NCBI GenBank assembly: GCA_049516255.1 | Contig: JBEKTH010000010.1 | Location: 8,865 to 72,864 of the forward strand | Source of the DNA: Verrucomicrobiota bacterium | GTDB taxonomy: Bacteria > Verrucomicrobiota > Verrucomicrobiia > Limisphaerales > UBA11358 | Direction: 5' to 3' | Length of the DNA: 64,000 bases | In this document: positions 1 through 64,000 of the stretch, piece after piece | Layout: each line of letters starts with the position of its first letter | How positions within the stretch are numbered: the first letter of the stretch is position 1 | Notes under the pieces: generated by a model | The model's database searches: none | The model's input: only the letters and a program-made list of their open reading frames with translations | Told to the model about the DNA's origin: nothing | Translations under genes and position numbers: made by a program

Positions 1-1329
1 GGCTGGATTGCGTCGCTGCTGGACCAATTGCGCCGCCGGTTTCATTACGTGCTCATCGAAGCGGTGGCGGAGGAATTGTCGGCGCCGACGCTGTTTGAAT
101 TCCTGCTGCACTCGGACGTGGGTTATCTCTTCGTCCGGGCTTCGAATGATGATGTTTACCATCTCGATCTGTTAATCCGCGAGTTGCGTCCGCAACTGGA
201 CAGTGACGGCGTCCAGCTCAAGCCGGTGCTCTGCCTCGGTGAAAACGAATTGGTGGATGGCTATGACGCGCTCCTGCAAAGAGTGGCCGGTCGAGTGGAT
301 GTATTCATCCACGGTTGCCCGAAGCCCTCGGATGACAACGCCCGACCCACCGGCTCATTTCGTACGGATGTCCGGCGGCTGGCTCGGGGAATCGGTTCCT
401 GCCTGGTGGGACTCGCCCTGTCGTCCGGGGCGGCGAAAGGATTATCGCACATCGGCGTCATCCAGGTGCTGGAGGAAAACGGGATTGACGTTGACGTGGT
501 GGCGGGTTCCAGCATGGGCGCCTACGTCGGTGCGATTTGGAATTCGGGAAAAAATGGCGCGCAACTCGAAGCCATCGCGCGCGAAATGGAATCGCGCTGG
601 GCATTTTGGAGCTTGATTGACCCGGCGTTTCCGCCGCGGCAAGGTTTCGTGCGCGGCCGGGCTGTGAAACGGCGGCTGATGAAATCCATCGGCCATGTCC
701 ACTTCGCCGAGTTGCAGCGCCCGTTGCGCGTATTGGCGACCAATCTCGAAACGCTCGAACGCACCGTCTTTTCCAGCGGCGAAGTCGCCGACGCCGTTCA
801 TGCCAGCATCGCCGTGCCCGGCATTTGCGTGCCGGTGACGATGGACGGCGAAAGCTTCGTGGACGGCGGCATCGTGGATCCGCTGCCGGCGGACGTGCTC
901 CGCGAAATGGGCGTCAACCGCATCATCGCGGTCAACGCCATTCCAACGCCTGACCGCATCCGCTACTGCCTCCAGGCTGAACACGAGCTTGCGCAGTTGT
1001 CAAAAAAGCGCGCCCGCGAAGTCATTCGCAAATGGTTTCCTTTGGATCAGCATTTGAACTATTTCGCGCGCGGCAACATTCTGGAAATTCTCATGCGCAG
1101 CGTTCACGGCGCGCAAATCCGCATGGCCGAATCGCTGGGACGACAGGCGGACATCGTGCTGCGCCCGCAGATTTGTGAAGACAACTGGGTGGATTTTCGC
1201 GACCCCGGACGCTTCATCAAACCGGGCCGGCAGATCGCCGAGCGTTACCTGGACGAAATCACGGCGCTGGTCGCCAGAAGGGCGGTGGAAAATGAAACTG
1301 CGTTCGAACCAATGGCAGCAGTTGTCTGA
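1..1329 (+). CDS. Patatin-like phospholipase (N-terminus probably outside window)
   Basis: ORF track gives 28..1329, but that start is TTG and the frame stays open back to nt 1. Glycine-rich loop GLALSSGAAKG, GxSxG nucleophile motif (GSSMG) and DGG Asp motif (FVDGGIVDP) indicate the patatin fold. Confidence 0.8.
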   Translation, partial: GWIASLLDQLRRRFHYVLIEAVAEELSAPTLFEFLLHSDVGYLFVRASNDDVYHLDLLIRELRPQLDSDGVQLKPVLCLGENELVDGYDALLQRVAGRVDVFIHGCPKPSDDNARPTGSFRTDVRRLARGIGSCLVGLALSSGAAKGLSHIGVIQVLEENGIDVDVVAGSSMGAYVGAIWNSGKNGAQLEAIAREMESRWAFWSLIDPAFPPRQGFVRGRAVKRRLMKSIGHVHFAELQRPLRVLATNLETLERTVFSSGEVADAVHASIAVPGICVPVTMDGESFVDGGIVDPLPADVLREMGVNRIIAVNAIPTPDRIRYCLQAEHELAQLSKKRAREVIRKWFPLDQHLNYFARGNILEILMRSVHGAQIRMAESLGRQADIVLRPQICEDNWVDFRDPGRFIKPGRQIAERYLDEITALVARRAVENETAFEPMAAVV

Positions 1330-2776
1330 AACCAGAATCCGACGCTGGCAAGCCGGACGATTGCGAAACTATCTGCGCGCCGTCGTTCTGCCGTTCTCGG
1401 CGCACTACGGGAATGTGTTTCGCGAACGCGGGCTGACCGCCGATTCCATCCGCTCACCGGACGACCTGGCGAAGCTGCCGTTCACGACGAAAGCGGATTT
1501 GATCAACACGCCGGAAAAACCCGACCGTTTCCGCGACTTCGTTATCATTCCTGACGAAAAAATCTTGTCCCGCCGGCCCGGAACAATTTTCCAGGCGCTC
1601 CTGAAGGGCCGCGAATCCGTGCGCGGCCAATTTGAAGCCGAGTTCCGCCCGATTTTCATGACCTTTACCACCGGGCGCTCGACGGAACCGGTTCCGTTTC
1701 TTTACACGCGGCACGATCTGGCCAATCTTGGCGCCGCTGCCCGGCGGGTGATGGAGGTTTGCAGCGCGCGCCGCGAAGACCGGCTGTTGAACGCCTTTCC
1801 CTACGCGCCGCATTTGGCGTTCTGGCTCACTCATTACTGCGGCACGGAATTCGGCGCGTTGATGTTCAGTTCCGGCGGCGGCAAGGTGACGGGCACCGAC
1901 GGCACGCTGCGGCTCATTCGCAAATTCAAGCCGGACGTTTTCATCGGCATTCCGACATTTATTTATCACGTCCTGAACCAGGCGGTCGCCGAAGGTCTGC
2001 GCTGGGGAAATCTGCGTTACCTCGTGCTGGGCGGAGAAAAAGTCAGCGACGGCCTGCGCCAGAAACTCCGCGACCTCGCGAGCGCCCTCGGCGCTCCGAA
2101 GGTGGACGTGCTGGCCATTTATGGTTTCACCGAAGGGAAAATGGCGTGGGGCGAATGTCCGTTCCCGGCCGGCCAGCCGTCCGCCGGTTATCATCTTTTT
2201 CCCGACCTCGGCATCGTTGAAATCATCAATCCCAAAACCGGCGAAGTGGTTCCGACCGGCCAGCCCGGCGAAATTATTTTCACGCCGCTCGACGCGCGCG
2301 GCACGGTTGTCCTGCGCTACCGCACCGGAGATTTCATTGACGGCGGCCTGGTTTACGAGCCGTGCCCATATTGCCACCGCTCCGTGCCGCGACTGGTCGG
2401 ACGGATTTCGCGCAGCTCGGAAATCAAGGAGATGAACCTCGACAAGATCAAGGGCACGCTCGTGGACTTCAACGAACTGGAACACGTCCTCGACGACGCC
2501 CCGCACATTGGCGCGTGGCAGGTGGAATTGCGCAAGGTTCACGACGACCCGCTCGAACTGGACGAAATCATCCTGCACGTCCAGAAAACCAACGGCGCTG
2601 ACGAGGCGCAACTGCGCCGCGAACTGGGCGAGCGCTGCCACCAGCACACCGACATTCATCCGAACCGGATTCTGTTTCATGACACGGAGGAAATGAAGCG
2701 GCTGCAAGGCGTCGGCGTTTTGCTGAAGGAACAAAGGCTTGTTGACCACCGGCCAAAACCAAAATCGCCGCCATGA
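1292..2776 (+). CDS. PaaK / coenzyme F390 synthetase-like adenylate-forming enzyme (acyl- or aryl-CoA ligase family)
   Basis: ORF 1175..2776 trimmed to ATG 1292 (MKLRSNQW...), removing a basic extension that overlaps the patatin gene. Motifs LPFTTKADL, TTGRSTEP (degenerate AMP-binding loop) and RYRTGD. Confidence 0.7.
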   Translation: MKLRSNQWQQLSETRIRRWQAGRLRNYLRAVVLPFSAHYGNVFRERGLTADSIRSPDDLAKLPFTTKADLINTPEKPDRFRDFVIIPDEKILSRRPGTIFQALLKGRESVRGQFEAEFRPIFMTFTTGRSTEPVPFLYTRHDLANLGAAARRVMEVCSARREDRLLNAFPYAPHLAFWLTHYCGTEFGALMFSSGGGKVTGTDGTLRLIRKFKPDVFIGIPTFIYHVLNQAVAEGLRWGNLRYLVLGGEKVSDGLRQKLRDLASALGAPKVDVLAIYGFTEGKMAWGECPFPAGQPSAGYHLFPDLGIVEIINPKTGEVVPTGQPGEIIFTPLDARGTVVLRYRTGDFIDGGLVYEPCPYCHRSVPRLVGRISRSSEIKEMNLDKIKGTLVDFNELEHVLDDAPHIGAWQVELRKVHDDPLELDEIILHVQKTNGADEAQLRRELGERCHQHTDIHPNRILFHDTEEMKRLQGVGVLLKEQRLVDHRPKPKSPP

Positions 2777-4071
2777 AAAACCGCCTCGTCATTGTGGATG
2801 GAATCCGCACGCCGTTTTGCAAGGCGGGCAGCGACCTCGCGGCGCTGGGCGCGGACGAACTAGGCCGGATCGCGGTGAATGCGCTGCTCACCCGCACCGG
2901 AATTGATCCGGCGCTGGTGGACGAAGTGATCTTCGGCTGCGTCGCGCAACCGGCGGAAGCCGTCAACGTCGCCCGCGTCATCGCGTTGCGCGCCGGCATC
3001 CCCGAATCCGTTCCGGCCATCACGGTGTCGCGCAACTGCGCCTCCGGCTGCGAAGCCGTGACGCAGGCGCAGGAAAAAATCCTCGCTGGACGCGGCTCCA
3101 TTTTCGTCGTTGGCGGCGTCGAAAGCATGTCGAACATTCCGCTGCTGTTCAAACCAACCGCGGCGGAAAAATTCAGCCGCGCCAGCCGCGCAAAAAGTTT
3201 TGGCCAGAAAATCAAATCACTTGCGGCATTCCGCCCGAAAGATTTTCAACCGCGCGTCGGATTGCTGCTTGGCCTCACCGACCCGGTTTGCGGCCTGAAC
3301 ATGGGCGAGACCGCCGAGTTGCTGGCGCGTGAATTTGCCGTGAGCCGCGCCGGGCAGGACGAATTTGCGCTTCGCTCGCACCAGCGCGCCGTCGCCGCCC
3401 GCGAAACATTGGCGGGGGAAATCTGCCCGTTTTTTCCCAATTTGAATTCCGCCATCCGCCATTCGCCATCCACAATTATTCGGGATCACGGCCCGCGCGA
3501 AAACCAGTCGCTCGACGCGCTCGCCAAACTCAAGCCGGTTTTCGACCCGAAGAACGGAAGCGTCACCGCCGGCAATTCATCGCAAATTTCCGACGGTGCA
3601 GTGGCTCTGCTGGTGATGAGCGAGCAGCGCGCGGAGGAGCTCAGCCTCGCGCCGCTTGGCATTTTGACCGGCTACGCCTACGCCGGTTGCGACCCGGCGC
3701 GCATGGGACTCGGCCCGCTGTTCGCCATCGCCAAGGCTGAATCGCAAACCGGATTGAAAATTTCCGACGCCGATTTGATTGAACTTAACGAAGCGTTCGC
3801 CGCTCAAACGCTTGCGGTTTTAAAGTGCGCGGCGTCGGACAAATTTGCGCGCGATTTTCTGCGTCGCGAGCTTCCGCTCGGCGAACTCCCGGCGGAGAAA
3901 TTGAACGTGAACGGCGGCGCGATTGCGCTGGGCCATCCCGTCGGCGCGACCGGCGCGCGGTTGGTGCTGACGAGCCTGAAGGAATTGCAGCGGCGCAAGG
4001 CCAGGCGCGCGCTGGTCACGCTGTGCGTCGGCGGCGGACAGGGCGCGGCGTTGTGGCTGGAAAGGGCGTGA
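2773..4071 (+). CDS. Acetyl-CoA acetyltransferase / 3-ketoacyl-CoA thiolase
   Basis: ATGA start/stop overlap with the upstream gene. Active-site Cys in VSRNCASG, plus [20 protein letters not shown] and C-terminal CVGGGQG thiolase signatures. Confidence 0.9.
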
Positions 4072-4073
4072 AC

Positions 4074-6287
4074 ATGAAAACCATTTTGCCAGAACCCAAG
4101 CCGTCGCCGCCAACCTCCGATTTCGCGCGGCGCATCGCCCCGGTGGGGAATTTGCCGCGCACCATTCACCACACGGTGCGCGACGACGGCGTTTGCATGC
4201 TGACGTTCGACCGTCCCAATTCATCGGCGAACATTTTTGACCGCGAGACGTTGGAGGAACTCCGGCAGGAACTCGATTTCATCGAAAGCGCGCCGCAAAT
4301 CAAAGGCGTCGTCCTCGTCAGCGTCAAGCGTTCCATTTTCATTGCCGGTCTGGATTTGAAAACGATGGGCGAAAATCCGCCGCTCGCCGGCGTTCGCGAG
4401 GTGATTGAATTTGGCCAGACGCTGTTCAATCGGGTTGCTGCCCTGAATATTCCGACGGTGGCGGCCATTCACGGCGTGGCGGTCGGCGGCGGTTATGAAA
4501 TTTCCCTCGCCTGCGATTACCGGCTCGCTGCGCCCGACCGCGCGACCAAGATCGGTTTGCCGGAGACAAAACTTGGCCTGCTGCCCGCGTGGGGCGGCTC
4601 GACGCGGCTGCCGCGTTTGATTGGTCTGCCGAGAGCGCTCGACTTCATTTTGGCCGGCAAAACCATCGCGCCGCAACAGGCACTGAAGCTCGGCATGGTG
4701 GATGAATTGGTTCCCGCTGAACGCCTCGTCGCCGTTGCCGCGAGAAAAATCCACGAAGGCAAACCGCATCAGCGAAATCCGTGGCTGCTGAACAATGCGC
4801 TCGTCGCGTCGGCAATGGCGGTGCGTTTGCGGCGGCAGTTGTTGAAAAAAACGCGCGGTCATTATCCGGCCGTGCTCAAGGCGCTCGAGGTGGTGACGCG
4901 CGGAATTTCCAAATCCATTCCCGATTCGCTGGCGCTGGAGCGTGAGGGAATTGTCGAACTCGTCCAGTTCGAGTCGTGCCGGAATTTGCTCCGCATGTTC
5001 TTTTTGCAGGAGCGTGCGAAGAAGTTGAAAGTGGGACAGGCTTCCAGCCTGTCTCCATCTAAAAATGAAAAGTCAGAGACAGGCGCGACGCCTGTCCGAC
5101 GCGCCGCCGTCATCGGCGCCGGCGTGATGGGCGCGGGCATCGCGCAATGGTTGAGCGCGCGCGGTCTGCCGGTCATTTTGCGCGACATCAACACGGAACA
5201 GGTGGCGCGCGGCATGAGCAGCATCGCCAAAACTTATCGCGATGGCAACAAGCGCCACGTCTTCACGCCGCGCGAGGCGCGCGATGGCATGGATAGGATT
5301 TTCCCCGCGCCCACCGAGGTTCCGCTGCGCCACGTGGATTTGGTGATTGAGGCTGCCGTCGAAAATCTGGAGTTGAAAAAGAAGATTTTCCACCGGCTCG
5401 ACGAACTGGCCGGCGACGAAACCATACTGGCGACGAACACTTCGGCGCTGCCGGTTTCCGAACTGGCTGCGGGCACGCGGCGGCCGGAGCGCGTCGTTGG
5501 CCTGCATTTTTTCAATCCGGTCCACCGGATGCAACTCGTCGAAATTATCGCCGCGCGTCAGACCGCACCGGAAATTTTACAGCGCGCCGTGTCGTTTGCG
5601 CAGCAAATCGGCAAGCTGCCGGTCGTGGTGAAGGACAGTCCCGGTTTTCTGGTGAACCGCATTCTCATGCCGTATTTGGTCGAGGCCGGAAATCTTTTTG
5701 AAAACGGCGCAAGTCCCGCCGACCTGGATGAAGCGATGCTGGATTTTGGGATGCCGATGGGTCCGATGCGGCTGCTGGACGAGGTCGGCGTGGACGTGGC
5801 GCTGCATGTCGCGCAAACGCTCGCCGCGAGTTTCAGCGACCGGATGAAAGTGCCGGCAATTCTCGGCAAAATGGCTGAAGCCGGTTTGCTCGGCCGCAAA
5901 AATGGGCGCGGATTTTATCTGCACGGCAAAACAGCCGAGCCGCAACCGAATCCTCAGACTGCCGCATTTGTCCAGAGCCGGACGGCGGCCGCCTGGTCGC
6001 GCCAGGACATTCAGGAGCGCATGGTTTTCCTGATGATCAACGAAGCCGCGCGCTGTCTCGAAGAGCAAATCGTCGCCGAGCCGGCAGACGTGGATTTTGC
6101 GATGATCCTGGGCACGGGCTTCGCGCCGTTTCGCGGCGGGCCGCTGCGTTACGCCGATTCGGTTGGCCTGGAAAAACTCGCCGGCGCGATGGAACTGCTG
6201 GCCGATTGCGGCGCGACGCAATTCAAACCGTGCATCTTGCTGCACAATTTGGCAGCGGACGGAAAGAAATTTTATTCCAACTCGTGA
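4074..6287 (+). CDS. FadB/FadJ-type bifunctional enoyl-CoA hydratase / 3-hydroxyacyl-CoA dehydrogenase
   Basis: ORF 3825..6287 trimmed to ATG 4074, 3 nt after the thiolase stop. N-terminal crotonase fold ([21 protein letters not shown]). This is followed by Rossmann [14 protein letters not shown] and the HFFNPV motif of 3-hydroxyacyl-CoA dehydrogenases. Confidence 0.88.
5035..5096. repeat. Intragenic palindromic repeat (two GACAGGC-N5-GCCTGTC hairpins around an AT-rich core), in frame in the fadB-like linker
   Basis: Perfect 7-bp stems at 5035-5053 and 5078-5096. The core tccatctaaaaatgaaaagtcaga is compositionally unlike the flanking coding sequence. Translated as [21 protein letters not shown]. 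Confidence 0.6.
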
Positions 6288-6293
6288 GAATTT

Positions 6294-8234
6294 ATGACTG
6301 TCTTGAAATCACCGCTCATCGAGCCACCGGAAAAACCAGATTCGGACGAATCGGCGCCGGTGATGGACACGTCGAAAATGTCCGCCGGCCAACGCGCAGC
6401 ATTGGAGTTGACCGAAGCCGCCCGCGAAGCGGCGGGTGAGCGGACCTTCGCCGCCGGGCTGTTCATGGGTGAATTCAATCTTGCCGGCATCCATCCGTTT
6501 CCGACGCAAAGTGCCGATGACCGCGAGCGCGGCAACGCGTTCCTTGAAAAACTGGAAAAGCTGCTGCGCGAAAAAGTCGATCCGGATGAAATTGACCGGA
6601 CCGGCGAAATTCCCCAGCCGGTGATTGACGAACTGGCAAGGCTAGGCGCGTTCGGCATCAAAGTTCCGGTCGAATACGGCGGGCTGGGACTTTCGCAGAC
6701 GAATTATTGCCGCGCCGCGATGCTGCTCGGCAGTTGGTGCGGCAACACGACGGCATTGATCTCGGCGCACCAATCCATCGGCGTGCCGCAGCCGTTAATT
6801 TTGTTCGGCACCAAGGCGCAAAAGAAAAAATACCTTCCGCGCGTCGCGCGCGGCGAAATTTCCGCGTTCGCCTTGACGGAAGTCGATGTGGGTTCCGACC
6901 CGGCGGCGATGGCGACACATGCCGAGCCGGCGCCGGACGGAGATTTTTTCATCCTCAACGGCGAGAAACTCTGGTGCACCAACGGTACGAGGGCCGGTGT
7001 TATTGTGGTCATGGCGCGGACGCCGCCAAAAATCATCAACGGCAAATCAAAGGAACAAATCACGGCGTTCATCGTGGAAACGAACTGGCCGGGCGTGGAA
7101 ATCATCCAGCGCTGCCGCTTCATGGGGTTGCGGGCGCTCTACAACGGCGTCCTTCGGTTTACGAACGTCCGCGTGCCGCGCGAAAACGTTTTGTTGGCCG
7201 AAGGCAAAGGTTTGCGCGTGGCGCTGACGACGCTCGACACCGGCCGGCTGACCTTGCCTGCCGCGTGCGTCGGTTTGTCGAAACGTTGTCTGGAAATTTC
7301 GCGTGACTGGGCGAATCGTCGCGAGCAATGGGGCGCACCCATCGGCAAACACGCGGCCATCGCCGACAAAATCGCACGCATGTCGGCGGACTCATTTGCG
7401 ATGGAGTCAATGACCTTGCTCGCGGCCAGCCGGGTGGATCGCGACAAAAATGCCGACGTGCGCCTCGAAGCCGCGCTGTGCAAATTGTGGGGCACGGAAG
7501 CGGCGTGGAACATCGTCAACGACACGATGCAAATCCGCGGCGGGCGCGGCTACGAGACCGCCGCCTCGTTGAAGGCGCGCGGCGAAGCGCCAATCCCCGT
7601 CGAAAGATTTTTGCGCGACAGCCGGATCAACACCATTTTTGAAGGTTCGAGCGAAATCATGCGGCTGTTCATCGCGCGCGAGCTGCTCGATCCACATTTG
7701 AAAATCGCCGCACCGGTTTTGAATTCCCAATTGCCATGGTCGCAGCGGCTGCGCGCGGCAACGAAGGCGGCGAGGTTTTATCTGGCGTGGTATCCGAGAC
7801 AATGGCTGCCATTCGTAGAATGGTTCGCGGTCGGGAGCGCGGGGTTCAATCCCAAATGCGCCATGGCGTCGGTGCTGCGGAGACATCTCCGTTACGCAGC
7901 GCGGACCAGCCGCCGGCTCGCGCGCGCCATTTTTCACGCGATGCTGCGGCACGGGCCGAAGCTGGAACGCGAACAATTGCTGCTCGGCCGGTTCGTGGAC
8001 ATCGGCGCGGATTTGTTCGCCATGGCGGCAACCTGCTTGCGCGCGCAAGGTTTGTCGGGCGGGTCCCGTGATGAAGAAATGTTTCATCTGGTGGATTTCT
8101 TTTGCCGTGCGGCGCGACTGCGTATTGAAGACAAGTTCCAGCGCATTGGCAAAAACGCCGACCGCGCCGGTTATAAGCTCGCACAGGAAGTGCTGGCGGA
8201 AAAACACCGGGCGATGGAAAAGGAAATTGTGTGA
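6294..8234 (+). CDS. Acyl-CoA dehydrogenase (long, FadE-like, with C-terminal extension)
   Basis: ACAD motifs FALTEVDVGSDPAAM, QIRGGRGYET and IFEGSSEIM. It follows the FadB-like gene by 6 nt. Confidence 0.88.
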   Translation: MTVLKSPLIEPPEKPDSDESAPVMDTSKMSAGQRAALELTEAAREAAGERTFAAGLFMGEFNLAGIHPFPTQSADDRERGNAFLEKLEKLLREKVDPDEIDRTGEIPQPVIDELARLGAFGIKVPVEYGGLGLSQTNYCRAAMLLGSWCGNTTALISAHQSIGVPQPLILFGTKAQKKKYLPRVARGEISAFALTEVDVGSDPAAMATHAEPAPDGDFFILNGEKLWCTNGTRAGVIVVMARTPPKIINGKSKEQITAFIVETNWPGVEIIQRCRFMGLRALYNGVLRFTNVRVPRENVLLAEGKGLRVALTTLDTGRLTLPAACVGLSKRCLEISRDWANRREQWGAPIGKHAAIADKIARMSADSFAMESMTLLAASRVDRDKNADVRLEAALCKLWGTEAAWNIVNDTMQIRGGRGYETAASLKARGEAPIPVERFLRDSRINTIFEGSSEIMRLFIARELLDPHLKIAAPVLNSQLPWSQRLRAATKAARFYLAWYPRQWLPFVEWFAVGSAGFNPKCAMASVLRRHLRYAARTSRRLARAIFHAMLRHGPKLEREQLLLGRFVDIGADLFAMAATCLRAQGLSGGSRDEEMFHLVDFFCRAARLRIEDKFQRIGKNADRAGYKLAQEVLAEKHRAMEKEIV

Positions 8235-8574
8235 GGTCAAAAAAGCAAGCCGGATTAATCTGGCGCAGGACGTTCCGACGGGGATTTGGAATGATCAGCG
8301 TGGACACTCGGACGGCGAGGCGCTAAATCTGTTCAAAGAGTTTCCCGGCGAAGGCATGTTGTTCCCGTATCGGTCGCTTGTGCGCGCTGGCGGCCGTGCC
8401 GCGGTCTTTGCCTTCACCCGGCCAACCCGGAACGGTTCGCGTGGCAGGCTTTGGGACATAACAGCAAGGAGGTGCATCGTGTCTGCGCGAAACGCGCTCT
8501 GATAAAAATTCCCTCACTGGAGGATTAGTTACAGAAACGCCGGTCCGTGCCGGACTGGACGACTGGGACGTCGG

Positions 8575-10563
8575 TCAGTTGGCCTTGATGCGATAGAACC
8601 GGTTGCTGGAGGAAGCCGGGTCAGTGATCGTCTGGAGCGTGTCGTTCCCGCCGACGGGACTGCCGAGATTTGACCAGCCTGAATCCGTAACCGCGTTCTT
8701 ATATTGGAGTTGATACGAATGCCAGGACTCACTGGGGAATGAAACGGCGATGTTCGTCCCGGTAAGATCCAGACCCGCGCTGGCGGAAAATGCCGGGTTC
8801 AGCCACAGATAATTTGCGTAGGCCGTCCCGAACGAAGGACCGACCGTGCCGCCGGTGCCGTTGATAATGTGATTGATCTGACTGGTCCCGCTCCCTGATG
8901 TATTTCCGGCGATATAAACATCCATCATGTCGTGCACATTGACCTGCTGGTTGGTCGGGGTTTCGATGGCATTGAAGCAACTGATGTTGACCGAGTTGAT
9001 GAACACTCCATAAACGCCAAGCCCGTAGGCCTGATGGCTGGTGACCGTGTTTGCGACCTTGTAGGACGCGTAACCATTCACACCAGGGGCCTCGGACCAG
9101 GCACCCTGGGAAGGCGGGTCATACGGCAGTTCGGACTGATAAAAATAAACCCGTCCCCAGTTGCCATTCCACACGGTTTGATACTGCTGATGATGCTCCA
9201 CAAAAAGGCCATAAATGGTGACGTTGTTGCCGTTCACCACCAAACCGCTCTGGCTCGGATTTCCGGTCCAGTAGGGGGTTGAACCGGCGCCATGATCCGC
9301 CCGCCACAGCCAAAGATTGTCCCCGATGACATTGTTGGCATTGATCGTCACGCAATTCGTGGTTGTCCCGACAAACTGCCCGCCCACCCGGCTGCAAATG
9401 TCGTACAGACAAATGGGGTCTGCCGAATGATCCACGGAACTGGCAACAGTCCCCACCTCCAACAATGACGGTGATGCGGTGGTTCCGGCATCGAAAATAA
9501 TCCCGGACACCTTCACGCCATCCACATCCGAGATCACCATGGCGGGATTCCGGTTGGTCGGTATGAGCGTCGGGTATCCGAGTCCCATGACAATGGTATC
9601 CGGCTGCGTCACCAGAATGCTGTTCGTCAACTGATATATTCCGGGGGTCAAAATCAGGTTCATCCCGGCATTCAGCGCGGCATTGATGCTGGCGGCGTTG
9701 TCCGTCCCGGCATGGGCCAGATAGAACTGGCTGATGGGGATGGACACTCCGGGAGTCGGGCCGTTTGCCCACGTGGTTCCCCAGCTGTTCGTTTCCAGAT
9801 TGGGCACCAAGACAAAGTAATTGGTATTGCTGTCAACATACAGATAGGGTTTTTCCCGGACCAAAGGTGTGTTGGTGATGACCGTATAGGGTGTGCCGGG
9901 CCAGGTTCCCGAAGGCGGATTGGAAACACCTACGAACACCATGTTCCACACTGCCCCGGACCAGTTTCCCCAGATGTCGTTTCGGGAAATCCATTGTTGC
10001 TGTGAAATGGAACTGACCGTGGAAGCCACCTTGGAATCAGCCAGGAAGCCGCCGCTGGCGTAGGTTCCATCCGACAGGTTCAAGGATCCCTCGACATGCA
10101 TGCGGCGCAGCCACGTGCCCTGCGACACGGACCAAGTCATGGTGCTGTTATTGGTGGGGACCACGGCGAGGTTTTCGGCAGACATCCAGAAATTTTCGGT
10201 GGACTGGCCGCCAAAATTATAGGACTGCAACTCCCCGTTGATGGTGACGTTGTCGGGCGACTGCCCCAGGCCCAGCACCTGCATATAGTAGCCCATGTTG
10301 ATGGCGAGGTTGTAGGTTCCGGGCTGGAAGAGAATGGCATATCGATTGGCGTCGAACTGGCTCGCATTCACATTCGACTGCAGGCCGAACAGATAGTTTA
10401 GATTGCTCTGAATCGTTGCCATGGGCATCGAAGGATTGTAGACGAAAACGTTCGGGCCAAAACTGGGAACCGTTTGCGCTTCGGAATTCAGGCAGGGCAG
10501 GAACAGATTCAAGGCGAGGGCGATGACAAAACTATGGATTTTAAGACAACGGGTGTGATGCAT
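8575..10563 (-). CDS. Secreted tandem beta-helix protein, probable glycoside hydrolase (GH55/pectate-lyase-superfamily-like), with C-terminal '...FYRI' domain
   Basis: ORF 8575..10608 (TTG) trimmed to ATG 10563, which gives a signal peptide (MHHTRCLKIHSFVIALALNLFLPCLNSEA). Two successive G/N/V/T-rich regions look like beta-helix. The motif FVEHHQQYQTVWNGNWGRVYFYQSELPYDPP is recalled from this hydrolase-like family; the family call is from memory, not computed. Confidence 0.5.
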   Translation of the reverse strand: MHHTRCLKIHSFVIALALNLFLPCLNSEAQTVPSFGPNVFVYNPSMPMATIQSNLNYLFGLQSNVNASQFDANRYAILFQPGTYNLAINMGYYMQVLGLGQSPDNVTINGELQSYNFGGQSTENFWMSAENLAVVPTNNSTMTWSVSQGTWLRRMHVEGSLNLSDGTYASGGFLADSKVASTVSSISQQQWISRNDIWGNWSGAVWNMVFVGVSNPPSGTWPGTPYTVITNTPLVREKPYLYVDSNTNYFVLVPNLETNSWGTTWANGPTPGVSIPISQFYLAHAGTDNAASINAALNAGMNLILTPGIYQLTNSILVTQPDTIVMGLGYPTLIPTNRNPAMVISDVDGVKVSGIIFDAGTTASPSLLEVGTVASSVDHSADPICLYDICSRVGGQFVGTTTNCVTINANNVIGDNLWLWRADHGAGSTPYWTGNPSQSGLVVNGNNVTIYGLFVEHHQQYQTVWNGNWGRVYFYQSELPYDPPSQGAWSEAPGVNGYASYKVANTVTSHQAYGLGVYGVFINSVNISCFNAIETPTNQQVNVHDMMDVYIAGNTSGSGTSQINHIINGTGGTVGPSFGTAYANYLWLNPAFSASAGLDLTGTNIAVSFPSESWHSYQLQYKNAVTDSGWSNLGSPVGGNDTLQTITDPASSSNRFYRIKAN

Positions 10564-11054
10564 AAAATGTTGCGCTTGAACAGCGTTCAAGGCCGGGAAA
10601 GGCGGCAAAGAATTTGGCTGCTGATGGGCATGTAATACAAAATATCACATCCACATCATAAGCGTCAAATTCCAAATGTATCTGCCAGGACTATTCTCGC
10701 AGGGACAGCACCGGATAACGTCCGTAGAAATCTCTGCAAAAATCACCCGCCGGCCTTCGGAGCGCGGAGCAGCGCCCCGGCTCCATGGAAAGTCTCTTGC
10801 TTTGTGCCGGGACGGTGCCCGGCGCCCCAGTTTTGCAGACATTTCTCGTAGCGTTACCGCAAGTGTTCGTTGAACGATGATGTCTCTTGCATTAAGCCAA
10901 TGGCTGACAGTTTGCTGACAACTTTTGGATTGTTCCCAAAATTGTTTCAGTATTCGGGATGATTGTCTCGTTATTAGTTGCACTGCCTGTTGGTATTTGA
11001 AATGCTCGGGACGGGCGGCATCAGGCATCAACAATAAACACGAGCAGGAGGCAT

Positions 11055-12044
11055 TTGAGACCCACCAAAACGTTGCAAATCCTGGCATTGGCCATTGTAG
11101 GGGTGGGAACGGTTTGCGTAAAATCCGCAGTAGTGTCGCTTGGATTTAGTGGATCCAGCCCAACGCTGACAATTCAAGGGGTGACTGGCAACAGTTACAT
11201 TATTCAAAGAACGGCTGATTTAAGCAATTCCAACTCATGGGTGACGATGATGAATTTGACTCTGACCCAACCGGTTCAAAACTGGGTGGATACGAGTGTG
11301 GATGCTTCCTTGCCCTCCAATTCGCAGTATTTTTATCAGATTCTGCCCAGTCAAAATGACGGTGGCAGCAACTTTCCCACGTCCGGACTGGTGTTGTTCA
11401 CGAAATTCAGTGAAGGCTCGGGAAACACGGTCGCGGACAGCTCCGGCAACGGGCACACGGGATACTTGACAAATTCGCCCGCCTGGATTCCTGGAGTGAC
11501 AGACTATGCGCTGAACTTTGTCTCAGCCAGTCAGCAGTCTGCGGGTTTTGGGGATTTGAACCTCGCCGGATCGAACCAATGCACCTTCTCCATCTGGATG
11601 CAGAAGACCAATCCGAATGATATCGGTCTGGCGGCGCTGGGATGTACCTCTGGAACGTACAACGCGATATTCCTCGCCTGGTGGAATGACGGAAATGTGT
11701 ATGGAGGTGTGGGATTCACCAACGCCTACCGTTATTTTTATGCGCCTCACGTCACCAATACCTGGGTTCACTTCGTCATGGTTTACGACGGCACACAGTT
11801 GCAAAACAGCAACCGGATCAACATTTTCATTAATGGCATTCAGGCCATACCAGTTCCGGGTCAAGCTAACGCCAAAACGGCGATCTCGACTAATATTGGT
11901 ACCGTCTCGACCAATTTCAGCCTGGCGTGGGACTCGAACGAGGGCTACGAAAGCGGCAGCTACGACGGGGTTGGCGTGTGGAATCGCGTTCTAAGCACAA
12001 ACGAAATCCAGCAAGTTTACAGTAACGCCGCGGCAGGACCATGA
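11055..12044 (+). CDS. Secreted LamG / concanavalin-A-like lectin domain protein with N-terminal '...FYQIL' domain
   Basis: TTG start preceded by AGGAGG (11045-11050), then a signal peptide. LamG_3-type hallmarks: GNTVADSSGNGHTG, ALNF, WVHFVMVYDG, INIFINGIQ, GVWNRVLSTNEIQQVY. Confidence 0.75.
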   Translation: MRPTKTLQILALAIVGVGTVCVKSAVVSLGFSGSSPTLTIQGVTGNSYIIQRTADLSNSNSWVTMMNLTLTQPVQNWVDTSVDASLPSNSQYFYQILPSQNDGGSNFPTSGLVLFTKFSEGSGNTVADSSGNGHTGYLTNSPAWIPGVTDYALNFVSASQQSAGFGDLNLAGSNQCTFSIWMQKTNPNDIGLAALGCTSGTYNAIFLAWWNDGNVYGGVGFTNAYRYFYAPHVTNTWVHFVMVYDGTQLQNSNRINIFINGIQAIPVPGQANAKTAISTNIGTVSTNFSLAWDSNEGYESGSYDGVGVWNRVLSTNEIQQVYSNAAAGP

Positions 12045-12177
12045 ACATTGAAGCCATGTGCGTGGCGACCCTCGCCTCCAATTCAATCGGCCGTGAATAC
12101 GGGGTTTGATCGGAGTCTTGCAGAAACCTTCAACGATTTACAGGCGGCTGGCAGCCATTAACGTTCATCATCAGGCT

Positions 12178-14763
12178 TCAGTCGCTTTGGTCAGTCCGGA
12201 TGGAAACGCTGACGGCTTTCAAGCCATCGGACGTGGCTGTGAGTTTAATGTTTCCGGCTTGCCCAGCCTTGGAGCGGATAATGGCCAGGCAAAGACCATT
12301 AAAGGCCTTGCGGTCATCGGATGGAAATGAAGTCAAATCCGTCGGATCGCCATTGTCGGTGGCCACGATTTCGCCCGGCCCGGAAATTTCGAAATGTACC
12401 GCGTTGTCTGCCCGGGGCACCATCAAACCGTGTTTGTCTTCCACCGTTAAGGTGACAAAGGACAAATCTTCACCGTCGGCGTTGATTCGTCTACGATCCG
12501 GTTGCAATGTGAGTTTCGCCGCCGGGCCGGTCGTTTGCACCATGTCCATCGCCCACTTTTTGCCATTCTTGTAAGCGACCACTTTGAGTTTGCCCGGTTC
12601 GTATTTTACCTCGTTCCAACACAGGCGGTATTCGTAAGGTTCTTTTTTTTGCAGCCCGAGCGACTTGCCATTGAGGAACAACTCGGCTTCGTCGCCGGAC
12701 GTATACACAAACACGGGGGTGATCTGGCCGGCACGGTCCGGCAAGTCCCAGCATTGCGGCACGAGGTGGGCCATGGGCACTTCGGGACGCCAGTGCGCCT
12801 GGTACAGATAGAAGCGGTCTTTCTTGAAGCCGGCCAGGTCCACAATCCCGAAGTAGGAACTGCGCGAAGGATCGTTGGACCCATCGTAGGGCGTCGGCTC
12901 GCCGAGGTAATCGAAGCCCGTCCATACGAATTCGCCGGCCACGAACGGATTTTCATCCTGGCCCTTGAATTCGGTGTCCGGGATTGTCGCCCAATACGGC
13001 GCGGAAAGGTCGTAGGAGCTCATTTGGAAATCCGACTTGCCATCATTCTTGTTGGTGTTGACGGGGAAAAAATATTCACCGCGCGAGCTGATGCAGGAGG
13101 CGGTCTCGCTGCCGAAGATGGGCAGACCGGGATTGGCCGCGTGTACCTGTGCGTACTCGAAGGGTTTGTAGTTGTACCCAAAAACATCGAGGTTCGTCTG
13201 AAAGCCGTCAAAGCCGGACGCAATGTGGTCGCACGCGGCGGTGGTCGGGCGCGTCGGGTCTTCCTCGTGCGCGATGCGGGTCAGTTCCGCCGCAATCCGC
13301 AGCCCAGCCGGCGTTCCCTGGTCGGGCACTTCATTGCCGATGCTCCACAGAATGATGCTGGGATGGTTGCGGTCACGCCTCAGTTCCGCGCGCCAATCTT
13401 TCTCGTGCCAGTCGTTGAACAGACGATGGTAATCATTGGGCCGCTTGCCGCGTTCCCAACAATCAAACGATTCATCCATGACCAGCACGCCCAGGCGGTC
13501 GCACATATCGAGCAGCTCCGGTGCGGGCGGATTGTGGCTGGTGCGGATGGCGTTGCAGCCCATCTCCTTCAAAATTTCGATCTGACGCTCCAACGCCCGG
13601 GTATTGATGGCCGTGCCGAGCGCGCCCAGGTCGGCGTGGTCGCAAACGCCATTGAGGCGGACGGGTTCGCCGTTCAGGAAGAAACCCTGGTCGGCGTCGA
13701 ATTTGATGGTACGGATGCCGAACGGGGTCGTGTATTGATCCAGCGGTTTGCCGTCCTGCTCAATCGAGGTCACCACCACATAGCGTTGCGGCTGTTCCAG
13801 GCTCCAGAGTCGCGGGTTCGGGAAAATGATTTGTGCTTCGCTCGATTGATTTTGCCGCGGGGCGACCTGCACGCCGTCGGTGGTGATGGAAGCCAGTGGC
13901 CCGCCTGGAGTGCCGTCCGCCTTGAGTTCGCAAATCTCATTTTTGACGGACACAATGGCGGCGGACTCCGAGTCGTTGTCCACGGTGACCTGGATTTTCA
14001 CGGTGGCGGCGGAAGGGCTGATTTCCGGCGTGGTCACATACGTTCCCCAATGCCCCAAATGTACCGGCCCGGTTTTTACCAGCCAGACATTACGGTAAAT
14101 CCCGCCACCCGGATACCAGCGCGAGGAAGCCGGCGGGTTGTCCAAGCGGATGGCGAGGACATTTTCCGCGCCGGCCTTGATATACGGTGTCAGGTCAAGT
14201 TCCCAGGAAGCATAGCCGTAAGGCCAGCCGCCGACAAATTGGCCGTTGAGCCAGACGCTTGCGTAGGACATGGCGCCATCCACGTCGAGACAAAGGCGGC
14301 GATCCTTGTCGGACGCGGGGATGGTGAAGTGCTTACGATACCAGCCGATGCCTTCCCAGGGCAGTTTGCCGGTGGAGCCGGAAGCTTCCCGTTTGAATGG
14401 GCCTTGAATACCCCAGTCGTGGGGAAGATTCAATTGATGCCAGCCGCTGTCATCATAGTCCGGCCGGGTATAGGCGACATCGCCACCGGGATTGCCCGAC
14501 GGACGCGCGACCGGTTCGCCGGCTTCCACAAACTCGTTGCCCGTGGCGACGATCCAGGATCGGATGTTGGTGTAGCTGAGTTCGTCGCCGGTACCTGCCG
14601 GGTCACCTATGATAAACCGCCAGTCCGAGTCCAATGAAAGGCACTCGCGAGCGGGACCTGCGGCCTGTGCAGTGTTGGTCAACAGGTTTAAAGCGATGAA
14701 AAAAGTGGCGGCCAGGCACCAACCGCTCATTTGAGATAAATTGAGTTGTGTCGTTTGTTTCAT
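12178..14763 (-). CDS. Glycoside hydrolase family 2 (beta-galactosidase-type)
   Basis: ORF 12178..15018 trimmed to ATG 14763, giving the signal peptide MKQTTQLNLSQMSGWCLAATFFIALNLLTNTAQA. N-terminal DWRF...GWHQLNLPHDW motif and acid/base motif NHPSIILWSIGNE. The length and domain order are typical of GH2. Confidence 0.88.
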   Translation of the reverse strand: MKQTTQLNLSQMSGWCLAATFFIALNLLTNTAQAAGPARECLSLDSDWRFIIGDPAGTGDELSYTNIRSWIVATGNEFVEAGEPVARPSGNPGGDVAYTRPDYDDSGWHQLNLPHDWGIQGPFKREASGSTGKLPWEGIGWYRKHFTIPASDKDRRLCLDVDGAMSYASVWLNGQFVGGWPYGYASWELDLTPYIKAGAENVLAIRLDNPPASSRWYPGGGIYRNVWLVKTGPVHLGHWGTYVTTPEISPSAATVKIQVTVDNDSESAAIVSVKNEICELKADGTPGGPLASITTDGVQVAPRQNQSSEAQIIFPNPRLWSLEQPQRYVVVTSIEQDGKPLDQYTTPFGIRTIKFDADQGFFLNGEPVRLNGVCDHADLGALGTAINTRALERQIEILKEMGCNAIRTSHNPPAPELLDMCDRLGVLVMDESFDCWERGKRPNDYHRLFNDWHEKDWRAELRRDRNHPSIILWSIGNEVPDQGTPAGLRIAAELTRIAHEEDPTRPTTAACDHIASGFDGFQTNLDVFGYNYKPFEYAQVHAANPGLPIFGSETASCISSRGEYFFPVNTNKNDGKSDFQMSSYDLSAPYWATIPDTEFKGQDENPFVAGEFVWTGFDYLGEPTPYDGSNDPSRSSYFGIVDLAGFKKDRFYLYQAHWRPEVPMAHLVPQCWDLPDRAGQITPVFVYTSGDEAELFLNGKSLGLQKKEPYEYRLCWNEVKYEPGKLKVVAYKNGKKWAMDMVQTTGPAAKLTLQPDRRRINADGEDLSFVTLTVEDKHGLMVPRADNAVHFEISGPGEIVATDNGDPTDLTSFPSDDRKAFNGLCLAIIRSKAGQAGNIKLTATSDGLKAVSVSIRTDQSD

Positions 14764-14860
14764 AAAAGTCGCAGTTCCGGCCCGTTGACCCAGAACGGGA
14801 GGATTTGGCTGTTTCCCATTTGATGGCTGTTGAACAAATGGCAACCGGTTGCGGGGATTT

Positions 14861-14879
14861 TGGCTAGCCTCACAAATGT
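14861..14879 (-). promoter_or_regulatory. Shared upstream motif, copy A (ACATTTGTGAGGCTAGCCA on minus strand), ~98 nt upstream of the GH2 start
   Basis: Reverse complement of 14861-14879 matches the 23-mer at 19046 and 20149 over ACATTTGTGAGGCTAG.CA. Confidence 0.5.
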
Positions 14880-15138
14880 GTGGTTTTGGTACTTTGTTAA
14901 ATTTCGTGGTGCAACAAAACGATTTGCTGGTGTAGCATCCGGGTATGCGCACAGTTTTTCCGGTTTGGCGATACCGCATGGGCGCCGGTTGCAATTTCGT
15001 ACAACCCTCGGCAGTCATCAGAGCCTGCGGTCAACGGTTTTTATCATCAAGACAAATCAGAGTAATATCCATTGTCCGGCCGTTGAATGGCGCCCGCGCG
15101 AAAACCGATAACCTGCAAAAGCCGGTCCATACATTTCC

Positions 15139-18100
15139 ATGATCAAATCCGTGCGGCCATACCTCGCGCGCAGGTGCGGAATGCCTGCGGCTTGCCGCGA
15201 AGGCTTTTGCTGCTGGATGCTGGTCGCCGCGTTGCTGGTGCCGATTGTGGCCCGACCAGCCGGCGGGGCTCCGGCTGGTTCGCCCCTTCAGTCAGTGACC
15301 AACATTGCCCAACTTTCCCGACTGGGCTCCCAGAATCCGGACGTCGGTTATTTTGTCCATTTGGAAGGAGACATATTGTGGGTGAACCCGGCGCGGGGAC
15401 AACTTGTTTTACAGGACACATCCGGTGCGGAAGAGTTGGAAATGGATTTGCATGGCCAATCCCTGCAACCCGGCCAGCGGGTGCGTTTGGAAGGCGAGGG
15501 GACAATCACCAGCCGTGGCGCGGGATTTCGACTGGGAGTCCAGGGGCCGGTGGTGGATGACAATGGTGTCCATACGATGATTGAAAAATCCGGCGCAATT
15601 TATCTGACGGCGGGACGGCATCCCATCTGCGTTGACTGGTTCAATGGCGTCGAAAAATATGGGTTGCAAGTGGAGTACCAGGGGCCGGATCTGCCCCGTC
15701 AAAGAATCCCCGATTCGGCCCTGTTTCGCGTCCGGCCGGGTATCACCGGGGCGACAAATTTTGCTAGCGGACTGGATTATGCCTGTTACGAAGTTGATGG
15801 AGAGGCTTTGCCGGACTTTGGCCAGTTGACCGCGCTCAAGACCGGAACCGTATCCAATTTTGATCTGGATGTCATGCTGGGTGTCATGAGTCGGAACGAG
15901 CATGTCGGGTTGCAATTTGCGGGCTATCTTCAAATCCCTCGGGACGGTCTTTATACGTTTTACCTCATATCGGATGATGGCAGTCAGTTGTTCGTGGATG
16001 CACAGTCGTTTCGGCTGGCGGTGATGGGGCAACAGCCACTGCCGGAACCGCGCAAGCTGGTCATCGGGGAGACCTTGAGCGAGGATCGGGATTATCAGTG
16101 GGTTGAGGTCGAAGGGAAGGTAACGTTTGTGAGCGAGCACAAGGACGGATGGGATCTGGAATTAACTTCTGAAACCGGCCGTCTGAAGGTGGAGATTGCC
16201 GATGGCACCGGTCTGTCCGCGGCATTCTTGTTGAAAAGCCGGGTTCGAGTCGTTGGGGTTTGTCAGGGCGCTTATGATGCCGATGGGGACAAAATGGGCG
16301 GCACCTTGTTGGTGTCGAACAGGGACGGAATTAAAATCATCCAGGCAAACGATCCGACGATACCAAGCGTTGAGGGCGGGTCGGGAACGCTTCCCGTGTT
16401 GAACACCGCCGGTGAAGTTCATCAATTAAGCCGCGAAGAAGCGCAGCGGGGCTATCCGGTCAAAATCCGGGGCGTGGTTACCTGTGTATTTCCGGAACAT
16501 CAGGCGTTCACCATTCAGGATGCCACGCGCGGATTGTATGTGGTTGATTCCTCCGAGAGCCGTTCGGTGCCGCCACAAATCGGCGAGTACCTGGAGGTCG
16601 AGGGCCGGAGCGATCCCAGCCTGTTCGCTCCCATTGTGGACGCGGACCGGGTGAGTGATCTGGGGGTGGGACGTTTGCCGCAGCCGGTGCATCCGACCTG
16701 GGATCAATTGATGAATGGGAGCCTGGATGGACAATATGTCGAGCTGCAAGGCATCATTACCACGGTCAATTCGAACGGGGTGACGCTGTTTACGGGGGAC
16801 GGTCGAATCACATTGGAGTTGCGGGTGGCGGGAACCAAAACCGAGGCATTGAAATCTTATGAAGACAGCGTTGTACGCGTGCGGGGGTGTTTGTTCGCGT
16901 CATGGGATTATGTGACGCACCAGGTTAAAGTGGGCGAGATCCGGGTCTATGGCGCGGAACTATCCGTGGATCAGCCGGCCCCCGGGGATCTGTTTTCAAT
17001 TCCGCTTAAGACCGTGGCGGAGTTGCTGCAGTTTAATCCGCAAGCGGGCGTGTTCCAGCGCGTGAAAGTGTCCGGGCAGATCATTAGTGCCCAGGCCCCG
17101 CAATATTACATGATGGACGGCTCAAATGGCCTGCAATTCATCTTGAAGAAGCCCGTGCCGGGGCTGGAAGCCGGCGATCAGGTGGAAGTGGTTGGTTTTC
17201 CGGAACTGAGCGGCGCCTCACCCCTCCTGCACGAGGCGGTGGCGCGCAAGACCGGCCATGCGGCCCTGCCGAAACCAAGGCCGTTGCCACCGAATAATCT
17301 CATACAAGGGGAGTGTGACTCGACCTTGATAAAGGTTGACGGATTGCTTGTCAGTGTGAGAGAGACGCCGGTTGGGCAGGCGCTGGAATTGCGGAGTGGA
17401 ATCCGCACCTTTTTGGCCCGACTGAATTCGAAAATTGATTCCGTACGCTCGCTGGCTCCGGGCAGCCGTCTGGAACTGGTTGGGGTGTACATCGGTGATG
17501 GCGGGAACCGGGCCGTGGGGCAGGACATCACTTCGTTTGAACTCCTGCTCAACTCCGCCGCGGACATCAAAGTGCTGGAGCGGCCTCCCTGGTGGACCCT
17601 GGAGCGCCTGTTGTTCATCGTGGGTCTGCTGGTGTGCGTGCTGGCCGCGGCCGCCCTTTGGATTACTCAATTGCACCGGCGGGTTGAACAACGTACGACC
17701 GAACTGGGGGCTCAAATCCGGCAACGTCAAAACGTTGAGCATCAACGAGCCATGGAACAGGAACGCGCCCGGATTGCCCAGGATTTGCATGATGAACTCG
17801 GCTCGGGCATCACCGAAATCGGCATGTTGGCCGCCCGGGCAAAATTTGCGACCGCTCCTGATGAAAAATGGAACCGGCATCTGGAGCAGGTGCGGGAGAA
17901 AGCGCGGGAGATGGTCACCGCCCTGGACGAAATAGTCTGGGCAATGAATCCGAAACATGATTCCCTGGCCTCGCTGGTCAGTTATTTTTGTCTTTATGCG
18001 GAGCGTTTCCTGGGGTTGGCGAACATTGCCTGGAGTCTGGAAGGCACCTCCCGGACGGCCGACCACACGGTGGACTCCCGCCACCGCCACCAGTTGTTTC

Positions 18101-18363
18101 TGGCTTTCAAGGAAGCATTGACCAATGTGGTGCGCCACTCCGGTGCCTCGGAAGTTCGTCTGGGGATCAAAGTCGAGCAGGGACAAGTGTGGCTGAGCAT
18201 CACCGACAATGGCAGCGGGTTCTCCCCGGAAATCCCGACCGAGGAAATGGACGGCGTGGCAAATATGCGGGCGCGCATTGAAAAATTGGGCGGGAGATTT
18301 GAAATAACCAGCCAAGCCGGTCACGGTACGATCGTCCGGTTCAACATGCCTTTAAGTCCATGA
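15139..18363 (+). CDS. Sensor histidine kinase (HisKA_3/NarX-type) with large extracytoplasmic region containing a PA14 domain
   Basis: N-terminal hydrophobic segment. PA14-like segment: GLQFAGYLQIPRDGLYTFYLISDDGSQLFVD. TM helix LLFIVGLLVCVLAAAALWI. HisKA_3 H-box RIAQDLHDELGSGIT. HATPase_c with N and G boxes (LTNVVRHSGA, DNGSGF, GHGTIV). Confidence 0.88.
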   Translation: MIKSVRPYLARRCGMPAACREGFCCWMLVAALLVPIVARPAGGAPAGSPLQSVTNIAQLSRLGSQNPDVGYFVHLEGDILWVNPARGQLVLQDTSGAEELEMDLHGQSLQPGQRVRLEGEGTITSRGAGFRLGVQGPVVDDNGVHTMIEKSGAIYLTAGRHPICVDWFNGVEKYGLQVEYQGPDLPRQRIPDSALFRVRPGITGATNFASGLDYACYEVDGEALPDFGQLTALKTGTVSNFDLDVMLGVMSRNEHVGLQFAGYLQIPRDGLYTFYLISDDGSQLFVDAQSFRLAVMGQQPLPEPRKLVIGETLSEDRDYQWVEVEGKVTFVSEHKDGWDLELTSETGRLKVEIADGTGLSAAFLLKSRVRVVGVCQGAYDADGDKMGGTLLVSNRDGIKIIQANDPTIPSVEGGSGTLPVLNTAGEVHQLSREEAQRGYPVKIRGVVTCVFPEHQAFTIQDATRGLYVVDSSESRSVPPQIGEYLEVEGRSDPSLFAPIVDADRVSDLGVGRLPQPVHPTWDQLMNGSLDGQYVELQGIITTVNSNGVTLFTGDGRITLELRVAGTKTEALKSYEDSVVRVRGCLFASWDYVTHQVKVGEIRVYGAELSVDQPAPGDLFSIPLKTVAELLQFNPQAGVFQRVKVSGQIISAQAPQYYMMDGSNGLQFILKKPVPGLEAGDQVEVVGFPELSGASPLLHEAVARKTGHAALPKPRPLPPNNLIQGECDSTLIKVDGLLVSVRETPVGQALELRSGIRTFLARLNSKIDSVRSLAPGSRLELVGVYIGDGGNRAVGQDITSFELLLNSAADIKVLERPPWWTLERLLFIVGLLVCVLAAAALWITQLHRRVEQRTTELGAQIRQRQNVEHQRAMEQERARIAQDLHDELGSGITEIGMLAARAKFATAPDEKWNRHLEQVREKAREMVTALDEIVWAMNPKHDSLASLVSYFCLYAERFLGLANIAWSLEGTSRTADHTVDSRHRHQLFLAFKEALTNVVRHSGASEVRLGIKVEQGQVWLSITDNGSGFSPEIPTEEMDGVANMRARIEKLGGRFEITSQAGHGTIVRFNMPLSP

Positions 18364-18986
18364 CCAAGATTGCCATTGTTGAAGACAACAAAGTAATTCG
18401 TGAAAGCCTCACGGAATTCGTTCATGCGGATCCGGAATGCCGGTGCGTCTGCGCTTGCGCAACGGCGGAAGAGGCCTTGAAAGTTTTTCCCAAACACGAG
18501 CCGGAGATCGTGCTCATGGATATTCAATTGCCCAACATGTCGGGCATCGATTGTATAGCTCAACTCAAACAGATGTTGCCGTCCGTTCAGATCATCATGG
18601 TCACGGTTTATGAGGATACCGAACGGATATTCAAGGCATTGCGCATGGGTGCCTGTGGTTATTTATTGAAGCGATGTGCGCCCGAAGAACTTATTTCGGC
18701 AATCCGGGAGGTGCGGCAGGGTGGCGCGCCCATGTCGCGGGAAATCGCCCGCAAGGTCATCGCTTCATTTCAGGAACCGGCGACGGCGGCCACGGAAGTG
18801 GAAGATCTCACGGCCCGCGAGCGGGAAATCCTGGAGTTGCTGGCCAGCGGTTTCCCCAACAAGGAAATTGCCGATCGTGTCGGGTTGACCGATGGCACAG
18901 TGCGCTGGCATCTCCGGCATGTTTACAACAAGTTGCACGTCCGATCCCGCACCGAAGCGGCGCTTAAATTTCGTTCGGCGAAGTAG
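18360..18986 (+). CDS. NarL/LuxR-family response regulator (REC + HTH_LuxR)
   Basis: ATGA overlap with the kinase stop. REC domain (IAIVEDN..., VLMDIQLPNMSG). LuxR HTH: LTAREREILELLASGFPNKEIADRVGLTDGTVRWHLRHVYNKL. Confidence 0.92.
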   Translation: MTKIAIVEDNKVIRESLTEFVHADPECRCVCACATAEEALKVFPKHEPEIVLMDIQLPNMSGIDCIAQLKQMLPSVQIIMVTVYEDTERIFKALRMGACGYLLKRCAPEELISAIREVRQGGAPMSREIARKVIASFQEPATAATEVEDLTAREREILELLASGFPNKEIADRVGLTDGTVRWHLRHVYNKLHVRSRTEAALKFRSAK

Positions 18987-19045
18987 AATAGTCATTGATT
19001 TTAAACAGCTTGCGCCGCTTTCCGGATCGAACGGGCGCTGAAGAA

Positions 19046-19068
19046 CTCTACATTTGTGAGGCTAGGCA
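19046..19068 (+). promoter_or_regulatory. Shared upstream motif, copy B (CTCTACATTTGTGAGGCTAGGCA), 56 nt upstream of the PEP-CTERM gene
   Basis: 23/23 identical to copy C at 20149-20171. Confidence 0.55.
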
Positions 19069-19123
19069 AATCCAGGGATTGGGGCATAATTGGGTCAAAG
19101 CAAAACCCGTAATTCAACCTTCT

Positions 19124-19897
19124 ATGAAAACTGTTTCTTACGTAACCTCGGTCATTGCTGCGTTAACGATGGCCATGGTGTCCGCCAAAGCCGCCACTTA
19201 TACAGGCACCGGCAATGCGGACGGCGGCGGCGCGAATGGAGAAGGCATCAGCAGCGTTGTCATCAACAACGATGCGACCGATATCACTTTCACCATCAAC
19301 ACGAGCGCGGCGCAGAGCGCCTACGTTCAGTATTTTGTCCTGATGCAGTATGTTGGGCAGGGCGCCAGTGGAAGCGCGGTGCTCCTTCACTCGGCGGGGG
19401 CGTTGAACGGCTGGGGTCCCAGCCTTGGCATCAGCACCGGCGAAAACGCCTTTGCCGCCACTTATAACACGGGTGCCACTCCGGCGTTCTATAGTGGCGG
19501 CGCCTGGACGCAGGGTGCAGGAGTGAGCTATAGTGCCGGCGGCACGGGCTTTACTTTCAATACCTTTACGTTGTCGTTAAGCAGCCTCGGGTTGAGCGTT
19601 GGCAGCCAGTTTTACTTCGATGTGGTGTCATCGTACCCCAATGGTGTCGGGCAATCCGCATACGGTTCATTGGACAGCATCGGTGGTTATCCGGCGGAGA
19701 CAGATAATAGCTACAAACCTTACCTCGGTTCCAATGCTTATGACGCTGCCACCGACGCCTCCGGTACGACCTTTGGTACGGCTGCGAGCCTGTACACCGT
19801 CTCGTCTGTTCCTGAACCGGCTGTCAGCGCGTTCCTTGGTTTGGGCGTGCTGCTTATGATCATGCGTCGGAGAACACTCTGTACTCGCCAGCTTTGA
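19124..19897 (+). CDS. PEP-CTERM sorting-domain protein (secreted, function unknown)
   Basis: ORF 18995..19897 trimmed to ATG 19124, giving the signal peptide MKTVSYVTSVIAALTMAMVSAKA. C-terminus VPEPAVSAFLGLGVLLMIMRRR shows the PEP motif, a TM helix and an Arg cluster. Confidence 0.8.
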   Translation: MKTVSYVTSVIAALTMAMVSAKAATYTGTGNADGGGANGEGISSVVINNDATDITFTINTSAAQSAYVQYFVLMQYVGQGASGSAVLLHSAGALNGWGPSLGISTGENAFAATYNTGATPAFYSGGAWTQGAGVSYSAGGTGFTFNTFTLSLSSLGLSVGSQFYFDVVSSYPNGVGQSAYGSLDSIGGYPAETDNSYKPYLGSNAYDAATDASGTTFGTAASLYTVSSVPEPAVSAFLGLGVLLMIMRRRTLCTRQL

Positions 19898-19920
19898 TCT
19901 TGCCCGCCGTGACGGAAAAG

Positions 19921-19954
19921 GTGCTGCCTGTGAAAACGGGCGGCACTTTTGCTT
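19921..19954 (+). terminator. Putative rho-independent terminator after the PEP-CTERM gene
   Basis: GTGCTGCC / GGCGGCAC stem (8 bp, one G-U pair), 9-10 nt loop, then TTTTGCTT. Located 24 nt after the stop. Confidence 0.45.
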
Positions 19955-20148
19955 ATGCCGCCAGGGGATGGATTTTCCGCGTTTTCCAAATTCAGTGCAT
20001 TTGTCGGCCCAAGTGGTATATTGGCATGCTCAGCACATTTACAATAGTTGCCGGTCGGCCGTGTCATGAACCGCACCAGGCCAAGCTGGATAGTCGTTGG
20101 CCTAAAATCACTTATGCCATTTGTATGCCAGGCAGAAATCTCGAAATT

Positions 20149-20171
20149 CTCTACATTTGTGAGGCTAGGCA
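20149..20171 (+). promoter_or_regulatory. Shared upstream motif, copy C (CTCTACATTTGTGAGGCTAGGCA), 223 nt upstream of the pseudopilin-like gene
   Basis: Identical 23-mer to copy B. It lies in a 496-nt non-coding gap after the terminator. Confidence 0.55.
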
Positions 20172-20393
20172 GGGCTGCAAAAGCAACTATCATTGCATAA
20201 TCACTTATCAAACTATGAAGCAATGCGCATGTGGTTATGTTGACTTTTGCCTGTCAAGGTTACTCCACGATTCAGCGCCAATCGTGGTTTTCAAGGCACT
20301 GGGGAAGATTTTGGTCCGTTTGGCCGGGGGACAACGGAATCACGCAATCAGCCTTATGGAAAATATTTAACCGGGATAATTCATCCACAAACG

Positions 20394-21272
20394 ATGGCCC
20401 ATTTAAAACCGCTAAAATTAAAGCCGCGATTACGATCGGGATTTACGTTGATTGAATTGCTGGTGGTGATTGCCATCATCGCCATTTTGGCGGCCTTGTT
20501 GCTGCCGGCGCTGGCCAACGCGAAGCTGAAGGCGCAGTCCATTTTAGACACATCGAACCTCCGGCAATGGGGACTGGGCTTTCACATGTACGCCAATGAC
20601 CACAACGACAGCATGCCGCCGGGTTGGTATGATCCGAATGGGATGTGGATGGTGGTTTTGCAACCGTATCTCCCCGGGGTTACCAACGGCTCCGGCATGG
20701 GTGGGAAGATGTGTTTCTGCCCGGCCGCCACCAAAACGCGGGACTCACTTGCGAATTTTTGGGTTACCTCCGGCACCACTGCTCTGGCCTGGGGTATAAT
20801 GGGGACAAATGGTTATCCGGTTGGTTCGTCCTCCACACCCGTTGGCGGGACATCGGTTTGGGGCCGTCCGGGGATGGGCGGCAGTTATGGATTCAACGGC
20901 TGGATGGCCAATCCTCCGGTGGCGGATATGGCGGTTGATCCTGCGGCGACCGGGTATTGGAGGACCTTGACCGCGGCCAGCAGATTCTCAAAGGCTCCAT
21001 TATTTGCCGATTGCGTGTGGCAGGGGGCCAACCCGCTGCCAACCGATCAGCCGCCCAATTTTCCAGGCGACAGTCCTGTGGGCGCGCTCATGGGGGCTTT
21101 TTGCATACCCAGGCATCCCGTTAATGGTCGAAACCCCATCAATATGACATTCATCGATGGTTCGGTCAGGCCTACGGGGTTGAGACAGCTATGGTATCTG
21201 CCTTGGAGCAGGAATTACGACACGTCGATGATACCCCACATCATGCCGTCCTGGGTTAAATCTTACAACTGA
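20394..21272 (+). CDS. Prepilin-type N-terminal cleavage/methylation domain protein (type II secretion pseudopilin-like, PVC-expanded family)
   Basis: ORF 20247 (TTG)..21272 trimmed to ATG 20394. Motif [34 protein letters not shown] is the class III signal peptide. C-terminal ...[21 protein letters not shown] resembles the H-Xn-DG tail of this family. Confidence 0.8.
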
Positions 21273-21356
21273 TCAAAGTGATGACCAGCTGGCTTCCCGG
21301 CGTTGACAATTTTATTTATTTTACAAAGTGGATGAACCAAACAAACCCATAAAACC

Positions 21357-24077
21357 ATGAAAAAAATACTAACCTTGGCGGTTATCGGCGGCGTTCTTTT
21401 GAGCGCGGTACCGTTCGCATCGGCGGTGACAGTTTACACCGAAAATTGGGGCACAGGCAACAGTGGCGTTACGGGGAACGGCAATATCAATACGGTTGGG
21501 TGGACGGCGATTGCCGCATCTCAGAGTGCGGGACCCTATGTCGGCATCTACACGGCCACGGGCGCGAACGACCCCACGCTCGGTCTGGCATTGCCCGCTA
21601 ACACGGTTTATTTCACAGGCTTTCAAAGCACCAACCTGCCCGGCATGTTTTATACCACCGACACGTTAGGCCAGGGAATCGGCGGCAATTCCAGTTTCAG
21701 CGATATCAATCCGACACTTTACACGAATCTGACATTTAACGTCGAAGTCCGCGGCGCGGCAACGGACACCAACTACTTTGCCGTTCAGATAGGAGGACAA
21801 TGGTACGTTGCCACATCTTATCAGTTGCCCGGCTCCAGCGGCGTCGGGTATCCGCAGTTTACCAATGATTTCCTGGTTTATACCAACCCGGCAAATGTCT
21901 GGCAAAGCCTGACCATAAACGGCACCACCAATGTAACGATCGGTTCTGTGGCCTCTCCCAGTTTGACTGCAACCATCACCGGCATTGGCATCGTTGAACT
22001 TCCCACCGGTGGCGGATTCAATTACAACGAGCTCATCATCAATCAAGGACCGGGCGATTTCCCGCAGATCGCGCCGACCAATACCGCGCCGGCAGTATCG
22101 CCGCAGTACGTGTACGTTGGCGGCGGGGCCGCATTTGTATCCACCTTTGCCGGTCCACTGTTGGTCTACCAATGGCAGACCAATGGCGTGAATATAAGCG
22201 GGGGAAGATACCTTGGCACAGCCGGTCCGACGATGACCATCACCAATTGCAACCTCAGCGATGCGGGTTCCTTCTACATGGTGGTCGTCACGAACAAATT
22301 TGGCAGTGCCACAAACAGCGGTCTGCAGTTAATCGTCAGCAATGTGCCGCCAGGTCTTTTGTATGCTGAGAATTTCCCTTATCTTGGACCTAACGGCAAC
22401 TACCCCATCACCGGTGTCGGCTGGGTCGTCGCGGCGCCGGCAAACACAAGTGTGGGGATTTACCAGGTTGGGGGTGGTCTAGGCGACGCCTTTTCATATT
22501 CTCCCACCGCCACCACCAACGCGTATTACACGACGGATACCAATGAGATCGGAATCTCCGGACTGCCGTTTGTGGACATAAACCCCGCCAGTTATCCCTA
22601 TGTAACTTTCCAGGCCGGGTTTGTCCCGGGGAATGCCGCCGGCCAGGTTTCCGGAGCCATTTCTGTCTACTGGGCGGTCGAGATGACCAATGGATGGTAT
22701 TGCTCGGCGCAACCGCAAGCGATAGATCTCTCGGCGTTAAGCCCTTATCAAACCTATCAATATGGATTTAACTCCGCGGCGAGCAACTGGAACAATCTCA
22801 CCATTACCAGCAGCAATGCGGTGATCGGCGCCGTAGCCTCAAGCCCCTTGACAGGAAATATCATTGGTGCCGGCCTGGTGGTTGCTCACAATACCGGGAG
22901 CGGTTCGGACATGAATTTCCAGAATTTCGAAATCATTACCAACCAGGCTGTGGGAACGCTGCCAAATATTGGCGTGACCGGACACCCCCTCGATGTCAGC
23001 GTCGCTTCGGGAGGCGGTGCCAGCTTTGGCGTTTCCGCCACTGGATCAGCCCCCTTCACGTATGGTTGGACGACCAACGGTGTCACCGTTTCCAATGGAG
23101 GCAGGGTTTCGGGTGCGACCACCCCGACATTGACCATAGCAAATCTGAATAACAACGACAACGGCCTGCAGATTATCGCTTATGTCACCAACTCTGCCGG
23201 TGTCGACAACAGCAGCACGGGGAATGGTGTCACTGATCCCGGTTATGGCGCCACCACCTTGACGGTAACCAACCCTCCCGTTGGCTTCGTTTATTCAGAA
23301 GTGTTTCCTTTTGTCGGACCCACGGTGGCCAACTATCCCATCAGCGGTGTCGGATGGGTGGAAGCGGTTCCGAGCACTCCCAATGCCCTCTTCCAGGCGG
23401 CGGCCCAGACCAGTGCAGGAGCGGTTTTTGCCTACCTCGGAAATGCGGGCACGACGGTGTATTACGCGACCACGGCCACCGACACCAACCAGTCGGGATT
23501 GCCGTTTCCGAATGTCGACCTGGCGGCTTATCCGAGCTTGAACTTTTCAGTGGACATCGCGCCAAATTCGGCGACCGCCAGCAACGTCACCGCATATCTT
23601 GCGGTACAACTTAATGGCACCAACTGGTATGTTGCCGCGAACGCCTTGCTGGGGCCAAACGCCGCTTCGAACTCTGTGTACTCCACGTACACATCGCCCT
23701 TTAATCCCGCCGCGGCCAATTGGAAGAACCTGACTGTGACCAGTTCCGGTGGAATTATCGGATCAACGGCAACCAGCAACTTGAGCGGGGTGATGACGGG
23801 AGCGGGTCTGGTATTTGTCACCACTGGGACCGGAGGGACCTTTAATTTCGGCAACTTCGTGATTACGGGAACCGGAGTCGGCGGCATCATCACTGGCCCG
23901 CTTGCGGGTGGAAGCATCAATCTGTCATGGGTGGGGAACCCGGCGGTGAAACTGCAGAGTTCCACCAACCTGGACAGCAGCCTGAATTGGCAGGATGTGC
24001 CCAACACGTATGGGCTCTATTCGCTGCCCGTGTCGGTCACCGGACCCCAGAAGTTTTTCCGGTTGAAGACACCATGA
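21357..24077 (+). CDS. Large secreted surface protein: three repeats of an unassigned ~200-aa module, two Ig-like domains, C-terminal '...FFRL' domain
   Basis: Signal peptide MKKILTLAVIGGVLLSAVPFASA. Modules start near aa 24, 334 and 644 (VYTENWG.., LLYAENFPYLGPNGNYPITGVGW.., FVYSEVFPFVGPTVANYPISGVGW..). Ig/I-set-like segments: YQWQTNGVNISGGRYLG...LSDAGSFYMVVVTNKFGSA and YGWTTNGVTVSNGGRVSGATTPTLTIANL. Confidence 0.7.
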   Translation: MKKILTLAVIGGVLLSAVPFASAVTVYTENWGTGNSGVTGNGNINTVGWTAIAASQSAGPYVGIYTATGANDPTLGLALPANTVYFTGFQSTNLPGMFYTTDTLGQGIGGNSSFSDINPTLYTNLTFNVEVRGAATDTNYFAVQIGGQWYVATSYQLPGSSGVGYPQFTNDFLVYTNPANVWQSLTINGTTNVTIGSVASPSLTATITGIGIVELPTGGGFNYNELIINQGPGDFPQIAPTNTAPAVSPQYVYVGGGAAFVSTFAGPLLVYQWQTNGVNISGGRYLGTAGPTMTITNCNLSDAGSFYMVVVTNKFGSATNSGLQLIVSNVPPGLLYAENFPYLGPNGNYPITGVGWVVAAPANTSVGIYQVGGGLGDAFSYSPTATTNAYYTTDTNEIGISGLPFVDINPASYPYVTFQAGFVPGNAAGQVSGAISVYWAVEMTNGWYCSAQPQAIDLSALSPYQTYQYGFNSAASNWNNLTITSSNAVIGAVASSPLTGNIIGAGLVVAHNTGSGSDMNFQNFEIITNQAVGTLPNIGVTGHPLDVSVASGGGASFGVSATGSAPFTYGWTTNGVTVSNGGRVSGATTPTLTIANLNNNDNGLQIIAYVTNSAGVDNSSTGNGVTDPGYGATTLTVTNPPVGFVYSEVFPFVGPTVANYPISGVGWVEAVPSTPNALFQAAAQTSAGAVFAYLGNAGTTVYYATTATDTNQSGLPFPNVDLAAYPSLNFSVDIAPNSATASNVTAYLAVQLNGTNWYVAANALLGPNAASNSVYSTYTSPFNPAAANWKNLTVTSSGGIIGSTATSNLSGVMTGAGLVFVTTGTGGTFNFGNFVITGTGVGGIITGPLAGGSINLSWVGNPAVKLQSSTNLDSSLNWQDVPNTYGLYSLPVSVTGPQKFFRLKTP

Positions 24078-24127
24078 GTTTAGTCACTGACGTTGTGTCA
24101 ACTTGGGGGATGTAAAGTTGGTGCAAG

Positions 24128-24168
24128 GCTGGAGCTGTTCGCGTTAAAACCGGAATGGCTCCAGCTTT
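24128..24168 (+). terminator. Possible terminator hairpin after the 906-aa gene
   Basis: GCTGGAGC ... GCTCCAGC 8-bp stem followed by TTT, but the loop is 22 nt, so this is weak. Confidence 0.25.
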
Positions 24169-24174
24169 AAGTTA

Positions 24175-25527
24175 ATGTGTTATTGTTTAATCGAAGGCAA
24201 TGTTTTGAGACTGAAATTGACATGTTGGATGTTTATCGTTTCGGTGCTTTTCGTTCCACGGACGCTGCCTGCACAAAATAATTTCATCGCCGGCGCGGAT
24301 CTTTCATTGCTGGCGTATTTTGAAACCAATGGAATCGTCTATAAAAGCAACGGTCTGACCGGGGATGCGATTCAAATCCTGAAAAACCAGGGCATCACCT
24401 GTGTGCGCCTTCGATTATTTACCAGCAGCGCGGCCCAGGCCCAGGCCGATCCCTATGATTACATAAACAATCTCACCTATACTGTTCCACTGGCGGTGCG
24501 GGTCAAAAACGCCGGATTGCAATTCCTGCTCGATTTTCATTACTCGGACACCTGGGCCGACCCGAGCCACCAAGCCACACCTGCCGCGTGGTTGACCAAC
24601 ACCTTCTCCCAGATGGTGCAGCAGATGTACACTTACAACAGTAATGCCGTCGCCACCTTTGCCGCGGCAGGGGCGATGCCGGATTTCGTCCAGATTGGAA
24701 ATGAAATCACGCAAGGCATGTTGTTCACCAACAACGCGGGAGCAACCATCGGACAGGTTTCGGGCAGCTACAACACGTCGTGGTCGCAACTTGGGCAATT
24801 AATGAAAGCAGCGGTTCAGGGCATCCAGGACGCTGCGAATGCTGCCGGCGTGACCATGCCCAAAATTATTGTTCATATCGACCGGGGAGGGGATTGGGCC
24901 ACCACGGAATGGTTCTTTGACAACCTGACCTATCAAGGAGTTCCCTTTGACATCATCGGTGAGAGTTATTATCCGTTCTGGCACGGCCCTTTGAGCAGCC
25001 TGAGCAACTGCCTGACCAATGCCGCACAACGTTATGGCAAGCCGGTGATCGTGGCGGAGACGGACTTCCCCTGGACCTCTTCGACGAACATCTACGGCAT
25101 TCCGGCCACCACCAACGGACAGGTTCAATATGTGGTCGCGCTGGCCCAGGTGGTAAAGAGCGTGCCCAACAACTTGGGAGCCGGAATTTTCTGGTGGGGA
25201 ACGGAATATCAGGTTCCAAATGCAAACGAGGCCGGGTTTGGAACCCGATCGTTCTTCGATGGCAACGGCAACGTGCTGCCGTCGGCGAATGCGTTGGGTC
25301 AAATTGTGGCGCCGACCGATCTCAGCGTCGTCTTGAGTGGTCCGGATTTGATGTTGCAATGGCCATTGAGCGGGGCGGGGATGACCTTGATGACGACCAC
25401 GAATCTGTCGGCGCCAACAGCCTGGTTGTCGGTGACCAATCCCGTTCAAAATACAGGTACGGTGTTTGATGTAACCCTGCCGATGGATTCCACGTTGAGC
25501 CGTTTTTACCGGTTGCAATCGGAATGA
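24175..25527 (+). CDS. Glycoside hydrolase family 53 (arabinogalactan endo-beta-1,4-galactanase) with C-terminal '...FYRL' domain
   Basis: GH53 hallmarks: GADLSLL..., GITCVRLRLF, LLDFHYSDTWADP, acid/base VQIGNEIT, nucleophile region VIVAETDFPW. An alternative TTG start at 24205, preceded by GAAGG, would give a cleaner signal peptide. Confidence 0.85.
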   Translation: MCYCLIEGNVLRLKLTCWMFIVSVLFVPRTLPAQNNFIAGADLSLLAYFETNGIVYKSNGLTGDAIQILKNQGITCVRLRLFTSSAAQAQADPYDYINNLTYTVPLAVRVKNAGLQFLLDFHYSDTWADPSHQATPAAWLTNTFSQMVQQMYTYNSNAVATFAAAGAMPDFVQIGNEITQGMLFTNNAGATIGQVSGSYNTSWSQLGQLMKAAVQGIQDAANAAGVTMPKIIVHIDRGGDWATTEWFFDNLTYQGVPFDIIGESYYPFWHGPLSSLSNCLTNAAQRYGKPVIVAETDFPWTSSTNIYGIPATTNGQVQYVVALAQVVKSVPNNLGAGIFWWGTEYQVPNANEAGFGTRSFFDGNGNVLPSANALGQIVAPTDLSVVLSGPDLMLQWPLSGAGMTLMTTTNLSAPTAWLSVTNPVQNTGTVFDVTLPMDSTLSRFYRLQSE

Positions 25528-25919
25528 CCGGGTGCCAACCCGACGAGCGAGGTGTGCTTTGGCCTGTGAACCGGCAACCCGGATCGGTCAAAAAATCGGG
25601 CAAGGCATTGCTGATTTGGGGATTGACATGGACTGCTGACCTGATTTTTCTGTTTTTTTGTTCTTCTGTTTCCGTGCTCGCTCAGGAATCTTTTCGCGCG
25701 CCCGCCCGCGTTGCGGTCTGAGTTCGGCAAGGTGATTGCTAAATAGCGCGATGTCATATTTTCCAAACAAACCTGAGCCGTTGGGTTTGGGGATGGCCAT
25801 TGGTCTGGCCGCCTTAAAAACCATCCAATTATTGAGTAATTCGGGGTTTTCCGGAACCGGCTCACCCCGGCGTGATGGGATTTATTCCATTTTCCAATGC
25901 GAGCAACCGGTGTTTTAAA

Positions 25920-27398
25920 ATGTCCACCAAGTCCAAAACGCAACCGATCAAGCGCCTGCTCGGACAATACGAGCACGACGGATTTTTCGACGAAATGCTC
26001 GATGCCGAGGGCCAGTTGCGTCCACATTACCGGCAGTTCCGGGAGTTGTTCCAAACCCTGACGACGAGGGAATTCGAACACAAACGCCAGTCGATTGACC
26101 TCGCGTTTTTGCGCCAGGGCATAACGTTCAACGTCTATGGCGATTCAGCGGGCGCGGAGAAGATTTTCCCCTTCGACCTGCTGCCGCGGGTCATTCCGGC
26201 CGGGGAATGGGAGAAGCTCGAACGCGGTCTCGCGCAGCGCATCACGGCGTTGAACCTGTTCCTGCGCGACATTTATCACGAACAGAAAATCCTGCGGGAC
26301 GGCGTCATCCCGCCGTCCTATGTCCTCTCGGGAAAACATTTCCGGCGCGAGTTCGTGAACTTCAATGTGCCGAAGGACATTTACATTCACATTTGCGGCA
26401 CGGATTTGATCCGCGACGACAAGGGCCAATACCTGGTGCTGGAGGACAACGGCCGCTGTCCCAGCGGCGTCAGTTACGTTCTGGAAAATCGCCGGGCGAT
26501 GAAGCGGGCCTTTCCCGCCATGTTCGAGGGCATTGGCGTGCAGCCGGTCGAACATTATCCGCAGGAACTGCTCAAGATGTTGCAACACATCGCGCCCGCC
26601 GGCGTGGCGGACCCGACCATTGTTTTGCTCACGCCCGGCGCCTACAACTCGGCCTACTTTGAGCACACCTATCTCGCCCGGCAGATGGGCATTGAAATTG
26701 TCGAGGGCCGTGATCTGGTGGTGCGCGACGCGCGGGTGTTCATGCGCACGACCAAGGGGCTTCAGCCGGTGCACGTCATTTACCGGCGCATCGACGATGA
26801 TTTCCTCGACCCGACGGTCTTTCGCCGTGATTCGCTGCTGGGCGTGCCGGGCATCGTCCACGCCTATCGCGCCGGCAACGTGTCGCTCGCCAACTCCATC
26901 GGCACGGGCATCGCGGACGACAAGGTCATGTATTATTTTGTGCCGCGCATGATCAAGTATTACCTCGACCAGGAGCCGCTGCTGGCCAACGTGCCGACCT
27001 ATCTGGCCAGCGAAGCAGAAGACAAGAAGTACATTCTTGAACATCTCGACCAGCTGGTGGTCAAGGCGGCCAATGAATCCGGTGGTTACGGCATGTTGAT
27101 GGGGCCGAAGGCGACCAAGGCGGAAATCGCGGCCTTCCGCAAAAAAATCGAGGCCGAACCGCGCAATTACATCGCGCAGCCGATGATTTCACTGTCCCGG
27201 CACCCGACGTGTGTGGAAGACGATAATTATTTTGAAGGCCGGCACATCGACCTGCGGCCCTATATTATTTACGGCGAGAAGATTGCCATCGTGCCCGGCG
27301 GCCTGACGCGCGTGGCATTGCGCAAAGGTTCGCTCGTCGTCAATTCATCACAGGGCGGTGGCAGCAAGGACACCTGGGTTCTGTATGGGGACGAATAA
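25920..27398 (+). CDS. Circularly permuted ATP-grasp type 2 protein (DUF404/DUF407 family), split version
   Basis: ORF 25872..27398 trimmed to ATG 25920 ([14 protein letters not shown]...). It is clearly paralogous to the N-terminal ~480 aa of the 871-aa protein at 37112. Shared blocks include GITFNVYGD, (Y/W)LVLEDN/WWVVSDR, YFEH(T/A)[63 protein letters not shown]. Confidence 0.85.
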
Positions 27399-27403
27399 AA
27401 CAA

Positions 27404-27496
27404 TTTACGATATGCGATATGCGATTGACGTGTTCGTTTTGAACAACGACGCGCGAGTTCAATTGGGTCACGTAAATCGTAAATCGTAAATCAAAA
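27404..27496. repeat. Interspersed repeat core (CGATATGCGATTGACG ... (CGTAAAT)x3) ending at the alpha-E start codon
   Basis: It shares the CGATAT.CGATTGACG box and the tandem CGTAAAT heptamers with the internal part of the elements at 49679 and 57812. The 17-mer AATCGTAAATCAAAAAT (27482-27498) recurs at 33559-33575. Confidence 0.6.
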
Positions 27497-28540
27497 ATGT
27501 TAAGCCGTGTTGCCAATTCACTTTACTGGATGTCGCGTTACATCGAACGCGCCGAAAACACCGCGCGCATCGTGGACGTGAATTTACAGATGCTCCTGGA
27601 TCTGAGGAACCTGGATGAGGAGCGCCTGGCGCAACATTGGCTGCCCATCGTCGAGACCACCGGCGACGAAAAGCAGTTTTTCCAGCTCCACAAGAAGGCC
27701 ACCGGCCAGGCCGTCACGGAATTTCTCGTGTTTCAAACGGAGAACCCCAATTCCCTCGTCTCGGCCATCTGTCAGGCGCGCGAAAATGCCCGCATGATCC
27801 GCGACCAGATTACCATTGAGTTCTGGGAGGAGTTGAACCGGCTTTACTGGTTCGTAAAAATGCCGGAAGCGCGGCGGATTTGGAAGGAAAGCCCCAGCGA
27901 GTTCTTCCAGCAGGTCAAAAACAGCTCGTTGCACCTGATTGGCCTCGGTTACGCGACGCTGTTGCGCAACGAAGGCTGGTGGTTTGTGCAGGTGGGAAAA
28001 TTTCTGGAACGGGCCGACAAAACGTCGCGCATTCTCGACTTGCGTTCCGGGGCGTTGCCGGAGAAGGGCGCGCCCGAGGCGGCCGGCCAGCCGGAAACCT
28101 TGGAGTGGTCGGCCATTCTGCATTCCTGCAGCGCCTGGGACGCCTACAAAACGCTGCATGGTGCGGAGGTGCATCCGCGCGGGGTGGTCGAGTTTCTTTT
28201 GTTCAACGATGATTTCCCCAGGTCGGTGCGCTTTTGCGTCGGCCAGTTGAACCACGCGTTGCGCCGCATCTCCGGCGTGCCGGACGGCCGCTTTTGCAAT
28301 GACGCCGAGAAACTGGCCGGGCGGCTGGTCGCGGAATTGCAGTTCAGCACCGTGGATGAAATTTTTGATCAAGGCCTGCATTTTTACCTCGATCAATTGC
28401 AGTCCCGGCTCAACGACATTGGCGCCGCGCTGTTCGACGCTTACATTTTTCAGCAGTTCAACAACCTGGAGGACGAAATCATGGTGCAACAGGAGGAGCA
28501 ACAACAACAGTCCAGAAGCATCCGCAAAAACATTTTATGA
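27497..28540 (+). CDS. Alpha-E domain protein (DUF403), split version
   Basis: N-terminus MLSRVANSLYWMSRYIERAENTARI is typical of alpha-E proteins. It is paralogous to the C-terminal ~320 aa of the 871-aa fusion (LPSRLADNFFWLGRYSERADETARLL). Confidence 0.85.
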   Translation: MLSRVANSLYWMSRYIERAENTARIVDVNLQMLLDLRNLDEERLAQHWLPIVETTGDEKQFFQLHKKATGQAVTEFLVFQTENPNSLVSAICQARENARMIRDQITIEFWEELNRLYWFVKMPEARRIWKESPSEFFQQVKNSSLHLIGLGYATLLRNEGWWFVQVGKFLERADKTSRILDLRSGALPEKGAPEAAGQPETLEWSAILHSCSAWDAYKTLHGAEVHPRGVVEFLLFNDDFPRSVRFCVGQLNHALRRISGVPDGRFCNDAEKLAGRLVAELQFSTVDEIFDQGLHFYLDQLQSRLNDIGAALFDAYIFQQFNNLEDEIMVQQEEQQQQSRSIRKNIL

Positions 28541-29931
28541 AACGCATTGGCATCCTGACCGCCGGCGGCGACACCCCCGCGCTGAACGCCACCATTCACG
28601 GCGCGGTGGTCCGCGCAAACCAGCTCAAGGTCGAAATTGTCGGCCTCATCAAGGGGTTCAACTGCCTGTTCAATCCGCGCGTGCCGCACGTTCATCTCAA
28701 CCCGCTGTTTCAGGAAATTCCCGAGCTCGACCCCACCAAGGGCGGCACGCTCATCGGTTCGTCCCGGGATTATGTCGATCCCGACAATAAAAAGGACCTC
28801 GACATGGTCGAATCGCGGTTGAAAAAACTCGGAATTGAGGGGCTGATCTGCATCGGTGGAGACGGCACCCTTAATGGTCTGCAACCGCTGGCCGAGCGTC
28901 TGCCCGCCGTGCTGGCCCCCAAGACCATTGATAACGATCTGGGGTTGAATTATCCCAGCGAACCCGATGAGTGGGTGCGGGTGAACGACGCCGCAGCCAA
29001 ACGTGGTTATCGCTACAAACAGGTTCCGGCCACCGAGACCTTCGATCTGAATCAGATCGTCAACTACGCCACGCCCGGCTACACCACGGCGGTTTTTGTG
29101 TCCGCAGGCGGTGTGGAGCGAATCCGCACGACGGCGGAAAGCCACCGGCGCATCGCCATCATCGAAGTCATGGGCCGCCATTCCGGGTACATCGCGCTCG
29201 GCACGGCTTATGGCCAGCCGGACATCATTCTCATTCCCGAACATCCGCTCGACCTCGAACACCTCGTCCAGCGCGTCAAACACATTTACGACCTCCAGAA
29301 GAACGTCGTCATTGTCTGCGGCGAAGGCATCGTGGACGAGCAGGGCCGCGAACTGGGCGCGGAAACCAAATCCACCGATCCCTCGGGCAATATTGTGCTC
29401 AGCGGCGCGGCGGACGCGTTGCGCAACAAGCTGGTCCAGATGATCGGCGACCGCTATTTCCAGCTGTATCGCCGCGGCGAATCGGCGAAGGAAGCCATCT
29501 TCACGCGCAAAGTCGGCCATACGCAGCGGGGCGGGCGGCCAATCCTGTTTGACCGGTTTTACGCCGGGTTGCTCGGCGCCAAGGCGGTGGACCTGCTGCT
29601 GGAAGGCCGCAACAATGCCGTTTCCGTTCTACAATACAATTCCGACAAGGGCTTTCACGTGGAGGGCTATGACGCGAACCGCTTCCGGGATCGCTGGGGC
29701 CTCATTCATGCGCGCAAGCTGCATCCGGCGCTGTACGATGCGAAATTGATGAAACCGTCCAAACTGGGCATTGATTATTTGCTGCCGATTTTCACCGACG
29801 CCATCGGCAACGACGACGCCGAGCACATGCGCTCGACGTTGTTTGATCCCGGCAACATTGCGCAGCCGTATCACTCCATCAACACGGACGTGCATAAACG
29901 CATCCGCTACCTGGAAACGGAGGCCGCATGA
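28537..29931 (+). CDS. pfk: 6-phosphofructokinase (phosphoryl-donor specificity ambiguous: ATP or PPi)
   Basis: ATGA overlap with the alpha-E stop. PFK motifs: GILTAGGDTPALNA, CIGGDGTLNG, PKTIDNDL, MGRHSGYIAL, GHTQRGG. Gly in GGDG is ATP-type at the E. coli G104 position. Lys in PKTIDND is PPi-type at the G124 position. The signature is therefore mixed. Confidence 0.88.
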   Translation: MKRIGILTAGGDTPALNATIHGAVVRANQLKVEIVGLIKGFNCLFNPRVPHVHLNPLFQEIPELDPTKGGTLIGSSRDYVDPDNKKDLDMVESRLKKLGIEGLICIGGDGTLNGLQPLAERLPAVLAPKTIDNDLGLNYPSEPDEWVRVNDAAAKRGYRYKQVPATETFDLNQIVNYATPGYTTAVFVSAGGVERIRTTAESHRRIAIIEVMGRHSGYIALGTAYGQPDIILIPEHPLDLEHLVQRVKHIYDLQKNVVIVCGEGIVDEQGRELGAETKSTDPSGNIVLSGAADALRNKLVQMIGDRYFQLYRRGESAKEAIFTRKVGHTQRGGRPILFDRFYAGLLGAKAVDLLLEGRNNAVSVLQYNSDKGFHVEGYDANRFRDRWGLIHARKLHPALYDAKLMKPSKLGIDYLLPIFTDAIGNDDAEHMRSTLFDPGNIAQPYHSINTDVHKRIRYLETEAA

Positions 29932-32900
29932 GCTCACCCGCCAGCTTGATTCCCTACATCAACGTCAAACTGTCGCTGCTCGGCTTCCTGCCGGTGGCGA
30001 CCGGCGACGGGGCGGAACTTGGCGATATTGTTTCCTCGCTGATTGCGCAGTACCGCGAGAAGGAGCGATTGCTGGCCAATCATCTTTGCGCCGCCGACCA
30101 GCGGATTCAAACCTTCCTCTACGATTACCTGCAGGACGTGCCGGTGACCAAACTGCCGTTGCGCACGTTGACGCTGGACCGCCCCGGCATGGCACAGGTG
30201 CTGTCGCTGCCGGTGGATCGCGATGAATTCGCCTCCAGCATTCTCAACTCCTACCGGGTCAAGCAGGGCGTGCTCCACAATCCCAAGAGCGACCGGCGCA
30301 CCACCCAGGGCATCTTTCACGTGGCCGAAGGCGGCCTGCCGATTCCCGACGACAAAATCGGCGTACCCAAGGCGGTTTTTGGGAAAATGTTGAGTCTCGC
30401 CTTCAATCCGCCCCGCGAAATCATGCGCCTGCCGTTCACCGCCACGCAGGCGCAGCCCGCCGAGTGTTTCGTTTCATTGCTGCTGCGGCCCGTCGTCTGC
30501 CCCGAGGTTCCCGGCTTTACGCCTCGGAAAGCAATGGAGGTTCGCTTCTTCGCGCCGGGCAACCTCGTCAGTAACCTCGATTTCGTCGAAAACATCTTTG
30601 GCAACGGCGGCGACCCGAACCTGCCGGAAAACGACGCCGGCCTCGACACCGAACATTGGAGCGGTCACACCGGCTGCGTCATCCTCGCGCCGCACCTGAC
30701 CAAAATCACCAAGAAGGACGCCGGCCTGCCGCCCTGGGACAAGGCCACCGAACGCCAGCGCCGCGACGGCATGTGCTGGAAGGACGAATGGGAGTTCTAC
30801 AACAACGGCGGCGCCTTCAAGCTCACCTGCCGCGACGAAACCGGCGTCATCGTCACCATTATTGCGGACAATTATTACGGTTACTGCAAGAAGGAGGTGA
30901 AGACGCAGATCAGTTACGCGGCCAATCTTTACGGCCTGTCCGAAGAGGAACACGCCGGCGGCGCGCTCGTCTTTCCCGCCTACGACCTCGGCGAGGAATT
31001 CAGCGGCGACCTGCACGTCAAGCGCATGGGCCATTCCTTTGCGGAGGTCAGTTCCGTCCATCGCGAGGCCATGGAGTTGAAGTCCGAGGGTTACGGCGTG
31101 GATAAAAAATATCCGGACATCATTTACGTGCCGGAGGACGCGCACTTTGATCTGCACAAGCAGAAAATTTCCTGGCCCGGCGGCAAGACCGAACACGCCA
31201 TGAAACTGCTGCCCGGCAAGACCTATGTGCGCCCGTCCGGCTACAAAATCCGCCTGGAAAAACCCGGCGCGAACCGCGCCTGGCGTCTCGTGGGCACGGT
31301 CGCCGAAGGCACGCTCTGCCACAAACCCTGCACCGTTTCCGGCGGCGGCAAATCGGAGATTTCCAAACCCATCACCGACGCGGTGCTTACCGGGCCGGTG
31401 TTCGTCGCGGATTTCAAAAGGGATTTTGACCAGGTGGCCGAATTGATCGCGCGCGATTATAGCGGACGTTTCCGCGACCCGGCGCGGGTGGACCAGCGTT
31501 CGATCCTCGACCCGGAACGTTCGCTCGGTTCGGTGATTAAATTGCTCATCCCCGACGAGCACGACTACAAGCCCGAATATAACGCGTGGCTGGAAACCGT
31601 GCCGCAATACCTGCGCGAACTGGTGTTCGTCGTGAAACGCTATTACAAGCCGGAATGGGGTGACCATTGGCGCGAACAGTTCAGCGTGGACATCATCAAT
31701 GGCAAGCCGGCCAATGAATTGAAATGCGAGAACCGCAAGCTCGTCACCACGTATCTGCGCGTGGGCTTCGACAGCGACGGCTCATGGCGCACGTTCGGCC
31801 TGCGCAAGGATTTCAATCCGGCGCTGAAAATCCAGGCCGAGGACGACATTACCGCGTCAGTGGTCGTGCCGCCGGGGTTGCTCAAGGATTTGCCCGAACT
31901 GGAGGCGGACCAGGGCGCCTCGGTGAAATTCGTCCTCAACACCGAGGCCCGCCTGTTCCAGCGCCCGGATGACGCCATTCATCGCGGCTATGACAAGGTG
32001 ACGGAAGCCGACTTTTCCCGGCCGGACAATTTCTTCTCCAATTACGAGCCGCTGCCGTCAAAGTTCGCGCGTGAATTGATCGAGGACGCCATCGGTTTTT
32101 ATCAGTTTACCGAGCCGATGCAGGCGCTGATCAAGAGCGTGGCGGCAAATGGCGTCAGTTATTTTGTGTGTTCCGCCAACCCACGCCTCGTGGATGGCAA
32201 ACCGACCAAGAACCCGCGTTACCTGCAAATCCGGCCCGACCTGACCGCGCCTCGGGAAGGTTATCTGGCGGAAATGGGCGCGCGGTTGCGCCGCCGTCTG
32301 CCGCCGGGCCGATCCGTGCTCAATCCCGTGGCCGCCGTGCTGCCGGGCCGCCGCAACAACCCGCCCGAAACCGGCATCCGTTCGCTCGCGTGCTACAACC
32401 CGATTCATTACTTCGAACTGCCGGAGTTGTTCATGGAGTTCATCTGCAGCATGACCGGCAAATCGCCGTCCACGACGGGCGCCGGATCGGAAGGCGCGCT
32501 CACCAAGGCGCCGTTCAATGCCCTGCCGCCCATCATTGACCTGAACAACGCGCTGGTTTCTTTCATTCTCACCGGCCATCACGCGTTCGTCACCGCCGCC
32601 GGCTGCGTCGGACCGAAGGTCCGCGTGGACCACGACGTCAGTCTGCTGGTGCCGGAGGTTTGGTGCCGCATGGCACCGGAGGAACGTGATCCCCAATGGT
32701 TGATGGCCGAACGCTGCCTCGAAAAATGCGAGGATTTTGAGCATAACGGCAAAAAGGTCCTGGCCGGCCGGCTGGGTTACCGCATTAATGCGCGGTTTGT
32801 CCGCAATTTCTTCGGGCGCGTGTTCAATCATCCGCAGGCCGTCTTCACCGATGAAATGCTGAAGCCCGAATTACAGGGCCTGGACATTTTTGTGGACGGC

Positions 32901-33326
32901 ATGGACAACATCGTCACCACCCAGAAGCGCGTGGCCAAAATGTATTTCGATGACGGCAGCATTGCCCAGGCGTGTCCGCCGTTGAAGGCGCTGCTGCACA
33001 TCATGCTCAACGACGCGTGGGAGGGCAAAGGGCTCGCCGACCCTGAATTCCGGAAAATGTTCACGCGCGAATCACTGCTGGCCGGCGGCTGGTACGCCGC
33101 GCGGCTGGCGGCGAAACAGAAGATTGACCGGCAATTGTGGCGCCGCCATGTGGACTACCTGGACAAGTTTCTGAAACGCGCCAGTCATGCCGACGAGGCC
33201 GCGCGCCTTGGCATTGCCGACCGGCTGTCCCGCGCGAAGAAGACCCTGGAGCAGGTCGAATCGCCAGCCTACCTGGACACCCTGCGCGGCACCATCGGCG
33301 CGGAACCCATTGAAAATTACCTGTAA
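29928..33326 (+). CDS. Large (1132 aa) conserved protein of unknown function; possible PPi-dependent PEP carboxykinase (hypothesis)
   Basis: ATGA overlap with the pfk stop. Uninterrupted, non-repetitive, cytosolic-looking ORF. Its ~130-kDa size and adjacency to a PFK with a PPi-type Lys fit the PPi-type PEPCK described from Entamoeba/Propionibacterium. I cannot verify homology from memory. The CDS is near-certain; the function is tentative. Confidence 0.5.
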   Translation: MSSPASLIPYINVKLSLLGFLPVATGDGAELGDIVSSLIAQYREKERLLANHLCAADQRIQTFLYDYLQDVPVTKLPLRTLTLDRPGMAQVLSLPVDRDEFASSILNSYRVKQGVLHNPKSDRRTTQGIFHVAEGGLPIPDDKIGVPKAVFGKMLSLAFNPPREIMRLPFTATQAQPAECFVSLLLRPVVCPEVPGFTPRKAMEVRFFAPGNLVSNLDFVENIFGNGGDPNLPENDAGLDTEHWSGHTGCVILAPHLTKITKKDAGLPPWDKATERQRRDGMCWKDEWEFYNNGGAFKLTCRDETGVIVTIIADNYYGYCKKEVKTQISYAANLYGLSEEEHAGGALVFPAYDLGEEFSGDLHVKRMGHSFAEVSSVHREAMELKSEGYGVDKKYPDIIYVPEDAHFDLHKQKISWPGGKTEHAMKLLPGKTYVRPSGYKIRLEKPGANRAWRLVGTVAEGTLCHKPCTVSGGGKSEISKPITDAVLTGPVFVADFKRDFDQVAELIARDYSGRFRDPARVDQRSILDPERSLGSVIKLLIPDEHDYKPEYNAWLETVPQYLRELVFVVKRYYKPEWGDHWREQFSVDIINGKPANELKCENRKLVTTYLRVGFDSDGSWRTFGLRKDFNPALKIQAEDDITASVVVPPGLLKDLPELEADQGASVKFVLNTEARLFQRPDDAIHRGYDKVTEADFSRPDNFFSNYEPLPSKFARELIEDAIGFYQFTEPMQALIKSVAANGVSYFVCSANPRLVDGKPTKNPRYLQIRPDLTAPREGYLAEMGARLRRRLPPGRSVLNPVAAVLPGRRNNPPETGIRSLACYNPIHYFELPELFMEFICSMTGKSPSTTGAGSEGALTKAPFNALPPIIDLNNALVSFILTGHHAFVTAAGCVGPKVRVDHDVSLLVPEVWCRMAPEERDPQWLMAERCLEKCEDFEHNGKKVLAGRLGYRINARFVRNFFGRVFNHPQAVFTDEMLKPELQGLDIFVDGMDNIVTTQKRVAKMYFDDGSIAQACPPLKALLHIMLNDAWEGKGLADPEFRKMFTRESLLAGGWYAARLAAKQKIDRQLWRRHVDYLDKFLKRASHADEAARLGIADRLSRAKKTLEQVESPAYLDTLRGTIGAEPIENYL

Positions 33327-33349
33327 ACGTTAATGAAAAAAGAATTTGG

Positions 33350-33490
33350 CCCTGACCCCGGCCCTCTCCCATCCGATGGGAGAGGGGGAATCATCGTCAG
33401 CCGGGCGGCTAAACCGATGCGTTTGGATTTTTCACAGGCTGCACTTGACTGTTCCCTCTCCCCGGGGGAGAGGGTCAGGGTCAGGGCGAG
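33350..33490. repeat. Pair of REP-like GC hairpins (CCCTCTCCC-loop-GGGAGAGGG with GGGTCAGGG tails) in inverted orientation
   Basis: Hairpins at 33362-33386 and 33454-33474. Flanks are ccctgacccc (left) and tcagggtcaggg (right). Same family as 44760-44800. Confidence 0.7.
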
Positions 33491-33546
33491 CGTTCGATTC
33501 GATTCCGTGCCGGGTCGAGGCCCGGCGCTCCGGAATTTCAGCGCGC

Positions 33547-33579
33547 TCGTCAATCGTCAATCGTAAATCAAAAATTCCC
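33547..33579. repeat. Heptamer-repeat leader (TCGTCAATCGTCAATCGTAAATCAAAAAT) directly upstream of the large transglutaminase gene
   Basis: Contains the 17-mer AATCGTAAATCAAAAAT (33559-33575), identical to 27482-27498. Confidence 0.6.
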
Positions 33580-36500
33580 GTGTCCATCCACGTCGCGCTC
33601 CACCACAAAACGCATTACCGGTACGATCGGTTGGTCTGTCTCGGACCGCAGGTCATCCGGCTGCGGCCCGCGCCCCATTCGCGGACGCGGATTTTGAGTT
33701 ACGCGCTCCGGGTCAAACCGGAAAAACACTTCATCAACTGGGCGCAGGACCCGCAGTCCAACTACCAGGCGCGCCTGGTTTTTGAACAACCCACCCGCGA
33801 ATTCCTCGTCGAAGTGGATCTGGTGGCGGAAATGGCGGTGTTGAATCCATTCGATTTTTTCCTCGAACCCGGCGCGCAGAAATTTCCTTTTGGTTACGAC
33901 CCATCGCTCGATCATGAACTCGCGCCATTCCAGCGCAAATGCTGGCTGACGCCGAATTTCATGTCGTATCTGGCGAATCTGCGTCGCGCATTGTTGGGCG
34001 AAGCCGGGCGCCGGACGAGACAGCAGCGTTTGGAATTGCCGGACAGTGAAAAGCTGACGACCAACGATTTCATCGTCGCCGTCAATCAACGCCTCTGGAA
34101 GGACATCAAATACACCATCCGGCTCGAACCCGGGGTGCAGACCCCGGAAGAGACGCTCGCGAAATTGAGCGGTTCGTGTCGCGATTCCGCGTGGTTGCTG
34201 GTGCAACTCATGCGCCACCTCGGCCTCGCCGCGCGCTTTGTCAGCGGCTACCTCATCCAACTCAAGCCCGACGTGAAATCGCTCGATGGGCCGGGCGGCG
34301 CAGAAAAGGATTTCACCGACCTGCACGCCTGGACGGAGGTTTATCTGCCCGGCGCCGGCTGGATCGGCCTGGATCCGACGAGCGGTTTGCTCGCGGGCGA
34401 AGGCCATATTCCGCTCGCCTGCACGCCCGATCCCACCAGTGCCGCGCCGATTTCCGGCGGCGTGGACAAATGCGAAACCGAATTTGCCTTCGACATGACC
34501 GTGACCCGTATTTACGAATCGCCGCGCGTCACCCTGCCGTACTCGGACGAGCAATGGTCGAAAATCGAGTCGCTCGGCCACGCCATTGACGCCGATTTGA
34601 AAAAAGGCGACGTGCGCCTGACGATGGGCGGCGAGCCGACGTTCATTTCGGTTGAAGATCCCGACGGCCCGGAATGGAACTTTACCGCTGTCTCGCAGAA
34701 AAAGCGCCTTTTGTCCGGCGAACTCATCCGGCGGTTGCGCCGCAAATTTGCGCCCGGCTCGTTGCTGCATTATGGCCAGGGCAAATGGTATCCCGGCGAA
34801 CAACTTCCGCGCTGGGCGCTCGCGGCCTACTGGCGCAAGGACGGCGTGCCGATCTGGAAGGACGATTCGCTCATTGCCGATGAATCGAAGGATTACGGCC
34901 ATGGCGCGAAGGAGGCGAAGGAATTACTCACGCGCATTGCCAGAATCACCGGCGCCGATCCCAAATATCTTCTGCCGGCCTATGAGGACGCGTTTTACTA
35001 CCTGTGGAAGGAACGCCGCTTCCCGTCGAATGTCACGCCGGAGAAATCCAATCTCAAGGACAAGCTGGAGCGCGACCGCATCGTCCGCTTGTTCCAGCAG
35101 GACCTCGGCGAGGTCGCCGGCTACGCGCTGCCCATCAAGCGGGCGTTGTATCCGCCTTCGCAAAGCTCCGGCGCGACAAGCGGCGCGACGGCGGGCCTGC
35201 CGCGCCGTGGCGAAGCGCAGGCGGGCTGGATGTCCGGCGCGTGGTTTCTGCGCGACGATGACACGCTCTGGCTCATCCCCGGTGATTCGCCGATGGGACT
35301 GCGCCTGCCGATTGATTCGATTCCGTGGGTGGCGGAAAAGGATTATCCGTGGATCCGGCAGCAGGACCCGTCGAATCCCCGATTGCCGGAACTGCCGAAG
35401 GAATTTCCGTATCGGGTGCGCAAACCGGAAACGACCGGGCAACGGTTTTTGCGCGGCGGCGGTGCGCCAACGCCCGCGGGGTACGGCCCCGGCCAGCGTG
35501 CGCAGCAACGCGGCGAACTGGAAGAGGAGCGCGTCGAATTGCCGCCGTTGCCGCCGGATTACGATCCGAACCGCCGCCCGGTGCAAGGCCAGAGCGCGCC
35601 GTGGATTGTCCGCACGGCGATGTGCGTCGAACCGCGTGGCGGGCGGTTGCACGTGTTCATGCCGCCGGTCGCCACCACGGAAGATTATCTGGATTTGATC
35701 GCCGGCATCGAGACCGCCGTCACCGAAATGGGCACGCCGGTCATCATCGAAGGCGAAACGCCGCCGCGCGACCCGCGCCTGCACAAGCTTGCCGTCACAC
35801 CGGATCCCGGCGTCATCGAGGTAAACCTGCATCCGAGCCGATCGTGGGACGAACTGGTCGAGCGCACAACGGTGCTTTATGAGGAAGCGCGCCTGACGCG
35901 GCTGGGCACGGAAAAATTCATGCTCGATGGACGCCACACCGGCACGGGTGGCGGCAACCACATCATCATCGGCGGCGACACGCCGCAGAACTCGCCGGTG
36001 CTGCGCCGGCCGGATTTGCTGCGCTCGCTCATCGCCTACTGGCAGAATCATCCTTCGTTGAGCTGGCTCTTCAGCAGCTTGTTCATCGGCCCGACCTCGC
36101 AGGCGCCGCGCATTGACGAGGCGCGCAACGATTCGCTTTACGAACTCGAGGTCGCGTTCAAGGAACTGGAACGCAACACGCAACGGTTCGGCTACACGCC
36201 GCCGTGGCTGTGCGACCGCCTGTTCCGCAACCTGCTGATTGACGCCAGCGGCAACACCCATCGTGCCGAGTTCAGCATCGACAAGCTGTTCCCGCCGGAA
36301 AGCAGCGGCGGCCGGCTCGGCCTGGTCGAAATGCGTGCGTTTGAAATGCCGCCGCATGCGCGCATGAGCCTGGCGCAGCATCTGCTTCTGCGCGGTCTCG
36401 TGGCGAAATTCTGGAACGAACCCTATAAAAACGGCCTCGTCCGCTGGGGCACCGACATCCATGACCGCTGGATGCTGCCGCACTTTTGTGAAACGGATTT

Positions 36501-37119
36501 CAAGGACGTCCTCCGCGATTTGCGCGACGCCGGTTACCCGTTTGAATCCGACTGGTTCGCGCCGCACTTTGAGTTCCGGTTTCCGTTCATCGGCGACCTG
36601 GAACAGCGTGACATCCGGATCGAGCTGCGCACAGCGCTCGAACCTTGGCACGTGCTCGGCGAGGAACCGGGTGGCGGCGGCACGGTGCGTTACGTGGACA
36701 GCTCGGTTGAACGCCTGCAGGTCAAGGCGCGCGGACTTGCGGGCGACCGGTTCGCTTTCACCTGCAACGGCCGGCGCGTGCCGCTGCACCCGACGGGCAC
36801 CAACAGCGAAGGCGTCGCGGGCGTGCGTTACCGCGCGTGGCAGCCGCCCGAATGTTTGCAGCCGACGATTCCGTCGCACGCGCCGCTGCGTTTCGATCTT
36901 TATGACACGTGGAACGGGCGTTCGCTCGGCGGTTGCCAGTATCACGTCGCGCATCCCGGCGGGCGCAGCTATGAAACGTTTCCGGTGAACAGCTACGAGG
37001 CCGAGTCACGCCGGCTGGCGCGCTTTTTCCGCCACGGCCACACGGCGGGCAGGACGGAAATTCCGCCGCCGCCGGTGAATCCGGACTTTCCCTTCACCCT
37101 GGATTTACGCAATGTCTGA
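33580..37119 (+). CDS. Large transglutaminase-family protein (Bact_transglu_N + transglutaminase core + DUF2126-like C-terminal region)
   Basis: ORF 33346..37119 trimmed to GTG 33580 (VSIHVALHHKTHYRYDR is a typical Bact_transglu_N start). The removed extension is the translated REP hairpins. Catalytic Cys region GSCRDSAWLLVQLMRHLGLAARFVSGY, then HAWTEVYLPGAGWIGLDPT (His/Asp). Confidence 0.85.
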   Translation: MSIHVALHHKTHYRYDRLVCLGPQVIRLRPAPHSRTRILSYALRVKPEKHFINWAQDPQSNYQARLVFEQPTREFLVEVDLVAEMAVLNPFDFFLEPGAQKFPFGYDPSLDHELAPFQRKCWLTPNFMSYLANLRRALLGEAGRRTRQQRLELPDSEKLTTNDFIVAVNQRLWKDIKYTIRLEPGVQTPEETLAKLSGSCRDSAWLLVQLMRHLGLAARFVSGYLIQLKPDVKSLDGPGGAEKDFTDLHAWTEVYLPGAGWIGLDPTSGLLAGEGHIPLACTPDPTSAAPISGGVDKCETEFAFDMTVTRIYESPRVTLPYSDEQWSKIESLGHAIDADLKKGDVRLTMGGEPTFISVEDPDGPEWNFTAVSQKKRLLSGELIRRLRRKFAPGSLLHYGQGKWYPGEQLPRWALAAYWRKDGVPIWKDDSLIADESKDYGHGAKEAKELLTRIARITGADPKYLLPAYEDAFYYLWKERRFPSNVTPEKSNLKDKLERDRIVRLFQQDLGEVAGYALPIKRALYPPSQSSGATSGATAGLPRRGEAQAGWMSGAWFLRDDDTLWLIPGDSPMGLRLPIDSIPWVAEKDYPWIRQQDPSNPRLPELPKEFPYRVRKPETTGQRFLRGGGAPTPAGYGPGQRAQQRGELEEERVELPPLPPDYDPNRRPVQGQSAPWIVRTAMCVEPRGGRLHVFMPPVATTEDYLDLIAGIETAVTEMGTPVIIEGETPPRDPRLHKLAVTPDPGVIEVNLHPSRSWDELVERTTVLYEEARLTRLGTEKFMLDGRHTGTGGGNHIIIGGDTPQNSPVLRRPDLLRSLIAYWQNHPSLSWLFSSLFIGPTSQAPRIDEARNDSLYELEVAFKELERNTQRFGYTPPWLCDRLFRNLLIDASGNTHRAEFSIDKLFPPESSGGRLGLVEMRAFEMPPHARMSLAQHLLLRGLVAKFWNEPYKNGLVRWGTDIHDRWMLPHFCETDFKDVLRDLRDAGYPFESDWFAPHFEFRFPFIGDLEQRDIRIELRTALEPWHVLGEEPGGGGTVRYVDSSVERLQVKARGLAGDRFAFTCNGRRVPLHPTGTNSEGVAGVRYRAWQPPECLQPTIPSHAPLRFDLYDTWNGRSLGGCQYHVAHPGGRSYETFPVNSYEAESRRLARFFRHGHTAGRTEIPPPPVNPDFPFTLDLRNV

Positions 37120-39727
37120 CGCCGACAACGAGCGGACGAACCGCGAACCGAAGATGATGCAATCCCAATCCATGGCTGGTGAAGCCGGCAGCGCCAGAAG
37201 GGCGTCGCCGGCCGCCACGGGTTTGCTCGCCGGTTACCAGGCGGTTCCGGGCGCGTTCGACGAACTGCTCGCGGCCGACGGCCGGCCGCGCCCCCATTAT
37301 GCGAAACTGATCGGCGCCCTGGAGGGGTTAAGCCCGACAGAGCTCCAACTGCGTTGGGACACGTGCCAGCGTTTTGTCCACGAGCAGGGCATCACTTACA
37401 ATGTCTACGGCGATCCGCGCGGCATGGAACGGCTCTGGCAGTTGGACCCGGTGCCCTTTGTTCTGGCGCCCGACGAATGGCAAGCGATCGAAGCCGGACT
37501 GGTCCAACGCGCGCTCCTGTTGAACCGCATCCTGGCGGACTGCTACGGCGCGCAGGACCTCATCCGGTCGCGCTGGCTGTCGCCGGCGCTGGTGTTTGCG
37601 CAGCCGGATTTTTTGCGTCCGTGCCACAACCTGCGCCCGCCGGACGATGTTTTTCTCCATTTCTACGCCGCCGACCTCGCGCGTTCGCCGGACGGGCGCT
37701 GGTGGGTGGTTTCCGACCGCACCCAGATTCCCACCGGTGCCGGTTACGCGCTGGCGAACCGGCTCGTCACCTCGCGCATCCTGCCGGAACCGTTCCGCGA
37801 CAATCATGTCCACCGGCTGGCCGGTTTTTTTCAGCAGGTGCAGCACACGCTCGCCCGGCTCGCGCCGCGCCAGCCGGACCACCCCCGGGTGGTCATGCTC
37901 ACCCCCGGGCCGCACAACGAAACCTATTTTGAGCAGGCGTACCTGGCGCGTTACCTGGGTTACCTGCTGGTCGAGGGCCAGGACCTGACCGTGCGGGACA
38001 ACAGCGTCTTTCTGAAAACGCTGAGCGGCCTCGAACGGGTGGATGTGATTCTGCGGCGGGTGGACGACGATTTTTGCGATCCGCTCGAGTTGCGCAACGA
38101 TTCGATGCTGGGCGTGCCCGGACTGGTCGAGGCGTTGCGCGCGGGCAACGTGGTGGTGGCCAACGCGCTCGGTTCCGGCTTGATCCAAAGCCCGGCGTTC
38201 ATGGCGTTCCTGCCGGGGTTGTGCCGGCACCTGCTGGGCGAGGAATTGAAACTGCCGTCGACGGCGACGTGGTGGTGCGGCCAGGAGCCGGCCCGGCAAC
38301 ATGTTCTCCAAACCTTGGACCGGCTGGTGATCAAACCGGCGTTCCGTTCGCGCGTGCGCCCCGTTCAATCCGGAAAGCCCCTGAGTGCGGATGAACGTGA
38401 CGCATTGCGCCGGCACATTGAATTTGATCCGGACCTGTTCGTGGCACAGGAGCGGGTGGAATTTTCCACCGCGCCGTCGTGGGACGGCAGCCGGCTGACG
38501 CCGCGACCGGTCGAACTGCGGGTGTTTCTGGTTTCGAGCGGCGGGGGTTATGCCGTCATGCCCGGCGGACTGACCCGGGTTTCGCCGGATACCGGCACTT
38601 TCATCTCGATGCAGCACGGCGGCAGCAGCAAGGACACCTGGGTCGTTTCCGAGGCGCCCGTCGAGGAAACCACGCTGTTGTATGCGGCGAACCAGAGCGT
38701 GGACCTGCGGCGCACGGGCAACAACCTGCCCAGCCGGCTGGCCGACAATTTCTTCTGGCTCGGCCGCTATTCCGAACGCGCCGATGAAACCGCCCGGTTG
38801 TTGCGCAGCACGCTGCGGCGGTTCAACCCGGAACGGACGGGCAGTGCGATGCCCCTGTTGGGGCCGCTCCTGCAGACGCTCGAACGGCAGGGACAGTTGC
38901 CCGGATTGCTCGGGAAGGCCGAGTTGCGCCAGAACCCGGAGGCGTTTGAAGCCGAATTGCTGGCCGCCATTTTTGATCCGGACCGCACCGGCAGCCTGAG
39001 CCACATTGTGGACCATCTGCAGCGGCTGGCCATGTTCGTGCGCGACCGGACTTCCAATGATATGTGGCGCGTGCTGAGCCGGCTCAACGAACGGCTGGCG
39101 ACGCCCGCCACCAGCCTGGTGTTGCTCGCGGGGGACGCCACGGGTGTCTTGAACGAGACGTTGATCGGCCTCGCCGCGTTCCACGGTCTGGCGCGCGAGA
39201 ACATGACCCGTGCCCAGGCCTGGCGTTTTCTCGACATGGGCCTGCGCATCGAACGCACGCTGTATCTGGGGACGTTGCTCGATGCGACGTTACGCTCGCC
39301 CCGGGCCGAGGACCCCAGCGTGCTCGAGGCCGTGCTCGAGGTGGCGGACAGTTCCATCACCTTCCGCTCGCGTTACAACCTGCTGCCGCACCTCCCAGCG
39401 GTGTTTGATCTCGTATTGCTCGACGATAAAAATCCGCGGTCGGTCCTCTTCCAAATCCAGCGGCTGGCACAGCATTTTGAACGGCTGCCACGCGACCGCG
39501 AAACCACGACCGGCGCCGGCAAACAAATCCTGGCCGACTGCCTGGCCCGGTTGCAGCAGATGGACGCCCGCGAGCTTGCCGGTCCCCGCGAAAGCTGGCT
39601 TGAGGGCAAGCTGAGTCAGGGCATTGCGGAAACCCTGGAGGAACTGCCCCGGCTCTCCGACGCCATCGCCGCGGATTATTTCGCGCATTCGGCCATTTTC
39701 CGCACCGGCCGGGAAGGGGAGCCATGA
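37112..39727 (+). CDS. Fusion protein: circularly permuted ATP-grasp (DUF404/407) + alpha-E (DUF403)
   Basis: ATG overlaps the upstream stop by 8 nt. The N-terminal half is paralogous to 25920..27398 and the C-terminal half to 27497..28540 (see those entries). Confidence 0.85.
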   Translation: MSDADNERTNREPKMMQSQSMAGEAGSARRASPAATGLLAGYQAVPGAFDELLAADGRPRPHYAKLIGALEGLSPTELQLRWDTCQRFVHEQGITYNVYGDPRGMERLWQLDPVPFVLAPDEWQAIEAGLVQRALLLNRILADCYGAQDLIRSRWLSPALVFAQPDFLRPCHNLRPPDDVFLHFYAADLARSPDGRWWVVSDRTQIPTGAGYALANRLVTSRILPEPFRDNHVHRLAGFFQQVQHTLARLAPRQPDHPRVVMLTPGPHNETYFEQAYLARYLGYLLVEGQDLTVRDNSVFLKTLSGLERVDVILRRVDDDFCDPLELRNDSMLGVPGLVEALRAGNVVVANALGSGLIQSPAFMAFLPGLCRHLLGEELKLPSTATWWCGQEPARQHVLQTLDRLVIKPAFRSRVRPVQSGKPLSADERDALRRHIEFDPDLFVAQERVEFSTAPSWDGSRLTPRPVELRVFLVSSGGGYAVMPGGLTRVSPDTGTFISMQHGGSSKDTWVVSEAPVEETTLLYAANQSVDLRRTGNNLPSRLADNFFWLGRYSERADETARLLRSTLRRFNPERTGSAMPLLGPLLQTLERQGQLPGLLGKAELRQNPEAFEAELLAAIFDPDRTGSLSHIVDHLQRLAMFVRDRTSNDMWRVLSRLNERLATPATSLVLLAGDATGVLNETLIGLAAFHGLARENMTRAQAWRFLDMGLRIERTLYLGTLLDATLRSPRAEDPSVLEAVLEVADSSITFRSRYNLLPHLPAVFDLVLLDDKNPRSVLFQIQRLAQHFERLPRDRETTTGAGKQILADCLARLQQMDARELAGPRESWLEGKLSQGIAETLEELPRLSDAIAADYFAHSAIFRTGREGEP

Positions 39728-40596
39728 CCTATAACGTCGTCCATCGCACGCTTTACGAATACGCCGCCCCGGTCGCCGTGTCGCATCACGTGGCGCGAAT
39801 GGAACCGCGCGCCACGGCCACGCAGGAACGCGACAGCTTTACGCTGAAAATTTTCCCCGAACCCGCCCTGCGCAAGTCGCGGCCCGATTATTTTGGCAAC
39901 CGGCTTTGCTTTTTCACCGTCCAACAGGTCCACAGCCGGCTCGAAATCATCACCTCCAGCCGGGTGACCGTGCGCGCGGACAGGCCGGCGGTCAATGAAT
40001 CCTCGGCGTCCTGGGAATCGGTGGCGGGAATGTTCCGCGACCCGGTGTCGCCGGAGGTGGTCGAGCCCTACCAGTTTATCTTTGATTCGCCGCAGGTGCG
40101 CGTTTCGTTCGAGCTGGCCGATTATGCCGCCCGGAGTTTTCCCGCCGGCACGCCGCTGCTGGCGGGGGCGCGGGACCTGACGCGGCGGATTTTTGAGGAT
40201 TTCAAGTACGACGCCAAGGCGACCACCGTGGCGACGCCGTTGGAGGAGGTCCTGGAAAAACGCCGGGGCGTCTGCCAGGACTTCGCCCATCTCGGCATCG
40301 CCTGCCTGCGTTCGCTGGGTTTGCCCGCGCGTTACGTCAGCGGTTATTTGCGCACGCGCCCGCCGGAGGGCAAACCGCGGTTGACGGGCGCGGACGCCTC
40401 GCACGCGTGGTTTGCGGTTTATTGTCATGGCACCGGCTGGGTGGATTTTGACCCGACGAACAATTTGCAGCCGGCGGAGGAACATATCACAGTGGCGTAC
40501 GGCCGGGACTTTGGCGATGTCAGCCCGCTGGCGGGCATTCTCACCGGTGGCGGCAAACATACCTTGAAGGTGGCGGTGGATGTGGCCGAGGTTTGA
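39724..40596 (+). CDS. Transglutaminase-like cysteine peptidase family protein (Bact_transglu_N + core)
   Basis: ATGA overlap with the upstream gene. Motifs YNVVHRTLYEY, RRGVCQDFAHLGIACLRSLGLPARYVSGY, HAWFAVY...GWVDFDPTN (Cys-His-Asp). Confidence 0.88.
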   Translation: MTYNVVHRTLYEYAAPVAVSHHVARMEPRATATQERDSFTLKIFPEPALRKSRPDYFGNRLCFFTVQQVHSRLEIITSSRVTVRADRPAVNESSASWESVAGMFRDPVSPEVVEPYQFIFDSPQVRVSFELADYAARSFPAGTPLLAGARDLTRRIFEDFKYDAKATTVATPLEEVLEKRRGVCQDFAHLGIACLRSLGLPARYVSGYLRTRPPEGKPRLTGADASHAWFAVYCHGTGWVDFDPTNNLQPAEEHITVAYGRDFGDVSPLAGILTGGGKHTLKVAVDVAEV

Positions 40597-40665
40597 TCCG
40601 GTTCCGGAAGATTTTTGCAATTTTTGCTCGCCGAGCCGGCGGGTTTTCGCATTGATAGCGCGCGC

Positions 40666-41496
40666 ATGAAGTGGGACATCGTTCATCGGACGCGGTACAC
40701 GTACGCGTCGCCCGTGAAAAACAGCTTCAACGAGGCGCGGCTTCAGCCTTTTTCCAACGAGGAACAAACGGTGGAAACGTTTGCATTGAAGGTGCTGCCC
40801 GCCACCCGGGTCAGCCAGTACCACGACTTCTATTCCAACATCGTCCACCACTTTGAAGTGGTGGATCCGCACTCGTCGTTGCTCATCGAAAGCCGGTTGC
40901 GCGTGGCGACCCATCCGCCCGCGCCGTTGCCCACCACGGCGACGCCCTGGCCCCTGGCGCGCATCGGCGAGGCGCTGAAGGACACGCGCAGCTACGAATT
41001 TCTGGAGACCAGCCGGTACGTGGAAATGACGCCGGAAGCCTGGCGGCTGGCCCTGGACGCGGCCATCGGCCTGGCCGACACGTGGCAGGCGGCGCTGGCC
41101 ATCATGCGGTTCGTGCACCAGCGCATCGAATATGTGCCGAACTCCACCACCGTTCACACCCACATGCGCGGGGTGTTGCGGGAAGGGCGCGGGGTCTGCC
41201 AGGATCTTGCCCACGTGATGATCGGCCTGTGTCGCGCGCTGAAGATTCCGGCCCTGTACGTGAGTGGATATCTGGCCACCGAGACGGCCAGCGCCACCCA
41301 TGCGTGGACCGAGGTTTTCATCCCCACCATCGGCTGGCGGGCGCTGGATCCCACCCATGATTGTCAGGCCGGCGAAACCTATGTGAAAATTGCCGTCGGC
41401 CGCGATTACGCCGACGTGCCGCCCATCACCGGCACTTACAAGGGAACCACCGACCGCAGCCTGGAAGTGGACGTAAAGATCAAGCCGGCTGAATAA
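40666..41496 (+). CDS. Transglutaminase-like family protein (second small paralog)
   Basis: ORF 40615..41496 trimmed to ATG 40666 (MKWDIVHRTRYTYASPV). Motifs GRGVCQDLAHVMIGLCRALKIPALYVSGY, HAWTEVFIPTIGWRALDPTH. Confidence 0.85.
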   Translation: MKWDIVHRTRYTYASPVKNSFNEARLQPFSNEEQTVETFALKVLPATRVSQYHDFYSNIVHHFEVVDPHSSLLIESRLRVATHPPAPLPTTATPWPLARIGEALKDTRSYEFLETSRYVEMTPEAWRLALDAAIGLADTWQAALAIMRFVHQRIEYVPNSTTVHTHMRGVLREGRGVCQDLAHVMIGLCRALKIPALYVSGYLATETASATHAWTEVFIPTIGWRALDPTHDCQAGETYVKIAVGRDYADVPPITGTYKGTTDRSLEVDVKIKPAE

Positions 41497-41640
41497 TGAC
41501 GGCAAAACAAATCGGCCCGGGTTCAAGGAACATGGCTTCACCTTGGATGGCCGTGGTCAGACTGACGCCGCCTGGCATCCCAGCCCTCCGCGCGTCCCGG
41601 TGGTTGGCCGCCGTCGCCCTGGGCTTGGGACATTTGTACC

Positions 41641-42501
41641 ATGCGTAAATTCAGATTAATCCTTTTCGTGTTCTCGATCCTGGCCGCACCGGAGCTTTTT
41701 GCCAGGGAAGGCTGGATTAATTTGTTCAACGGCAGAAACCTCTCGGGCTGGACGCAAAAATCTGGCAACGCCAGATTTTTCGTGGAGGACGGCTGCATCG
41801 TCGGTGAGGCGGTTTCCGAAAGCGACACCAACAGCGTTCTCGGCACGAAAAAGGATTACGACAATTTCATTCTCGAACTCGATTTCAAGGTGGATCATCA
41901 ACTTTTCTCCGGCGTCCATATTCGCAGCCAGTATGCCGCGAAAGAGACCCGGTGGGAGTGGGATGGACGGCCCCTGACCATTCCCGCGGGCCACGTGTAT
42001 GGATACCTGGTGATGATTGATCCAAGCCCGAATCACCGCTGGTGGACCGCGACGCTGTATGATCAGCGCTGGTGGACGGCCGGCATTTACGACGAGATGC
42101 GGCGCATGTGGCTCTATCCCGGCGCGTTGGGCGGCGACCCGGACGAATTTTCAAGGCAGGGCCGGAAAATTTTCCGCACCAATGACTGGAATCATCTCCG
42201 AATCGAGGCGATCGGCGACTCCTTAAAAACTTATCTCAACGGCGTCCCGTGTGCGCATGTCAAAGATTCGATGACGCCGAAAGGCTTCATCGGCCTGCAG
42301 GTCCGCGCCTGGATCAGCGACGATGACCACGAAACCCTCGAAGGCGCAAAAGTGCGTTTCAAAAACATCCAGCTCAAGCCGTTTTCTCCAAAGCCTGCCA
42401 GGGCCGGCAGTGCGACGTTGAAGGATTTTCCAAAGGAAAGCCCGGTGATCAAGGACCGCGACTCGAGCCAGGCTATCGGCGTTGCGGCGCTAATTTCATA
42501 A
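41641..42501 (+). CDS. DUF1080 (3-keto-disaccharide hydrolase-like, LamG fold) secreted protein
   Basis: Signal peptide. Motifs GWINLFNGRNLSGWTQKSGNARFFVEDGCIVGE, NFILELDFKV, SGVHIRS, WNHLRIEAIGDSLKTYLNG, GFIGLQV. Confidence 0.75.
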   Translation: MRKFRLILFVFSILAAPELFAREGWINLFNGRNLSGWTQKSGNARFFVEDGCIVGEAVSESDTNSVLGTKKDYDNFILELDFKVDHQLFSGVHIRSQYAAKETRWEWDGRPLTIPAGHVYGYLVMIDPSPNHRWWTATLYDQRWWTAGIYDEMRRMWLYPGALGGDPDEFSRQGRKIFRTNDWNHLRIEAIGDSLKTYLNGVPCAHVKDSMTPKGFIGLQVRAWISDDDHETLEGAKVRFKNIQLKPFSPKPARAGSATLKDFPKESPVIKDRDSSQAIGVAALIS

Positions 42502-42565
42502 ACCATTTGACAGGGCCGGCTGGTGTGTGAAGGTGTTACATTCACGGGCGATTTGGCAGTAGTTT

Positions 42566-44206
42566 ATGAATAATTCATTGAGGTATTCTTTTAACCGAAG
42601 GAGCAAAATCTCGTGCCGCCTCATTTTGCTGGCCACGGTGCTGTTGCTTCCCCAGGCCCAGGCCGTGAATGTGCTCACGCAACACAACGACCTTGCACGC
42701 ACCGGTGCCAATACGTCGGAAACCATACTGACGCCCGCCAACGTCAATGCGACCAACTTCGGCAAAATTTTCACCGACGGCGTGGACGGGCAGGTGTATG
42801 CGCAGCCGCTTTACGTTGAAAACCTGAGCATATCCAACGGGGTGCATAATGTGGTCTTTGTCTGCACGGAGAACAACAGTGTGTATGCATTTGACGCGGA
42901 CACGGCGGGCATTACTTACTGGCAGACCAATTTTGGGGCACCCTTTAATCCGTCCGCTTCGCCGATATCGTGCGGTGATTTGACGCCGATTGTCGGCATC
43001 ACGGGCACTCCGGTGATAGACTTAAGCAGCGGCACGCTTTATGTGGATACGAAGCTGGCAGCCGGCCCGGCTCACAAGTTGCATGCGCTGGATATTACGA
43101 CCGGCAACGAAAAATTCGGCGGACCGGTTACCATTTCCACGGCTACTTTCAGCGCCACCTACGAGCACCAGCGTCCGGGTCTGCTGTTGCTGAACGGCGT
43201 GGTTTATCTGGCATTTGGTTCGCACTGTGACCGGACGCCCTATAATGGCTTTGTGCTGGGTTACAATGCCACCAATCTTTTGCAAGTCTGCGCTTTCAAC
43301 ACCACCCCCACCGGCAGCCAGGCGGCAGTTTGGTCTGGCGGCATGGCGCCGGCGGCAGATACGAATGGAAACATCTACATCATGACCGGCAACGGAACCT
43401 TTGATGGCAGCACCAACTTTGGCGAGTCAATGATCAAACTCAACGGCAGTTTGGCGGTGCAGGATTATGCCACACCAAGCAACTGGTCCGACCTCAACAA
43501 TGGTGACACCGACTTCGGGTCGGGCGGCGTGGTCTTGCTGCCGACGCATTATGCGGTGGGGATTGGCAAGGACGGGGTCCTGTATCTGGCTGATGTCAAC
43601 AACATGGGACACGTCGGGAATTTTGTGCAAGGATTCCAGGCACAGAATTCCGGCGATACGGTTGGAAAGTCTCCGGTTTATTGGCAGGGGCCGGGCTTGC
43701 AGTATCTTTTCGTCCTGCACAGCTACAGCCCGACCAAATCATTTGAATTTACCGGAACGAACATTGTCACCACACCGCTGGGCACGGCTTCCTACTCCAT
43801 CGGTGATCGTTGTGGCGGGCTTTCACTTTCAGCCGACGGAACGACCAATGGTATTTTGTGGGAAATTGATGACGACAGCAATCTGCGGGCGTATGACGCC
43901 GTAAATTTTCCGAAATTGCTGTGGAGCGGGAGCGTGGGAACGTATGTGAAGATGACGTGCCCGACGATAGCGAACGGGAAGGTGTATGTGGGAACCAGCA
44001 GCAGTTTGGGTGTATGGGGATTGACCAATTACCTCTATACGCAAAGCATCGTTCCCAACCCGGTGTTAAATTGGGCCAGTGGAATCCTGCTCGATTCAAC
44101 CAATTTGTTGGGACCGTGGGTGACGAATCCGGCGGTTTCACCGTTCACGGTGGTGCCGACAAACGCACAGATGTTTTATCGGTTGTTGCTGAACGGCGGT
44201 CTGTAA
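42566..44206 (+). CDS. Secreted beta-propeller (PQQ-like repeat) protein with C-terminal '...FYRL' domain
   Basis: Signal peptide ...LLLPQAQA. N-terminal VLTQHNDLARTGANTSETILTPANV...GQVYAQPLYV...VVFVCTENNSVYAFDADTG is typical of the PQQ-like propeller family. Function unknown. Confidence 0.55.
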   Translation: MNNSLRYSFNRRSKISCRLILLATVLLLPQAQAVNVLTQHNDLARTGANTSETILTPANVNATNFGKIFTDGVDGQVYAQPLYVENLSISNGVHNVVFVCTENNSVYAFDADTAGITYWQTNFGAPFNPSASPISCGDLTPIVGITGTPVIDLSSGTLYVDTKLAAGPAHKLHALDITTGNEKFGGPVTISTATFSATYEHQRPGLLLLNGVVYLAFGSHCDRTPYNGFVLGYNATNLLQVCAFNTTPTGSQAAVWSGGMAPAADTNGNIYIMTGNGTFDGSTNFGESMIKLNGSLAVQDYATPSNWSDLNNGDTDFGSGGVVLLPTHYAVGIGKDGVLYLADVNNMGHVGNFVQGFQAQNSGDTVGKSPVYWQGPGLQYLFVLHSYSPTKSFEFTGTNIVTTPLGTASYSIGDRCGGLSLSADGTTNGILWEIDDDSNLRAYDAVNFPKLLWSGSVGTYVKMTCPTIANGKVYVGTSSSLGVWGLTNYLYTQSIVPNPVLNWASGILLDSTNLLGPWVTNPAVSPFTVVPTNAQMFYRLLLNGGL

Positions 44207-44248
44207 AAGGCCACCGTATTGGCCTGGCGGGTGAATCGGGAAAGGGCA

Positions 44249-44632
44249 TCAGGCCGCCCGGCCGTCTTTTGGCTTTTCCACCAGGGCGGCGAGTTTTTTA
44301 TCGGCGACCTCCAGGTCCGGCGTTCGTTGGGACGGGGCAGGCACGGCCGTCGATAAAGCACCCTCTTTGGGCGCCGGTGAATAGGGCGAAATTCTCGATG
44401 TCTCCGGGTAAGCCCGGCGGATCAGGAATCCACCGCCCAGCAGCCACCAGGCAACGAGCAGATCGAATGCGACCGGCAGAATGGCGGTGATGATGTCGCC
44501 GGCGTTGGCCGTCTGGATGGAGCTGAAATCCAGCAGCGGCGCCACGGCGCTCAGGCCCAGATAAAGAAAGACCAGCCCCAAAAGCCGGACTGCCAGGCTG
44601 AAGATGTCCTTGAACAGGTCTCTGGATTTCAT
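44249..44632 (-). CDS. Small hypothetical membrane protein (2 predicted TM helices)
   Basis: ATG start. Hydrophobic segments LAVRLLGLVFLYLGLSAVAPLL and IITAILPVAFDLLVAWWLLGGGFLI. No recognisable family. Confidence 0.45.
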   Translation of the reverse strand: MKSRDLFKDIFSLAVRLLGLVFLYLGLSAVAPLLDFSSIQTANAGDIITAILPVAFDLLVAWWLLGGGFLIRRAYPETSRISPYSPAPKEGALSTAVPAPSQRTPDLEVADKKLAALVEKPKDGRAA

Positions 44633-44759
44633 GGCGCGCGAAATCTATGCATGAATTGAACGAACGCGTTTGCCGTTGTTGGTGAGGTTAAAAAGGTATC
44701 CCTGGTTAGTTCAAGCATTTTCGTCACGGTGCATTGGTCCGCTTCGAAAGGAGCCAACC

Positions 44760-44800
44760 CCCTCTCCCCGCCCGAGCGGGGAGAGGGCAGGGGCGAGGGG
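44760..44800. repeat. REP-like GC hairpin (CCCTCTCCCCGC-ccga-GCGGGGAGAGGG + CAGGGGCGAGGGG tail)
   Basis: Perfect 12-bp stem with a 4-nt loop. Same family as 33350-33490. Sits in a divergent intergenic region. Confidence 0.7.
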
Positions 44801-44993
44801 ATTTGAATTTGCAAATGTTGACCTCCTCACCCTCCAGCCTCCGCAGTACTGCTACGGAGGACGGGCGGGAGAAAAATGACGCGGCGCCAAGATGCGTTGC
44901 TGGCAGATGAATGAAATCGGGTCACGCCGCGGTGCCCGCCAAAAACGATTTCGTCTTAGACACATCCGGGCGGATCAGTTAAATGTTGCCTCC

Positions 44994-46847
44994 ATGTTTT
45001 TCAGTCCGGGCTTTGACCGATCGGTTCGTTGGAATAAAATCGCAAGACATTCCGCCATTCTGATTTTGCTGGCGCTCCAGGTCTTTCCGTTCACCAGCCC
45101 GGCTCTTCCCACACGATTGGTGCTGGGTTTGGACGGCGTTGCCTACCACGACCTGAAAGCCCTGCAGGACGGCGTCATCAGCACCAATATCCGGGGAAAG
45201 CCGTTTCGCCGCCAGGCTTTCACCCTGGCTGAAGGATACTTTCCGGTCAGCCGCATGATCTCGACGTTTCCGTCCACCAGTGACGTTGCGTGGACGGATA
45301 TTTTCGGCGACCGCCCGTTGCCGGGTTATCAACGCACCTATTTCAGCACGGCGGCAAATTCCCAAATCATCATCAACGGCATCACCACCACCATGGAGCA
45401 TGAAGCGCAAATGACCTGGGAGATGGAGAACAACCTGCTGCGTACCATGGGTTATGTCTATCCGGTCCATACGTTTGAATACGAGATGCACGAAACGATC
45501 AGAAATTTTTGGAACGACACGGACAACGACGGCAGCTATTACGTCTATATTCGCGCCACGGATGATGCCCAGCACCTGGACCGCGACATCTATGACCTGC
45601 TTTGCGGGCTCGATGCCCAGCTTCAGGCGATGCGCGCGCGTTACCGGGCGCAGACGGGACGTGACCTGCAAATCCTGATTCTCTCGGACCACGGACACAA
45701 CCACGCCGACTCGTTCAAGCGCGTCCAGGTTGTGGATTTTCTGAAAAAGGCCGGGTACCGGATCACGGAATCCATTGAGGATCCCAAGGACGTCGTCCTG
45801 CCCACCACCGGCATTGAAGACTGGGTGGAAATCCACAACGCGCCCGCCGCCACCACCACGCTCGTATCCTTGCTGGCCCATCTGGAAGGCGCGGACCTCG
45901 TGACGGGTCGGGACCCGGATGTCCCCAATCGTTTCCTCATCATGAATTCCCGGGGCGAACGCGCCGACATCGACTGGAATCCGACCAATAACACCTACCG
46001 CTATTCAACTGAAATGGGCGACCCGCTCGGCTACCTTCCGGTGGCCGGGTCGCTGGCCCGGGAGAAACTGCTGGACGCCGATGGTTTTGCCACGGCCGAT
46101 GACTGGATGGCGGCGACCATGACCAATCACTATCCGCTGGCGCTCGAACGGATCGCCCGCGGCCTCACGCGGGTCACGCTCAATCCCGCGACCATTCTCA
46201 TCAGCCTGGACAATGATTACGTTCACTGCGGCTGGCTGATGCAACGCGGCGCGGACCTGTCCACCTTCAGCAGCACGCACGGCGCCTTGGACAAACTTAA
46301 CTCGGAAGGTGTGGTGTTGAGCAATTTCGCCCCCACCAAAGATACCTCCAGCGGCCGGGTGGCCGGGCAGTTTGATGATTTTCCGGGACTGCGCAATTTC
46401 CGCGCTGAAGAGACTGGCGCCGAACTGGTCAACAAAGATGAGCAGGCCCTGACGCGGATTGCGCACGAACCGTTTGACCGGGATTACCAGTTGCTGCCGG
46501 GGGATGGGGTTTTTCTGCGGGTCTGGTCGCCGCAATTTGAGCGCCTGGACCTCAACGCTCCCGTGATGGCAACCATCGAGAAGGTGAAACATTTTTCAGA
46601 TCCGCAACCCCAAAGCCTGGCGCCCAGGCCAAAAGTGGTGTTCGCACGCCGCCTGACCTTCAATCAGCCGGTTACCTTTCCGCACCCGTCCGCTTACGAA
46701 CGAATCTATGCGTTGCCGTCTGACTTGATCTTAAAGCCGCTAACGGAGTATCAGATTTCAGGCTGGGTGCGTGGCCAGAACAAGAGCATCCCGCTTTTTG
46801 AATTCAATTTCCACACCGACAACCAGGGCCGGCCGGCGGCGTATTGA
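44994..46847 (+). CDS. Alkaline-phosphatase-superfamily metalloenzyme (phosphodiesterase/nucleotide pyrophosphatase-like)
   Basis: ORF 44892..46847 trimmed to ATG 44994, giving a hydrophobic leader (SAILILLALQVFPF). Metal-ligand motifs LGLDGV, FPSTSDVAW (nucleophile region), LILSDHGHNH. Confidence 0.6.
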   Translation: MFFSPGFDRSVRWNKIARHSAILILLALQVFPFTSPALPTRLVLGLDGVAYHDLKALQDGVISTNIRGKPFRRQAFTLAEGYFPVSRMISTFPSTSDVAWTDIFGDRPLPGYQRTYFSTAANSQIIINGITTTMEHEAQMTWEMENNLLRTMGYVYPVHTFEYEMHETIRNFWNDTDNDGSYYVYIRATDDAQHLDRDIYDLLCGLDAQLQAMRARYRAQTGRDLQILILSDHGHNHADSFKRVQVVDFLKKAGYRITESIEDPKDVVLPTTGIEDWVEIHNAPAATTTLVSLLAHLEGADLVTGRDPDVPNRFLIMNSRGERADIDWNPTNNTYRYSTEMGDPLGYLPVAGSLAREKLLDADGFATADDWMAATMTNHYPLALERIARGLTRVTLNPATILISLDNDYVHCGWLMQRGADLSTFSSTHGALDKLNSEGVVLSNFAPTKDTSSGRVAGQFDDFPGLRNFRAEETGAELVNKDEQALTRIAHEPFDRDYQLLPGDGVFLRVWSPQFERLDLNAPVMATIEKVKHFSDPQPQSLAPRPKVVFARRLTFNQPVTFPHPSAYERIYALPSDLILKPLTEYQISGWVRGQNKSIPLFEFNFHTDNQGRPAAY

Positions 46848-46899
46848 TGAACACCTCGCCCGGAGGTCAGGCCCGCAGATTATTGGCCGGTTGACCCCG

Positions 46900-48003
46900 T
46901 CAATTCAACTTCGGCGGTTCCCACTTCATCCCATGCGCCTCGGCGACGGCTTGGTGGGCCACTTTCCCGTTCATCACGTTGATGCCGCTGCCAAGCCCCG
47001 GATGCAGCCGGCACGCTTCAGCCAGTCCGTGGTCCGCGAGTGCTTCGATGTAACGATACGTCACGTTGGTGAGCGCCTGGGTGGCGGTGCGGGCGTAGGC
47101 GCCGGGCATGTTTGTCACGCAATAGTGCGTCACGCCTTCCTCGACAAAGACCGGATCGTGATGCGTCGTCGGGCGCGAGGTTTCGGCGCAGCCGCCCTGA
47201 TCAATTGCAATGTCCACGAACACGCTGCCCGGCCTCATACAACGGAGCATTTTCCGGGTAATCAACCGGGGCGCGCGAGCACCAGGCACGAGCACTGCGC
47301 CGATGAGCAGGTCCACTTCCGGCAACAGTTCGTGCAAATGCATCTCATTTGAATACAACGTGTGCGCGGTGTGCAGCGTGATGTCGAGAAATCGCATCCG
47401 TTCGAGGTCCACTTCCAGAATCGTCACGTCTGCGCCGAGACCCTGGCCCATTCGCGCGGCGTTGATGCCGGAAGCGCCGCCGCCCAGCACCACGATCTTG
47501 CCCGGCAATACTCCCGGCACGCCGCCCAGCAGCACGCCGCTGCCACCAAAGTGTTTCGCCAGAAAATAACCGCCTACCAGCACGGACATTCGGCCCGCAA
47601 TTTCGCTCATGGGTTCGAGCAGGGGCAACCGGCGGTTGACCTCGACGGTTTCGTACGCGAGCGCGGTGACCCCGGACCGCATCAGAGCTTCGGTGAGCGG
47701 TTGGCTGGCCGCCAGATGCAGGTACGTAAAAAGGATTTGTCCTGGCCGCAATAAATTGAATTCGGATGGCAACGGTTCCTTGACCTTCACGATCAAGTCC
47801 GCTTTGGCAAACACCGCGGCGTGCGCGTCCACCAGCCGGGCGCCGGCACGTTCGTACTCGGTATCGGGAAAACCTGCGCCCGTGCCCGCACCACGTTCGA
47901 CGACCACCTCATGGCCGCGTTTAACGAGCTGATACACACCGGAGGGCGTCAATGCTACGCGAAACTCTTGCTCTTTGATTTCCTTGAGAAGGCCGATGAT
48001 CAT
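46900..48003 (-). CDS. ald: Alanine dehydrogenase
   Basis: MIIGLLKEIKEQEFRVALTPSGV..., Rossmann VVLGGGASGINAA, and full-length similarity in character to Ald/PNT-alpha-type proteins. 367 aa. Confidence 0.9.
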   Translation of the reverse strand: MIIGLLKEIKEQEFRVALTPSGVYQLVKRGHEVVVERGAGTGAGFPDTEYERAGARLVDAHAAVFAKADLIVKVKEPLPSEFNLLRPGQILFTYLHLAASQPLTEALMRSGVTALAYETVEVNRRLPLLEPMSEIAGRMSVLVGGYFLAKHFGGSGVLLGGVPGVLPGKIVVLGGGASGINAARMGQGLGADVTILEVDLERMRFLDITLHTAHTLYSNEMHLHELLPEVDLLIGAVLVPGARAPRLITRKMLRCMRPGSVFVDIAIDQGGCAETSRPTTHHDPVFVEEGVTHYCVTNMPGAYARTATQALTNVTYRYIEALADHGLAEACRLHPGLGSGINVMNGKVAHQAVAEAHGMKWEPPKLN

Positions 48004-48018
48004 AAAGCGAAGGTGCGA

Positions 48019-49659
48019 TTACCGCGATTGATTCACAAGCGGTTCGGTCGCGGCAAAGACTTTTCCTTTGCTGGCGCAAATCATTTGCGCGACGTAACGG
48101 CCAGAAAGCGCGGCGGATGGCAAGCCGCCGCCCGCCACCACCCAATGGCCGGCCATGTAGAAATCCTTCAGCCCCGGCAGCGTGTAGGGAATGCGCCGGC
48201 CCAGAATCCGCGGCGTCGGCAGCCAGCCTTCGTAACTGCCCTGCCAGTTGCCGGTGTAACGCACAAAGGTCGCCGGCGTCGCAATGTCGGAACGATCCAG
48301 ATTTTCCGCCAGGCCCGGAAAACGTTTGTCGAGATGGGCGATGATTTCCTGGACGACCCGTTTTTTCTCGGCCCGGTAACGCTGCGGATCGCTTTTCTTC
48401 AAGCCAGTCCAGTACTCGAAGCTGGCCGACATTCGGACGGTCATGACGGTGGTGCCTTCCGGACAAAGTGCCGTATCGGAACCGAACGTCTCCACTTCCA
48501 AACGGTCGTCCTGGATTTGATCGTCCACGCGCAACGGCTGAGACAGGGGCAGATTGAGGGTGTGCGGCGCATCCGGAAATACTTTTTTAATCCCCAGCGA
48601 AACCTGGATGATGGCGGGGAAAAGCTGGCAATGTTCGTACAGGAAGCGGATTTTCCTGTTTACAAACCGGCCATCCAGCATCTTGAAAATCGTCGTATGC
48701 CCGTCCGCGCAGGAAACGACGGTCGAGGCGGGGACAACGGTTCCGTCGTCGCAGCGGACGCCGATGGCGCGATGGTTTTCGACGATGACCGAGGCCACCC
48801 GGGCTTTATAGCGGATGGTGCCGCCCAGGCGGTTGTACCGGTCGGCTATCGCCATGGCAAAATCCCACGAGCCGCCGGCGACAAAGCCGGTGTTGTTCCG
48901 GGTCCGGAATGCCAGCAGCATCACAAGCACCAGGGCCGACATGTTTTTGCTGCCGACGATGAGTTGGAGGACTTCGCGGAGCCAGTCGTTTTTGTAACGG
49001 GCCAGGTAGGTGGTGATGGGCACATTCTTCAATCCCAGGATGATGGGCAGCATCGGCAGCATACGCAGGCCCAGCCTCATTTTCTGACGATGCGTCATCA
49101 ATTCCAAAGGATCCAGGGGCGGTTCCAGCGGAGCACAGCGTCGCGCCGACCGCACCAATTTGTCAATCAGGGCGCTGTCCTCGGGTGCAATGCGTTTGAA
49201 CTCGCGTGCGATGGCGTCCAGGTCCGCGGGCACCGAGATGGCCTTGCCATCGGCGCCTTCGATCCGGATGATATCGTCGTGGAGGAGAACCTTTCGCCCG
49301 GCGATGGCGCCCAATTCCTGCCAGACCTGGTAGAAGGCCGAAGGTGGCCGGGTGCCGATCAGCCAGCGCAGACAGCCGTCAAAAACATACGGCCCCCGGT
49401 GCCAGGCCGTGCATAATCCGCCCGGCAGGAGGCTCGCCTCCAGAATCTCGGTCGGGACGCCGTTCATTTGGAGGTAACAGCCACAGGCCAGCCCGGCAAC
49501 GCCGGCTCCGATGATAATGACCTTCTCCTTTCCCGGTGCCGACTGGGAGCGCCAGCCTCCCGCTGGCGTGTCACTGGCAGTCGGAAAGCTTCCACTCGCC
49601 GGCGAGACGCCAGCGCTCCCGGGTTCAGGCGCTTCGACTTGTGGCAAATCAGGGGTCAT
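48019..49659 (-). CDS. Phytoene-desaturase (CrtI)-family NAD(P)/FAD-dependent oxidoreductase
   Basis: The ORF start at 49662 is TTG; the adjacent ATG 49659 was taken instead. Dinucleotide fold KVIIIGAGVAGLACGCYLQMNG...LEA...GGL. The C-terminal ...GLKDFYMAGHWV..GGGLPSA motif is typical of CrtI-like amine-oxidase-fold enzymes. The gene ends 15 nt before ald. Confidence 0.75.
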   Translation of the reverse strand: MTPDLPQVEAPEPGSAGVSPASGSFPTASDTPAGGWRSQSAPGKEKVIIIGAGVAGLACGCYLQMNGVPTEILEASLLPGGLCTAWHRGPYVFDGCLRWLIGTRPPSAFYQVWQELGAIAGRKVLLHDDIIRIEGADGKAISVPADLDAIAREFKRIAPEDSALIDKLVRSARRCAPLEPPLDPLELMTHRQKMRLGLRMLPMLPIILGLKNVPITTYLARYKNDWLREVLQLIVGSKNMSALVLVMLLAFRTRNNTGFVAGGSWDFAMAIADRYNRLGGTIRYKARVASVIVENHRAIGVRCDDGTVVPASTVVSCADGHTTIFKMLDGRFVNRKIRFLYEHCQLFPAIIQVSLGIKKVFPDAPHTLNLPLSQPLRVDDQIQDDRLEVETFGSDTALCPEGTTVMTVRMSASFEYWTGLKKSDPQRYRAEKKRVVQEIIAHLDKRFPGLAENLDRSDIATPATFVRYTGNWQGSYEGWLPTPRILGRRIPYTLPGLKDFYMAGHWVVAGGGLPSAALSGRYVAQMICASKGKVFAATEPLVNQSR

Positions 49660-49678
49660 CAAAATTACCTCTCAGAAC

Positions 49679-49820
49679 AATCGTAGGAGCCGACGTAAGG
49701 AGGCTCGTTATTTCCGATTTCCGATATACGATTGACGCGCGGCCGGGATGGAAGTGGACTCGTAAATCGTAAATCGCATATCGTAAATCGAATCGGAGCC
49801 TCGTCACCTCGGCTGCTACA
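49679..49820. repeat. MITE-like interspersed element, copy 1 (~140 bp, imperfect ~25-bp terminal inverted repeats)
   Basis: TIRs are GTAGGAGCCGACGTAAGGAGGCTCG and the reverse complement of CGGAGCCTCGTCACCTCGGCTGCTAC (20/25 match by eye). The interior carries CGATATACGATTGACGCGCG and CGTAAATCGTAAATCG. It aligns end to end with the reverse complement of 57812-57947. Confidence 0.7.
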
Positions 49821-49833
49821 AAAGGACAGGCTT

Positions 49834-50565
49834 TCATAAAATCCCGCCGTCGACTTTGAGCGTGGAGCCGGTGATGTAGCTGGCCTCGGCGCTCGCCAGA
49901 AAACGGACGGTGGCCGCCACTTCCTCGGGCCGGCCGAATCGCCGCATGGGAACGCGCATCTGTGCCGCCTTGCGTTCCTCCTCCGCCAGATGGGCCAGCG
50001 CCTCGGTTTCCACGTAACCGGGACAGACGGCGTTCACGGTGATGCCGATGCGCGCCACTTCCTTGGCCAGCGACTGGGTCAACGCGACCACACCCGCCTT
50101 GGCGGCGGCGTAATTGGTCTGCCCGGCCGGTGCCAGCAGCGCGCTCAAGGATGACAGATTCACAATCCGGCCGGCGCGCTGGCTGATCATCGTCGGCAAC
50201 ACGGCCTGGCAGCCGTGAAAAACGCCGTCGAGGTTGGTCGCCAGGACGCGGTCCCACGAATCCGGCGGCATGGTGGCCAACAGGGCATCTTCGTGACTGC
50301 CCGCATTGTTGACCAGGACATCAATCCGGTTGTGCCGGGCCAGGATTTCCTTGGCCGCCTGTTTCCAGGATTCGGGAGCGGTAACGTCCAGGGTGAGGCA
50401 AAAACAGCGGCCAGGATTTTCCTCGGCCAGTTGGTCGGCGTGTTCGCGCCGGGTGCGGACGCCGAGCCAGACGACATTGTCGGGCGACTCGTGGAGGAAG
50501 GCACGCGCGCTGGCCTGGCCCAAACCGCCGTTGGCTCCCGTAATCAGAATGACCCGCAAGCTCAT
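49834..50565 (-). CDS. fabG: 3-oxoacyl-ACP reductase (SDR, FabG-like)
   Basis: ORF 49834..51066 trimmed to ATG 50565 (ATGA overlap with the CLF stop). Motifs ITGANGGLGQA, NNAG, and catalytic YAAAK in NYAAAKAG. 243 aa. Confidence 0.85.
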   Translation of the reverse strand: MSLRVILITGANGGLGQASARAFLHESPDNVVWLGVRTRREHADQLAEENPGRCFCLTLDVTAPESWKQAAKEILARHNRIDVLVNNAGSHEDALLATMPPDSWDRVLATNLDGVFHGCQAVLPTMISQRAGRIVNLSSLSALLAPAGQTNYAAAKAGVVALTQSLAKEVARIGITVNAVCPGYVETEALAHLAEEERKAAQMRVPMRRFGRPEEVAATVRFLASAEASYITGSTLKVDGGIL

Positions 50566-51710
50566 GGCCGAATGTTGCCCGGCGACCAGCCGGGGGACAA
50601 ATGAGAAATGGCGGAATCGGTACGCACAAACCTCGCACCCATCGCCTGCTGATTGGAGCCGACCAGACTGACGTTGGCGGTGGTGAACCGTCCGCCGGCC
50701 ACCGCATCGCACGCGGTCACGCATTGCCAGGCGGCGGCGGCCATCAATCCTTCGCCCAAAATGCGTTTCGGACTGATCCGCGGGCCGGTCCAATCCCGCC
50801 AGGCATTGAGTTCGGCTACGTCCGTGCGCGGGCCGTTCCCGACGCCGTCGCAGAGCAGTTCCACATCTACCGGGAGCGCCGGCATCCTGCCGGCGATTTT
50901 TTTGTTTTGCTCCGATGCGGGCCGGCAAGATGCCGGCGCTCCCAGCTTTTCCAGTTGGCTGCGCATGGCGCGGGCGGCTTGCGCCCGGGTCTTTTGGGCG
51001 GAGTAGGTATGCGCGTCGGTGACGGCGGCCAATTCGACACCGATTGAAGGTTCCGGTTCCCGGCACAAACAGATGGCCCCGGCGCCCGCGGTGAGGACGG
51101 CGGGGCGTTCAAGGTGCCAAAGCGCGTCCGCGAGTATCCAGTTGGTTTCTTCAGCGCCGATGACGAGGCATGCGTCCACGCGCTTTTCCTCCAGCCATTG
51201 GGCGCCCAGGGATATTCCCTGGAGAAAAGCAGCCGGATCGCCCACCATGGAGCTGGCCAGTGAAATGTTTCCCAGTACCGCCGCAAGATGGCTGGCGGGC
51301 GCGGCGTAGACAGTTTCGGGAAACAGGAGCGGACTCGCGGTGGCCGGGTCTTTCAATGTCTCCTCGTAAAAACGGCAGGAATAATTCACACAGCCGGATT
51401 GCAGGCAGACCACCAGGCCCAGACGCAACCCGGGATCGCGGTCCGCCCGCCATTGGGCCATGGCTTCGAGTGCGGATGCCACAACATAGTGCGTGATGGG
51501 ACTCGCGCGTCGCAGACGCGGATGCGCCAGAAATTCGGGGCGCGACGTGGGATTGGGCACCAAACGCGCCCGGAGCGGTTTCTCCCAACCGGGCCGTTCC
51601 AGCGATTGAACGGGAAGGGGTTCGCCCTGGGCCAGCGCCGCGCGCAGGGCGGCGACATTCCAGCCGGCGGGCGAGACCGCGCCCAATCCGGCAACGAAAA
51701 TCCGGCTCAT
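50562..51710 (-). CDS. Beta-ketoacyl synthase-like protein lacking the active-site Cys (chain-length-factor-type partner)
   Basis: ORF trimmed to ATG 51710 (ATGA overlap with the KS stop). Thiolase-fold KS-like N-terminus (IFVAGLGAVSPAGW). Where KS enzymes have the ACxS Cys, it reads SLASSMVGDPAAF. It carries a 24-aa in-frame palindromic insertion. Confidence 0.7.
   Translation of the reverse strand: MSRIFVAGLGAVSPAGWNVAALRAALAQGEPLPVQSLERPGWEKPLRARLVPNPTSRPEFLAHPRLRRASPITHYVVASALEAMAQWRADRDPGLRLGLVVCLQSGCVNYSCRFYEETLKDPATASPLLFPETVYAAPASHLAAVLGNISLASSMVGDPAAFLQGISLGAQWLEEKRVDACLVIGAEETNWILADALWHLERPAVLTAGAGAICLCREPEPSIGVELAAVTDAHTYSAQKTRAQAARAMRSQLEKLGAPASCRPASEQNKKIAGRMPALPVDVELLCDGVGNGPRTDVAELNAWRDWTGPRISPKRILGEGLMAAAAWQCVTACDAVAGGRFTTANVSLVGSNQQAMGARFVRTDSAISHLSPGWSPGNIRP
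50872..50943. repeat. GC-rich palindromic repeat inserted in frame inside the CLF-like CDS
   Basis: Arms GGGAGCGCCGGCATCCTGCCGGC (50872-50894) and GCCGGCAAGATGCCGGCGCTCCC (50921-50943) are complementary with 1 mismatch. The loop is T-rich. 72 nt = 24 codons (GAPASCRPASEQNKKIAGRMPALP). Same arms as the 59525-59602 hairpin. Confidence 0.7.
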
Positions 51711-52948
51711 GTCCACCTCCGCAAAACCAGGCTCGCATTGACGCCGCCAAAACCGAACGAGTTGGACAAGACGACATGCACCCGTGCGTCCCGGGGTTGG
51801 TGGACGATGGGAAAGTTGCAAGCCGGGTCGGGAGTTTCAAACAGCGTTTCCGGCGGCAGCCATTGTTCGCGCAGGGTCATCAGGCAGACCACGGCTTCGA
51901 CGGCACCCGCGGCGCCCAGGAGATGCCCAATGCCGGCTTTGGTCGAACTGACCGGCAGGGTTGCGGCGCGCTGGCCCGCCCAATGGCCGATGGCGACTGC
52001 TTCCGAGCTGTCATTGAGCACCGTGCCCGTGCCATGCGCATTGATATAATCAACATCCTCAGGTGCGACCCCGGCCGTGGTACAGGCTTGTTTCATGACC
52101 GTCAGCGTCGTGTCACCCTGCGGCTGCGGCTGGGTGAGGTGATGCTGGTCAATGGCCGTGCCGTAGCCGATGAGTTCTCCCAGAATGGGAACGCCCCGCC
52201 GGCGCGCTCTTTCCAGCGTTTCCAGCGCGACCACGGCCGCGCCTTCACCCAGTGCCAGACCATCACGCCGGGCATCGAACGGACGGCAGATGGTGGTCGA
52301 GAGCGCCTGCAAGGCGTCAAAACCTGAAAACACAAGTTCCGTAAGCGCGTCATAACCGCCGGCCAGGGCGCGTTCAGCCTGGCCGCAGCGAATCAGTTCC
52401 CAGGCATGGCCGACGGCATTGCTGCCGGAGGCGCAGGCATTTGAGACAATGGTGACCGGCCCGTTGGAACCGAGCGCCTCAAGGACCGTTCGCGCCTGGA
52501 CCTGGGGTTGATAGTGGACGGCCCGGGTGGATTGATGGTGATGCCGGCGCGGCGTTTGCACCGCCTGACGAAAATACGCTTCGCCAAATGACATGCCGCC
52601 CGCGGTGGTGCCCAAAACGAACGGCAGATTTTCCATGGGTTCCCAGCCGGACTGCTGCCACGCTTCATGGGTGGCCAGCAGCAACAGGGAAGCGGCACGG
52701 TCGAACCGGGCAGTTTGTTTCGCGCTGAGCCGGGTCGGCGGCAGGGTCGCCGGCAAATCAACTTCCGCCGCGTTCTTCGCCCGCTGACGTCGAACATCGA
52801 AGTGTGACACAGGGCGGAATGCTGGGCGTCCGGCGCGAAAACCTTCCGCGTTGGGTTTCCAGCCCAGACCCAGAGCCGTGACGATTCCCGCGCCGGTGAT
52901 GACCACGCGCGGCGGCGCTTGGGGCGGAGACGTGGTCGGGAAGAGCAT
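51707..52948 (-). CDS. Beta-ketoacyl-ACP synthase (KAS I/II-type, catalytically complete)
   Basis: Active-site Cys in VSNACASGSNA, His motifs NAHGTGT and GHLLGAAG, C-terminal SNSFGFGGVNASLVL. Confidence 0.88.
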   Translation of the reverse strand: MLFPTTSPPQAPPRVVITGAGIVTALGLGWKPNAEGFRAGRPAFRPVSHFDVRRQRAKNAAEVDLPATLPPTRLSAKQTARFDRAASLLLLATHEAWQQSGWEPMENLPFVLGTTAGGMSFGEAYFRQAVQTPRRHHHQSTRAVHYQPQVQARTVLEALGSNGPVTIVSNACASGSNAVGHAWELIRCGQAERALAGGYDALTELVFSGFDALQALSTTICRPFDARRDGLALGEGAAVVALETLERARRRGVPILGELIGYGTAIDQHHLTQPQPQGDTTLTVMKQACTTAGVAPEDVDYINAHGTGTVLNDSSEAVAIGHWAGQRAATLPVSSTKAGIGHLLGAAGAVEAVVCLMTLREQWLPPETLFETPDPACNFPIVHQPRDARVHVVLSNSFGFGGVNASLVLRRWT

Positions 52949-53172
52949 GACGGTTGAATGACAGTGGGATTTGGCTTTACCAGGGTGCAGGCAGGTGATG
53001 ACACACCACTCGCCGGTCGGGTTTTGCGCTTACGGCATGCCTTGCATCGTTCAATTCGGTCCCAAAATATAATCCCACCGCCTCATCTAGCAATGGAAAA
53101 TCCACCGGCAATCCGCGCCGGTGACGAGAGTTTTGCCTCGATTCCCGGCGGCATCCCGCTCAAGCTCCGCTG

Positions 53173-53919
53173 ATGTTTGTAGCGAAGACATGCGCGGCGG
53201 TGATTCCCTGTTTCAACGAGGCGGGGACGATAGCGCCCCTGGTCACGGCCGTACGCCAACATCTCCCGCTTGTCCTGGTGGTGGACGACGGTTCCACCGA
53301 TGGCACGCCTGCCCTGGCCAGCGGTGCCGGTGCGATGTTGGCCCGTCACCATCAAAATCTCGGCAAGGGCGCCGCGCTCAGAACCGGACTGTCGCTGGTC
53401 TTGAAACAAGGATTTGAATGGGCTTTGACCCTGGATGGTGACGGCCAGCATGCGCCCGGCGATTTGCCGTCATTGCTTCAATACGCCGGGCAGACCGGGG
53501 CATCGCTGGTCATCGGGAGCCGCATGCATAATGCGCGGGCCATACCCTGGCTGCGCCGGCAGGTGAATTGGTGGATGAGCCGGAAACTGTCGCACCTGGC
53601 CGGGCGATCCCTCCCGGACACGCAATGCGGTTTACGGCTCATCCACCTGGCAACCTGGGCGGCCTTGCCGCTCCAGACGGAACGCTTCGAGGTTGAATCC
53701 GAAACCCTGATGGCCTTCCTTGCGGCAGGACAGCGGGTCGAGTTCGTCCCGATCCAGGTCATTCGCAGTGGTCGCCGGAGCCGCATTCGTCCGGTGGCCG
53801 ACACGTTGCGCTGGTGGAAATGGTGGCGGAATTTCCGCCGGCCCACCACGGGCGAGCCGGCAGGTTCAGGGCTCCAGACATCCCCGCCGGCCGCAATCCC
53901 GATGGAAATGCACCATTAA
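53173..53919 (+). CDS. Glycosyltransferase family 2 (short, ~248 aa)
   Basis: AAVIPCFNEAGTIAPLV, LVVDDGSTDGT, LDGDGQH (DxD-type). Confidence 0.8.
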   Translation: MFVAKTCAAVIPCFNEAGTIAPLVTAVRQHLPLVLVVDDGSTDGTPALASGAGAMLARHHQNLGKGAALRTGLSLVLKQGFEWALTLDGDGQHAPGDLPSLLQYAGQTGASLVIGSRMHNARAIPWLRRQVNWWMSRKLSHLAGRSLPDTQCGLRLIHLATWAALPLQTERFEVESETLMAFLAAGQRVEFVPIQVIRSGRRSRIRPVADTLRWWKWWRNFRRPTTGEPAGSGLQTSPPAAIPMEMHH

Positions 53920-53944
53920 GAGAATCGGGCGCCCCCCCCGCTGC

Positions 53945-54874
53945 TTACTTGGTGGGATTATAGACGTACTTGCCGCTGGTGTCGATGTACCCGAATTTTC
54001 CGCCCGCTTTGACCTGCGCCAGGCCGTCAACAAAGGAATCGGCTTCGTCGAACTGCGGGTTGATCGCAAATTTCCCGGTGGCATCAATGTATCCCCAGTG
54101 TTTCCCCTGCCGGACCGGCGCCAGATCCCCTGAAAAAGCGCCAGCGTCGTCAAACTGCGGATTGATTGCAAATTTTCCGGTGGGGTCGATATAACCCCAA
54201 TGTTTTCCCTGCCGGACCGGTGCCAAGCCATTGCCGAAGCGTCCGATCTCATCGAACTGGGAATTGATGGTCATCTTCCCGGCCTTGTCAACGAACCCCC
54301 ATTTGCCGCCCGCCCGGATTCCCGCGAGCCCTTCGGAAAAAGGCAGCGCCCTTTCAAACTGCGGGTTGATGACAATGATTCCGGTTTTATCAACAAAACC
54401 CCAATGGCCGCCCATCCGGACGGGCGCGAGCCCTTGGGAAAACGTTCCGGCATCTTCAAACTGCGGATTGATGACCAACTTGCCATCCGTATTGATGAAG
54501 CCGTAACGACCGCCACCACCGACGTGATAGAAAGGTCTCGGATCGTATGGAACAAATGGGTCGCCGCCGCCGCCGCCGAGCCTGACCGCCGCCAGCCCTT
54601 CGCTGAAAACGTCGGCCTTGTCGAACTGCGGAACGACCGCGATCTTCCCCGAACTGTCCACGTAACCCCACCGGCCCATGCGCACCGGAGCCAGGCCCTC
54701 CGCAAAAACCTCCGCCCGATCGAACTGCGGATTGATTACGGTTTCGCCGGATTTATTCACAAACCCCCAGCGGCCATTGACGACCACCGGATAAAGAGTT
54801 GTCGCGGCTGTGCCAATGGAGGCTGTACTCAACGTTGCCAGGGTAAACAACAGGTAGAACCAGTTTTTATTCAT
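53945..54874 (-). CDS. Secreted WG-repeat (KWG-type) protein, ~8 tandem ~35-aa repeats
   Basis: Signal peptide MNKNWFYLLFTLATLSTASIGTA. Repeated unit: WG(F/Y)(V/I)D..GK..INPQFD.A..FSEGLAPVR.G. Confidence 0.8.
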   Translation of the reverse strand: MNKNWFYLLFTLATLSTASIGTAATTLYPVVVNGRWGFVNKSGETVINPQFDRAEVFAEGLAPVRMGRWGYVDSSGKIAVVPQFDKADVFSEGLAAVRLGGGGGDPFVPYDPRPFYHVGGGGRYGFINTDGKLVINPQFEDAGTFSQGLAPVRMGGHWGFVDKTGIIVINPQFERALPFSEGLAGIRAGGKWGFVDKAGKMTINSQFDEIGRFGNGLAPVRQGKHWGYIDPTGKFAINPQFDDAGAFSGDLAPVRQGKHWGYIDATGKFAINPQFDEADSFVDGLAQVKAGGKFGYIDTSGKYVYNPTK

Positions 54875-55117
54875 AATGTTTTAGAGGTTGCTTTTTTACA
54901 CCACACAGATTTCCGCCAAGCCGTCCCGCGTCAAGCCCGGCATGGGTGTCAGAGTCTATTTTTCGGCGAGGGCGAGTCAAGCGGCGATTCCAATGCGTCC
55001 TCCCGTAGTTTCAGGTTCGATCCGATTGGTGGGTTGGCCGGCAAATATAATGACTTGCATAAGCGCCTCCCATGAATAATCCTTTTCTCCGGCGAAACCA
55101 GGAATCGTTTTCGAACA

Positions 55118-56362
55118 ATGAGGAATTCAATCCAGACGGTGGGCATCATCGGCAGCGGCCCGGCGGGGGCAACGCTGGCCTCGCTGCTCACGATGAAGGG
55201 GGTGGACGTGACGCTGTTCGACGACGGCCGCCGGCCCGACCTGATTGTGGGGGAATCGCTCATTCCGGCGATCGTGCCGGTGCTGCGGAAATTGGGCGTG
55301 GAGGAGCGCGCCGCGGCGGTTTGCCAGCACAAGCCGGGCGTCAGCTTTACATTTAATCCGGATGAACAGGTTGACTTTACCTTTCAATCGCTCGCCGGCT
55401 CGCCCATGCCGACGTATGCCTATAACGCGCCGCGTCCGGCCTTTGACCGGTTGCTGGACGAACGCGCCGATGAGCTGGGCGTGAAACGCGTGCGTAGGCG
55501 AGCAAAGGTCGAACGGAAGGATGGAGACGGATTGCGGCTGGCGGAGGAGACACTCTCGCAAGCTACGTGGCTTAACGGCCGGCAGCCGGATTTGCTTGTG
55601 GATTCCACGGGACGCAGCCGGCTCTTCGCGCGCACGCTGGAAATTCCCGCGGAAGTCGGCCCGCGCAGGGACGTGGCCTATTTTGCCCACTATGAAGGCT
55701 TCGCCGAGCAATCGCCGCGCGGTCAGGTGATCATTGGCCGGCTGGCCAACGGCTGGTGCTGGCGCATCCCGTTGCGCAACCGGCTTTCCGTCGGCGTGGT
55801 CATGAACAAGGATGATGCCGCGCAATTTGGAACTGGCCCCGAGGAACGGCTCGAAGGGGTCATCAACCATGACCCCCTGCTTGCCGCCGCCGGCCGGGAC
55901 CGTCGCCGCCTCACGGAAGTGGTCACTTATACCAACTACCAACTGGTCTCCCGGCGCGGCCATGGGCCGGGCTGGGTGATGACAGGCGACGCCCTGGGTT
56001 TTGTGGACCCCATGCTGTCGCCGGGCATGTGGCTGGCGCTGCGTTCCGCGGAATTACTCGTCGAACATCTGGATAATCTGCCGGTCTATTCGCGCGAAAT
56101 GCGCAAGCTCATCAAGGCTTGGATGGGGTTCATCGAATATTTTTACGATGGCCGCATTTTTGCGATGTACAAGACCGGCATGTTCTTCGAGCGGAAATTT
56201 CCCGGTAAAATCGCCGCGACGATGCATAACTTTTTCAACCGCAAAATCGCCTGCATGGCCGCGGGAGCAACCACCACCTCGCGGTTTGGGCATGGCATGT
56301 TGCAAATCATGTCGCGTCCCGCCGCCTGGAAAACCGATCCCGCCCTGCTCGCCATCCGCTGA
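55118..56362 (+). CDS. Flavin-dependent halogenase-like FAD oxidoreductase
   Basis: GxGxxG (VGIIGSGPAGA), a GESLIP motif (compare GEATIP of tryptophan halogenases), and WxWxIP as GWCWRIPL at nt 55754-55771. Confidence 0.65.
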   Translation: MRNSIQTVGIIGSGPAGATLASLLTMKGVDVTLFDDGRRPDLIVGESLIPAIVPVLRKLGVEERAAAVCQHKPGVSFTFNPDEQVDFTFQSLAGSPMPTYAYNAPRPAFDRLLDERADELGVKRVRRRAKVERKDGDGLRLAEETLSQATWLNGRQPDLLVDSTGRSRLFARTLEIPAEVGPRRDVAYFAHYEGFAEQSPRGQVIIGRLANGWCWRIPLRNRLSVGVVMNKDDAAQFGTGPEERLEGVINHDPLLAAAGRDRRRLTEVVTYTNYQLVSRRGHGPGWVMTGDALGFVDPMLSPGMWLALRSAELLVEHLDNLPVYSREMRKLIKAWMGFIEYFYDGRIFAMYKTGMFFERKFPGKIAATMHNFFNRKIACMAAGATTTSRFGHGMLQIMSRPAAWKTDPALLAIR

Positions 56363-56506
56363 CGTTTCCGACCGCGACGGTGTCCTTCGCGAATAATTAG
56401 GTTTTCGATTGGTTGGTTCCGGTCAGGCCCGGTGACGGGCGGGCCCCCATGGCAGGGCAAGTTCAGGCTTGCCAGGGAAATGACAGTTGGCGTAAAGAAA
56501 GGGCAG

Positions 56507-57787
56507 ATGCTTTACGATGCTTGGCAGAAGGTGGTTCAGGACCGGGGCGATGAGGTGGCGTTGCGCGATCTGGCTTCCGGACGGAGTTGGACCTTTGCGC
56601 AATTGGACCGCGAATCCGAAACCCGCCTGCCCGGTGCCCCGGCGATGGTTTTCCCGAAGGGTCATGCCCCCGAATTTATTATTGCCGTGCTGCGGGCCTG
56701 GCGTTGGGGGGCGGTGGTGTGTCCCCTCGAAGCCCACCATCAACCGCTGGCGGTTCTCCCTCCGCCGTCGCCATGTTGTCATCTCAAAACCACGCCGGCC
56801 ACCCGGGGTGTGCCGCGGGCGGTCGCGTTTACCGCCGAACAACTGGCCGCCGATGCCAAAAACATTGTGGCCACCATGGGCTTGCGTCCCGACTGGCCCA
56901 ATCTGGGCGTGATTTCCATGGCCTATTCCTATGGATTTTCAAATCTCGTCCTGCCGTTGCTGCTCCACGGCATCCCGCTTTTCCTGGCGCCGGCGCCGTT
57001 GCCGGAAATCCTGCGGGGCGCGGCCAAGGCCCATTGGAACCTGACCGTGGCCGGCGTGCCGGCGCTCTGGCACGCGTGGCATAAGGCCGGCGTGATCCTC
57101 AGCAACGTCCGGCTGGCCATCTCGGCCGGGGCGACGCTGCCCTTGACCCTGGAGCAGGCGGTCTTCGCTGAACACGGCGTCAAAATCCACAATTTCTACG
57201 GCTCCACCGAATGCGGCGGCATTGCCTACGACGCGACGGAAACGCCGCGGACGGACGAAACCGCCGTCGGCCGGCCGATGAAAAATGTCAAAGTAACCGT
57301 CAATCGCCGCGGCGCGCTGGTGGTCCGGGGCCGGGCGGTGGGCAAGACCTATTGGCCGGCACCGGAAGCCACGCTGGGCCGGGGCGTTTTCCAAACCTGC
57401 GATCTTGCTGAAATCATGGACGGCGCGGTTTGTCTGCGCGGCCGCACTGGTGACCACATCAATGTGGCTGGAAGAAAAGTATGCCCGGACATCATTGAGC
57501 AGGCGTTGCGGGAACATGAGGCGGTTGACGAGTGTCTCGTCTTTGGCGTCCCCAGCGGGAACGCGGACCGGGTGGATCACATTGTGGCCTGCGTCACGTC
57601 GGACCGTCACGGCCTCAAGGAAGAATTAAAACAATTCCTGCTCCAAAAGCTGCCCAGCTGGCAGGTGCCGCGCGAATGGTGGTTTGTGGGGTCGATTGAG
57701 GTCAACGGACACGGCCGGGAAATGGCGCGCGCGCAATGGCGGAAGGATTTTCTCGAAAATCGCGCGAAGCCGGACGTCAAGGTCTGA
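56507..57787 (+). CDS. Divergent short AMP-dependent adenylating enzyme (acyl/aryl-CoA or -ACP ligase family)
   Basis: The ORF starts at 56432; ATG 56507 (MLYDAWQ...) is preferred and ATG 56480 is also possible. Motifs FYGSTECGG, CDLAEIMDGAVCLRGRTGDHINVAGRKVCPDIIE. The P-loop is degenerate (TTPATRGVPRAV). Confidence 0.65.
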   Translation: MLYDAWQKVVQDRGDEVALRDLASGRSWTFAQLDRESETRLPGAPAMVFPKGHAPEFIIAVLRAWRWGAVVCPLEAHHQPLAVLPPPSPCCHLKTTPATRGVPRAVAFTAEQLAADAKNIVATMGLRPDWPNLGVISMAYSYGFSNLVLPLLLHGIPLFLAPAPLPEILRGAAKAHWNLTVAGVPALWHAWHKAGVILSNVRLAISAGATLPLTLEQAVFAEHGVKIHNFYGSTECGGIAYDATETPRTDETAVGRPMKNVKVTVNRRGALVVRGRAVGKTYWPAPEATLGRGVFQTCDLAEIMDGAVCLRGRTGDHINVAGRKVCPDIIEQALREHEAVDECLVFGVPSGNADRVDHIVACVTSDRHGLKEELKQFLLQKLPSWQVPREWWFVGSIEVNGHGREMARAQWRKDFLENRAKPDVKV

Positions 57788-57811
57788 CAACCCGTTTCCA
57801 AACTCACTTCC

Positions 57812-57947
57812 TGGTAGCCGCCGAGGGAACGAGGCTTCGATTCAATTTTCGAATTTACGATTTACGAGTCCACTTCCAACCCAACGCGCGTCAATCGTAT
57901 ATCGTAAATCGAAAATAATGAGTCTTCTTGCGTCGGCTCCTGCGATT
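57812..57947. repeat. MITE-like interspersed element, copy 2 (inverted relative to copy 1)
   Basis: The reverse complement aligns along its whole length with 49679-49820, matching at roughly four fifths of positions by eye with one short indel. It lies between two convergent adenylating-enzyme genes. Confidence 0.7.
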
Positions 57948-57960
57948 TTTCCGGTACGCT

Positions 57961-59430
57961 TTAAACCTGATTTATGACCGGCTGGGATGACCCCGAGCCG
58001 TGCCGGACCTTGCCGCTGGAGGTCATGCTGATTTCAGCGACGAATTCGAGCGAGGTCGGCACCTTGTGGCTCGAAAGCTGGCGGCGGCAGAAGGCCAGAA
58101 TGTCCTCGCTCGGGTTCGGGGAACTGCCATTGCGCAGTTGCACCTCGGCGCAAACCGCCTCGCCAAATTGCGGATGCGGGCGGGAAAACACCCGGGAACG
58201 CACCACCGCCGGATGTTGGTCCAGTACGCCGGCGATTTCCTCCGGAAAAACCTTGTGCCCGGCGATTTGGATCACGGAGGAAGTCCGTCCGTCCAGCACG
58301 ATGCGTCCGCCCCCGTCGCGGTGAGCCAGGTCGCCGGTCAGGAACCAGCCGTCATGCAGCACCTCTGCGCGCGACCGCGGCGGATTCAGGTAACCGGAAA
58401 ACATGCCGGGACCGCGCAGGGCGAGCTGGCCCGTTTCCCCTTCGGGCAATGGCTTCATCGTTTCGTCCACGATCATCGCTTCAAAACCGGGCACTGGCCG
58501 GCCAATGGCCTCGGGGTGTTCCGCTGCTTCGGCAACGTTCATGATGGGCAGGCCCACTTCGATGATGCCAAAACCCTGGGACACCGGGACGTGAAACCGC
58601 GCTTGAAAATCCCGTGCCGCCTGCGGGTCGAGGCGGCTGGAAACCGACATGACCCGCGACAACGACGGCGGCAGGGCGCGACCTGATTTTTCACTGGTCA
58701 ACATTCGGATGTGCATCGGCGTCACGTAAAGAAAAGTGGCCTGATGTTTCGCGGCCGCGTCCAGGATGTTCTCGGCCAGATAATCCGTGTTGACGATCAC
58801 CGTGGCGCCAACCTCAAGGTAAAGAATGATGGAGACGTAAAAGTGATAGGCCATCGGCAACACCCAAAGGATTTTGTCCTCGGAGGTCAGGCCCAGTCCG
58901 GCATTGGCGGCCCGGGTGCGTTCCAGCACGTCTTGATGCGTCAGGACCACGCCCTTGGACTGGCCGGTGGTTCCGGAAGTGAACCGCACGAACGCGGCGT
59001 CCGTGATTCCTGGCGCGAGCGGCGGTGGTGTGCCGCCGAGCCGCGTGAAACGCAAACCGTTGCCGCCCGGATTCTCCAGGGTGACGGTCTGGCCGGGCTG
59101 GGCCGGACCGGAACCGTCGTCAAGAATCACACACAAAGGCGCGCGCGCCAGCATGTCCGCCATTTCGGCCGGCTTCATCTGGTGATGAATGGGCATGATG
59201 ACCGCGCCGCAACCCAGCGCCGCCAGCGCGCCGATGACAAAGGCGCGGCCGTTGCGCGCCCGCACGCCGACGCCCTGTCCCTCGCTTACGCCCAGCCGGT
59301 CAAGCTGGATGCGCAACGCTTCGACTTCGTGCCAGAGTGACCGGTAATCCAGCGAACCGCCGGCATCAATAATGGCGATACGGTCGGGCCATTGGCGGGC
59401 GGATTGGGCAAGCGTCTCAAAAACGTTCAT
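57961..59430 (-). CDS. AMP-dependent synthetase/ligase (fatty-acyl or aryl adenylating enzyme)
   Basis: FTSGTTGQSKGVVLTH, GFGIIE, GWFLTGDLAHRDGGGRIVLDGR, SGKVRH. Confidence 0.85.
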   Translation of the reverse strand: MNVFETLAQSARQWPDRIAIIDAGGSLDYRSLWHEVEALRIQLDRLGVSEGQGVGVRARNGRAFVIGALAALGCGAVIMPIHHQMKPAEMADMLARAPLCVILDDGSGPAQPGQTVTLENPGGNGLRFTRLGGTPPPLAPGITDAAFVRFTSGTTGQSKGVVLTHQDVLERTRAANAGLGLTSEDKILWVLPMAYHFYVSIILYLEVGATVIVNTDYLAENILDAAAKHQATFLYVTPMHIRMLTSEKSGRALPPSLSRVMSVSSRLDPQAARDFQARFHVPVSQGFGIIEVGLPIMNVAEAAEHPEAIGRPVPGFEAMIVDETMKPLPEGETGQLALRGPGMFSGYLNPPRSRAEVLHDGWFLTGDLAHRDGGGRIVLDGRTSSVIQIAGHKVFPEEIAGVLDQHPAVVRSRVFSRPHPQFGEAVCAEVQLRNGSSPNPSEDILAFCRRQLSSHKVPTSLEFVAEISMTSSGKVRHGSGSSQPVINQV

Positions 59431-59524
59431 CGGCTAAAATCTATTTTTGCTTTCCAGTTTGGTCAATATCGCCTCAGTTCGCCAGCCTTCATTGGTGCCG
59501 GACAAAATTTTTCAGACAGAGAAT

Positions 59525-59602
59525 CTTACCGGGAGCGCCGGCATCCTGCCGGCGAATCCTTAACCTGAGACACGCCGGCAGGATGCCGGCGCTCCCGGTA
59601 AG
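59525..59602. repeat. Perfect 30-bp inverted repeat (CTTACCGGGAGCGCCGGCATCCTGCCGGCG - 18 nt - reverse complement)
   Basis: Left arm 59525-59554, right arm 59573-59602, no mismatches. It lies between the FAD oxidoreductase stop and the AMP-ligase start on the minus strand. There is no adjacent U-tract. Confidence 0.8.
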
Positions 59603-59621
59603 ACTTGTCCATCGCTCACCT

Positions 59622-60905
59622 TCATTGGTGTAGAGATCGCCGGATGTTGGTTACCGCGTCCTCCAGCGACTGGCCCGAGGCCTGGAAAGCCGCAGCGGTT
59701 CCGGCCGCCCAGCCGGTCGCCAGCGCCGTGCCGATGACGCGGGCCGAGGTCATCGCGCCCGTGGTGGCGGAGAAACAACGTCCCGCCACCCAGACATTAT
59801 CCAGTTCCGCCGGGCGCAAACAGTCGAGGGGAATGTCATAAAAATCGCGCTCGGCGAAATACGTCATTTCGGGTCGCGGACTGCTGGTCCAGCGTTCCAT
59901 CGGCCAGCAACCCCGGGCGATCCCGGATGGAATTTTTCGCGTGTCCAGTACGTCCTGATCCGTCAGCCGGGCACGCCCGAGGATCCGGCGGCCCGACCGG
60001 ACGCCGAGTTGCGGGGCGACGGAGTCGAGACGCGCGTTTCGGCAGGAGGGAATATTTTCAACCAAAAACCGCCGGAGCGGTTCCAGCAGTGCGCGAGCTT
60101 CGCGTTCCCAATCCGTGACCTGTTGCCAAAGCGCGCGGTCGGGGCTGGCGGGCATCAGGCTCAATTTGAAGGCCAGCCGGCCGTTGGCGCCGGACCCGGG
60201 AACGAGTGACAATCGCTCGCAAAGCGTGGGCAACGCTCCGCTTTCGACGGCCCGATGCAGTTCGCGGCGCACTTCGAGCAAGCCGCGCTGGGCCAGGCCC
60301 GGATCCACATGCTCCAGCACGAAAACCAGGGCGGGTGCCTGGTCGGCGCCGCCGTTTTCCGCATTGGCGCCGCCGAGCGAGGCGGCGGTCGCTTCCCCGG
60401 TGCAATCCACCACCGTGGTCGGACGGAACAGCAACGGCTCGTTCCAGGCGAGGGCGCGGATTTGATTCAGTCGGGGACCTTCGGCCTGCGCTTCCGCCAC
60501 CGTGGCGTGTAATATCACGGTGACATTCTTGGATTCGACCACCATGGCGTCGGCGACGCGGGCAAAGGCGGGCGGGGGATAGGGCAACACCCAGAGGCCG
60601 GTGTCCATCACCCGAATGGGCTTCACGTCGGTGGCTTGCTGCAAGCGCGCGGCAAACTCCTGCGCAAATCCGCCGCCAACCGGCGTGGCTTCGGCGTGTG
60701 TTGCGTCCCGCAGATAAAGTCCGCAAATGGTGCCGACCTGCGCGGTGGTGGCCAATCCACCGAGGAATCCGTATCGCTCCAACAAGACCACCCGGGCGCC
60801 GGCGCGCCCGGCTGCGGTCGCCGCCGCCACTCCCGCGGCACCGCCACCGACGATCAGCACGTCGCAGGCAATGGTCGTGCCGCCAGTGCGGACCGCGTTG
60901 CTCAC
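59622..60905 (-). CDS. FAD-dependent oxidoreductase (FAD_oxidored/GIDA-like family)
   Basis: The ORF starts at 60953. GTG 60905 is preferred because it gives a GTGA start/stop overlap with the radical SAM gene, like the ATGA junctions elsewhere in this operon. Dinucleotide fold CDVLIVGGGAAGVAAATAAGRAGARVVLLE...LGGL. Confidence 0.75.
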   Translation of the reverse strand: MSNAVRTGGTTIACDVLIVGGGAAGVAAATAAGRAGARVVLLERYGFLGGLATTAQVGTICGLYLRDATHAEATPVGGGFAQEFAARLQQATDVKPIRVMDTGLWVLPYPPPAFARVADAMVVESKNVTVILHATVAEAQAEGPRLNQIRALAWNEPLLFRPTTVVDCTGEATAASLGGANAENGGADQAPALVFVLEHVDPGLAQRGLLEVRRELHRAVESGALPTLCERLSLVPGSGANGRLAFKLSLMPASPDRALWQQVTDWEREARALLEPLRRFLVENIPSCRNARLDSVAPQLGVRSGRRILGRARLTDQDVLDTRKIPSGIARGCWPMERWTSSPRPEMTYFAERDFYDIPLDCLRPAELDNVWVAGRCFSATTGAMTSARVIGTALATGWAAGTAAAFQASGQSLEDAVTNIRRSLHQ

Positions 60906-62314
60906 GGTAGTCTCCGCCGCATGTGCTCGCCGTAGCCGCGGATGTATTTCCACTGGGGCCGCACGTTCAGCAGCACCGACACTTTTTGTCCCCAGCGGAC
61001 CACGGTCTTACGCCAGTCCGCCGGCGAGGTCCACTCCGCGCGCCGCCGCGTGATCCGATCCAGTTGGTTCTCGGTGTCTTCGGCCAGCCCGGGTGACAGG
61101 TAATAGGCCGGTTCAAAGAGGTCCTGGTCGGGTTTGACCTGGCCTTCCCGCACGGCGATCCGGGCCATGGGCGTGCCTTCATGGACGCGGATGCCGATGG
61201 TGGCAAACACGGCGTTGGCTTCCGCACAACTGTTCAAAAAGCTTTGGGTGTCCTCGACATCCGCCCAGGTTTCGCCGGGACCGCCGAACAGCAGGTAGAC
61301 CGCAATCGGCAGACCGGCGTCATGCGCCGCTTGCATGGCAATCCGGGTTTCCTTCTGCCCAAACGGCTTGTCCAGGGCGACCAGCATTTTGTCCGAGGCC
61401 ACATCCAGTCCGAACTCCACGCCGGCGCAACCGCCTTCCTTCATGGCGTGCGCGAGTTCCGCGTCGAAACCGGTCGGGTTGCAGAAGGCCGACCAGCGGA
61501 CCGGCACCCGCCGTCGCCGGAGTTCGCGGCAAATGGCCAGGGCGTGGCTCCGCGGATCGTTGAAGACGCTGTCCACGAAAAAGAAATGGCGCTGCTTCGA
61601 CCGGACGGCCACGGTTTCGATTTCCTCGACCACGGCTTCCGGTGGGCGGAGCCGGTAGCGGCGTCCCTCCAGTTTGGGATAAATGCAGTAAGCGCATTTG
61701 AACGGGCATCCCCGTTTGGTTTGCACGCCGACAAACCCGCCGCGCCGGGTGTACCGCGGGTAGTTGCAAAACTCGTGGGCCGGTGGCGGCAAGTCGCCCA
61801 ATCGCTCGATGGCCCTTGCGGGGAGAGCGGCGTCGGAGTCATCACTTTTGCCATGGGTGACGACACCTTCAATCCCGTCCAGGGAATGTCCGGATTCCAA
61901 TCGCGCCAGCACTTCCGGAAACGCGCGTTCGCCCTCGCCGATGACACCGCAGTCGGGTTGCAACCGTTGCATCCAGCCTTGTGGGGACACCGAAAAACCG
62001 CTGCCGCCCAGAATCAAGGGTCCTGCGAAATGTTGCCGCACGGTTTCCGCCAGTTCCCGGACATCGTTGAAATAGGAACGGGGGGCAAAAGACCAACAGT
62101 TGTCCAGGTTGCGGATGCCGAAGGCCACGGCCCCGAACTTCTCCCTCGTCAGCGCTTTTTGCAGTGCCTTTTGCGGATTTCGTTCCATTCCCAGGTCCAA
62201 AAACTCGACCTCATGGCCGGCGGCCCGGGCCGCTGCGACCACGCAGAGCGCCCCCAACGGCGCGACGGGATAAGGGGAACTTTCCCGGTTGGTTGCCGCC
62301 AGGAGCACTTTCAT
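60902..62314 (-). CDS. B12-binding-domain radical SAM enzyme
   Basis: N-terminal cobalamin-binding-like Rossmann (MKVLLAATN...PLGALCVVAAA...ILGGSGFS). Radical SAM cluster motif CPFKCAYC (CxxxCxxC) in VQTKRGCPFKCAYCIYP. Confidence 0.85.
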   Translation of the reverse strand: MKVLLAATNRESSPYPVAPLGALCVVAAARAAGHEVEFLDLGMERNPQKALQKALTREKFGAVAFGIRNLDNCWSFAPRSYFNDVRELAETVRQHFAGPLILGGSGFSVSPQGWMQRLQPDCGVIGEGERAFPEVLARLESGHSLDGIEGVVTHGKSDDSDAALPARAIERLGDLPPPAHEFCNYPRYTRRGGFVGVQTKRGCPFKCAYCIYPKLEGRRYRLRPPEAVVEEIETVAVRSKQRHFFFVDSVFNDPRSHALAICRELRRRRVPVRWSAFCNPTGFDAELAHAMKEGGCAGVEFGLDVASDKMLVALDKPFGQKETRIAMQAAHDAGLPIAVYLLFGGPGETWADVEDTQSFLNSCAEANAVFATIGIRVHEGTPMARIAVREGQVKPDQDLFEPAYYLSPGLAEDTENQLDRITRRRAEWTSPADWRKTVVRWGQKVSVLLNVRPQWKYIRGYGEHMRRRLP

Positions 62315-63648
62315 GACAACTCCTCCTCCAGCAAAGCATGGCGCAGGTCCCGTTCCAGCCCGTCCACCTCGGCCGGAGTCAGACAGTCATCCACCCACGA
62401 CAGCAGGGTGGAAAGCCGGTTGCCAAACCTTAAAAACAACACGGTCAGACCGGGCCAACGCCAGCATGGGATCAAGTGGGTGGCATCCAAGATCCGGCCG
62501 CCACAAAATTCCGTCATGCCGGGGCAGATTTCACCCGAATCCGAAAAGCTCAGGGACGCGATCTTGCCGCGGGTCGGTTTTCCCAGATGATGGGCGTAAT
62601 ATCCCAGCGGGAGTGGCTTGAACATTTCCAGCGCCGCCATACAGCATTCGGGGAAGCGGTCGCGAATCTGGTCCATCATTTGCCGGCTGAGTTCGCCAAC
62701 GATGTCGCTAATCCGACCGGCGTGTTGCGGTTCGATGCGATAGAACAGAATGGAGAGATGATTGGAAAAGATGGGGCCTTTCGCCCCATGTCGGCGCGTG
62801 TCATGGGGCACGGGAACCAGATAAGCCCCGTCCCGGTTGCCGCGCTGGACGGCGATGGTATGCAGCGCCCGGATGGAAGCCGCCAGGAAAAAATGACTGC
62901 GCCGGAAACCGGCGGTGAGCTGCTGGCTGCGCGCGTCGATGCGGGCGGTTTCCAGTTCGGTGAACTGCAAGACGCGGCGATGGTTGCGGCGCAGGCCGGA
63001 ACGGGCTCCGGGTGGCACCAGGCTGAAGAGCGGTTCCTTGCCGGATTCGTGCAGCCACTTCACCGAGCCGTGCGCCTGTTTGGCATTGGACCACCAGCTC
63101 GTTCCCCGGCGCTCCATTTGTATGGGACTGATAAAGTCCTTGACGCTCGGCGCTCCATTCGTGGCGCCGTTCGCGTTCAAATGGCTCAATAAAAAGTCGA
63201 GCCCCCGCGCATCCAGCAGGGTGTGGTTCCAGGAAAGATAAAGATGACTGCTGCCATCCGCGTGGCGCACCACGTCAAACGTTACGCCCGGCCCGTGTTC
63301 GGCCCGCAATTCGCGTTCCGTGACCACCTTGGGCAGCGTCCACGCGGTCTCCCCGCTGCCATTTTGATCGTGGTGTTCGAAAAAGATGGTTTTGGGTATT
63401 GACGTTGTCCGCCAGACCGGCGGCAACAGCGGCAGCCAGCGGACGAAGCGCGCGCGCGCCAGCCAGTCCATGATCGGCGATTCGGCAATGCGCCGGCGCA
63501 GCCGGTCGGCCTCAAAGCCCTGGTCGAGCTGGAAGACGGCGCAGCAGACATTGCCCGGCAACCCGAACCGCCGCATCCGGTGGTCCTGGCCGTGCATGAA
63601 ATAATCTCCGGCAGCCGATCGAATCTGACGAGGCAGGTGGTCAGGCAT
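62311..63648 (-). CDS. Condensation/CAT-superfamily-like acyltransferase (HxxxD motif), otherwise uncharacterised
   Basis: ORF 62311..63792 trimmed to ATG 63648, 20 nt after the ACP stop. ATGA overlap with the radical SAM start. LYLSWNHTLLDARG contains an HxxxD motif resembling HHxxxDG of C-domain/WS-DGAT/PapA5 acyltransferases. The family call is tentative. Confidence 0.45.
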   Translation of the reverse strand: MPDHLPRQIRSAAGDYFMHGQDHRMRRFGLPGNVCCAVFQLDQGFEADRLRRRIAESPIMDWLARARFVRWLPLLPPVWRTTSIPKTIFFEHHDQNGSGETAWTLPKVVTERELRAEHGPGVTFDVVRHADGSSHLYLSWNHTLLDARGLDFLLSHLNANGATNGAPSVKDFISPIQMERRGTSWWSNAKQAHGSVKWLHESGKEPLFSLVPPGARSGLRRNHRRVLQFTELETARIDARSQQLTAGFRRSHFFLAASIRALHTIAVQRGNRDGAYLVPVPHDTRRHGAKGPIFSNHLSILFYRIEPQHAGRISDIVGELSRQMMDQIRDRFPECCMAALEMFKPLPLGYYAHHLGKPTRGKIASLSFSDSGEICPGMTEFCGGRILDATHLIPCWRWPGLTVLFLRFGNRLSTLLSWVDDCLTPAEVDGLERDLRHALLEEELS

Positions 63649-63668
63649 AAGCACGGCCACTCCGGCGC

Positions 63669-63944
63669 TCAGGCGGTAGAGTGGTTGTTGCGGGACAGCT
63701 CGGCGATGCAATTGGCCAGCGTGGCCATCGAGGTCAGATTGTTGCCCGTCAGGTGCGAATCCGGCACCCGGACGCCGATGACGCGTTCGCAAAAGAGCAG
63801 CAGTTCCACCAGCGCAAACGAATCAATGCCGGCCTGGGCCAGCGGGCTGTTTTCGTCAAAATCCGTTCCTTCGGCGACGAAATTGGTTCGCGCAAACTGA
63901 CAAAGCTGCGCGGCGACAGTCTTGGGGTCCTTCTCTGAGGTCAT
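63669..63944 (-). CDS. Acyl carrier protein
   Basis: ORF trimmed to ATG 63944, giving 91 aa. Phosphopantetheine-attachment motif AGIDSFALVELL (DS-hydrophobic). Confidence 0.8.
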   Translation of the reverse strand: MTSEKDPKTVAAQLCQFARTNFVAEGTDFDENSPLAQAGIDSFALVELLLFCERVIGVRVPDSHLTGNNLTSMATLANCIAELSRNNHSTA

Positions 63945-64000
63945 TGCTTGTTTTAGGTCTGCGACGAAATGTCGGTCATTGCGGCGCAACCACGGGGTGT

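Follow-up and report, generated by a model that had tools for sequence, protein, structure and literature searches.

NarL of Escherichia coli binds 7-2-7 sites that closely precede the −35 hexamers of activator-dependent sigma-70 promoters, with centres at −43.5 in yeaR and at −44.5 in ogt. Palindromes of about 18-20 bp that overlap or abut the −35 region are also known as targets of dimeric GerE-type helix-turn-helix (HTH) proteins, as in the DosR/DevR, lux and tra boxes, with LuxR and TraR being ligand-binding and not phosphorylation-controlled. The UhpB/UhpA system of E. coli combines a HisKA_3 kinase with a regulator of the NarL family, by which a promoter for carbohydrate uptake is activated. 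A locus for galactan utilisation is known from Bacteroides thetaiotaomicron (PMC5238430), in which a GH53 endo-galactanase and a GH2 beta-galactosidase are combined with a dedicated periplasmic glycan sensor, a hybrid protein with AraC output.

The locus investigated here lies in a window of 64 kb, the whole stretch of DNA that was analysed, the host being an uncultured soil Verrucomicrobium. On the basis of its sequence, we propose that the motif copies found ahead of three galactan-degradation units are probably operators of a response regulator joined to sigma-70-type promoters, from which these units would be activated. The window shares with the yeaR and ogt sites a NarL/FixJ-family regulator and inverted half-sites around a 2-bp centre; counted from predicted starts, its operators would also lie at approximately −43.5/−44.5. 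In contrast to NarL, the half-sites span 9 bp (AGCCTSACA) rather than 7 bp (TACYYMT), a glycan product is the probable signal in place of nitrate, and the regulon amounts to one small catabolic locus as opposed to some 100 genes. The DosR/DevR, lux and tra boxes resemble the window operator in length and in their situation at the −35, and differ from it in sequence. The enzyme logic is the same as in B. thetaiotaomicron, whereas a classical split system, a PA14/HisKA_3 kinase and a NarL-type regulator, replaces the hybrid sensor, and no SusC/SusD pair was detected among the window locus genes scanned. The window has instead a pseudopilin, a 906-aa Ig-like protein and a PEP-CTERM protein, and its relatives CBM20-repeat proteins. 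Among NCBIfam profiles UhpB scored best and UhpA ranked near the top, none of these matches reaching its cutoff; with scores far under the equivalog cutoffs, the window proteins are not orthologues of this pair. UhpB, moreover, has an unrelated sensor domain and works through the membrane protein UhpC, and the operator and targets of the system differ from those of the window.

Organization of the galactan locus

The genes and other features of the locus are as follows.

12178..14763 (−), GH2 beta-galactosidase-like gene, 861 aa, transcription unit 3
15139..18363 (+), sensor histidine kinase with PA14, HisKA_3 and HATPase domains
18360..18986 (+), NarL/FixJ-family response regulator with REC and GerE HTH domains, the proposed operator binder
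19124..19897 (+), 257-aa secreted protein with PEP-CTERM-like C-terminus (VPEP...RRR), transcription unit 1
19917..19953 (+), likely intrinsic terminator between units 1 and 2, hairpin and U-tract (z = −3.0)
20394..25527 (+), transcription unit 2: pseudopilin, 906-aa protein and GH53
20394-21272 (+), pseudopilin with N_methyl domain, unit 2
21357-24077 (+), 906-aa Ig-like protein, unit 2
24175-25527 (+), GH53 endo-beta-1,4-galactanase, unit 2

These assignments agree with the initial annotation for GH2, the PA14 histidine kinase, the NarL-type regulator, the pseudopilin, the 906-aa protein and GH53. In the product of its PEP-CTERM gene the VPEP...RRR C-terminus is present, while all matches to PEP-CTERM profiles are sub-threshold. 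The kinase is predicted to span the membrane at approximately residues 22-42 and 822-842, leaving an all-beta periplasmic part of about 780 aa that contains the PA14 domain, with HisKA_3 and HATPase in the cytoplasm. The regulator comprises Response_reg and GerE domains and no AAA+ domain according to Pfam, and has TVRWHLRHVYNKLHVRSR as recognition helix. It aligns over its full length to the NarL structure 1a04 (E = 1e-35), with DevR as the second-best solved homologue, and its best NCBIfam match is likewise NarL, at a score under the equivalog cutoff.

Three copies of a conserved motif in the window

The 23-nt sequence CTCTACATTTGTGAGGCTAGGCA is present as exact copies at 19046-19068 (+) and 20149-20171 (+), compared with zero expected from 100 shuffles. 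A third exact copy of its 16-mer core, ACATTTGTGAGGCTAG, is located at 14864-14879 (−), yielding three occurrences against 0.19 expected, and lies within the 19-mer variant ACATTTGTGAGGCTAGCCA at 14861-14879 (−). The copy at 19046 precedes the ATG of the PEP-CTERM gene (19124) by 55-56 nt, that at 20149 the ATG of the pseudopilin gene (20394) by 222-223 nt, and the minus-strand copy the ATG of GH2 (14763) by 97-98 nt. Exact-match scans reproduce the motif coordinates and the near-identity of the three copies reported in the initial annotation, and its distances to the three start codons are right as well. No fourth copy is found in the 64-kb window, even with five mismatches tolerated in the core, and the half-site TGTGAGGCT shows no further enrichment. 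The operator is also absent from both intergenic gaps of unit 2 (84 and 97 nt).

Conservation and genomic context of the motif

An exact scan for the 16-mer in 185,579 species genomes, with each species represented by a single genome, gave 71 matches, which fall in 64 blocks. Of these matches, 44 are located in blocks that encode homologues of the locus proteins of the window; such blocks number 37 and come from some 34 Verrucomicrobial MAGs. The motif extends as [GC]C[AGC] in 43 of the 44 locus-associated matches, as compared to none of the 27 unrelated ones, and an orthologous kinase or regulator is present in 29 of the 37 eight-kb blocks (regulator identity 76-98%). An open reading frame starts 29-222 nt downstream on the strand of the motif in 65 of 66 non-redundant sites, the remaining one being cut off by the block end. 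Most of these frames encode homologues of the PEP-CTERM, pseudopilin, GH53, GH2 or 906-aa proteins of the window, or CBM20-repeat proteins. Gene order is reshuffled between species, with each unit retaining its own copy of the motif. Information content across the 66 sites is high between −7 and +21, and the C at −3, a position not covered by the search pattern, is invariant; the apparent invariance of positions 1-16 is inflated, as the scan selects sites by identity, which the kinase-selected loci described next partly correct.

Seven loci were picked solely by kinase homology (60-63% identity), independently of the motif. The element precedes the same gene classes in all seven, with 18 matches as compared to 1.6 expected in shuffles. 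The underlying principle is ordinary, but the motif shows good conservation and seems not to have been described from this bacterial group.

The clustering of three identical or near-identical copies inside 5.3 kb would also be compatible with a dispersed repeat (REP/MITE-like), or with a transcribed leader or small RNA, instead of a protein-binding promoter element. Membership in a repeat of high copy number, without relation to gene starts, had been named in the initial annotation as what would overturn its reading. Each species genome instead harbours one to three exact copies, all at the same type of locus, and among related MAGs the exact 16-mer is single on a 4.6-Mb contig (L053) and single on a 2.3-Mb contig, in each case at the galactan locus. 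The element is without an Rfam match and without conserved complementary partner columns outside the dyad described below, and start codons that coincide with the predicted transcription start, the nearest 29 nt downstream, would place it upstream of the transcript. We consequently regard a repeat or RNA element as strongly disfavoured, the least credible of the readings considered here.

Architecture of the proposed operator and co-variation with the regulator

The dyad is most readily recognized in a sister clade (L076-L079), where the element is a 20-bp palindrome, perfect or nearly so, AGCCTGACA-TT-TGTCAGGCT, followed by AGGCAAA and a −10 element. Dimeric HTH proteins of the LuxR/GerE type would be expected to recognize such a form. 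The proposed operator is a 20-bp 9-2-9 inverted repeat at positions −5 to +14 (with the A of ACATTTG as +1), ideally AGCCTSACA-TT-TGTSAGGCT. In the clade of the window, the promoter-proximal half-site TGTGAGGCT is invariant and the distal half degenerate, matching at four to seven of nine positions. The dyad of the three window copies, assigned from the sister-clade palindrome, is located as follows.

14866..14885 (−), operator copy 3, GH2 promoter, AACCACACA-TT-TGTGAGGCT, distal half 7/9, centre at about −44.5
19044..19063 (+), operator copy 1, PEP-CTERM gene promoter, AACTCTACA-TT-TGTGAGGCT, distal half 5/9, centre at about −43.5
20147..20166 (+), operator copy 2, pseudopilin operon promoter, TTCTCTACA-TT-TGTGAGGCT, distal half 4/9, centre at about −43.5

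With distal halves matching at only 5/9 and 4/9 positions in copies 1 and 2, dimer binding at these copies is not guaranteed. Two inverted half-sites around a 2-bp centre are characteristic of NarL/FixJ-type operators. The half-site AGCCTSACA does not match the NarL/NarP heptamer consensus TACYYMT, and the element is therefore not a NarL site proper, rather the same architectural class used by a different family member.

Loci with the half-site TGTGAGG encode the helix TVRWHLRHVY..HVRSR, which varies among 21 orthologues by a single N-to-H change, as compared to TVRWHLENIY..HVHSR in the four loci with TGTCAGG. The R-to-E change in this helix aligns with Lys192 of NarL, a base-contacting residue (PMC10853779). 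The co-variation of helix and half-site represents essentially one phylogenetic split, four loci against about 24, rather than several independent events. It is this co-variation, together with the co-localization, that leads us to propose the adjacent regulator as the binder.

Could the palindrome instead be bound by a factor encoded elsewhere, such as a CRP/FNR-like protein or another HTH dimer, with the two-component system as a mere regulon member or neighbour? The motif includes TGTGA, the core of the CRP half-site, and some sites are located in blocks without the two-component system, e.g. L041, L012, L022, L046 and L047. The half-sites are nonetheless separated by 2 bp (9-2-9), as opposed to 6 bp in CRP/FNR sites, and the MAG of L041 carries the two-component system on a different contig (L018). 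Furthermore, no regulator other than the kinase/regulator pair is consistently co-located, the pair being represented in those 29 of 37 blocks and in seven of seven kinase-selected loci, and the change in the half-site is accompanied by one in the recognition helix of its regulator. Binding by an unlinked factor thus appears improbable. A CRP/FNR-type site as such (TGTGA-N6-TCACA) was rejected on account of the 2-bp separation and of the right-hand TCACA bases not being conserved.

A predicted sigma-70-type core promoter adjoining the operator

The initial annotation had arrived at no convincing sigma-70 fit, which is overturned here: as the 3′ end of the motif, TAGGCA, is the −35 hexamer, sigma-70 spacing is obtained (TAGGCA-16-CATAAT and TAGGCA-16-TATCAT). 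The last base of the operator is the first base of the −35 hexamer (TAGGCA or TAGCCA), followed by a spacer of 16-17 nt, a −10 of the form nAnnnT and a predicted purine start about 7 nt further on. The promoter elements of the three units are the following.

19063..19090 (+), sigma-70-type core promoter TAGGCA-16 nt-CATAAT, from a sigma-70 scan; predicted start A at 19097
20166..20193 (+), sigma-70-type core promoter TAGGCA-16 nt-TATCAT, from a sigma-70 scan; predicted start A at 20200
14861..14866 (−), −35 hexamer TAGCCA of the GH2 promoter, sharing the last base of the operator
14838..14843 (−), weak −10 hexamer TGCCAT of the GH2 promoter, 17-nt spacer; predicted start A at 14831

Measured against these predicted −35, −10 and start positions, the operator is centred at about −43.5 to −44.5, directly upstream of the −35. 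The suggestion in the initial annotation of candidate operator or promoter elements of a glycan-responsive regulon, tied to the adjacent two-component system, gains comparative support, amended in that the element is a composite of operator and −35 rather than one or the other.

The same layout is maintained among the 66 sites. A nAnnnT hexamer at 16-18 nt spacing is found in 60 of them, T at +42, the last −10 base, in 52 and A at +49, the predicted start, in 46, and the best −10 match averages 3.68 at the expected place against 2.43 in displaced windows. The GH2 hexamer TGCCAT is poor yet kept in the GH2 orthologues L065 and L045. The ATG of GH53 falls exactly on the predicted start (+49 of the motif) in four loci (L015, L030, L053 and L060), and several pseudopilin genes start +5 to +7 from it; with these positions, transcripts from the predicted start would have no leader or almost none. 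Conservation of the −35 hexamer and of the AA behind it is stronger than is usual for a plain −35, and a protein footprint may reach over them, or another constraint may act.

A motif that is long, nearly invariant and directional might also represent the −35 region for an alternative sigma factor, ECF-type or other, dedicated to the locus, the more so as the ECF −35-like GAACC precedes some copies. GAACC is, on the other hand, missing from the window copies and many others, and the −10 elements are variable and TATAAT-like with no conserved CGT-type element. Ten Pfam-annotated loci hold no sigma/anti-sigma gene, and a sigma −35 has no reason for a dyad such as the perfect palindrome of the sister clade, rendering this reading very unlikely. 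A sigma-54 promoter was discarded as well, since GG-N10-GC is not conserved (positions 23-24 are not GC) and the regulator is without an AAA+ domain.

More weight, albeit still unlikely, is given to the same cis-element acting with opposite sign, the regulator or another protein repressing the three units and induction being its release. NarL-family regulators are capable of both repression and activation, and an operator that abuts the −35 hexamer, in fact touching it, could serve repression as well. We nevertheless infer activation, as 60 of the 66 sites keep operator, −35 and −10 in a fixed register, which activators need and repressors do not. The −35 hexamers (TAGGCA, TGGATA and TAGCCA) also depart from TTGACA, typical of activator-dependent promoters, and the geometry equals that with which NarL activates yeaR and ogt. 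Substrate-sensing two-component systems of catabolic loci, moreover, normally activate. The promoters would accordingly be classified as activator-dependent and sigma-70-type, serving a galactan regulon.

Proposed regulation and wider implications

According to the activation model, the kinase (15139-18363) would sense a breakdown product of beta-1,4-galactan via its periplasmic PA14/all-beta domain, the ligand being guessed from the PA14 domain and gene context only, and phosphorylate the NarL-type regulator (18360-18986). A dimer of the latter would then occupy the operator just upstream of the weak −35 and recruit or stabilize RNA polymerase, turning on GH2, the PEP-CTERM protein, and the pseudopilin together with the 906-aa Ig-like protein and GH53.

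More tentatively, and on balance doubtful, the operator may define a regulon through which the induction of GH53 and GH2 is coupled to that of substrate-specific pseudopilins, large Ig-like proteins, PEP-CTERM surface proteins and CBM20-repeat proteins. Together these would form a Sus-independent, pilus- or type-II-secretion-like apparatus for glycan capture or uptake in soil Verrucomicrobia, under a new class of periplasmic sensor (PA14 and a string of OB-fold-like barrels). If true, this would provide a first functional handle on the dozens of pulG-like pseudopilin paralogues found beside CAZyme genes in PVC bacteria.

Organisation of the locus and its shared motif

We consider the motif most likely to be a response-regulator operator fused to the -35 element of three sigma-70-type promoters, defining a galactan regulon. 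The locus comprises the following features.

8575-12044: LAM55 pectate-lyase-like gene (minus strand) and LamG-domain gene (plus strand), syntenic in all strain variants
12178-14763, minus strand: GH2
14864-14879, minus strand: motif copy 3 (16-mer core), GH2 promoter
15139-18363: PA14/HisKA_3 histidine kinase, 1074 aa
18360-18986: REC+GerE (NarL-type) regulator, 208 aa, overlapping the kinase stop codon
19046-19068, plus strand: motif copy 1, promoter of the PEP-CTERM gene
19124-19897: PEP-CTERM gene, 257-aa protein with C-terminus VPEP...RRR
19917-19953: strong GC-rich hairpin, then U-tract UUUUGCUU, directly after the PEP-CTERM gene; fold z-score -3.0
20149-20171, plus strand: motif copy 2, pseudopilin promoter
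20394-21272: pseudopilin with prepilin N-methylation signal
21357-24077: 906-aa Ig-like protein
24175-25527: GH53

Copies 1 and 2 are exact matches to the 23-mer CTCTACATTTGTGAGGCTAGGCA, and the 16-mer core ACATTTGTGAGGCTAG is found in all three, against 0.19 matches expected. The positions and strands of the motif in the initial annotation, as well as the identities assigned to the surrounding genes, were correct. A fourth copy of the core is absent from the 64-kb window even with 5 mismatches, and searches of the window for weaker copies (up to 5-8 mismatches) and additional half-sites returned nothing beyond the three copies or above chance; similarly, the bare half-site TGTGAGGCT is not enriched elsewhere in the window. 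Neither were paralogous two-component systems, pseudopilins or PEP-CTERM genes detected elsewhere in the window.

The hairpin and U-tract following the PEP-CTERM gene indicate that this gene and the pseudopilin/906-aa protein/GH53 unit form separate transcripts, the hairpin likely being an intrinsic terminator that renders the former monocistronic. No operator copy accompanies the LAM55-like and LamG genes, which hence display no sign of regulon membership and appear to lie outside it. Between the terminator and operator 2 there is also a sigma-70-like match, TTGGCA-16-AATAGT (20021-20048), some 120 nt upstream of the operator. The leader of the pseudopilin unit spans about 194 nt (20200-20393). 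Conserved blocks flank it, one closely downstream of the -10 and one immediately ahead of the pilin start, and it holds a possible 51-aa upstream ORF (20215-20370). The N-terminus of this ORF, MKQCA(C/R)C, is kept in the related loci L049, L014 and L063 with a length of 24-51 aa, and the ORF is absent from L045 and L056; it could represent a leader peptide, an RNA element or nothing.

Distribution among uncultured Limisphaerales

The operator-promoter element is conserved across many uncultured Limisphaerales. Peat and soil metagenomes, as well as MAG GCA_964451395.1, contain the locus in identical form, and an exact 16-mer scan of one genome per bacterial or archaeal species yielded 71 matches in 64 eight-kb blocks. 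Homologues of the locus proteins are encoded in 37 blocks, which hold 44 matches from some 34 MAGs, almost all of them assigned to Verrucomicrobiia or Limisphaerales. Here [GC]C[AGC] follows the motif in 43/44 matches; the remaining 27 matches belong to unrelated taxa and are without this extension or gene context. An orthologous kinase or regulator is found in 29 of the 37 blocks, with regulator identities of 76-98%. Each related MAG has one to three exact 16-mer copies, all at this locus; contigs of 4.6 Mb (L053) and 2.3 Mb (L062) contain just one each. Considering this low copy number and the confinement to the locus, the motif is not a high-copy repeat unrelated to gene starts, a concern raised in the initial annotation.

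When up to 4 mismatches were permitted in the locus-associated blocks and the window, 66 non-redundant sites were recovered. In 65 of these, an ORF in the orientation of the motif begins 29-222 nt downstream of it, the last site being cut by the block end, and most of the ORFs encode homologues of the PEP-CTERM-type, pseudopilin, GH53, GH2 or 906-aa proteins of the window, or proteins of about 440 aa built of CBM20-like repeats. Gene order varies widely among species, and each unit keeps its own motif copy, with arrangements such as operator, GH53, kinase, regulator, operator, PEP-CTERM gene, GH53 (L015) or kinase, regulator, operator, GH53, operator, pseudopilin (L011). The kinase/regulator operon usually has no operator of its own. 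It lies divergently to a gene that has one, which is the situation in the window, or follows an operator-driven GH53 (L015, L030 and L053).

Six contigs with the same locus (L017, L019, L025, L052, L061 and L072) derive from MAGs labelled Acidoferrum, Limnocylindrales, Limnocylindria, Hyphomicrobiales, Sulfopaludibacter and Bifidobacterium. Their kinase/regulator proteins are 54-93% identical to the Verrucomicrobial ones (regulator 82-93%), and they are probably mis-binned Verrucomicrobial contigs.

Predicted promoter and operator architecture

With the A of ACATTTG numbered +1 of the motif, the profile of the 66 sites has high information content from -7 to +21. Position -3 is an invariant C and position 0 a Y, and since both fall outside the searched pattern they are unbiased. 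Isolated conserved columns follow downstream, a T at +42 in 52/66 sites and an A at +49 in 46/66. The arrangement reads as a promoter with the -35 TAGGCA at +14 to +19, a 17-nt spacer, the -10 at +37 to +42 and a purine start at +49. Indeed, an nAnnnT hexamer is present at 16-18 nt spacing in 60/66 sites, and the best -10 match averages 3.68/6 at the predicted place versus 2.43 (maximum 2.83) in displaced windows. A generic sigma-70 scan independently called TAGGCA-16-CATAAT (19063-19090) and TAGGCA-16-TATCAT (20166-20193). The GH2 copy is the weakest promoter, TAGCCA-17-TGCCAT, with its -10 kept in the orthologues L065 and L045. The difficulty of fitting the motif to sigma-70 spacing in the initial annotation is thereby resolved, as its 3' end constitutes the -35.

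In four MAGs, the ATG of GH53 is placed exactly at +49, the predicted transcription start (29 nt after the motif):

L015, 273-323: leaderless-type GH53 start
L030, 5763-5713, minus strand: leaderless-type GH53 start
L053, 3170-3220: leaderless-type GH53 start
L060, 7035-7085: leaderless-type GH53 start

Several pseudopilin genes start 4-6 nt after the predicted start, and judging from these positions, transcription from here would produce leaderless or near-leaderless mRNAs, a pattern that lends further weight to the promoter reading. The start codons, the copy number and position of the motif, and an Rfam scan of the whole window without any family at gathering threshold exclude a dispersed repeat or RNA element.

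In a sister clade (L076-L079, four of the loci picked by kinase homology as described below), the element forms a 20-bp palindrome that is perfect or nearly so, AGCCTGACA-TT-TGTCAGGCT; AGGCAAA, a spacer of 16 nt and a -10 hexamer come after it. From this palindrome, the upstream two-thirds of the motif can be recognised as a 9-2-9 inverted repeat with its centre between T4 and T5. In the clade of the window the promoter-proximal half (TGTGAGGCT) is invariant and the distal half has drifted to the consensus AACCAYACA; agreement with the ideal distal half is 7/9 for the GH2 copy, 5/9 for the PEP-CTERM gene copy and 4/9 for the pseudopilin copy. It is highly improbable that an alternative sigma factor reads the promoter: a sigma -35 would not be expected to form a palindrome, the -10 sequences vary and resemble TATAAT, and the annotated loci contain no sigma gene. 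Sigma-54 is excluded because GG-N10-GC is not conserved and the regulator has no AAA+ domain.

The operators are centred at -43.5, -43.5 and -44.5 relative to the predicted starts at 19097, 20200 and 14831. This geometry matches the activating 7-2-7 NarL sites of E. coli yeaR (-43.5) and ogt (-44.5), just upstream of the -35. The element is however not a NarL site proper, the half-site being AGCCTSACA rather than TACYYMT, and the equivalog cutoffs for NarL, UhpA and UhpB lie far above the scores of the locus proteins.

Two further readings of the motif were rejected. A Bacteroidetes-type -7 element (TAnnTTTG, matched by TACATTTG) is incompatible with the conserved -10-like T and start A some 40 nt further downstream, and the -33 TTTG that should accompany it is missing at the required distance. 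The conservation profile lends no support to tandem AGGCT/AGGCA pentamers or any other direct repeat.

Some promoters have partial motif copies 36-37 bp upstream of the operator, including a degenerate one in the window (CCATTTGTATGCCAGGCA, 20117-20133) and those of L037, L048, L019 and L023. TTTG occurs at this offset in 7/66 sites, where the background rate is about 0.4 per offset. The upstream copy may be a secondary, distal regulator site, resembling the distal site at -77.5 of E. coli ogt.

The adjacent regulator as candidate binder

Palindromes of 20 bp are recognised by dimers of LuxR/GerE-type HTH proteins, and the NarL-type regulator is the sole regulator travelling with the element. 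It aligns full-length with E. coli NarL (E = 1e-35), followed by DevR and VraR. As the 16-mer scan selects for identity, we analysed a second sample of loci picked solely by homology to the kinase sensor domain, a search that recovered 565 homologues, none bearing a name. The regulator adjoins GH53 and/or GH2 in 9/9 such loci, with pseudopilin genes in most; two of these (P0058 and P0118) are gene tables only and count toward gene association, not operator sites. All seven loci with DNA have sites in front of GH53, GH2 or pseudopilin genes, totalling 18 matches at up to 2 mismatches versus 1.6 in shuffles.

The recognition helix TVRWHLRHVYNKLHVRSR is near-invariant in 21 orthologues (one N-to-H change), with overall identity down to 76%. 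Loci with the TGTCAGG-type palindrome instead display TVRWHLENIY..HVHSR, and RHVY is kept in the kinase-selected loci with TGTGAGG sites (L075, L080 and L081). The R-to-E position aligns with Lys192 of NarL, which together with Lys188 and Val189 contacts bases (PMC10853779). This co-variation of helix and half-site, a comparison of sequences, is the best available argument for the adjacent regulator as binder, and is supportive rather than conclusive since it rests on a single clade split. That a different, unlinked transcription factor binds instead is improbable: TGTGA resembles CRP sites, but the CRP-like reading (TGTGA-N6-...) fails on spacing, and the co-variation and kinase/regulator co-localisation point to the neighbouring regulator. 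Aggregated, conservation, promoter layout, dyad and helix co-variation support and sharpen the proposal of the initial annotation that the motif copies are operator or promoter elements of a regulon linked to the two-component system.

Sensor architecture and proposed mechanism

In the kinase, two transmembrane segments flank a periplasmic region of about 780 aa (aa 43-820; window 15265-17600) with a PA14 domain. An AlphaFold model of this sensor (mean pLDDT 80) is all-beta and combines the PA14 region with OB-fold-like barrels arranged in a chain. When the model was searched by fold, tandem OB-fold proteins (HIN-200, CST, RPA-like) were the best matches at low TM-score, and a sequence search against solved structures gave PA14-level matches only. 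As modelled, the architecture appears unusual, and the fold matches would describe it rather than the ligand.

We propose that the periplasmic domain senses a galactan-derived oligosaccharide and that the kinase then phosphorylates the regulator, a dimer of which would occupy the operator at about -44 and activate a sigma-70 promoter with a weak -35. Use of the same site for repression is unlikely, as the operator/-35/-10 register, fixed in 60/66 sites, and the non-consensus -35 hexamers favour activation. Functionally, the system would be a NarL-class, activator-dependent promoter and a glycan-utilisation regulon, of a well-known kind. The Bacteroides galactan locus is analogous in its enzyme content (GH53, GH2 and a dedicated sensor); unlike there, the sensor here is a classical two-component system, and no SusC/SusD pair is present among the genes scanned.

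Relevance for glycan utilisation

To our knowledge, gene regulation in Verrucomicrobia, especially uncultured soil and peat Limisphaerales, is almost unstudied. In our literature search, neither the motif nor this kinase family was described. The motif string matched unrelated primer sequences only, no relevant work linked Verrucomicrobia to PA14 kinases or to galactan two-component systems, and no Verrucomicrobial start-site or promoter studies were recovered. For a widespread locus of galactan (pectin side-chain) degradation, the element allows the regulon to be defined precisely, by the operator sequence, predicted start sites and a predicted specificity-determining regulator residue. The operator can serve as a search key for regulon members in metagenomes, and together with the two-component system it could be used to switch on expression in response to a glycan.

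What appears more novel is that pseudopilin, PEP-CTERM, Ig-like and CBM20-repeat proteins would be co-regulated with glycoside hydrolases, the element tying the first three to a specific polysaccharide. A pseudopilin is also reported among the alginate-induced genes of another Verrucomicrobium, which has 67 pulG-like paralogues (PMC13274419), hinting that the link between pseudopilins and polysaccharides may be general. The 906-aa protein (window 23900-24077) and the CBM20-repeat proteins of L021, L034, L047 and L061 furthermore share a domain at their C-termini, about 55 aa long with 37-51% identity and FFRLxGP at its end, which may be a sorting or anchoring module.

Follow-up and report, generated by a model that had tools for sequence, protein, structure and literature searches.

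The window, a 64,000-nt stretch of DNA from a Pedosphaera/Limisphaerales-type Verrucomicrobium of soil or peat, carries a forward-strand cluster of putative amidoligase genes that also includes a phosphofructokinase gene. The first gene encodes a circularly permuted (CP) ATP-grasp ligase of 492 aa (25920 to 27398; Pfam CP_ATPgrasp_2, 2e-167; CP_ATPgrasp_1, 2.6e-151). Its start at 25920 was taken from gene calls on identical contigs and replaces 25872 of the open reading frame (ORF) list, and a gap of 392 nt separates it from a GH53 gene upstream. The next genes encode an alpha-E domain protein of 347 aa (27497 to 28540; Pfam Alpha-E, 4.8e-95), a PFK-A family 6-phosphofructokinase (PFK) of 464 aa (28537 to 29931; PF00365, 1.7e-60), and a protein of 1132 aa (29928 to 33326), which we identify below as a pyrophosphate (PPi)-type phosphoenolpyruvate carboxykinase (PEPCK). 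They are followed by the gene for a protein of 1179 aa in which transglutaminase-like N-terminal domains are joined to a putative DUF2126 amidoligase (33580 to 37119; DUF2126, 1294 bits; Bact_transglu_N and Transglut_core) and, with an overlap of 8 nt, by a CP ATP-grasp/alpha-E fusion protein (871 aa; 37112 to 39727). Two transglutaminase-like proteins, of 290 aa (39724 to 40596; 4-nt overlap with the fusion gene; Bact_transglu_N and Transglut_core) and 293 aa (40615 to 41496), complete the Pfam-assigned cluster. PFK and PEPCK thus lie on the same strand as, and 3′ of, the CP ATP-grasp and alpha-E genes. Their GC3 values (0.76 to 0.79) match those of the neighboring genes (0.76 to 0.81), which argues that both are native to the genome.

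The TGA stop of the alpha-E gene overlaps the ATG of the PFK gene in cattttATGAaacgc (28537 to 28540), and the PFK stop overlaps the PEPCK start in ggccgcATGAgctca (29928 to 29931), so that reading the sequence confirmed both ATGA junctions proposed in the initial annotation. The PFK and PEPCK starts are credible because the N termini align with known enzymes: the PFK N terminus, MKRIGILTAGGD, aligns with the Bacillus stearothermophilus enzyme from residue 1, and residue 10 of PEPCK is the first to align, with residue 12 of 8e1u. A GGAGG Shine-Dalgarno motif lies 4 nt upstream of the PEPCK ATG. A 4-nt overlap alone is an ordinary operon feature; therefore, its significance rests on its conservation. 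An NTGA overlap was found at the PFK/PEPCK junction in 29 of 41 adjacent pairs of related loci. With all genes on one strand, stop/start overlaps, and retention in relatives, the cluster has the sequence features of a probable single operon with translational coupling.

Two spacers contain folded elements. In the 98-nt spacer between the ATP-grasp and alpha-E genes (27399 to 27496, forward strand), (CGTAAAT)n heptamer arms form a predicted hairpin (minimum free energy, −32.5 kcal/mol; z, −3.4) that reaches to 5 nt from the alpha-E start codon; relatives carry these heptamers in their corresponding spacers. Placing the DUF2126 start at 33580, as in the gene calls, instead of at 33346, as in the ORF list, leaves a 253-nt spacer 3′ of PEPCK. 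This spacer harbors a long imperfect palindromic element with two CCCTCTCCC...GGGAGAGGG hairpins (33349 to 33487, forward strand; z, −4.6). Not all relatives have it: the gap measures 253 nt in L001 to L005, approximately 213 nt in L017 and in L091, and just a few nucleotides in L087 and L089. The palindrome may represent a repeat that was inserted here, or an attenuator, and, folding so strongly, it could terminate transcription between PEPCK and DUF2126.

Identity of the 1132-aa protein

PPi-PEPCKs form a family unrelated to the ATP/GTP-dependent PEPCKs and by definition use neither of these nucleotides. The protein identical to the 1132-aa product carries the NCBI label "hypothetical protein," and the suspicion, raised by its size, that it belongs to the PPi-PEPCK family was borne out. 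Residues 10 to 1127 aligned end to end with the solved PPi-dependent enzymes of Actinomyces israelii (AiPEPCK, 6k31; 1290 bits) and Propionibacterium freudenreichii (8e1u; 1261 bits), both with an E value of 0, and the precomputed Pfam assignment was PF26300 (PEPCK_PPi_lobe_2), which these enzymes share. Its length also places it with them and with Entamoeba histolytica PEPCK1-3 (1131 to 1153 aa). Both the P-loop-like VSGGGKSE motif and the DNY[FY]GYxKK motif are present, and 70 columns, including the VSGGGKSEISK motif, were invariant among 14 diverse homologs with identities down to 34%. Some homologs are named "phosphoenolpyruvate carboxykinase (diphosphate)" by JGI. Judged by full-length homology to characterized enzymes of approximately 130 kDa and by these family-invariant motifs, the protein is an ortholog of PPi-dependent PEPCK, or PEP carboxytransphosphorylase (PEP + CO2 + Pi ↔ oxaloacetate + PPi; EC 4.1.1.38). 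It differs from the known PPi-PEPCKs in being verrucomicrobial and known from sequence, and in that its gene is coupled to PFK inside an amidoligase operon, whereas the homologs of other lineages are solitary genes.

PFK and its phosphoryl donor

PFK positions are numbered according to the B. stearothermophilus enzyme. Alignment to its structure (3u39) equated Gly110 of the GGDGT motif with Gly104 and Lys129 of the PKTIDND motif with position 124, and the mixed signature described previously was thereby verified. The catalytic residues Asp103, Asp127, and Asp129 are present, and in the same alignment the window protein retains the fructose 6-phosphate (F6P)-site residues Thr125, Arg162, Met169-Gly-Arg171, Glu222, Arg243, His249, and Arg252; D103, T125, D127, and D129 were invariant in 85 orthologs. 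The protein is accordingly predicted to be a catalytically intact PFK-A family 6-phosphofructokinase. It shares its fold signature, both motifs, and the intact F6P site with group III "mixed-substrate" PFKs (reference models HAMAP MF_01976 and TIGR02483) and group I (B1) PFKs, represented by the Streptomyces coelicolor ATP-PFK, the Amycolatopsis methanolica PPi-PFK, and the B. stearothermophilus ATP-PFK. It differs from them by insertions at about residues 137 to 178 and 268 to 324, by a C-terminal extension of approximately 100 aa that canonical PFKs lack and that ends in a conserved acidic tail (...RYLE(T/E)EAA or ...EEE), and by its scores, which fell below every NCBIfam cutoff: 217 bits versus 253 for NF002872 (ATP), 215 versus 430 for TIGR02483 (PFK_mixed), and 177 versus 371 for TIGR02482. 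The PPi-PFK profile models gave at most 124 bits, and the best PDB match was 3u39, an ATP-PFK (136 bits), against 80 bits for 9dqm. The protein thus represents a divergent verrucomicrobial clade.

Lys124, which is invariant among the 85 orthologs, is reportedly (Moore 2002; Chi & Kemp 2000) a PPi-contacting residue of PPi-PFKs, and the initial annotation had taken it as a sign of PPi dependence. This reading was not supported. PPi-dependent PFKs (EC 2.7.1.90) carry Asp104 in a GGDD motif, whereas the window protein and all of the orthologs (85/85) have Gly at this position. The curated HAMAP rule sets the donor by residue 104 alone, with Gly for ATP and Asp for PPi (PMC4383873). Moreover, Lys124 is not exclusive to PPi enzymes, and Koendjbiharie et al. 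2019, citing Bapteste 2003, described the Gly/Lys pair as "associated with ATP-dependent activity" (PMC6543838); it is the combination reported for ATP-dependent PFKs whose ancestors were of the PPi type. Because Gly104 is read as ATP by the curated rule, the PFK most probably uses ATP (EC 2.7.1.11), although the score lies under the cutoff of the curated ATP-PFK family. That rule was established on PFK clades other than this one. The PFK reaches no family cutoff, so family membership gives no guide to its donor.

These results bear on the proposal that PFK and PEPCK constitute a closed PPi economy, of which the PEPCK half is supported by homology and the PFK half is doubtful given Gly104. In such a module, PFK would be PPi dependent and reversible, and translational coupling would keep the supply of PPi in step with the demand for it, as in Propionibacterium and Entamoeba: PEPCK would regenerate PPi in glycolysis (PEP + Pi + CO2 to oxaloacetate + PPi; F6P + PPi to fructose 1,6-bisphosphate [FBP] + Pi) or consume it in gluconeogenesis. 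Organisms with PPi-based glycolysis (Propionibacterium, Entamoeba, Clostridium thermocellum, and Methylotuvimicrobium alcaliphilum) likewise combine a PFK with a PPi-PEPCK, and PPi could act as an energy currency; however, their PFKs are demonstrated PPi enzymes, whereas residue 104 argues for ATP in the window PFK. Besides the PPi type of the PEPCK and the invariant Lys124, the proposal is favored by the conserved PFK/PEPCK overlap, by the persistence of the pair outside the amidoligase cluster (L116, L121, and others), by the replacement of the allosteric-site residues R21 and R25 of ATP-PFKs by H21 and V25 (3u39 alignment), a loss also seen in nonallosteric PPi enzymes, and by the JGI label "ATP-dependent / diphosphate-dependent phosphofructokinase" on some orthologs. 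A PPi-using kinase, the Luteolibacter KDG kinase, is found in Verrucomicrobia (PMC12632266), and planctomycetes of the PVC group possess both pfp and PPi-PEPCK (PMC7716947). On the other hand, Gly108 is kept along with Gly104, the closest profile and structure are those of ATP-PFKs, and 25 loci combine ATP-grasp, alpha-E, PFK, and DUF2126 without an adjoining PEPCK. We therefore consider a closed PPi economy unlikely.

Conservation of the linkage in relatives

We compared 82 PFK-anchored loci with PFK identities of 84 to 98%. The alpha-E gene lies directly 5′ of PFK in 58 of the 76 informative loci; directly 3′ of PFK, PEPCK was found in 40 loci and DUF2126 in 25. In some relatives, the series continues past PEPCK through DUF2126, the fusion gene, and the transglutaminase genes at spacings of just a few nucleotides; L087 and L089 are examples of such a short PEPCK-DUF2126 gap. 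The linkage of PFK, PEPCK, and the amidoligase genes is not an accident of the window genome but is lineage specific and conserved, and the idea of an insertion unique to this genome fails. Each pairwise link was also seen without the third partner; for example, L018 and L057 contain ATP-grasp, alpha-E, PEPCK, and DUF2126 but no PFK. In L010, L011, L020, and L030, PEPCK sits at one or the other end of the cluster, and at least five gene arrangements hold the genes together. In more distant relatives, PEPCK resides inside the cluster and PFK is absent. On the PFK tree, a poorly resolved neighbor-joining tree of 84 to 98% identical sequences, loci of different arrangement classes are intermixed.

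Could the two genes be mere passengers, inserted once as PFK plus PEPCK into a well-expressed ancestral operon and persisting by descent and local shuffling, with no functional link to the amidoligase system? Because every locus with the linkage falls in a single verrucomicrobial lineage, it is uncertain how many of the events were truly independent. Across the phylum, 71 of 80 PEPCK loci have no amidoligase cluster within reach, PFK orthologs at 84 to 88% identity are often solitary in several sublineages (L088, L112, L129, and L162 to L168), and the reactions of ATP-grasp and GS-like ligases, which convert ATP to ADP + Pi, have no known chemical connection with PPi, F6P, or oxaloacetate. Nevertheless, gene order within the cluster has persisted where synteny on its flanks has not (GH53 remains in 1 of 33 loci), and the stop/start overlap is maintained. 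The genes stay together despite three pairwise combinations and the multiple arrangements, and no other Pfam family recurs beside PEPCK, with at most 4 of 114 neighbors sharing a family. We regard a passenger origin as conceivable but rather doubtful.

Comparison with known amidoligase systems

Anbu-type operons comprise a CP ATP-grasp protein, an alpha-E protein, and a transglutaminase-like peptidase; COG2308 reportedly occurs in the paper on Anbu, and Iyer 2009 is said to have predicted a role in peptide synthesis or modification for the peptide-ligase system. To our knowledge, no function has been known for the CP ATP-grasp/alpha-E/DUF2126/transglutaminase system since its description in 2008-2009. 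The window cluster unites the CP ATP-grasp, alpha-E, and transglutaminase-like genes, and its domain set and gene order match those of the COG2308/COG2307/COG1305 (Anbu-type) operon and of the DUF2126, ATP-grasp/alpha-E, and transglutaminase cluster. It differs from the Anbu-type operon in two respects: no Anbu domain (proteasome-like Ntn hydrolase) was found among the genes of the cluster or the three that lie downstream of it, and two central-metabolism genes are located between alpha-E and DUF2126. We found no prior description of PFK and PEPCK in this position in the literature searched.

The three-way adjacency is persistent, and a direct biochemical link would have the ATP-grasp/alpha-E/transglutaminase system modify or process PFK and/or PEPCK, or its ligases condense PEPCK-derived oxaloacetate (via aspartate). 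Modifying enzymes are generally held to be often encoded beside their substrates, as with RimK, LysX, and Pup-type ligases, and the PFK extension with its acidic tail is suggestive in this respect. This link is purely inferential, however, and no modification site is known. Mycobacterium tuberculosis Rv2409c-Rv2411c and Rv2566-Rv2569c, which we take to be amidoligase clusters of the same kind, presumably do without PFK and PEPCK. COG2308/COG2307/COG1305-type clusters, predicted as a peptide synthesis or modification system, are indeed widespread in bacteria without these two genes (PMC3597751). We deem a direct link very improbable.

Discussion

On balance, we favor, as reasonably probable, the explanation that two native central-carbon enzymes are cotranscribed with the amidoligase system, that their order is held by selection, and that the PFK probably uses ATP. 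The genes from ATP-grasp through the transglutaminases would form one transcription unit; therefore, PFK, which, by converting F6P to FBP, would commit hexose phosphate to glycolysis, and PEPCK would be made together with the amidoligase/transglutaminase machinery in a fixed ratio. PEPCK would divert PEP to C4 acids, with the phosphoryl bond saved as PPi. If the PFK uses ATP, this PPi would feed other PPi users. Selection would have held the arrangement in this lineage, where the PEPCK insertion looks older and the PFK insertion may be later or lineage restricted. As for the coupling to the amidoligase system, we favor, as a guess, joint regulation in a single nutritional state over a shared pathway. 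That the system is functionally tied to the PEP-oxaloacetate node and glycolytic entry, by covalently modifying or processing PFK and PPi-PEPCK or by building a product from oxaloacetate or aspartate, seems to us improbable.

A "hypothetical" protein of abundant peat and soil Verrucomicrobia can now be named as a PPi-type PEPCK. This naming alters metabolic reconstructions of these polysaccharide degraders, which would gain a PEP carboxylation that conserves energy and a currency role for PPi. The residue-104 donor rule can be tested cleanly on the verrucomicrobial PFK clade, which has Gly104/Lys124 and belongs to no curated family. The conserved but variably arranged PFK/PPi-PEPCK linkage offers a testable handle on the widespread ATP-grasp/alpha-E/transglutaminase/DUF2126 system, through the inducing carbon or nitrogen state and through the two enzymes as candidate targets. 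If the linkage reflects only coregulation, the result is a modest one of annotation and context; if the tie to the PEP-oxaloacetate node is true, the three-way linkage would be the first contextual clue to what the amidoligase system acts on.

Gene order and translational coupling

On the plus strand, a CP ATP-grasp gene (25920-27398) is followed by genes encoding an alpha-E protein (27497-28540), a 464-aa phosphofructokinase (PFK; 28537-29931), an 1132-aa protein (29928-33326), a transglutaminase-DUF2126 protein (33580-37119), an ATP-grasp/alpha-E fusion (37112-39727) and two transglutaminase-like proteins (39724-40596 and 40615-41496). Apart from the 1132-aa open reading frame (ORF), these genes were assigned by Pfam; the boundaries of the CP ATP-grasp and DUF2126 genes were refined from gene calls. 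The initial annotation had described stop/start overlaps on both sides of PFK, and these could be read directly in the sequence: the ATGA at 28537-28540 combines the alpha-E TGA with the PFK ATG, and the ATGA at 29928-29931 joins the PFK stop to the start of the 1132-aa ORF, 4 nt upstream of which lies a GGAGG. Both start codons are trustworthy judging by alignment, since PFK can be aligned to B. stearothermophilus PFK from residue 1 and the 1132-aa protein aligns from residue 10 onward with residue 12 of PDB entry 8e1u. A TTG ORF at 33346, considered as an extension of the DUF2126 gene up to the 1132-aa ORF, was rejected; gene calls and a structured repeat at this place oppose it.

GC and GC3 of the PFK and 1132-aa genes are in line with those of the adjoining genes and thus give no hint of recent import. 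Recent horizontal transfer was rejected on these values and on the vertically widespread orthologues. An Rfam search of the whole window returned no match, and a scan for consensus promoters and terminators performed no better than on shuffled sequence. A 3-keto-disaccharide hydrolase gene (PF06439/DUF1080; 41641-42501) lies after the last transglutaminase gene. The regions 28-8234, 12178-25527 and 46900-56362 jointly contain a set of genes for fatty-acid beta-oxidation (AMP-binding ligase, thiolase, hydratase/dehydrogenase and acyl-CoA dehydrogenase) preceded by a patatin-like lipase, GH2, a PA14-containing histidine kinase with a response regulator, a prepilin-type N-methyl protein, an Ig-domain protein, GH53, alanine dehydrogenase, a minus-strand amine oxidase/SDR/ketoacyl-synthase group, a WG-repeat protein and a tryptophan-halogenase-like flavoprotein.

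The 1132-aa protein is a PPi-type PEPCK homologue

A phmmer search of the PDB sequences with the 1132-aa protein retrieved two chains only, AiPEPCK (6k31; 1290 bits) and a "PPi-dependent PEPCK" (8e1u; 1261 bits), both with an E value of 0 and aligned over essentially the whole length. The proposal that this ORF encodes a PPi-type phosphoenolpyruvate carboxykinase (PEPCK) was thereby borne out: by homology to these characterised enzymes, the protein joins a known enzyme family as a new member. No family was assigned by scans against local Pfam and NCBIfam, and the identity was settled by the PDB search together with the precomputed Pfam hit PF26300 (PEPCK_PPi_lobe_2) on the same gene in identical public contigs. 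NCBIfam holds no PPi-PEPCK model. Because the local models miss the protein, NCBI labels this exact sequence (MGA2684215.1) and many homologues "hypothetical protein"; in JGI records, some homologues bear the name "phosphoenolpyruvate carboxykinase (diphosphate)".

When 1.84 billion cluster representatives were searched exhaustively, 2694 family members were retrieved at E<=1e-3, of which 799 reached E<=1e-30. In an alignment of 14 full-length sequences, the most distant at 34% identity, 70 columns are invariant, including those of the VSGGGKSE motif. In one metagenomic homologue (P0295, 1420 aa), the gene call fuses PEPCK to a weak PF06439 domain, perhaps an artefact of gene calling. According to reviews, the PPi-PEPCK family has a patchy distribution among bacteria and protists and no relationship to ATP/GTP-PEPCK (PMC8100219); genome descriptions already list it for PVC-group planctomycetes (PMC7716947).

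PFK probably uses ATP

The PFK belongs to the PFK-A family (PF00365, 1.7e-60), and alignment to B. stearothermophilus PFK showed that the catalytic and fructose-6-phosphate residues are intact. It stays below every curated NCBIfam cutoff. The best scores were obtained with the ATP-PFK subfamily NF002872 (217 bits; cutoff, 253) and with TIGR02483, the "PFK_mixed" model of group III (215 bits; cutoff, 430); PPi-PFK models scored <=124 bits. Among PDB sequences, bacterial ATP-PFKs scored highest (136 bits), and PPi-PFK entries reached 80 and 53 bits. Relative to the B. stearothermophilus enzyme, the clade carries insertions around residues 137-178 and 268-324. An AlphaFold2 model built from a shallow alignment (30 close homologues) reached a mean pLDDT of 44 and was discarded as fold evidence. 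The 90%-identity PFK cluster lists several "alpha-E domain-containing" members of 253-347 aa, probably a clustering artefact.

Gly104 (in GGDGT) and Lys124 (in PKTIDND), in B. stearothermophilus numbering, are present as the initial annotation stated and are invariant in 85 of 85 orthologues. The reading of this pair as a mixed donor signature is not shared by the literature, which ties the pattern to ATP use (PMC4383873, PMC6543838). Under the HAMAP rule for the mixed-substrate PFK group, residue 104 alone sets the donor, with Gly specifying ATP and Asp specifying PPi (PMC4383873), and Koendjbiharie et al., citing Bapteste 2003, describe the Gly/Lys pair as "associated with ATP-dependent activity" (PMC6543838). 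Because of this rule and this association, ATP is predicted to be the probable phosphoryl donor, with PPi a possible but doubtful one. The two genes had also been tentatively viewed as a "PPi-economy" pair. Homology to 6k31 and 8e1u sustains the PEPCK half of this idea, but the donor-determining Gly104 opposes a PPi-dependent PFK. A closed PPi cycle, in which a PPi-using PFK would be paired with PPi-PEPCK as in Propionibacterium and Entamoeba, is less likely for the same reason.

PFK and PEPCK are linked to the amidoligase cluster in related genomes

We collected 82 PFK loci, 80 from a metagenome scan (84-98% identity) and 2 from other scans. The alpha-E gene lies directly upstream of PFK in 58 of 76 informative cases, and the gene directly downstream is PEPCK in 40 loci and DUF2126 in 25, with nothing related in 10. 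Of 41 PFK-PEPCK pairs, 29 retain an NTGA overlap of stop and start codons, while the upstream GH53 gene is kept in only 1 of the 33 loci whose flanks were long enough. PFK-PEPCK pairs are also found where the surrounding 8 kb lacks amidoligase genes (L116 and L121), and PFK orthologues are solitary in other loci (L088, L112, L129 and L162-L168). In a weakly resolved PFK tree, the arrangement classes are interleaved.

For PEPCK, a profile scan was run with one genome per species, the best 80 loci were kept (mostly verrucomicrobial by record title; 57-94% identity), and neighbours were typed by tblastn with the window proteins. The full arrangement recurs in locus L017; L009 is rearranged, its ATP-grasp, alpha-E, PFK, DUF2126 and transglutaminase genes running divergently from PEPCK. 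In more distant genomes, PEPCK lies inside the cluster without PFK: between ATP-grasp/alpha-E and DUF2126 (L018 and L057), after ATP-grasp, alpha-E, DUF2126, fusion and transglutaminase genes (L020 and L030), or directly before DUF2126 (L010 and L011, the latter continuing with fusion and transglutaminase genes). Outside the clade, PEPCK is solitary in homologues at 55-60% identity and in one at 73%. Other PEPCK loci have mixed adjoining genes, any one Pfam family accounting for at most 4 of 114 neighbours. Faint recurrence (3-4 of 114) is otherwise seen only for a MASE1-HisKA-HATPase-receiver-Hpt hybrid histidine kinase, divergent from PEPCK in L172 (5521-8832) and about 3-4 other loci of another verrucomicrobial sublineage.

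A nonorthologous PFK beside PEPCK was sought in other Verrucomicrobia, and none was found; the search returned an unrelated PFK-like fragment about 10 kb from PEPCK in L037 and a degraded PFK C-terminal fragment in L013 (7920-8346; residues 313-460, 48-71% identity), about 1.7 kb upstream of PEPCK. Intact PFK is absent near the L013 PEPCK, and the fragment is likely a remnant of a former PFK-PEPCK adjacency.

Alpha-E, PFK and PEPCK thus also adjoin outside the window. An accidental insertion, the alternative raised for the alpha-E linkage, is contradicted by this adjacency across relatives' loci, which supports a nonaccidental association. With internal order kept, flanks lost and all three pairwise links occurring without the third partner, the arrangement shows the pattern typical of an operon under selection in a single lineage; it is neither phylum-wide nor a cross-phylum rule.

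Spacers carry repeats and palindromes

The 253-nt PEPCK-DUF2126 spacer contains a GC-rich palindrome (33349-33487; z -4.6) with two CCCTCTCCC...GGGAGAGGG hairpins. Counting 33349-33487 and 44760-44787 together, the hairpin is present in 3 copies against 0 expected. The element resembles a short repeat that has been inserted (REP/MITE-like), or it may be an attenuator. In L087 and L089, DUF2126 starts a few nucleotides after PEPCK. As relatives with such short gaps lack the palindrome, it may split or attenuate the operon in the window genome.

Tandem heptamers (CGTAAAT/AATCGTA)n occur directly before the starts of alpha-E (27404-27496) and DUF2126 (33545-33573) and at an unrelated site (57852-57914). 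An inverted copy about 50 nt upstream creates a hairpin at 2 of the 3 sites (z -3.4 and -3.8); the one just ahead of alpha-E has (CGTAAAT)n arms. With <=2 mismatches allowed, the motif AATCGTAAATCAAAA is found 4 times (0.11 expected). The heptamer repeat CGTAAATCGTAAATC recurs in the loci of relatives, chiefly in the spacer between ATP-grasp and alpha-E and in the one ahead of DUF2126; the tandem heptamers matched no Rfam family.

Proposed function

The evidence shows what the genes are, that coupling signals join them and that these signals are conserved, and the initial observation (overlaps and PFK residues) was confirmed in the sequence. PFK and PEPCK themselves are members of known families; their conserved embedding in an ATP-grasp/alpha-E/DUF2126/transglutaminase operon appears to be undescribed. 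For the amidoligase system, a role in peptide synthesis or modification has only been predicted (PMC3597751). Our literature search for DUF2126, CP_ATPgrasp, Rv2411c and Rv2567 located no functional data; the two Rv proteins served as negative candidates only (bioRxiv 10.64898/2026.04.15.718621).

In the PFK clade, roughly 100 residues are added at the C terminus (window 29650-29931), ending in a conserved acidic tail (...RYLETEAA/...RYLEEE). This tail is the sole, weak hint of a direct biochemical link, in which PFK and PEPCK would be substrates of the amidoligase system or oxaloacetate/aspartate its precursor; we consider such a link improbable. Shared regulation is the most probable reason for the linkage. 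As a single transcription unit, the operon would co-produce PFK and PPi-PEPCK with the ligase and transglutaminase proteins. PFK would commit hexose phosphate to glycolysis, and PPi-PEPCK would convert PEP to oxaloacetate while saving the phosphoryl bond as PPi, or serve gluconeogenesis in reverse. Jointly, the two enzymes would set the flux between sugars and C4 acids. With a Gly104 PFK, the PPi from PEPCK would probably go to other consumers.

Follow-up and report, generated by a model that had tools for sequence, protein, structure and literature searches.

A widely conserved, uncharacterised gene module, the constant core of which consists of an acyl carrier protein (ACP), a stand-alone protein assigned to the condensation-domain superfamily (referred to as the C-like protein), and a PF12831 flavoprotein, was found in a soil or peat Limisphaerales (Verrucomicrobiota) bacterium. 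In the 64,000-nt stretch of DNA analysed here (referred to as the window), the core is encoded together with a B12-binding-domain radical SAM enzyme (rSAM) by four packed genes, read directly from the minus strand between positions 63944 and 59622 (Table 1). We propose, with about even confidence, that they form the central part of a module in which acyl groups are tailored and transferred on a carrier protein, located in an aryl-polyene/'ladderane'-type lipid cluster.

Gene organization and surrounding cluster

The 20-nt spacer between the ACP and C-like genes and the ATGA and GTGA overlaps at the following two junctions, described in the initial annotation, were all seen on reading the minus strand; as the codons at which one gene stops and the next starts overlap or lie close together on the same strand, the four genes form an operon predicted to be translationally coupled. 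At its 3' side, the unit is bounded by an inverted repeat from a family of dispersed palindromic repeats. Among related loci, the junction between the C-like and rSAM genes had a 4-nt overlap in 59 of 70 and a 1-nt overlap in 5 more, that between the rSAM and flavoprotein genes had a 4-nt overlap in 48 of 67 (with ATG at the same position in some), and the spacer downstream of the ACP gene was 17-22 nt long in 54 of 83. The coupled arrangement is real and conserved, and it is not distinctive: it carries little information because 4-nt overlaps are routine in the cluster, occurring also at KS/CLF, CLF/SDR (ATGA at 50565-50562), and 161aa/MMPL, which amounts to approximately 4 of the 13 co-directional junctions in the gene calls.

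Within the window, the remaining genes of the lipid cluster span 48019..57787, and FabZ/ApeI-like, LolA, and MMPL+LpxL-like acyltransferase genes follow in the continuation past the window end (L003); the NCBIfam model LolA2_flexi was matched in the cluster. KS/CLF, KR, DH, ACP, acyltransferase, GT2, LolA, and MMPL components, which make up an aryl-polyene-type layout, were found together, and the gene context is similar to that of aryl-polyene, flexirubin, and 'ladderane' clusters. The aryl-polyene/'ladderane' class of biosynthetic gene cluster (BGC) has already been reported in Verrucomicrobia, where it is unexplained (PMC7298704, PMC9902471). The initial annotation missed this lipid cluster around the operon, and the unit as drawn there left out the AMP-ligase, which is the usual partner alongside the constant flavoprotein.

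Table 1. Genes and other features of the four-gene unit and the surrounding lipid cluster (positions in the window).
Feature	Position	Strand	Remarks
ACP	63669..63944	-	91 aa; ATG at 63944, stop TGA 63671-63669
Spacer between ACP and C-like (AT) genes, 20 nt	63649..63668	-	GGAG Shine-Dalgarno-like motif at ~63664-63661; next ATG at 63648
Stand-alone condensation-domain-superfamily protein ('acyltransferase', AT, C-like)	62311..63648	-	445 aa
ATGA overlap, AT stop/rSAM start	62311..62314	-	read directly
B12-binding-domain radical SAM enzyme	60902..62314	-	470 aa
GTGA overlap, rSAM stop/flavoprotein start (in-frame GTG)	60902..60905	-	read directly
PF12831 FAD-dependent oxidoreductase	59622..60905	-	427 aa
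Perfect 31-nt inverted repeat, 18-nt loop	59524..59603		directly past flavoprotein stop
AMP-ligase 1 (ANL adenylating enzyme)	57961..59430	-	489 aa; PF00501, 217 bits
AMP-ligase 2	56432-57787	+	
Halogenase-like flavoprotein (Trp_halogenase family)	55118-56362	+	
WG-repeat protein	53945-54874	-	
GT2	53173-53919	+	
FabF-like KS	51707-52948	-	
CLF-like	50562-51710	-	
FabG-like SDR	49834-50565	-	
PDH/CrtI-like flavoprotein	48019-49659	-	

Properties of the encoded proteins

Domain, profile, and fold searches upheld the identities initially given to all four gene products. The ACP matched PF00550 (24 bits; cut-off 20.8), and contained both the PP-binding domain and the conserved Asp-Ser site: the phosphopantetheine-attachment residue is Ser42 in the sequence GIDSF (codon 63821-63819), and Asp41-Ser42 was invariant among eight module ACPs from diverse loci. 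The existence of a fusion protein of ACP and C-like regions (P0144) supports the direct carrier dependence of the C-like protein. No second ACP was found in the ~25-kb cluster. As the sole ACP, it may also serve the KS/CLF elongation system, and with such shared use the completed polyketide-like chain, and not a separately loaded acid, would be what the C-like enzyme releases.

The C-like protein matched no Pfam or NCBIfam model, including PF00668 at E<=0.01. PF00668 was matched at this threshold by 26 of 81 family members (best E 6.7e-10), while the family profile matched NRPS C domains (E=5e-10), with the motif aligned onto HHxxxDG, and PDB 8s6l (2e-6, HHxxxD aligned), the deposited name of which is that of a PapA5-type phthiocerol dimycocerosyl transferase. 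A two-lobed C-domain fold was found in the AF2 model (pLDDT 71, pTM 0.72), which in Foldseek searches against the PDB matched AzeD and the SrfA-C, RzmA, CDA, and SgcC5 C domains with E values of 1e-15 to 1e-12 and TM-scores of 0.5-0.65. The condensation/CAT-type fold initially suggested for the HxxxD protein was thus borne out by profile and fold searches, which place this protein in the NRPS condensation/PapA5 superfamily. Its motif, W140-N-H142-T-L-L-D146-A-R-G (63231-63202), contains His142 and Asp146, both invariant in 81 diverse homologues with the consensus WHHxLMDAxG. The segment corresponding to HHxxxDG reads N141-H142-T-L-L-D146-A; neither the first His nor the final Gly is conserved here, and the first His is Asn in the clade of the window protein. 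The 445-residue start is supported because Asp15 and Phe17, located upstream of an alternative start (Met18), were invariant or nearly so across the family. This family comprised 683 clusters (50% identity) at E<=1e-3, including 148 at E<=1e-30, and an ACP gene was located directly upstream of the C-like gene in the sampled members.

The rSAM matched PF02310 (50.6 bits, cut-off 32.1; residues 12-135) and PF04055 (76.7 bits, cut-off 29.5), and its CxxxCxxC motif, C203-x3-C207-x2-C210, is located at 61708-61685. With both this motif and a score above the gathering threshold, it belongs to the radical SAM superfamily, and the N-terminal B12-binding domain is that of class B enzymes, although, as AprD4-type relatives illustrate, the presence of this domain is not in itself proof that cobalamin is used. 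Contrary to a refuting outcome named in the initial annotation, the enzyme fell outside housekeeping families (BchE, 54 bits; HpnR, 78 bits), the uncharacterised TIGR04072 scoring 358 bits, and no characterised family reached its NCBIfam cut-off. The closest solved structure was TsrM (6wte, 2e-36), and the NCBI record is named only 'radical SAM protein'. Membership in TIGR04072 (rSAM_ladder_B12, an equivalog model for whole-protein, full-length matches with a curated cut-off of 360 bits) was rejected, the score being 357.9 bits over model positions 1-406 of 443. The orthologues in L083, L087, and L088 scored 321-353 bits, whereas second rSAM paralogues in L083 and L088 scored 437-441 bits over the full length. 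Furthermore, the window enzyme was 48-60% identical to other rSAMs coupled to the C-like gene (referred to as AT-coupled rSAM) and 33-37% identical to the true TIGR04072 paralogues. Sequence comparison therefore puts the AT-coupled rSAM in a separate orthologous group, a sister paralogue of TIGR04072. True members of TIGR04072 coexist with the AT-coupled enzyme in L083 and L088, and none was present in the window or in an extension of 8 kb upstream of it.

The flavoprotein matched PF12831 (277 bits, cut-off 27), and its in-frame GTG start is located 12 codons 5' of a GxGxxG-type dinucleotide-binding motif, G20-G-G-A-A-G25 (GGGAAG; 60848-60831). The predicted structure model was of poor quality (pLDDT 57).

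Conservation of the module

The order ACP-C-like-(rSAM)-flavoprotein-(AMP-ligase) was kept in approximately 90 loci, down to 24% identity: in 80 GTDB loci and, at 41-24% identity, in distant homologues encoded by one Planctomycetota and one Nitrospirae MAG and by metagenome or MAG contigs of no assigned taxon. An ACP gene was immediately upstream in all eight distant loci with upstream sequence available, and the flavoprotein gene adjoined the C-like gene wherever the sequence extended far enough, loci lacking the rSAM included. In most loci, the next gene after that of the flavoprotein encoded the AMP-ligase, and in several distant loci these two genes overlapped by 4 nt; AMP-ligase 1 is the usual fifth member of the module and presumably the loader of the ACP. 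One locus (L047) carried a stand-alone trio of the ACP, C-like, and flavoprotein genes, and another (L090) a minimal self-contained operon for an ABC transporter, ACP, C-like protein, flavoprotein, and AMP-ligase, in which neither KS nor rSAM was found.

The rSAM was absent from 15 of 70 otherwise intact modules, at five or more places inside rSAM-containing clades, and was apparently lost independently at least five times. It was also missing from minimal operons such as L090. The rSAM therefore looks like an accessory enzyme for tailoring that the carrier and transferase do not strictly require. Overall, the interpretation in the initial annotation stood with respect to gene identities, the fold of the HxxxD protein, and neighbours of the rSAM, which are conserved across phyla, and was weakened or unsupported with respect to a complex based on coupling and to the rSAM as an obligate partner.

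Proposed function and alternatives

By analogy, the module resembles a dissociated A-T-C unit, and we infer each chemical step below, together with its substrate and acceptor. The adjacent AMP-ligase would adenylate a carboxylic acid and transfer it to the phosphopantetheine arm of the dedicated ACP (Ser42). In an optional second step, the rSAM, as a cobalamin-type enzyme, may modify the ACP-bound chain at an unactivated carbon; C-methylation would be the most likely reaction because of the chemistry of characterised relatives, the nearest of which are mostly cobalamin methyltransferases (BzaD, TsrM, PhpK, and HpnR). A redox step on the same chain (desaturation, reduction, or oxygenation) would be performed by the PF12831 flavoprotein, after which the C-like protein, using His142 of its (H/N)HxxxD motif, would move the chain from the ACP thioester to an acceptor hydroxyl or amino group. 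The LpxL-like acyltransferase-MMPL fusion and the LolA-like protein may then handle the product on its way to the envelope.

The best Foldseek match of the C-like protein, AzeD (8s6l; E=6e-15, TM 0.65), is a stand-alone C-family dehydratase and not a transferase, and its first motif His is likewise replaced (bioRxiv 10.64898/2026.07.17.738954). The window protein, which has NHxxxD and not HHxxxDG, may accordingly be a non-canonical condensation-family dehydratase, epimerase, or cyclase acting on an ACP-bound intermediate, with release by another enzyme, such as the LpxL-like acyltransferase that the cluster already encodes. We regard this as a minority possibility: the family consensus is the canonical WHHxLMDAxG, the profiles matched ordinary C domains and the PapA5-annotated chain 8s6l about equally, the TM-scores to AzeD and to ordinary C domains were similar, and no other enzyme that would be a candidate for off-loading is encoded in minimal operons such as L090.

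A type-II-NRPS-like unit, in which the AMP-ligase charges a peptidyl or aryl carrier protein with an amino or aryl acid, this group is oxidised by the flavoprotein and halogenated by the halogenase-like enzyme, and the C-like protein condenses the resulting head group onto a polyene or lipid chain, appears unlikely. The PDB neighbours of AMP-ligase 1 include NRPS A domains and aryl-AMP ligases (DhbE and salicylate-AMP ligase) as well as malonyl-CoA synthetase, but its best family matches were fatty-acid and malonyl-CoA ligases; the Trp_halogenase-family flavoprotein is present in the cluster, but its gene is not kept with the module in distant loci. The NCBIfam matches of the ACP including the aryl carrier AsbD and the fold match of the C-like protein to NRPS starter C domains are in line with such a unit, whereas the remaining cluster is of the lipid or polyketide type.

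The stoichiometric co-production that the initial annotation inferred from the coupled junctions was not supported: coupling alone cannot argue for a stoichiometric complex because it is the default in the cluster. A physical complex of the ACP, C-like protein, rSAM, and flavoprotein, of which the overlaps would be a reflection, is improbable: although the overlaps are conserved across deep divergence and the ACP-C-like fusion exists, 4-nt overlaps are the most frequent type of junction throughout the cluster, the rSAM gene is cleanly deleted in some loci, and no rSAM or flavoprotein fusions were found among the 150 best family representatives.

Several class B rSAM enzymes catalyse reactions other than methylation, including AprD4, BchE, and the archaeal GDGT ring synthases. 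Together with the C-family protein and the PF12831 flavoprotein as dedicated partners, the AT-coupled rSAM could perform C-C bond-forming or other skeletal chemistry, and not simple methylation, on an ACP-tethered ketoacyl chain, which we consider quite improbable. A true 'ladderane-type' pathway, in which, as has been suggested for anammox Cluster I, KS/CLF, FabZ-like, and PDH-like enzymes make an ACP-bound polyunsaturated chain and the B12-rSAM forms C-C bonds in it by cyclisation or coupling, is highly unlikely: all six Cluster I component types (ACP, FabZ-like, two FabF homologues, PDH-like, and B12-rSAM) are present (PMC10139942; 10.64898/2026.05.19.726425) and TIGR04072 is the best-scoring rSAM family, but the window enzyme is a distinct paralogue below the cut-off of that family, has been repeatedly lost while the rest of the module was retained, and ladderanes are known from anammox bacteria only, where the role of the cluster is itself unproven (PMC10139942, PMC9902471).

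Comparison with known systems

The preferred tailoring-and-transfer module shares features with several characterised or proposed systems. Aryl polyene, flexirubin, and xanthomonadin clusters (Ape proteins) likewise contain KS/CLF, KR, an ApeI/FabZ-like dehydratase, ACP, AMP-ligase, GT2, LpxL-like acyltransferase, LolA-like protein, and MMPL exporter, and the halogenase-like flavoprotein of the window has parallels in flexirubin and xanthomonadin clusters; no B12-rSAM, stand-alone C-domain protein, or PF12831 flavoprotein is known to occur in canonical APE clusters. PapA5, SgcC5, WS/DGAT, and AzeD have the same two-lobed CAT/C fold and a length of ~430-450 aa, and carry an HHxxxD(G) motif, of which the window protein has the second His and the Asp; PapA5 and SgcC5 use acyl groups tethered to carrier proteins. 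A departure at the first His is found in AzeD as well; on the other hand, sequence similarity of the window protein to these enzymes is detectable by profiles only (best E=5e-10), and it belongs to a separate family. The N-terminal B12-binding domain and CxxxCxxC core are shared with the class B enzymes TsrM, BzaD, PhpK, HpnR, and CysS, the last of which acts on a thioester-activated substrate, while the substrate of the window rSAM would differ from those of the characterised enzymes, being presumably an ACP-linked chain of the ketoacyl type. For ketoacyl (fatty-acid-type) lipids, a 2026 review (PMC13459092) gives radical SAM modification as no more than a proposal to date, made for ladderanes and the Jaw5 product.

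The anammox putative ladderane 'Cluster I' (KustE3603-3608), the TIGR04072 'lipid biosynthesis B12-binding/radical SAM protein' family, and the antiSMASH 'ladderane' class, taken together, also combine a dedicated ACP, FabZ-like dehydratase, KS and active-site-degenerate KS (CLF-like), phytoene-dehydrogenase-like flavoprotein, and B12 rSAM in a single lipid cluster, and function is unproven there, as it is for the window cluster. In contrast, the window rSAM is dispensable and is a sister paralogue of the true TIGR04072 members; the six gene products given for Cluster I (PMC10139942; 10.64898/2026.05.19.726425) include neither the stand-alone C-family protein nor the PF12831 flavoprotein to which the window rSAM is coupled, and the window cluster adds aryl-polyene-like export genes.

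Implications

A sizeable family of condensation-superfamily proteins without a Pfam or NCBIfam model is now defined. The rSAM behind 'ladderane' BGC calls in Verrucomicrobia is a paralogue of the anammox type, and the interpretation of such calls should be tempered accordingly. The anammox rSAM has resisted heterologous expression (PMC10139942), and the compact ACP/C-like/(rSAM)/flavoprotein/AMP-ligase unit is a separate and far more widespread entry point, which some genomes carry as an operon of five or six genes that includes an ABC exporter, and for which natural rSAM-minus variants are available for comparison. If the AT-coupled rSAM did perform skeletal chemistry, the unsolved chemistry of 'ladderane-type' rSAM lipid clusters could be studied in this widespread module as a tractable model outside anammox bacteria, with the natural variants carrying or lacking the rSAM as built-in controls.

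Gene organization and surroundings

All coordinates that the initial annotation had given for the unit were reproduced when the minus strand between 59400 and 64000 was read directly together with the ORF table, and its domain calls for the ACP, rSAM, and flavoprotein also stand. The 445-aa start of the C-like gene (annotated as an acyltransferase, AT) is supported, because D15 and F17, which precede the alternative Met18, vary little or not at all among family members. A perfect 31-nt inverted repeat (59524-59603) forms the downstream boundary of the unit; on the upstream side there is a divergent intergenic region of ~230 nt beyond the window. The latter was read in L003, one of three long contigs (L001-L003) on which the exact rSAM sequence was found and which reach past the window end. 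Upstream of the operon, no cobalamin riboswitch or other Rfam element was detected, the only matches being generic hairpins below gathering scores; a promoter/terminator scan gave nothing above shuffle expectation except a single sigma-70-like match in front of the AMP-ligase 1 gene.

Features of the four-gene unit and of the lipid cluster around it
Feature	Position	Strand	Evidence or remark
ACP	63944 to 63669	-	PF00550
Spacer, ACP to C-like gene		-	20 nt, contains GGAG; sequence reading
C-like protein ("acyltransferase")	63648 to 62311	-	445-aa ORF; sequence reading
ATGA overlap, C-like TGA / rSAM ATG	62314-62311	-	sequence reading
rSAM	ends at 60902	-	PF02310 + PF04055; C203-x3-C207-x2-C210
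GTGA overlap, rSAM TGA / in-frame GTG (flavoprotein start)	60905-60902	-	sequence reading
Flavoprotein	60905 (GTG) to 59622	-	PF12831, 277 bits
Small membrane protein	upstream of ACP, beyond window (L001-L003)	opposite	
DUF8321/8322 protein	upstream of ACP, beyond window		
HicA/HicB toxin-antitoxin pair	L003 6510-6927, upstream of window end		amid lipid cluster, between FabZ-like and DUF8321/8322 genes
FabZ/ApeI-like dehydratase	upstream of ACP, beyond window		
LolA-like protein	upstream of ACP, beyond window		
MMPL transporter fused to LpxL-like acyltransferase	upstream of ACP, beyond window		
AMP-ligase 1, AMP-ligase 2, halogenase-family flavoprotein, WG-repeat protein, GT2	downstream of unit, within window		
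FabF-like KS, CLF-like partner, FabG-like SDR, CrtI/PDH-like flavoprotein	downstream of unit, within window		

The source organism is a Limisphaerales-type Verrucomicrobium, and the layout of its cluster is of the aryl-polyene/flexirubin type; the cluster yielded no ACP beyond that of the unit. Clusters that antiSMASH assigns to the "ladderane" BGC class are already on record from Verrucomicrobia and other phyla, where they are left unexplained (PMC7298704, PMC9902471); there is an earlier report of synteny (PMC2649909). The MMPL-LpxL-like fusion has 1172 aa in two near-identical contigs and is called as a shorter, MMPL-only protein of 1019 aa in a third (L003 1348-4866 versus L002 1362-4421), which a frameshift or a difference in assembly could explain. 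The WG-repeat protein (53945-54874, minus strand) is secreted and has seven PF14903 repeats; another is found near the distant module of locus L089 (9851-12034), which may be a coincidence.

A palindromic repeat with 23-31-nt arms (GGGAGCGCCGGCATCCTGCCGGC...) occurs both after the flavoprotein gene (59524-59603) and within the CLF-like gene (50866-50943 in 50562-51710, minus strand), where it is translated in frame. Exactly those 23-24 residues ("APASCRPASEQNKKIAGRMPALPV") are absent from a CLF-like homologue with 64% identity (locus L074); this looks like a case of in-frame insertion of a REP/RPE-like element into a gene. Five more Limisphaerales loci have copies of the repeat arm, located elsewhere. 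A MITE-like repeat of ~150 nt is common to the gaps 49655-49840 (SDR to PDH-like) and 57785-57965 (convergent, AMP-ligase 2/AMP-ligase 1); its copies are visibly similar over most of their length, and it has inverted repeats at its ends and GATTTACGA repeats inside. The window also contains very large ORFs (33346-37119, 1257 aa; 37112-39727, 871 aa) and two transglutaminase-like proteins (39724-41496), together with a 3-keto-disaccharide hydrolase-like protein and an alanine dehydrogenase (46900-48003). GC content falls to 0.52-0.53 near 10-12, 20-22, and 24-26 kb.

C-like protein

The C-like protein of the window matched no Pfam or NCBIfam model, and NCBI and IMG records label it "hypothetical protein". 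At E<=1e-3 its family comprised 683 clusters (50% identity), of which 148 remained at E<=1e-30. In an alignment of 81 members, seven residues were invariant (D15, H142, D146, R285, N296, P347, and G400), and the motif consensus, WHHxLMDAxG, aligned with HHxxxDG in the profile search. The family profile matched NRPS condensation domains (E=5e-10) and PDB 8s6l (2e-6), a chain whose deposited name is of the PapA5 type and whose title is AzeD, while PF00668 was matched at E<=0.01 by 26 of the 81 members. An AF2 model (pLDDT 71, pTM 0.72) matched AzeD, SrfA-C, RzmA starter-C, CDA-C1, SgcC5, and WS/DGAT with E values of 1e-15 to 1e-12 and TM scores of 0.5-0.65. The profile, PF00668, and model matches therefore identify a stand-alone member of the condensation/CAT-like superfamily, bearing out the initial guess of such a fold. 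One member (P0144) is an ACP-C-like fusion. With AzeD as the top structural match, the protein could instead be an AzeD-like non-transferase; given the canonical motif consensus of the family, this was considered unlikely.

Flavoprotein and AMP-ligase

Although the flavoprotein is a clear PF12831 member, single-sequence and profile searches against PDB matched only its N-terminal Rossmann motif, and a literature search on PF12831 found nothing. An AF2 model based on close homologues was of low quality (pLDDT 57), and its Foldseek matches were uninformative (TM 0.2-0.35): geranylgeranyl reductase, group A monooxygenases, and fumarate reductase. AMP-ligase 1 is a generic ANL enzyme. Malonyl-CoA synthetase, NRPS A domains, and aryl-AMP ligases are among its PDB neighbours, and neither these nor the NCBIfam neighbours allow its substrate to be inferred. 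A type-II-NRPS-like module acting on an amino or aryl acid would agree with some of these neighbours and with the condensation-domain matches of the C-like protein; with malonyl-CoA synthetase also among the former, we regard it as rather improbable.

Gene junctions

Junctions were compared in 89 related loci. In 59 of 70 loci the AT and rSAM genes overlapped by 4 nt, and in five more by 1 nt; the rSAM and FAD genes overlapped by 4 nt in 48 of 67, and the ACP-AT spacer was 17-22 nt long in 54 of 83. Since the same overlaps and spacer recur across related loci, the arrangement has been kept over deep divergence. Similar 4-nt overlaps were found elsewhere in the cluster (KS/CLF; CLF/SDR, ATGA at 50565-50562; 161aa/MMPL), accounting for roughly a third of its co-directional junctions. 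The coupling of the four genes is real but ordinary, and by itself tells little about stoichiometric complexes; in spite of the conserved junctions, such a complex was judged a rather slim prospect.

In most loci that are otherwise collinear, the gap between the flavoprotein and AMP-ligase 1 genes (59431-59621 in the window) lay between a 4-nt overlap and ~630 nt; ~550-590 nt was a common size class, and a few outliers reached 7.9 kb. Because of this variation, the site appears to be an insertion hot spot.

Placement of the rSAM

The best family for the rSAM was TIGR04072, "lipid biosynthesis B12-binding/radical SAM protein" (model rSAM_ladder_B12): 357.9 bits against a cut-off of 360, with only model positions 1-406 of 443 matched. 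Orthologues adjoining C-like genes in three other loci (L083, L087, and L088) scored 321-353 bits, and a second rSAM in both L083 and L088 scored 437-441 bits over the full length. AT-coupled rSAMs shared 48-60% identity with one another and 33-37% with these true TIGR04072 paralogues; the window and its 8-kb upstream extension contained only the AT-coupled type. Membership of TIGR04072 was ruled out by the cut-off and paralogue analyses; the rSAM is thus a sister paralogue of this family. Consistent with non-membership, the NCBI record reads just "radical SAM protein". Housekeeping identities (BchE, HpnR, and HpnJ) were also rejected, with scores of 54-85 bits, far under the cut-offs. The nearest solved structure was TsrM (2e-36), and the remaining relatives were for the most part cobalamin methyltransferases.

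The cluster of the window also has every one of the six component types that make up the anammox "Cluster I" (PMC10139942; 10.64898/2026.05.19.726425), a likeness judged via the NCBIfam model and the literature. In spite of this likeness, genuine ladderane-type C-C chemistry is very improbable for a paralogue outside TIGR04072.

Locus L083, from a Planctomycetota MAG, contains a single lipid cluster (6318-16898) with several KS genes and four radical SAM enzymes: a SPASM-type enzyme, a true TIGR04072 member (437 bits), the AT-coupled paralogue, and an HpnR-like B12 rSAM. It is a richer form of the module and could represent the ancestral arrangement.

Conservation of the module and loss of the rSAM

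A GTDB scan with an alignment of 20 C-like sequences gave 80 loci out of 157 relatives. By tblastn mapping, the order ACP-C-like-rSAM-flavoprotein-AMP-ligase was found throughout Limisphaerales, and also in L083 (41% identity). In seven more distant homologues (39-24% identity), the ACP gene was directly upstream of the C-like gene wherever sequence was available, and the flavoprotein gene was downstream wherever sequence was long enough, often followed by an AMP-ligase gene. The rSAM was missing in 15 of 70 loci with complete AT and flavoprotein genes, most of which had a short AT-FAD gap; in a neighbour-joining tree of the C-like protein, these loci occupied at least five separate positions within rSAM-containing clades. 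In L090, genes for an ABC transporter, an ACP, a C-like protein, a flavoprotein, and an AMP-ligase form a compact operon that has neither rSAM nor KS, and in L047 the ACP-C-like-flavoprotein trio is alone amid unrelated genes; therefore, the core can stand alone. The conservation pattern and the rSAM absences together define an invariant core of ACP, C-like protein, and PF12831 flavoprotein, usually with an adenylating enzyme. Between the C-like and flavoprotein genes, the B12-rSAM gene is an ancient insertion that can be dispensed with.

In L089 (3382-8933) and L090 (6327-12747), the module takes a minimal form that follows an ABC transporter and lacks KS genes. The rSAM position is empty in L089, and the flavoprotein gene is followed by genes for a membrane fatty-acid desaturase (PF00487), a DUF1475 protein, and a DUF1295/steroid-reductase-like protein, which might be an oxygen-dependent alternative tailoring set.

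Proposed role

Overall, the coupled sub-operon described in the initial annotation was confirmed as an observation, and its interpretation was supported in part. We infer that the module is organized like a dissociated A-T-C unit in which tailoring takes place on the carrier. An acid would be loaded onto Ser42 of the ACP by the AMP-ligase, an unactivated carbon would be modified by the rSAM where present, a redox step would be performed by the flavoprotein, and the chain would be passed to an O or N nucleophile by the C-like enzyme via His142. Methylation is the likeliest rSAM reaction because of the relatives of this enzyme, and a role in dispensable decoration would fit its repeated losses. 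In the genome of the window, the product may then enter the LpxL-like/MMPL/LolA export route. Since the cluster has just this one ACP, the KS/CLF chain may be carried by it as well, and the C-like enzyme would then off-load that chain instead.

All of the proteins fall into known superfamilies, and annotation tools already flag BGCs of this class. Literature searches returned no paper on an unmodelled stand-alone C-family protein directly downstream of its own ACP gene (as in every sampled locus with upstream sequence), on its constant PF12831 partner, on the module rSAM being a paralogue rather than a member of the "ladderane" family, or on this rSAM being optional. RS modification of ketoacyl lipids is to date a proposal only (PMC13459092), and the module offers a tractable route to what cobalamin rSAM enzymes do in clusters for such lipids.
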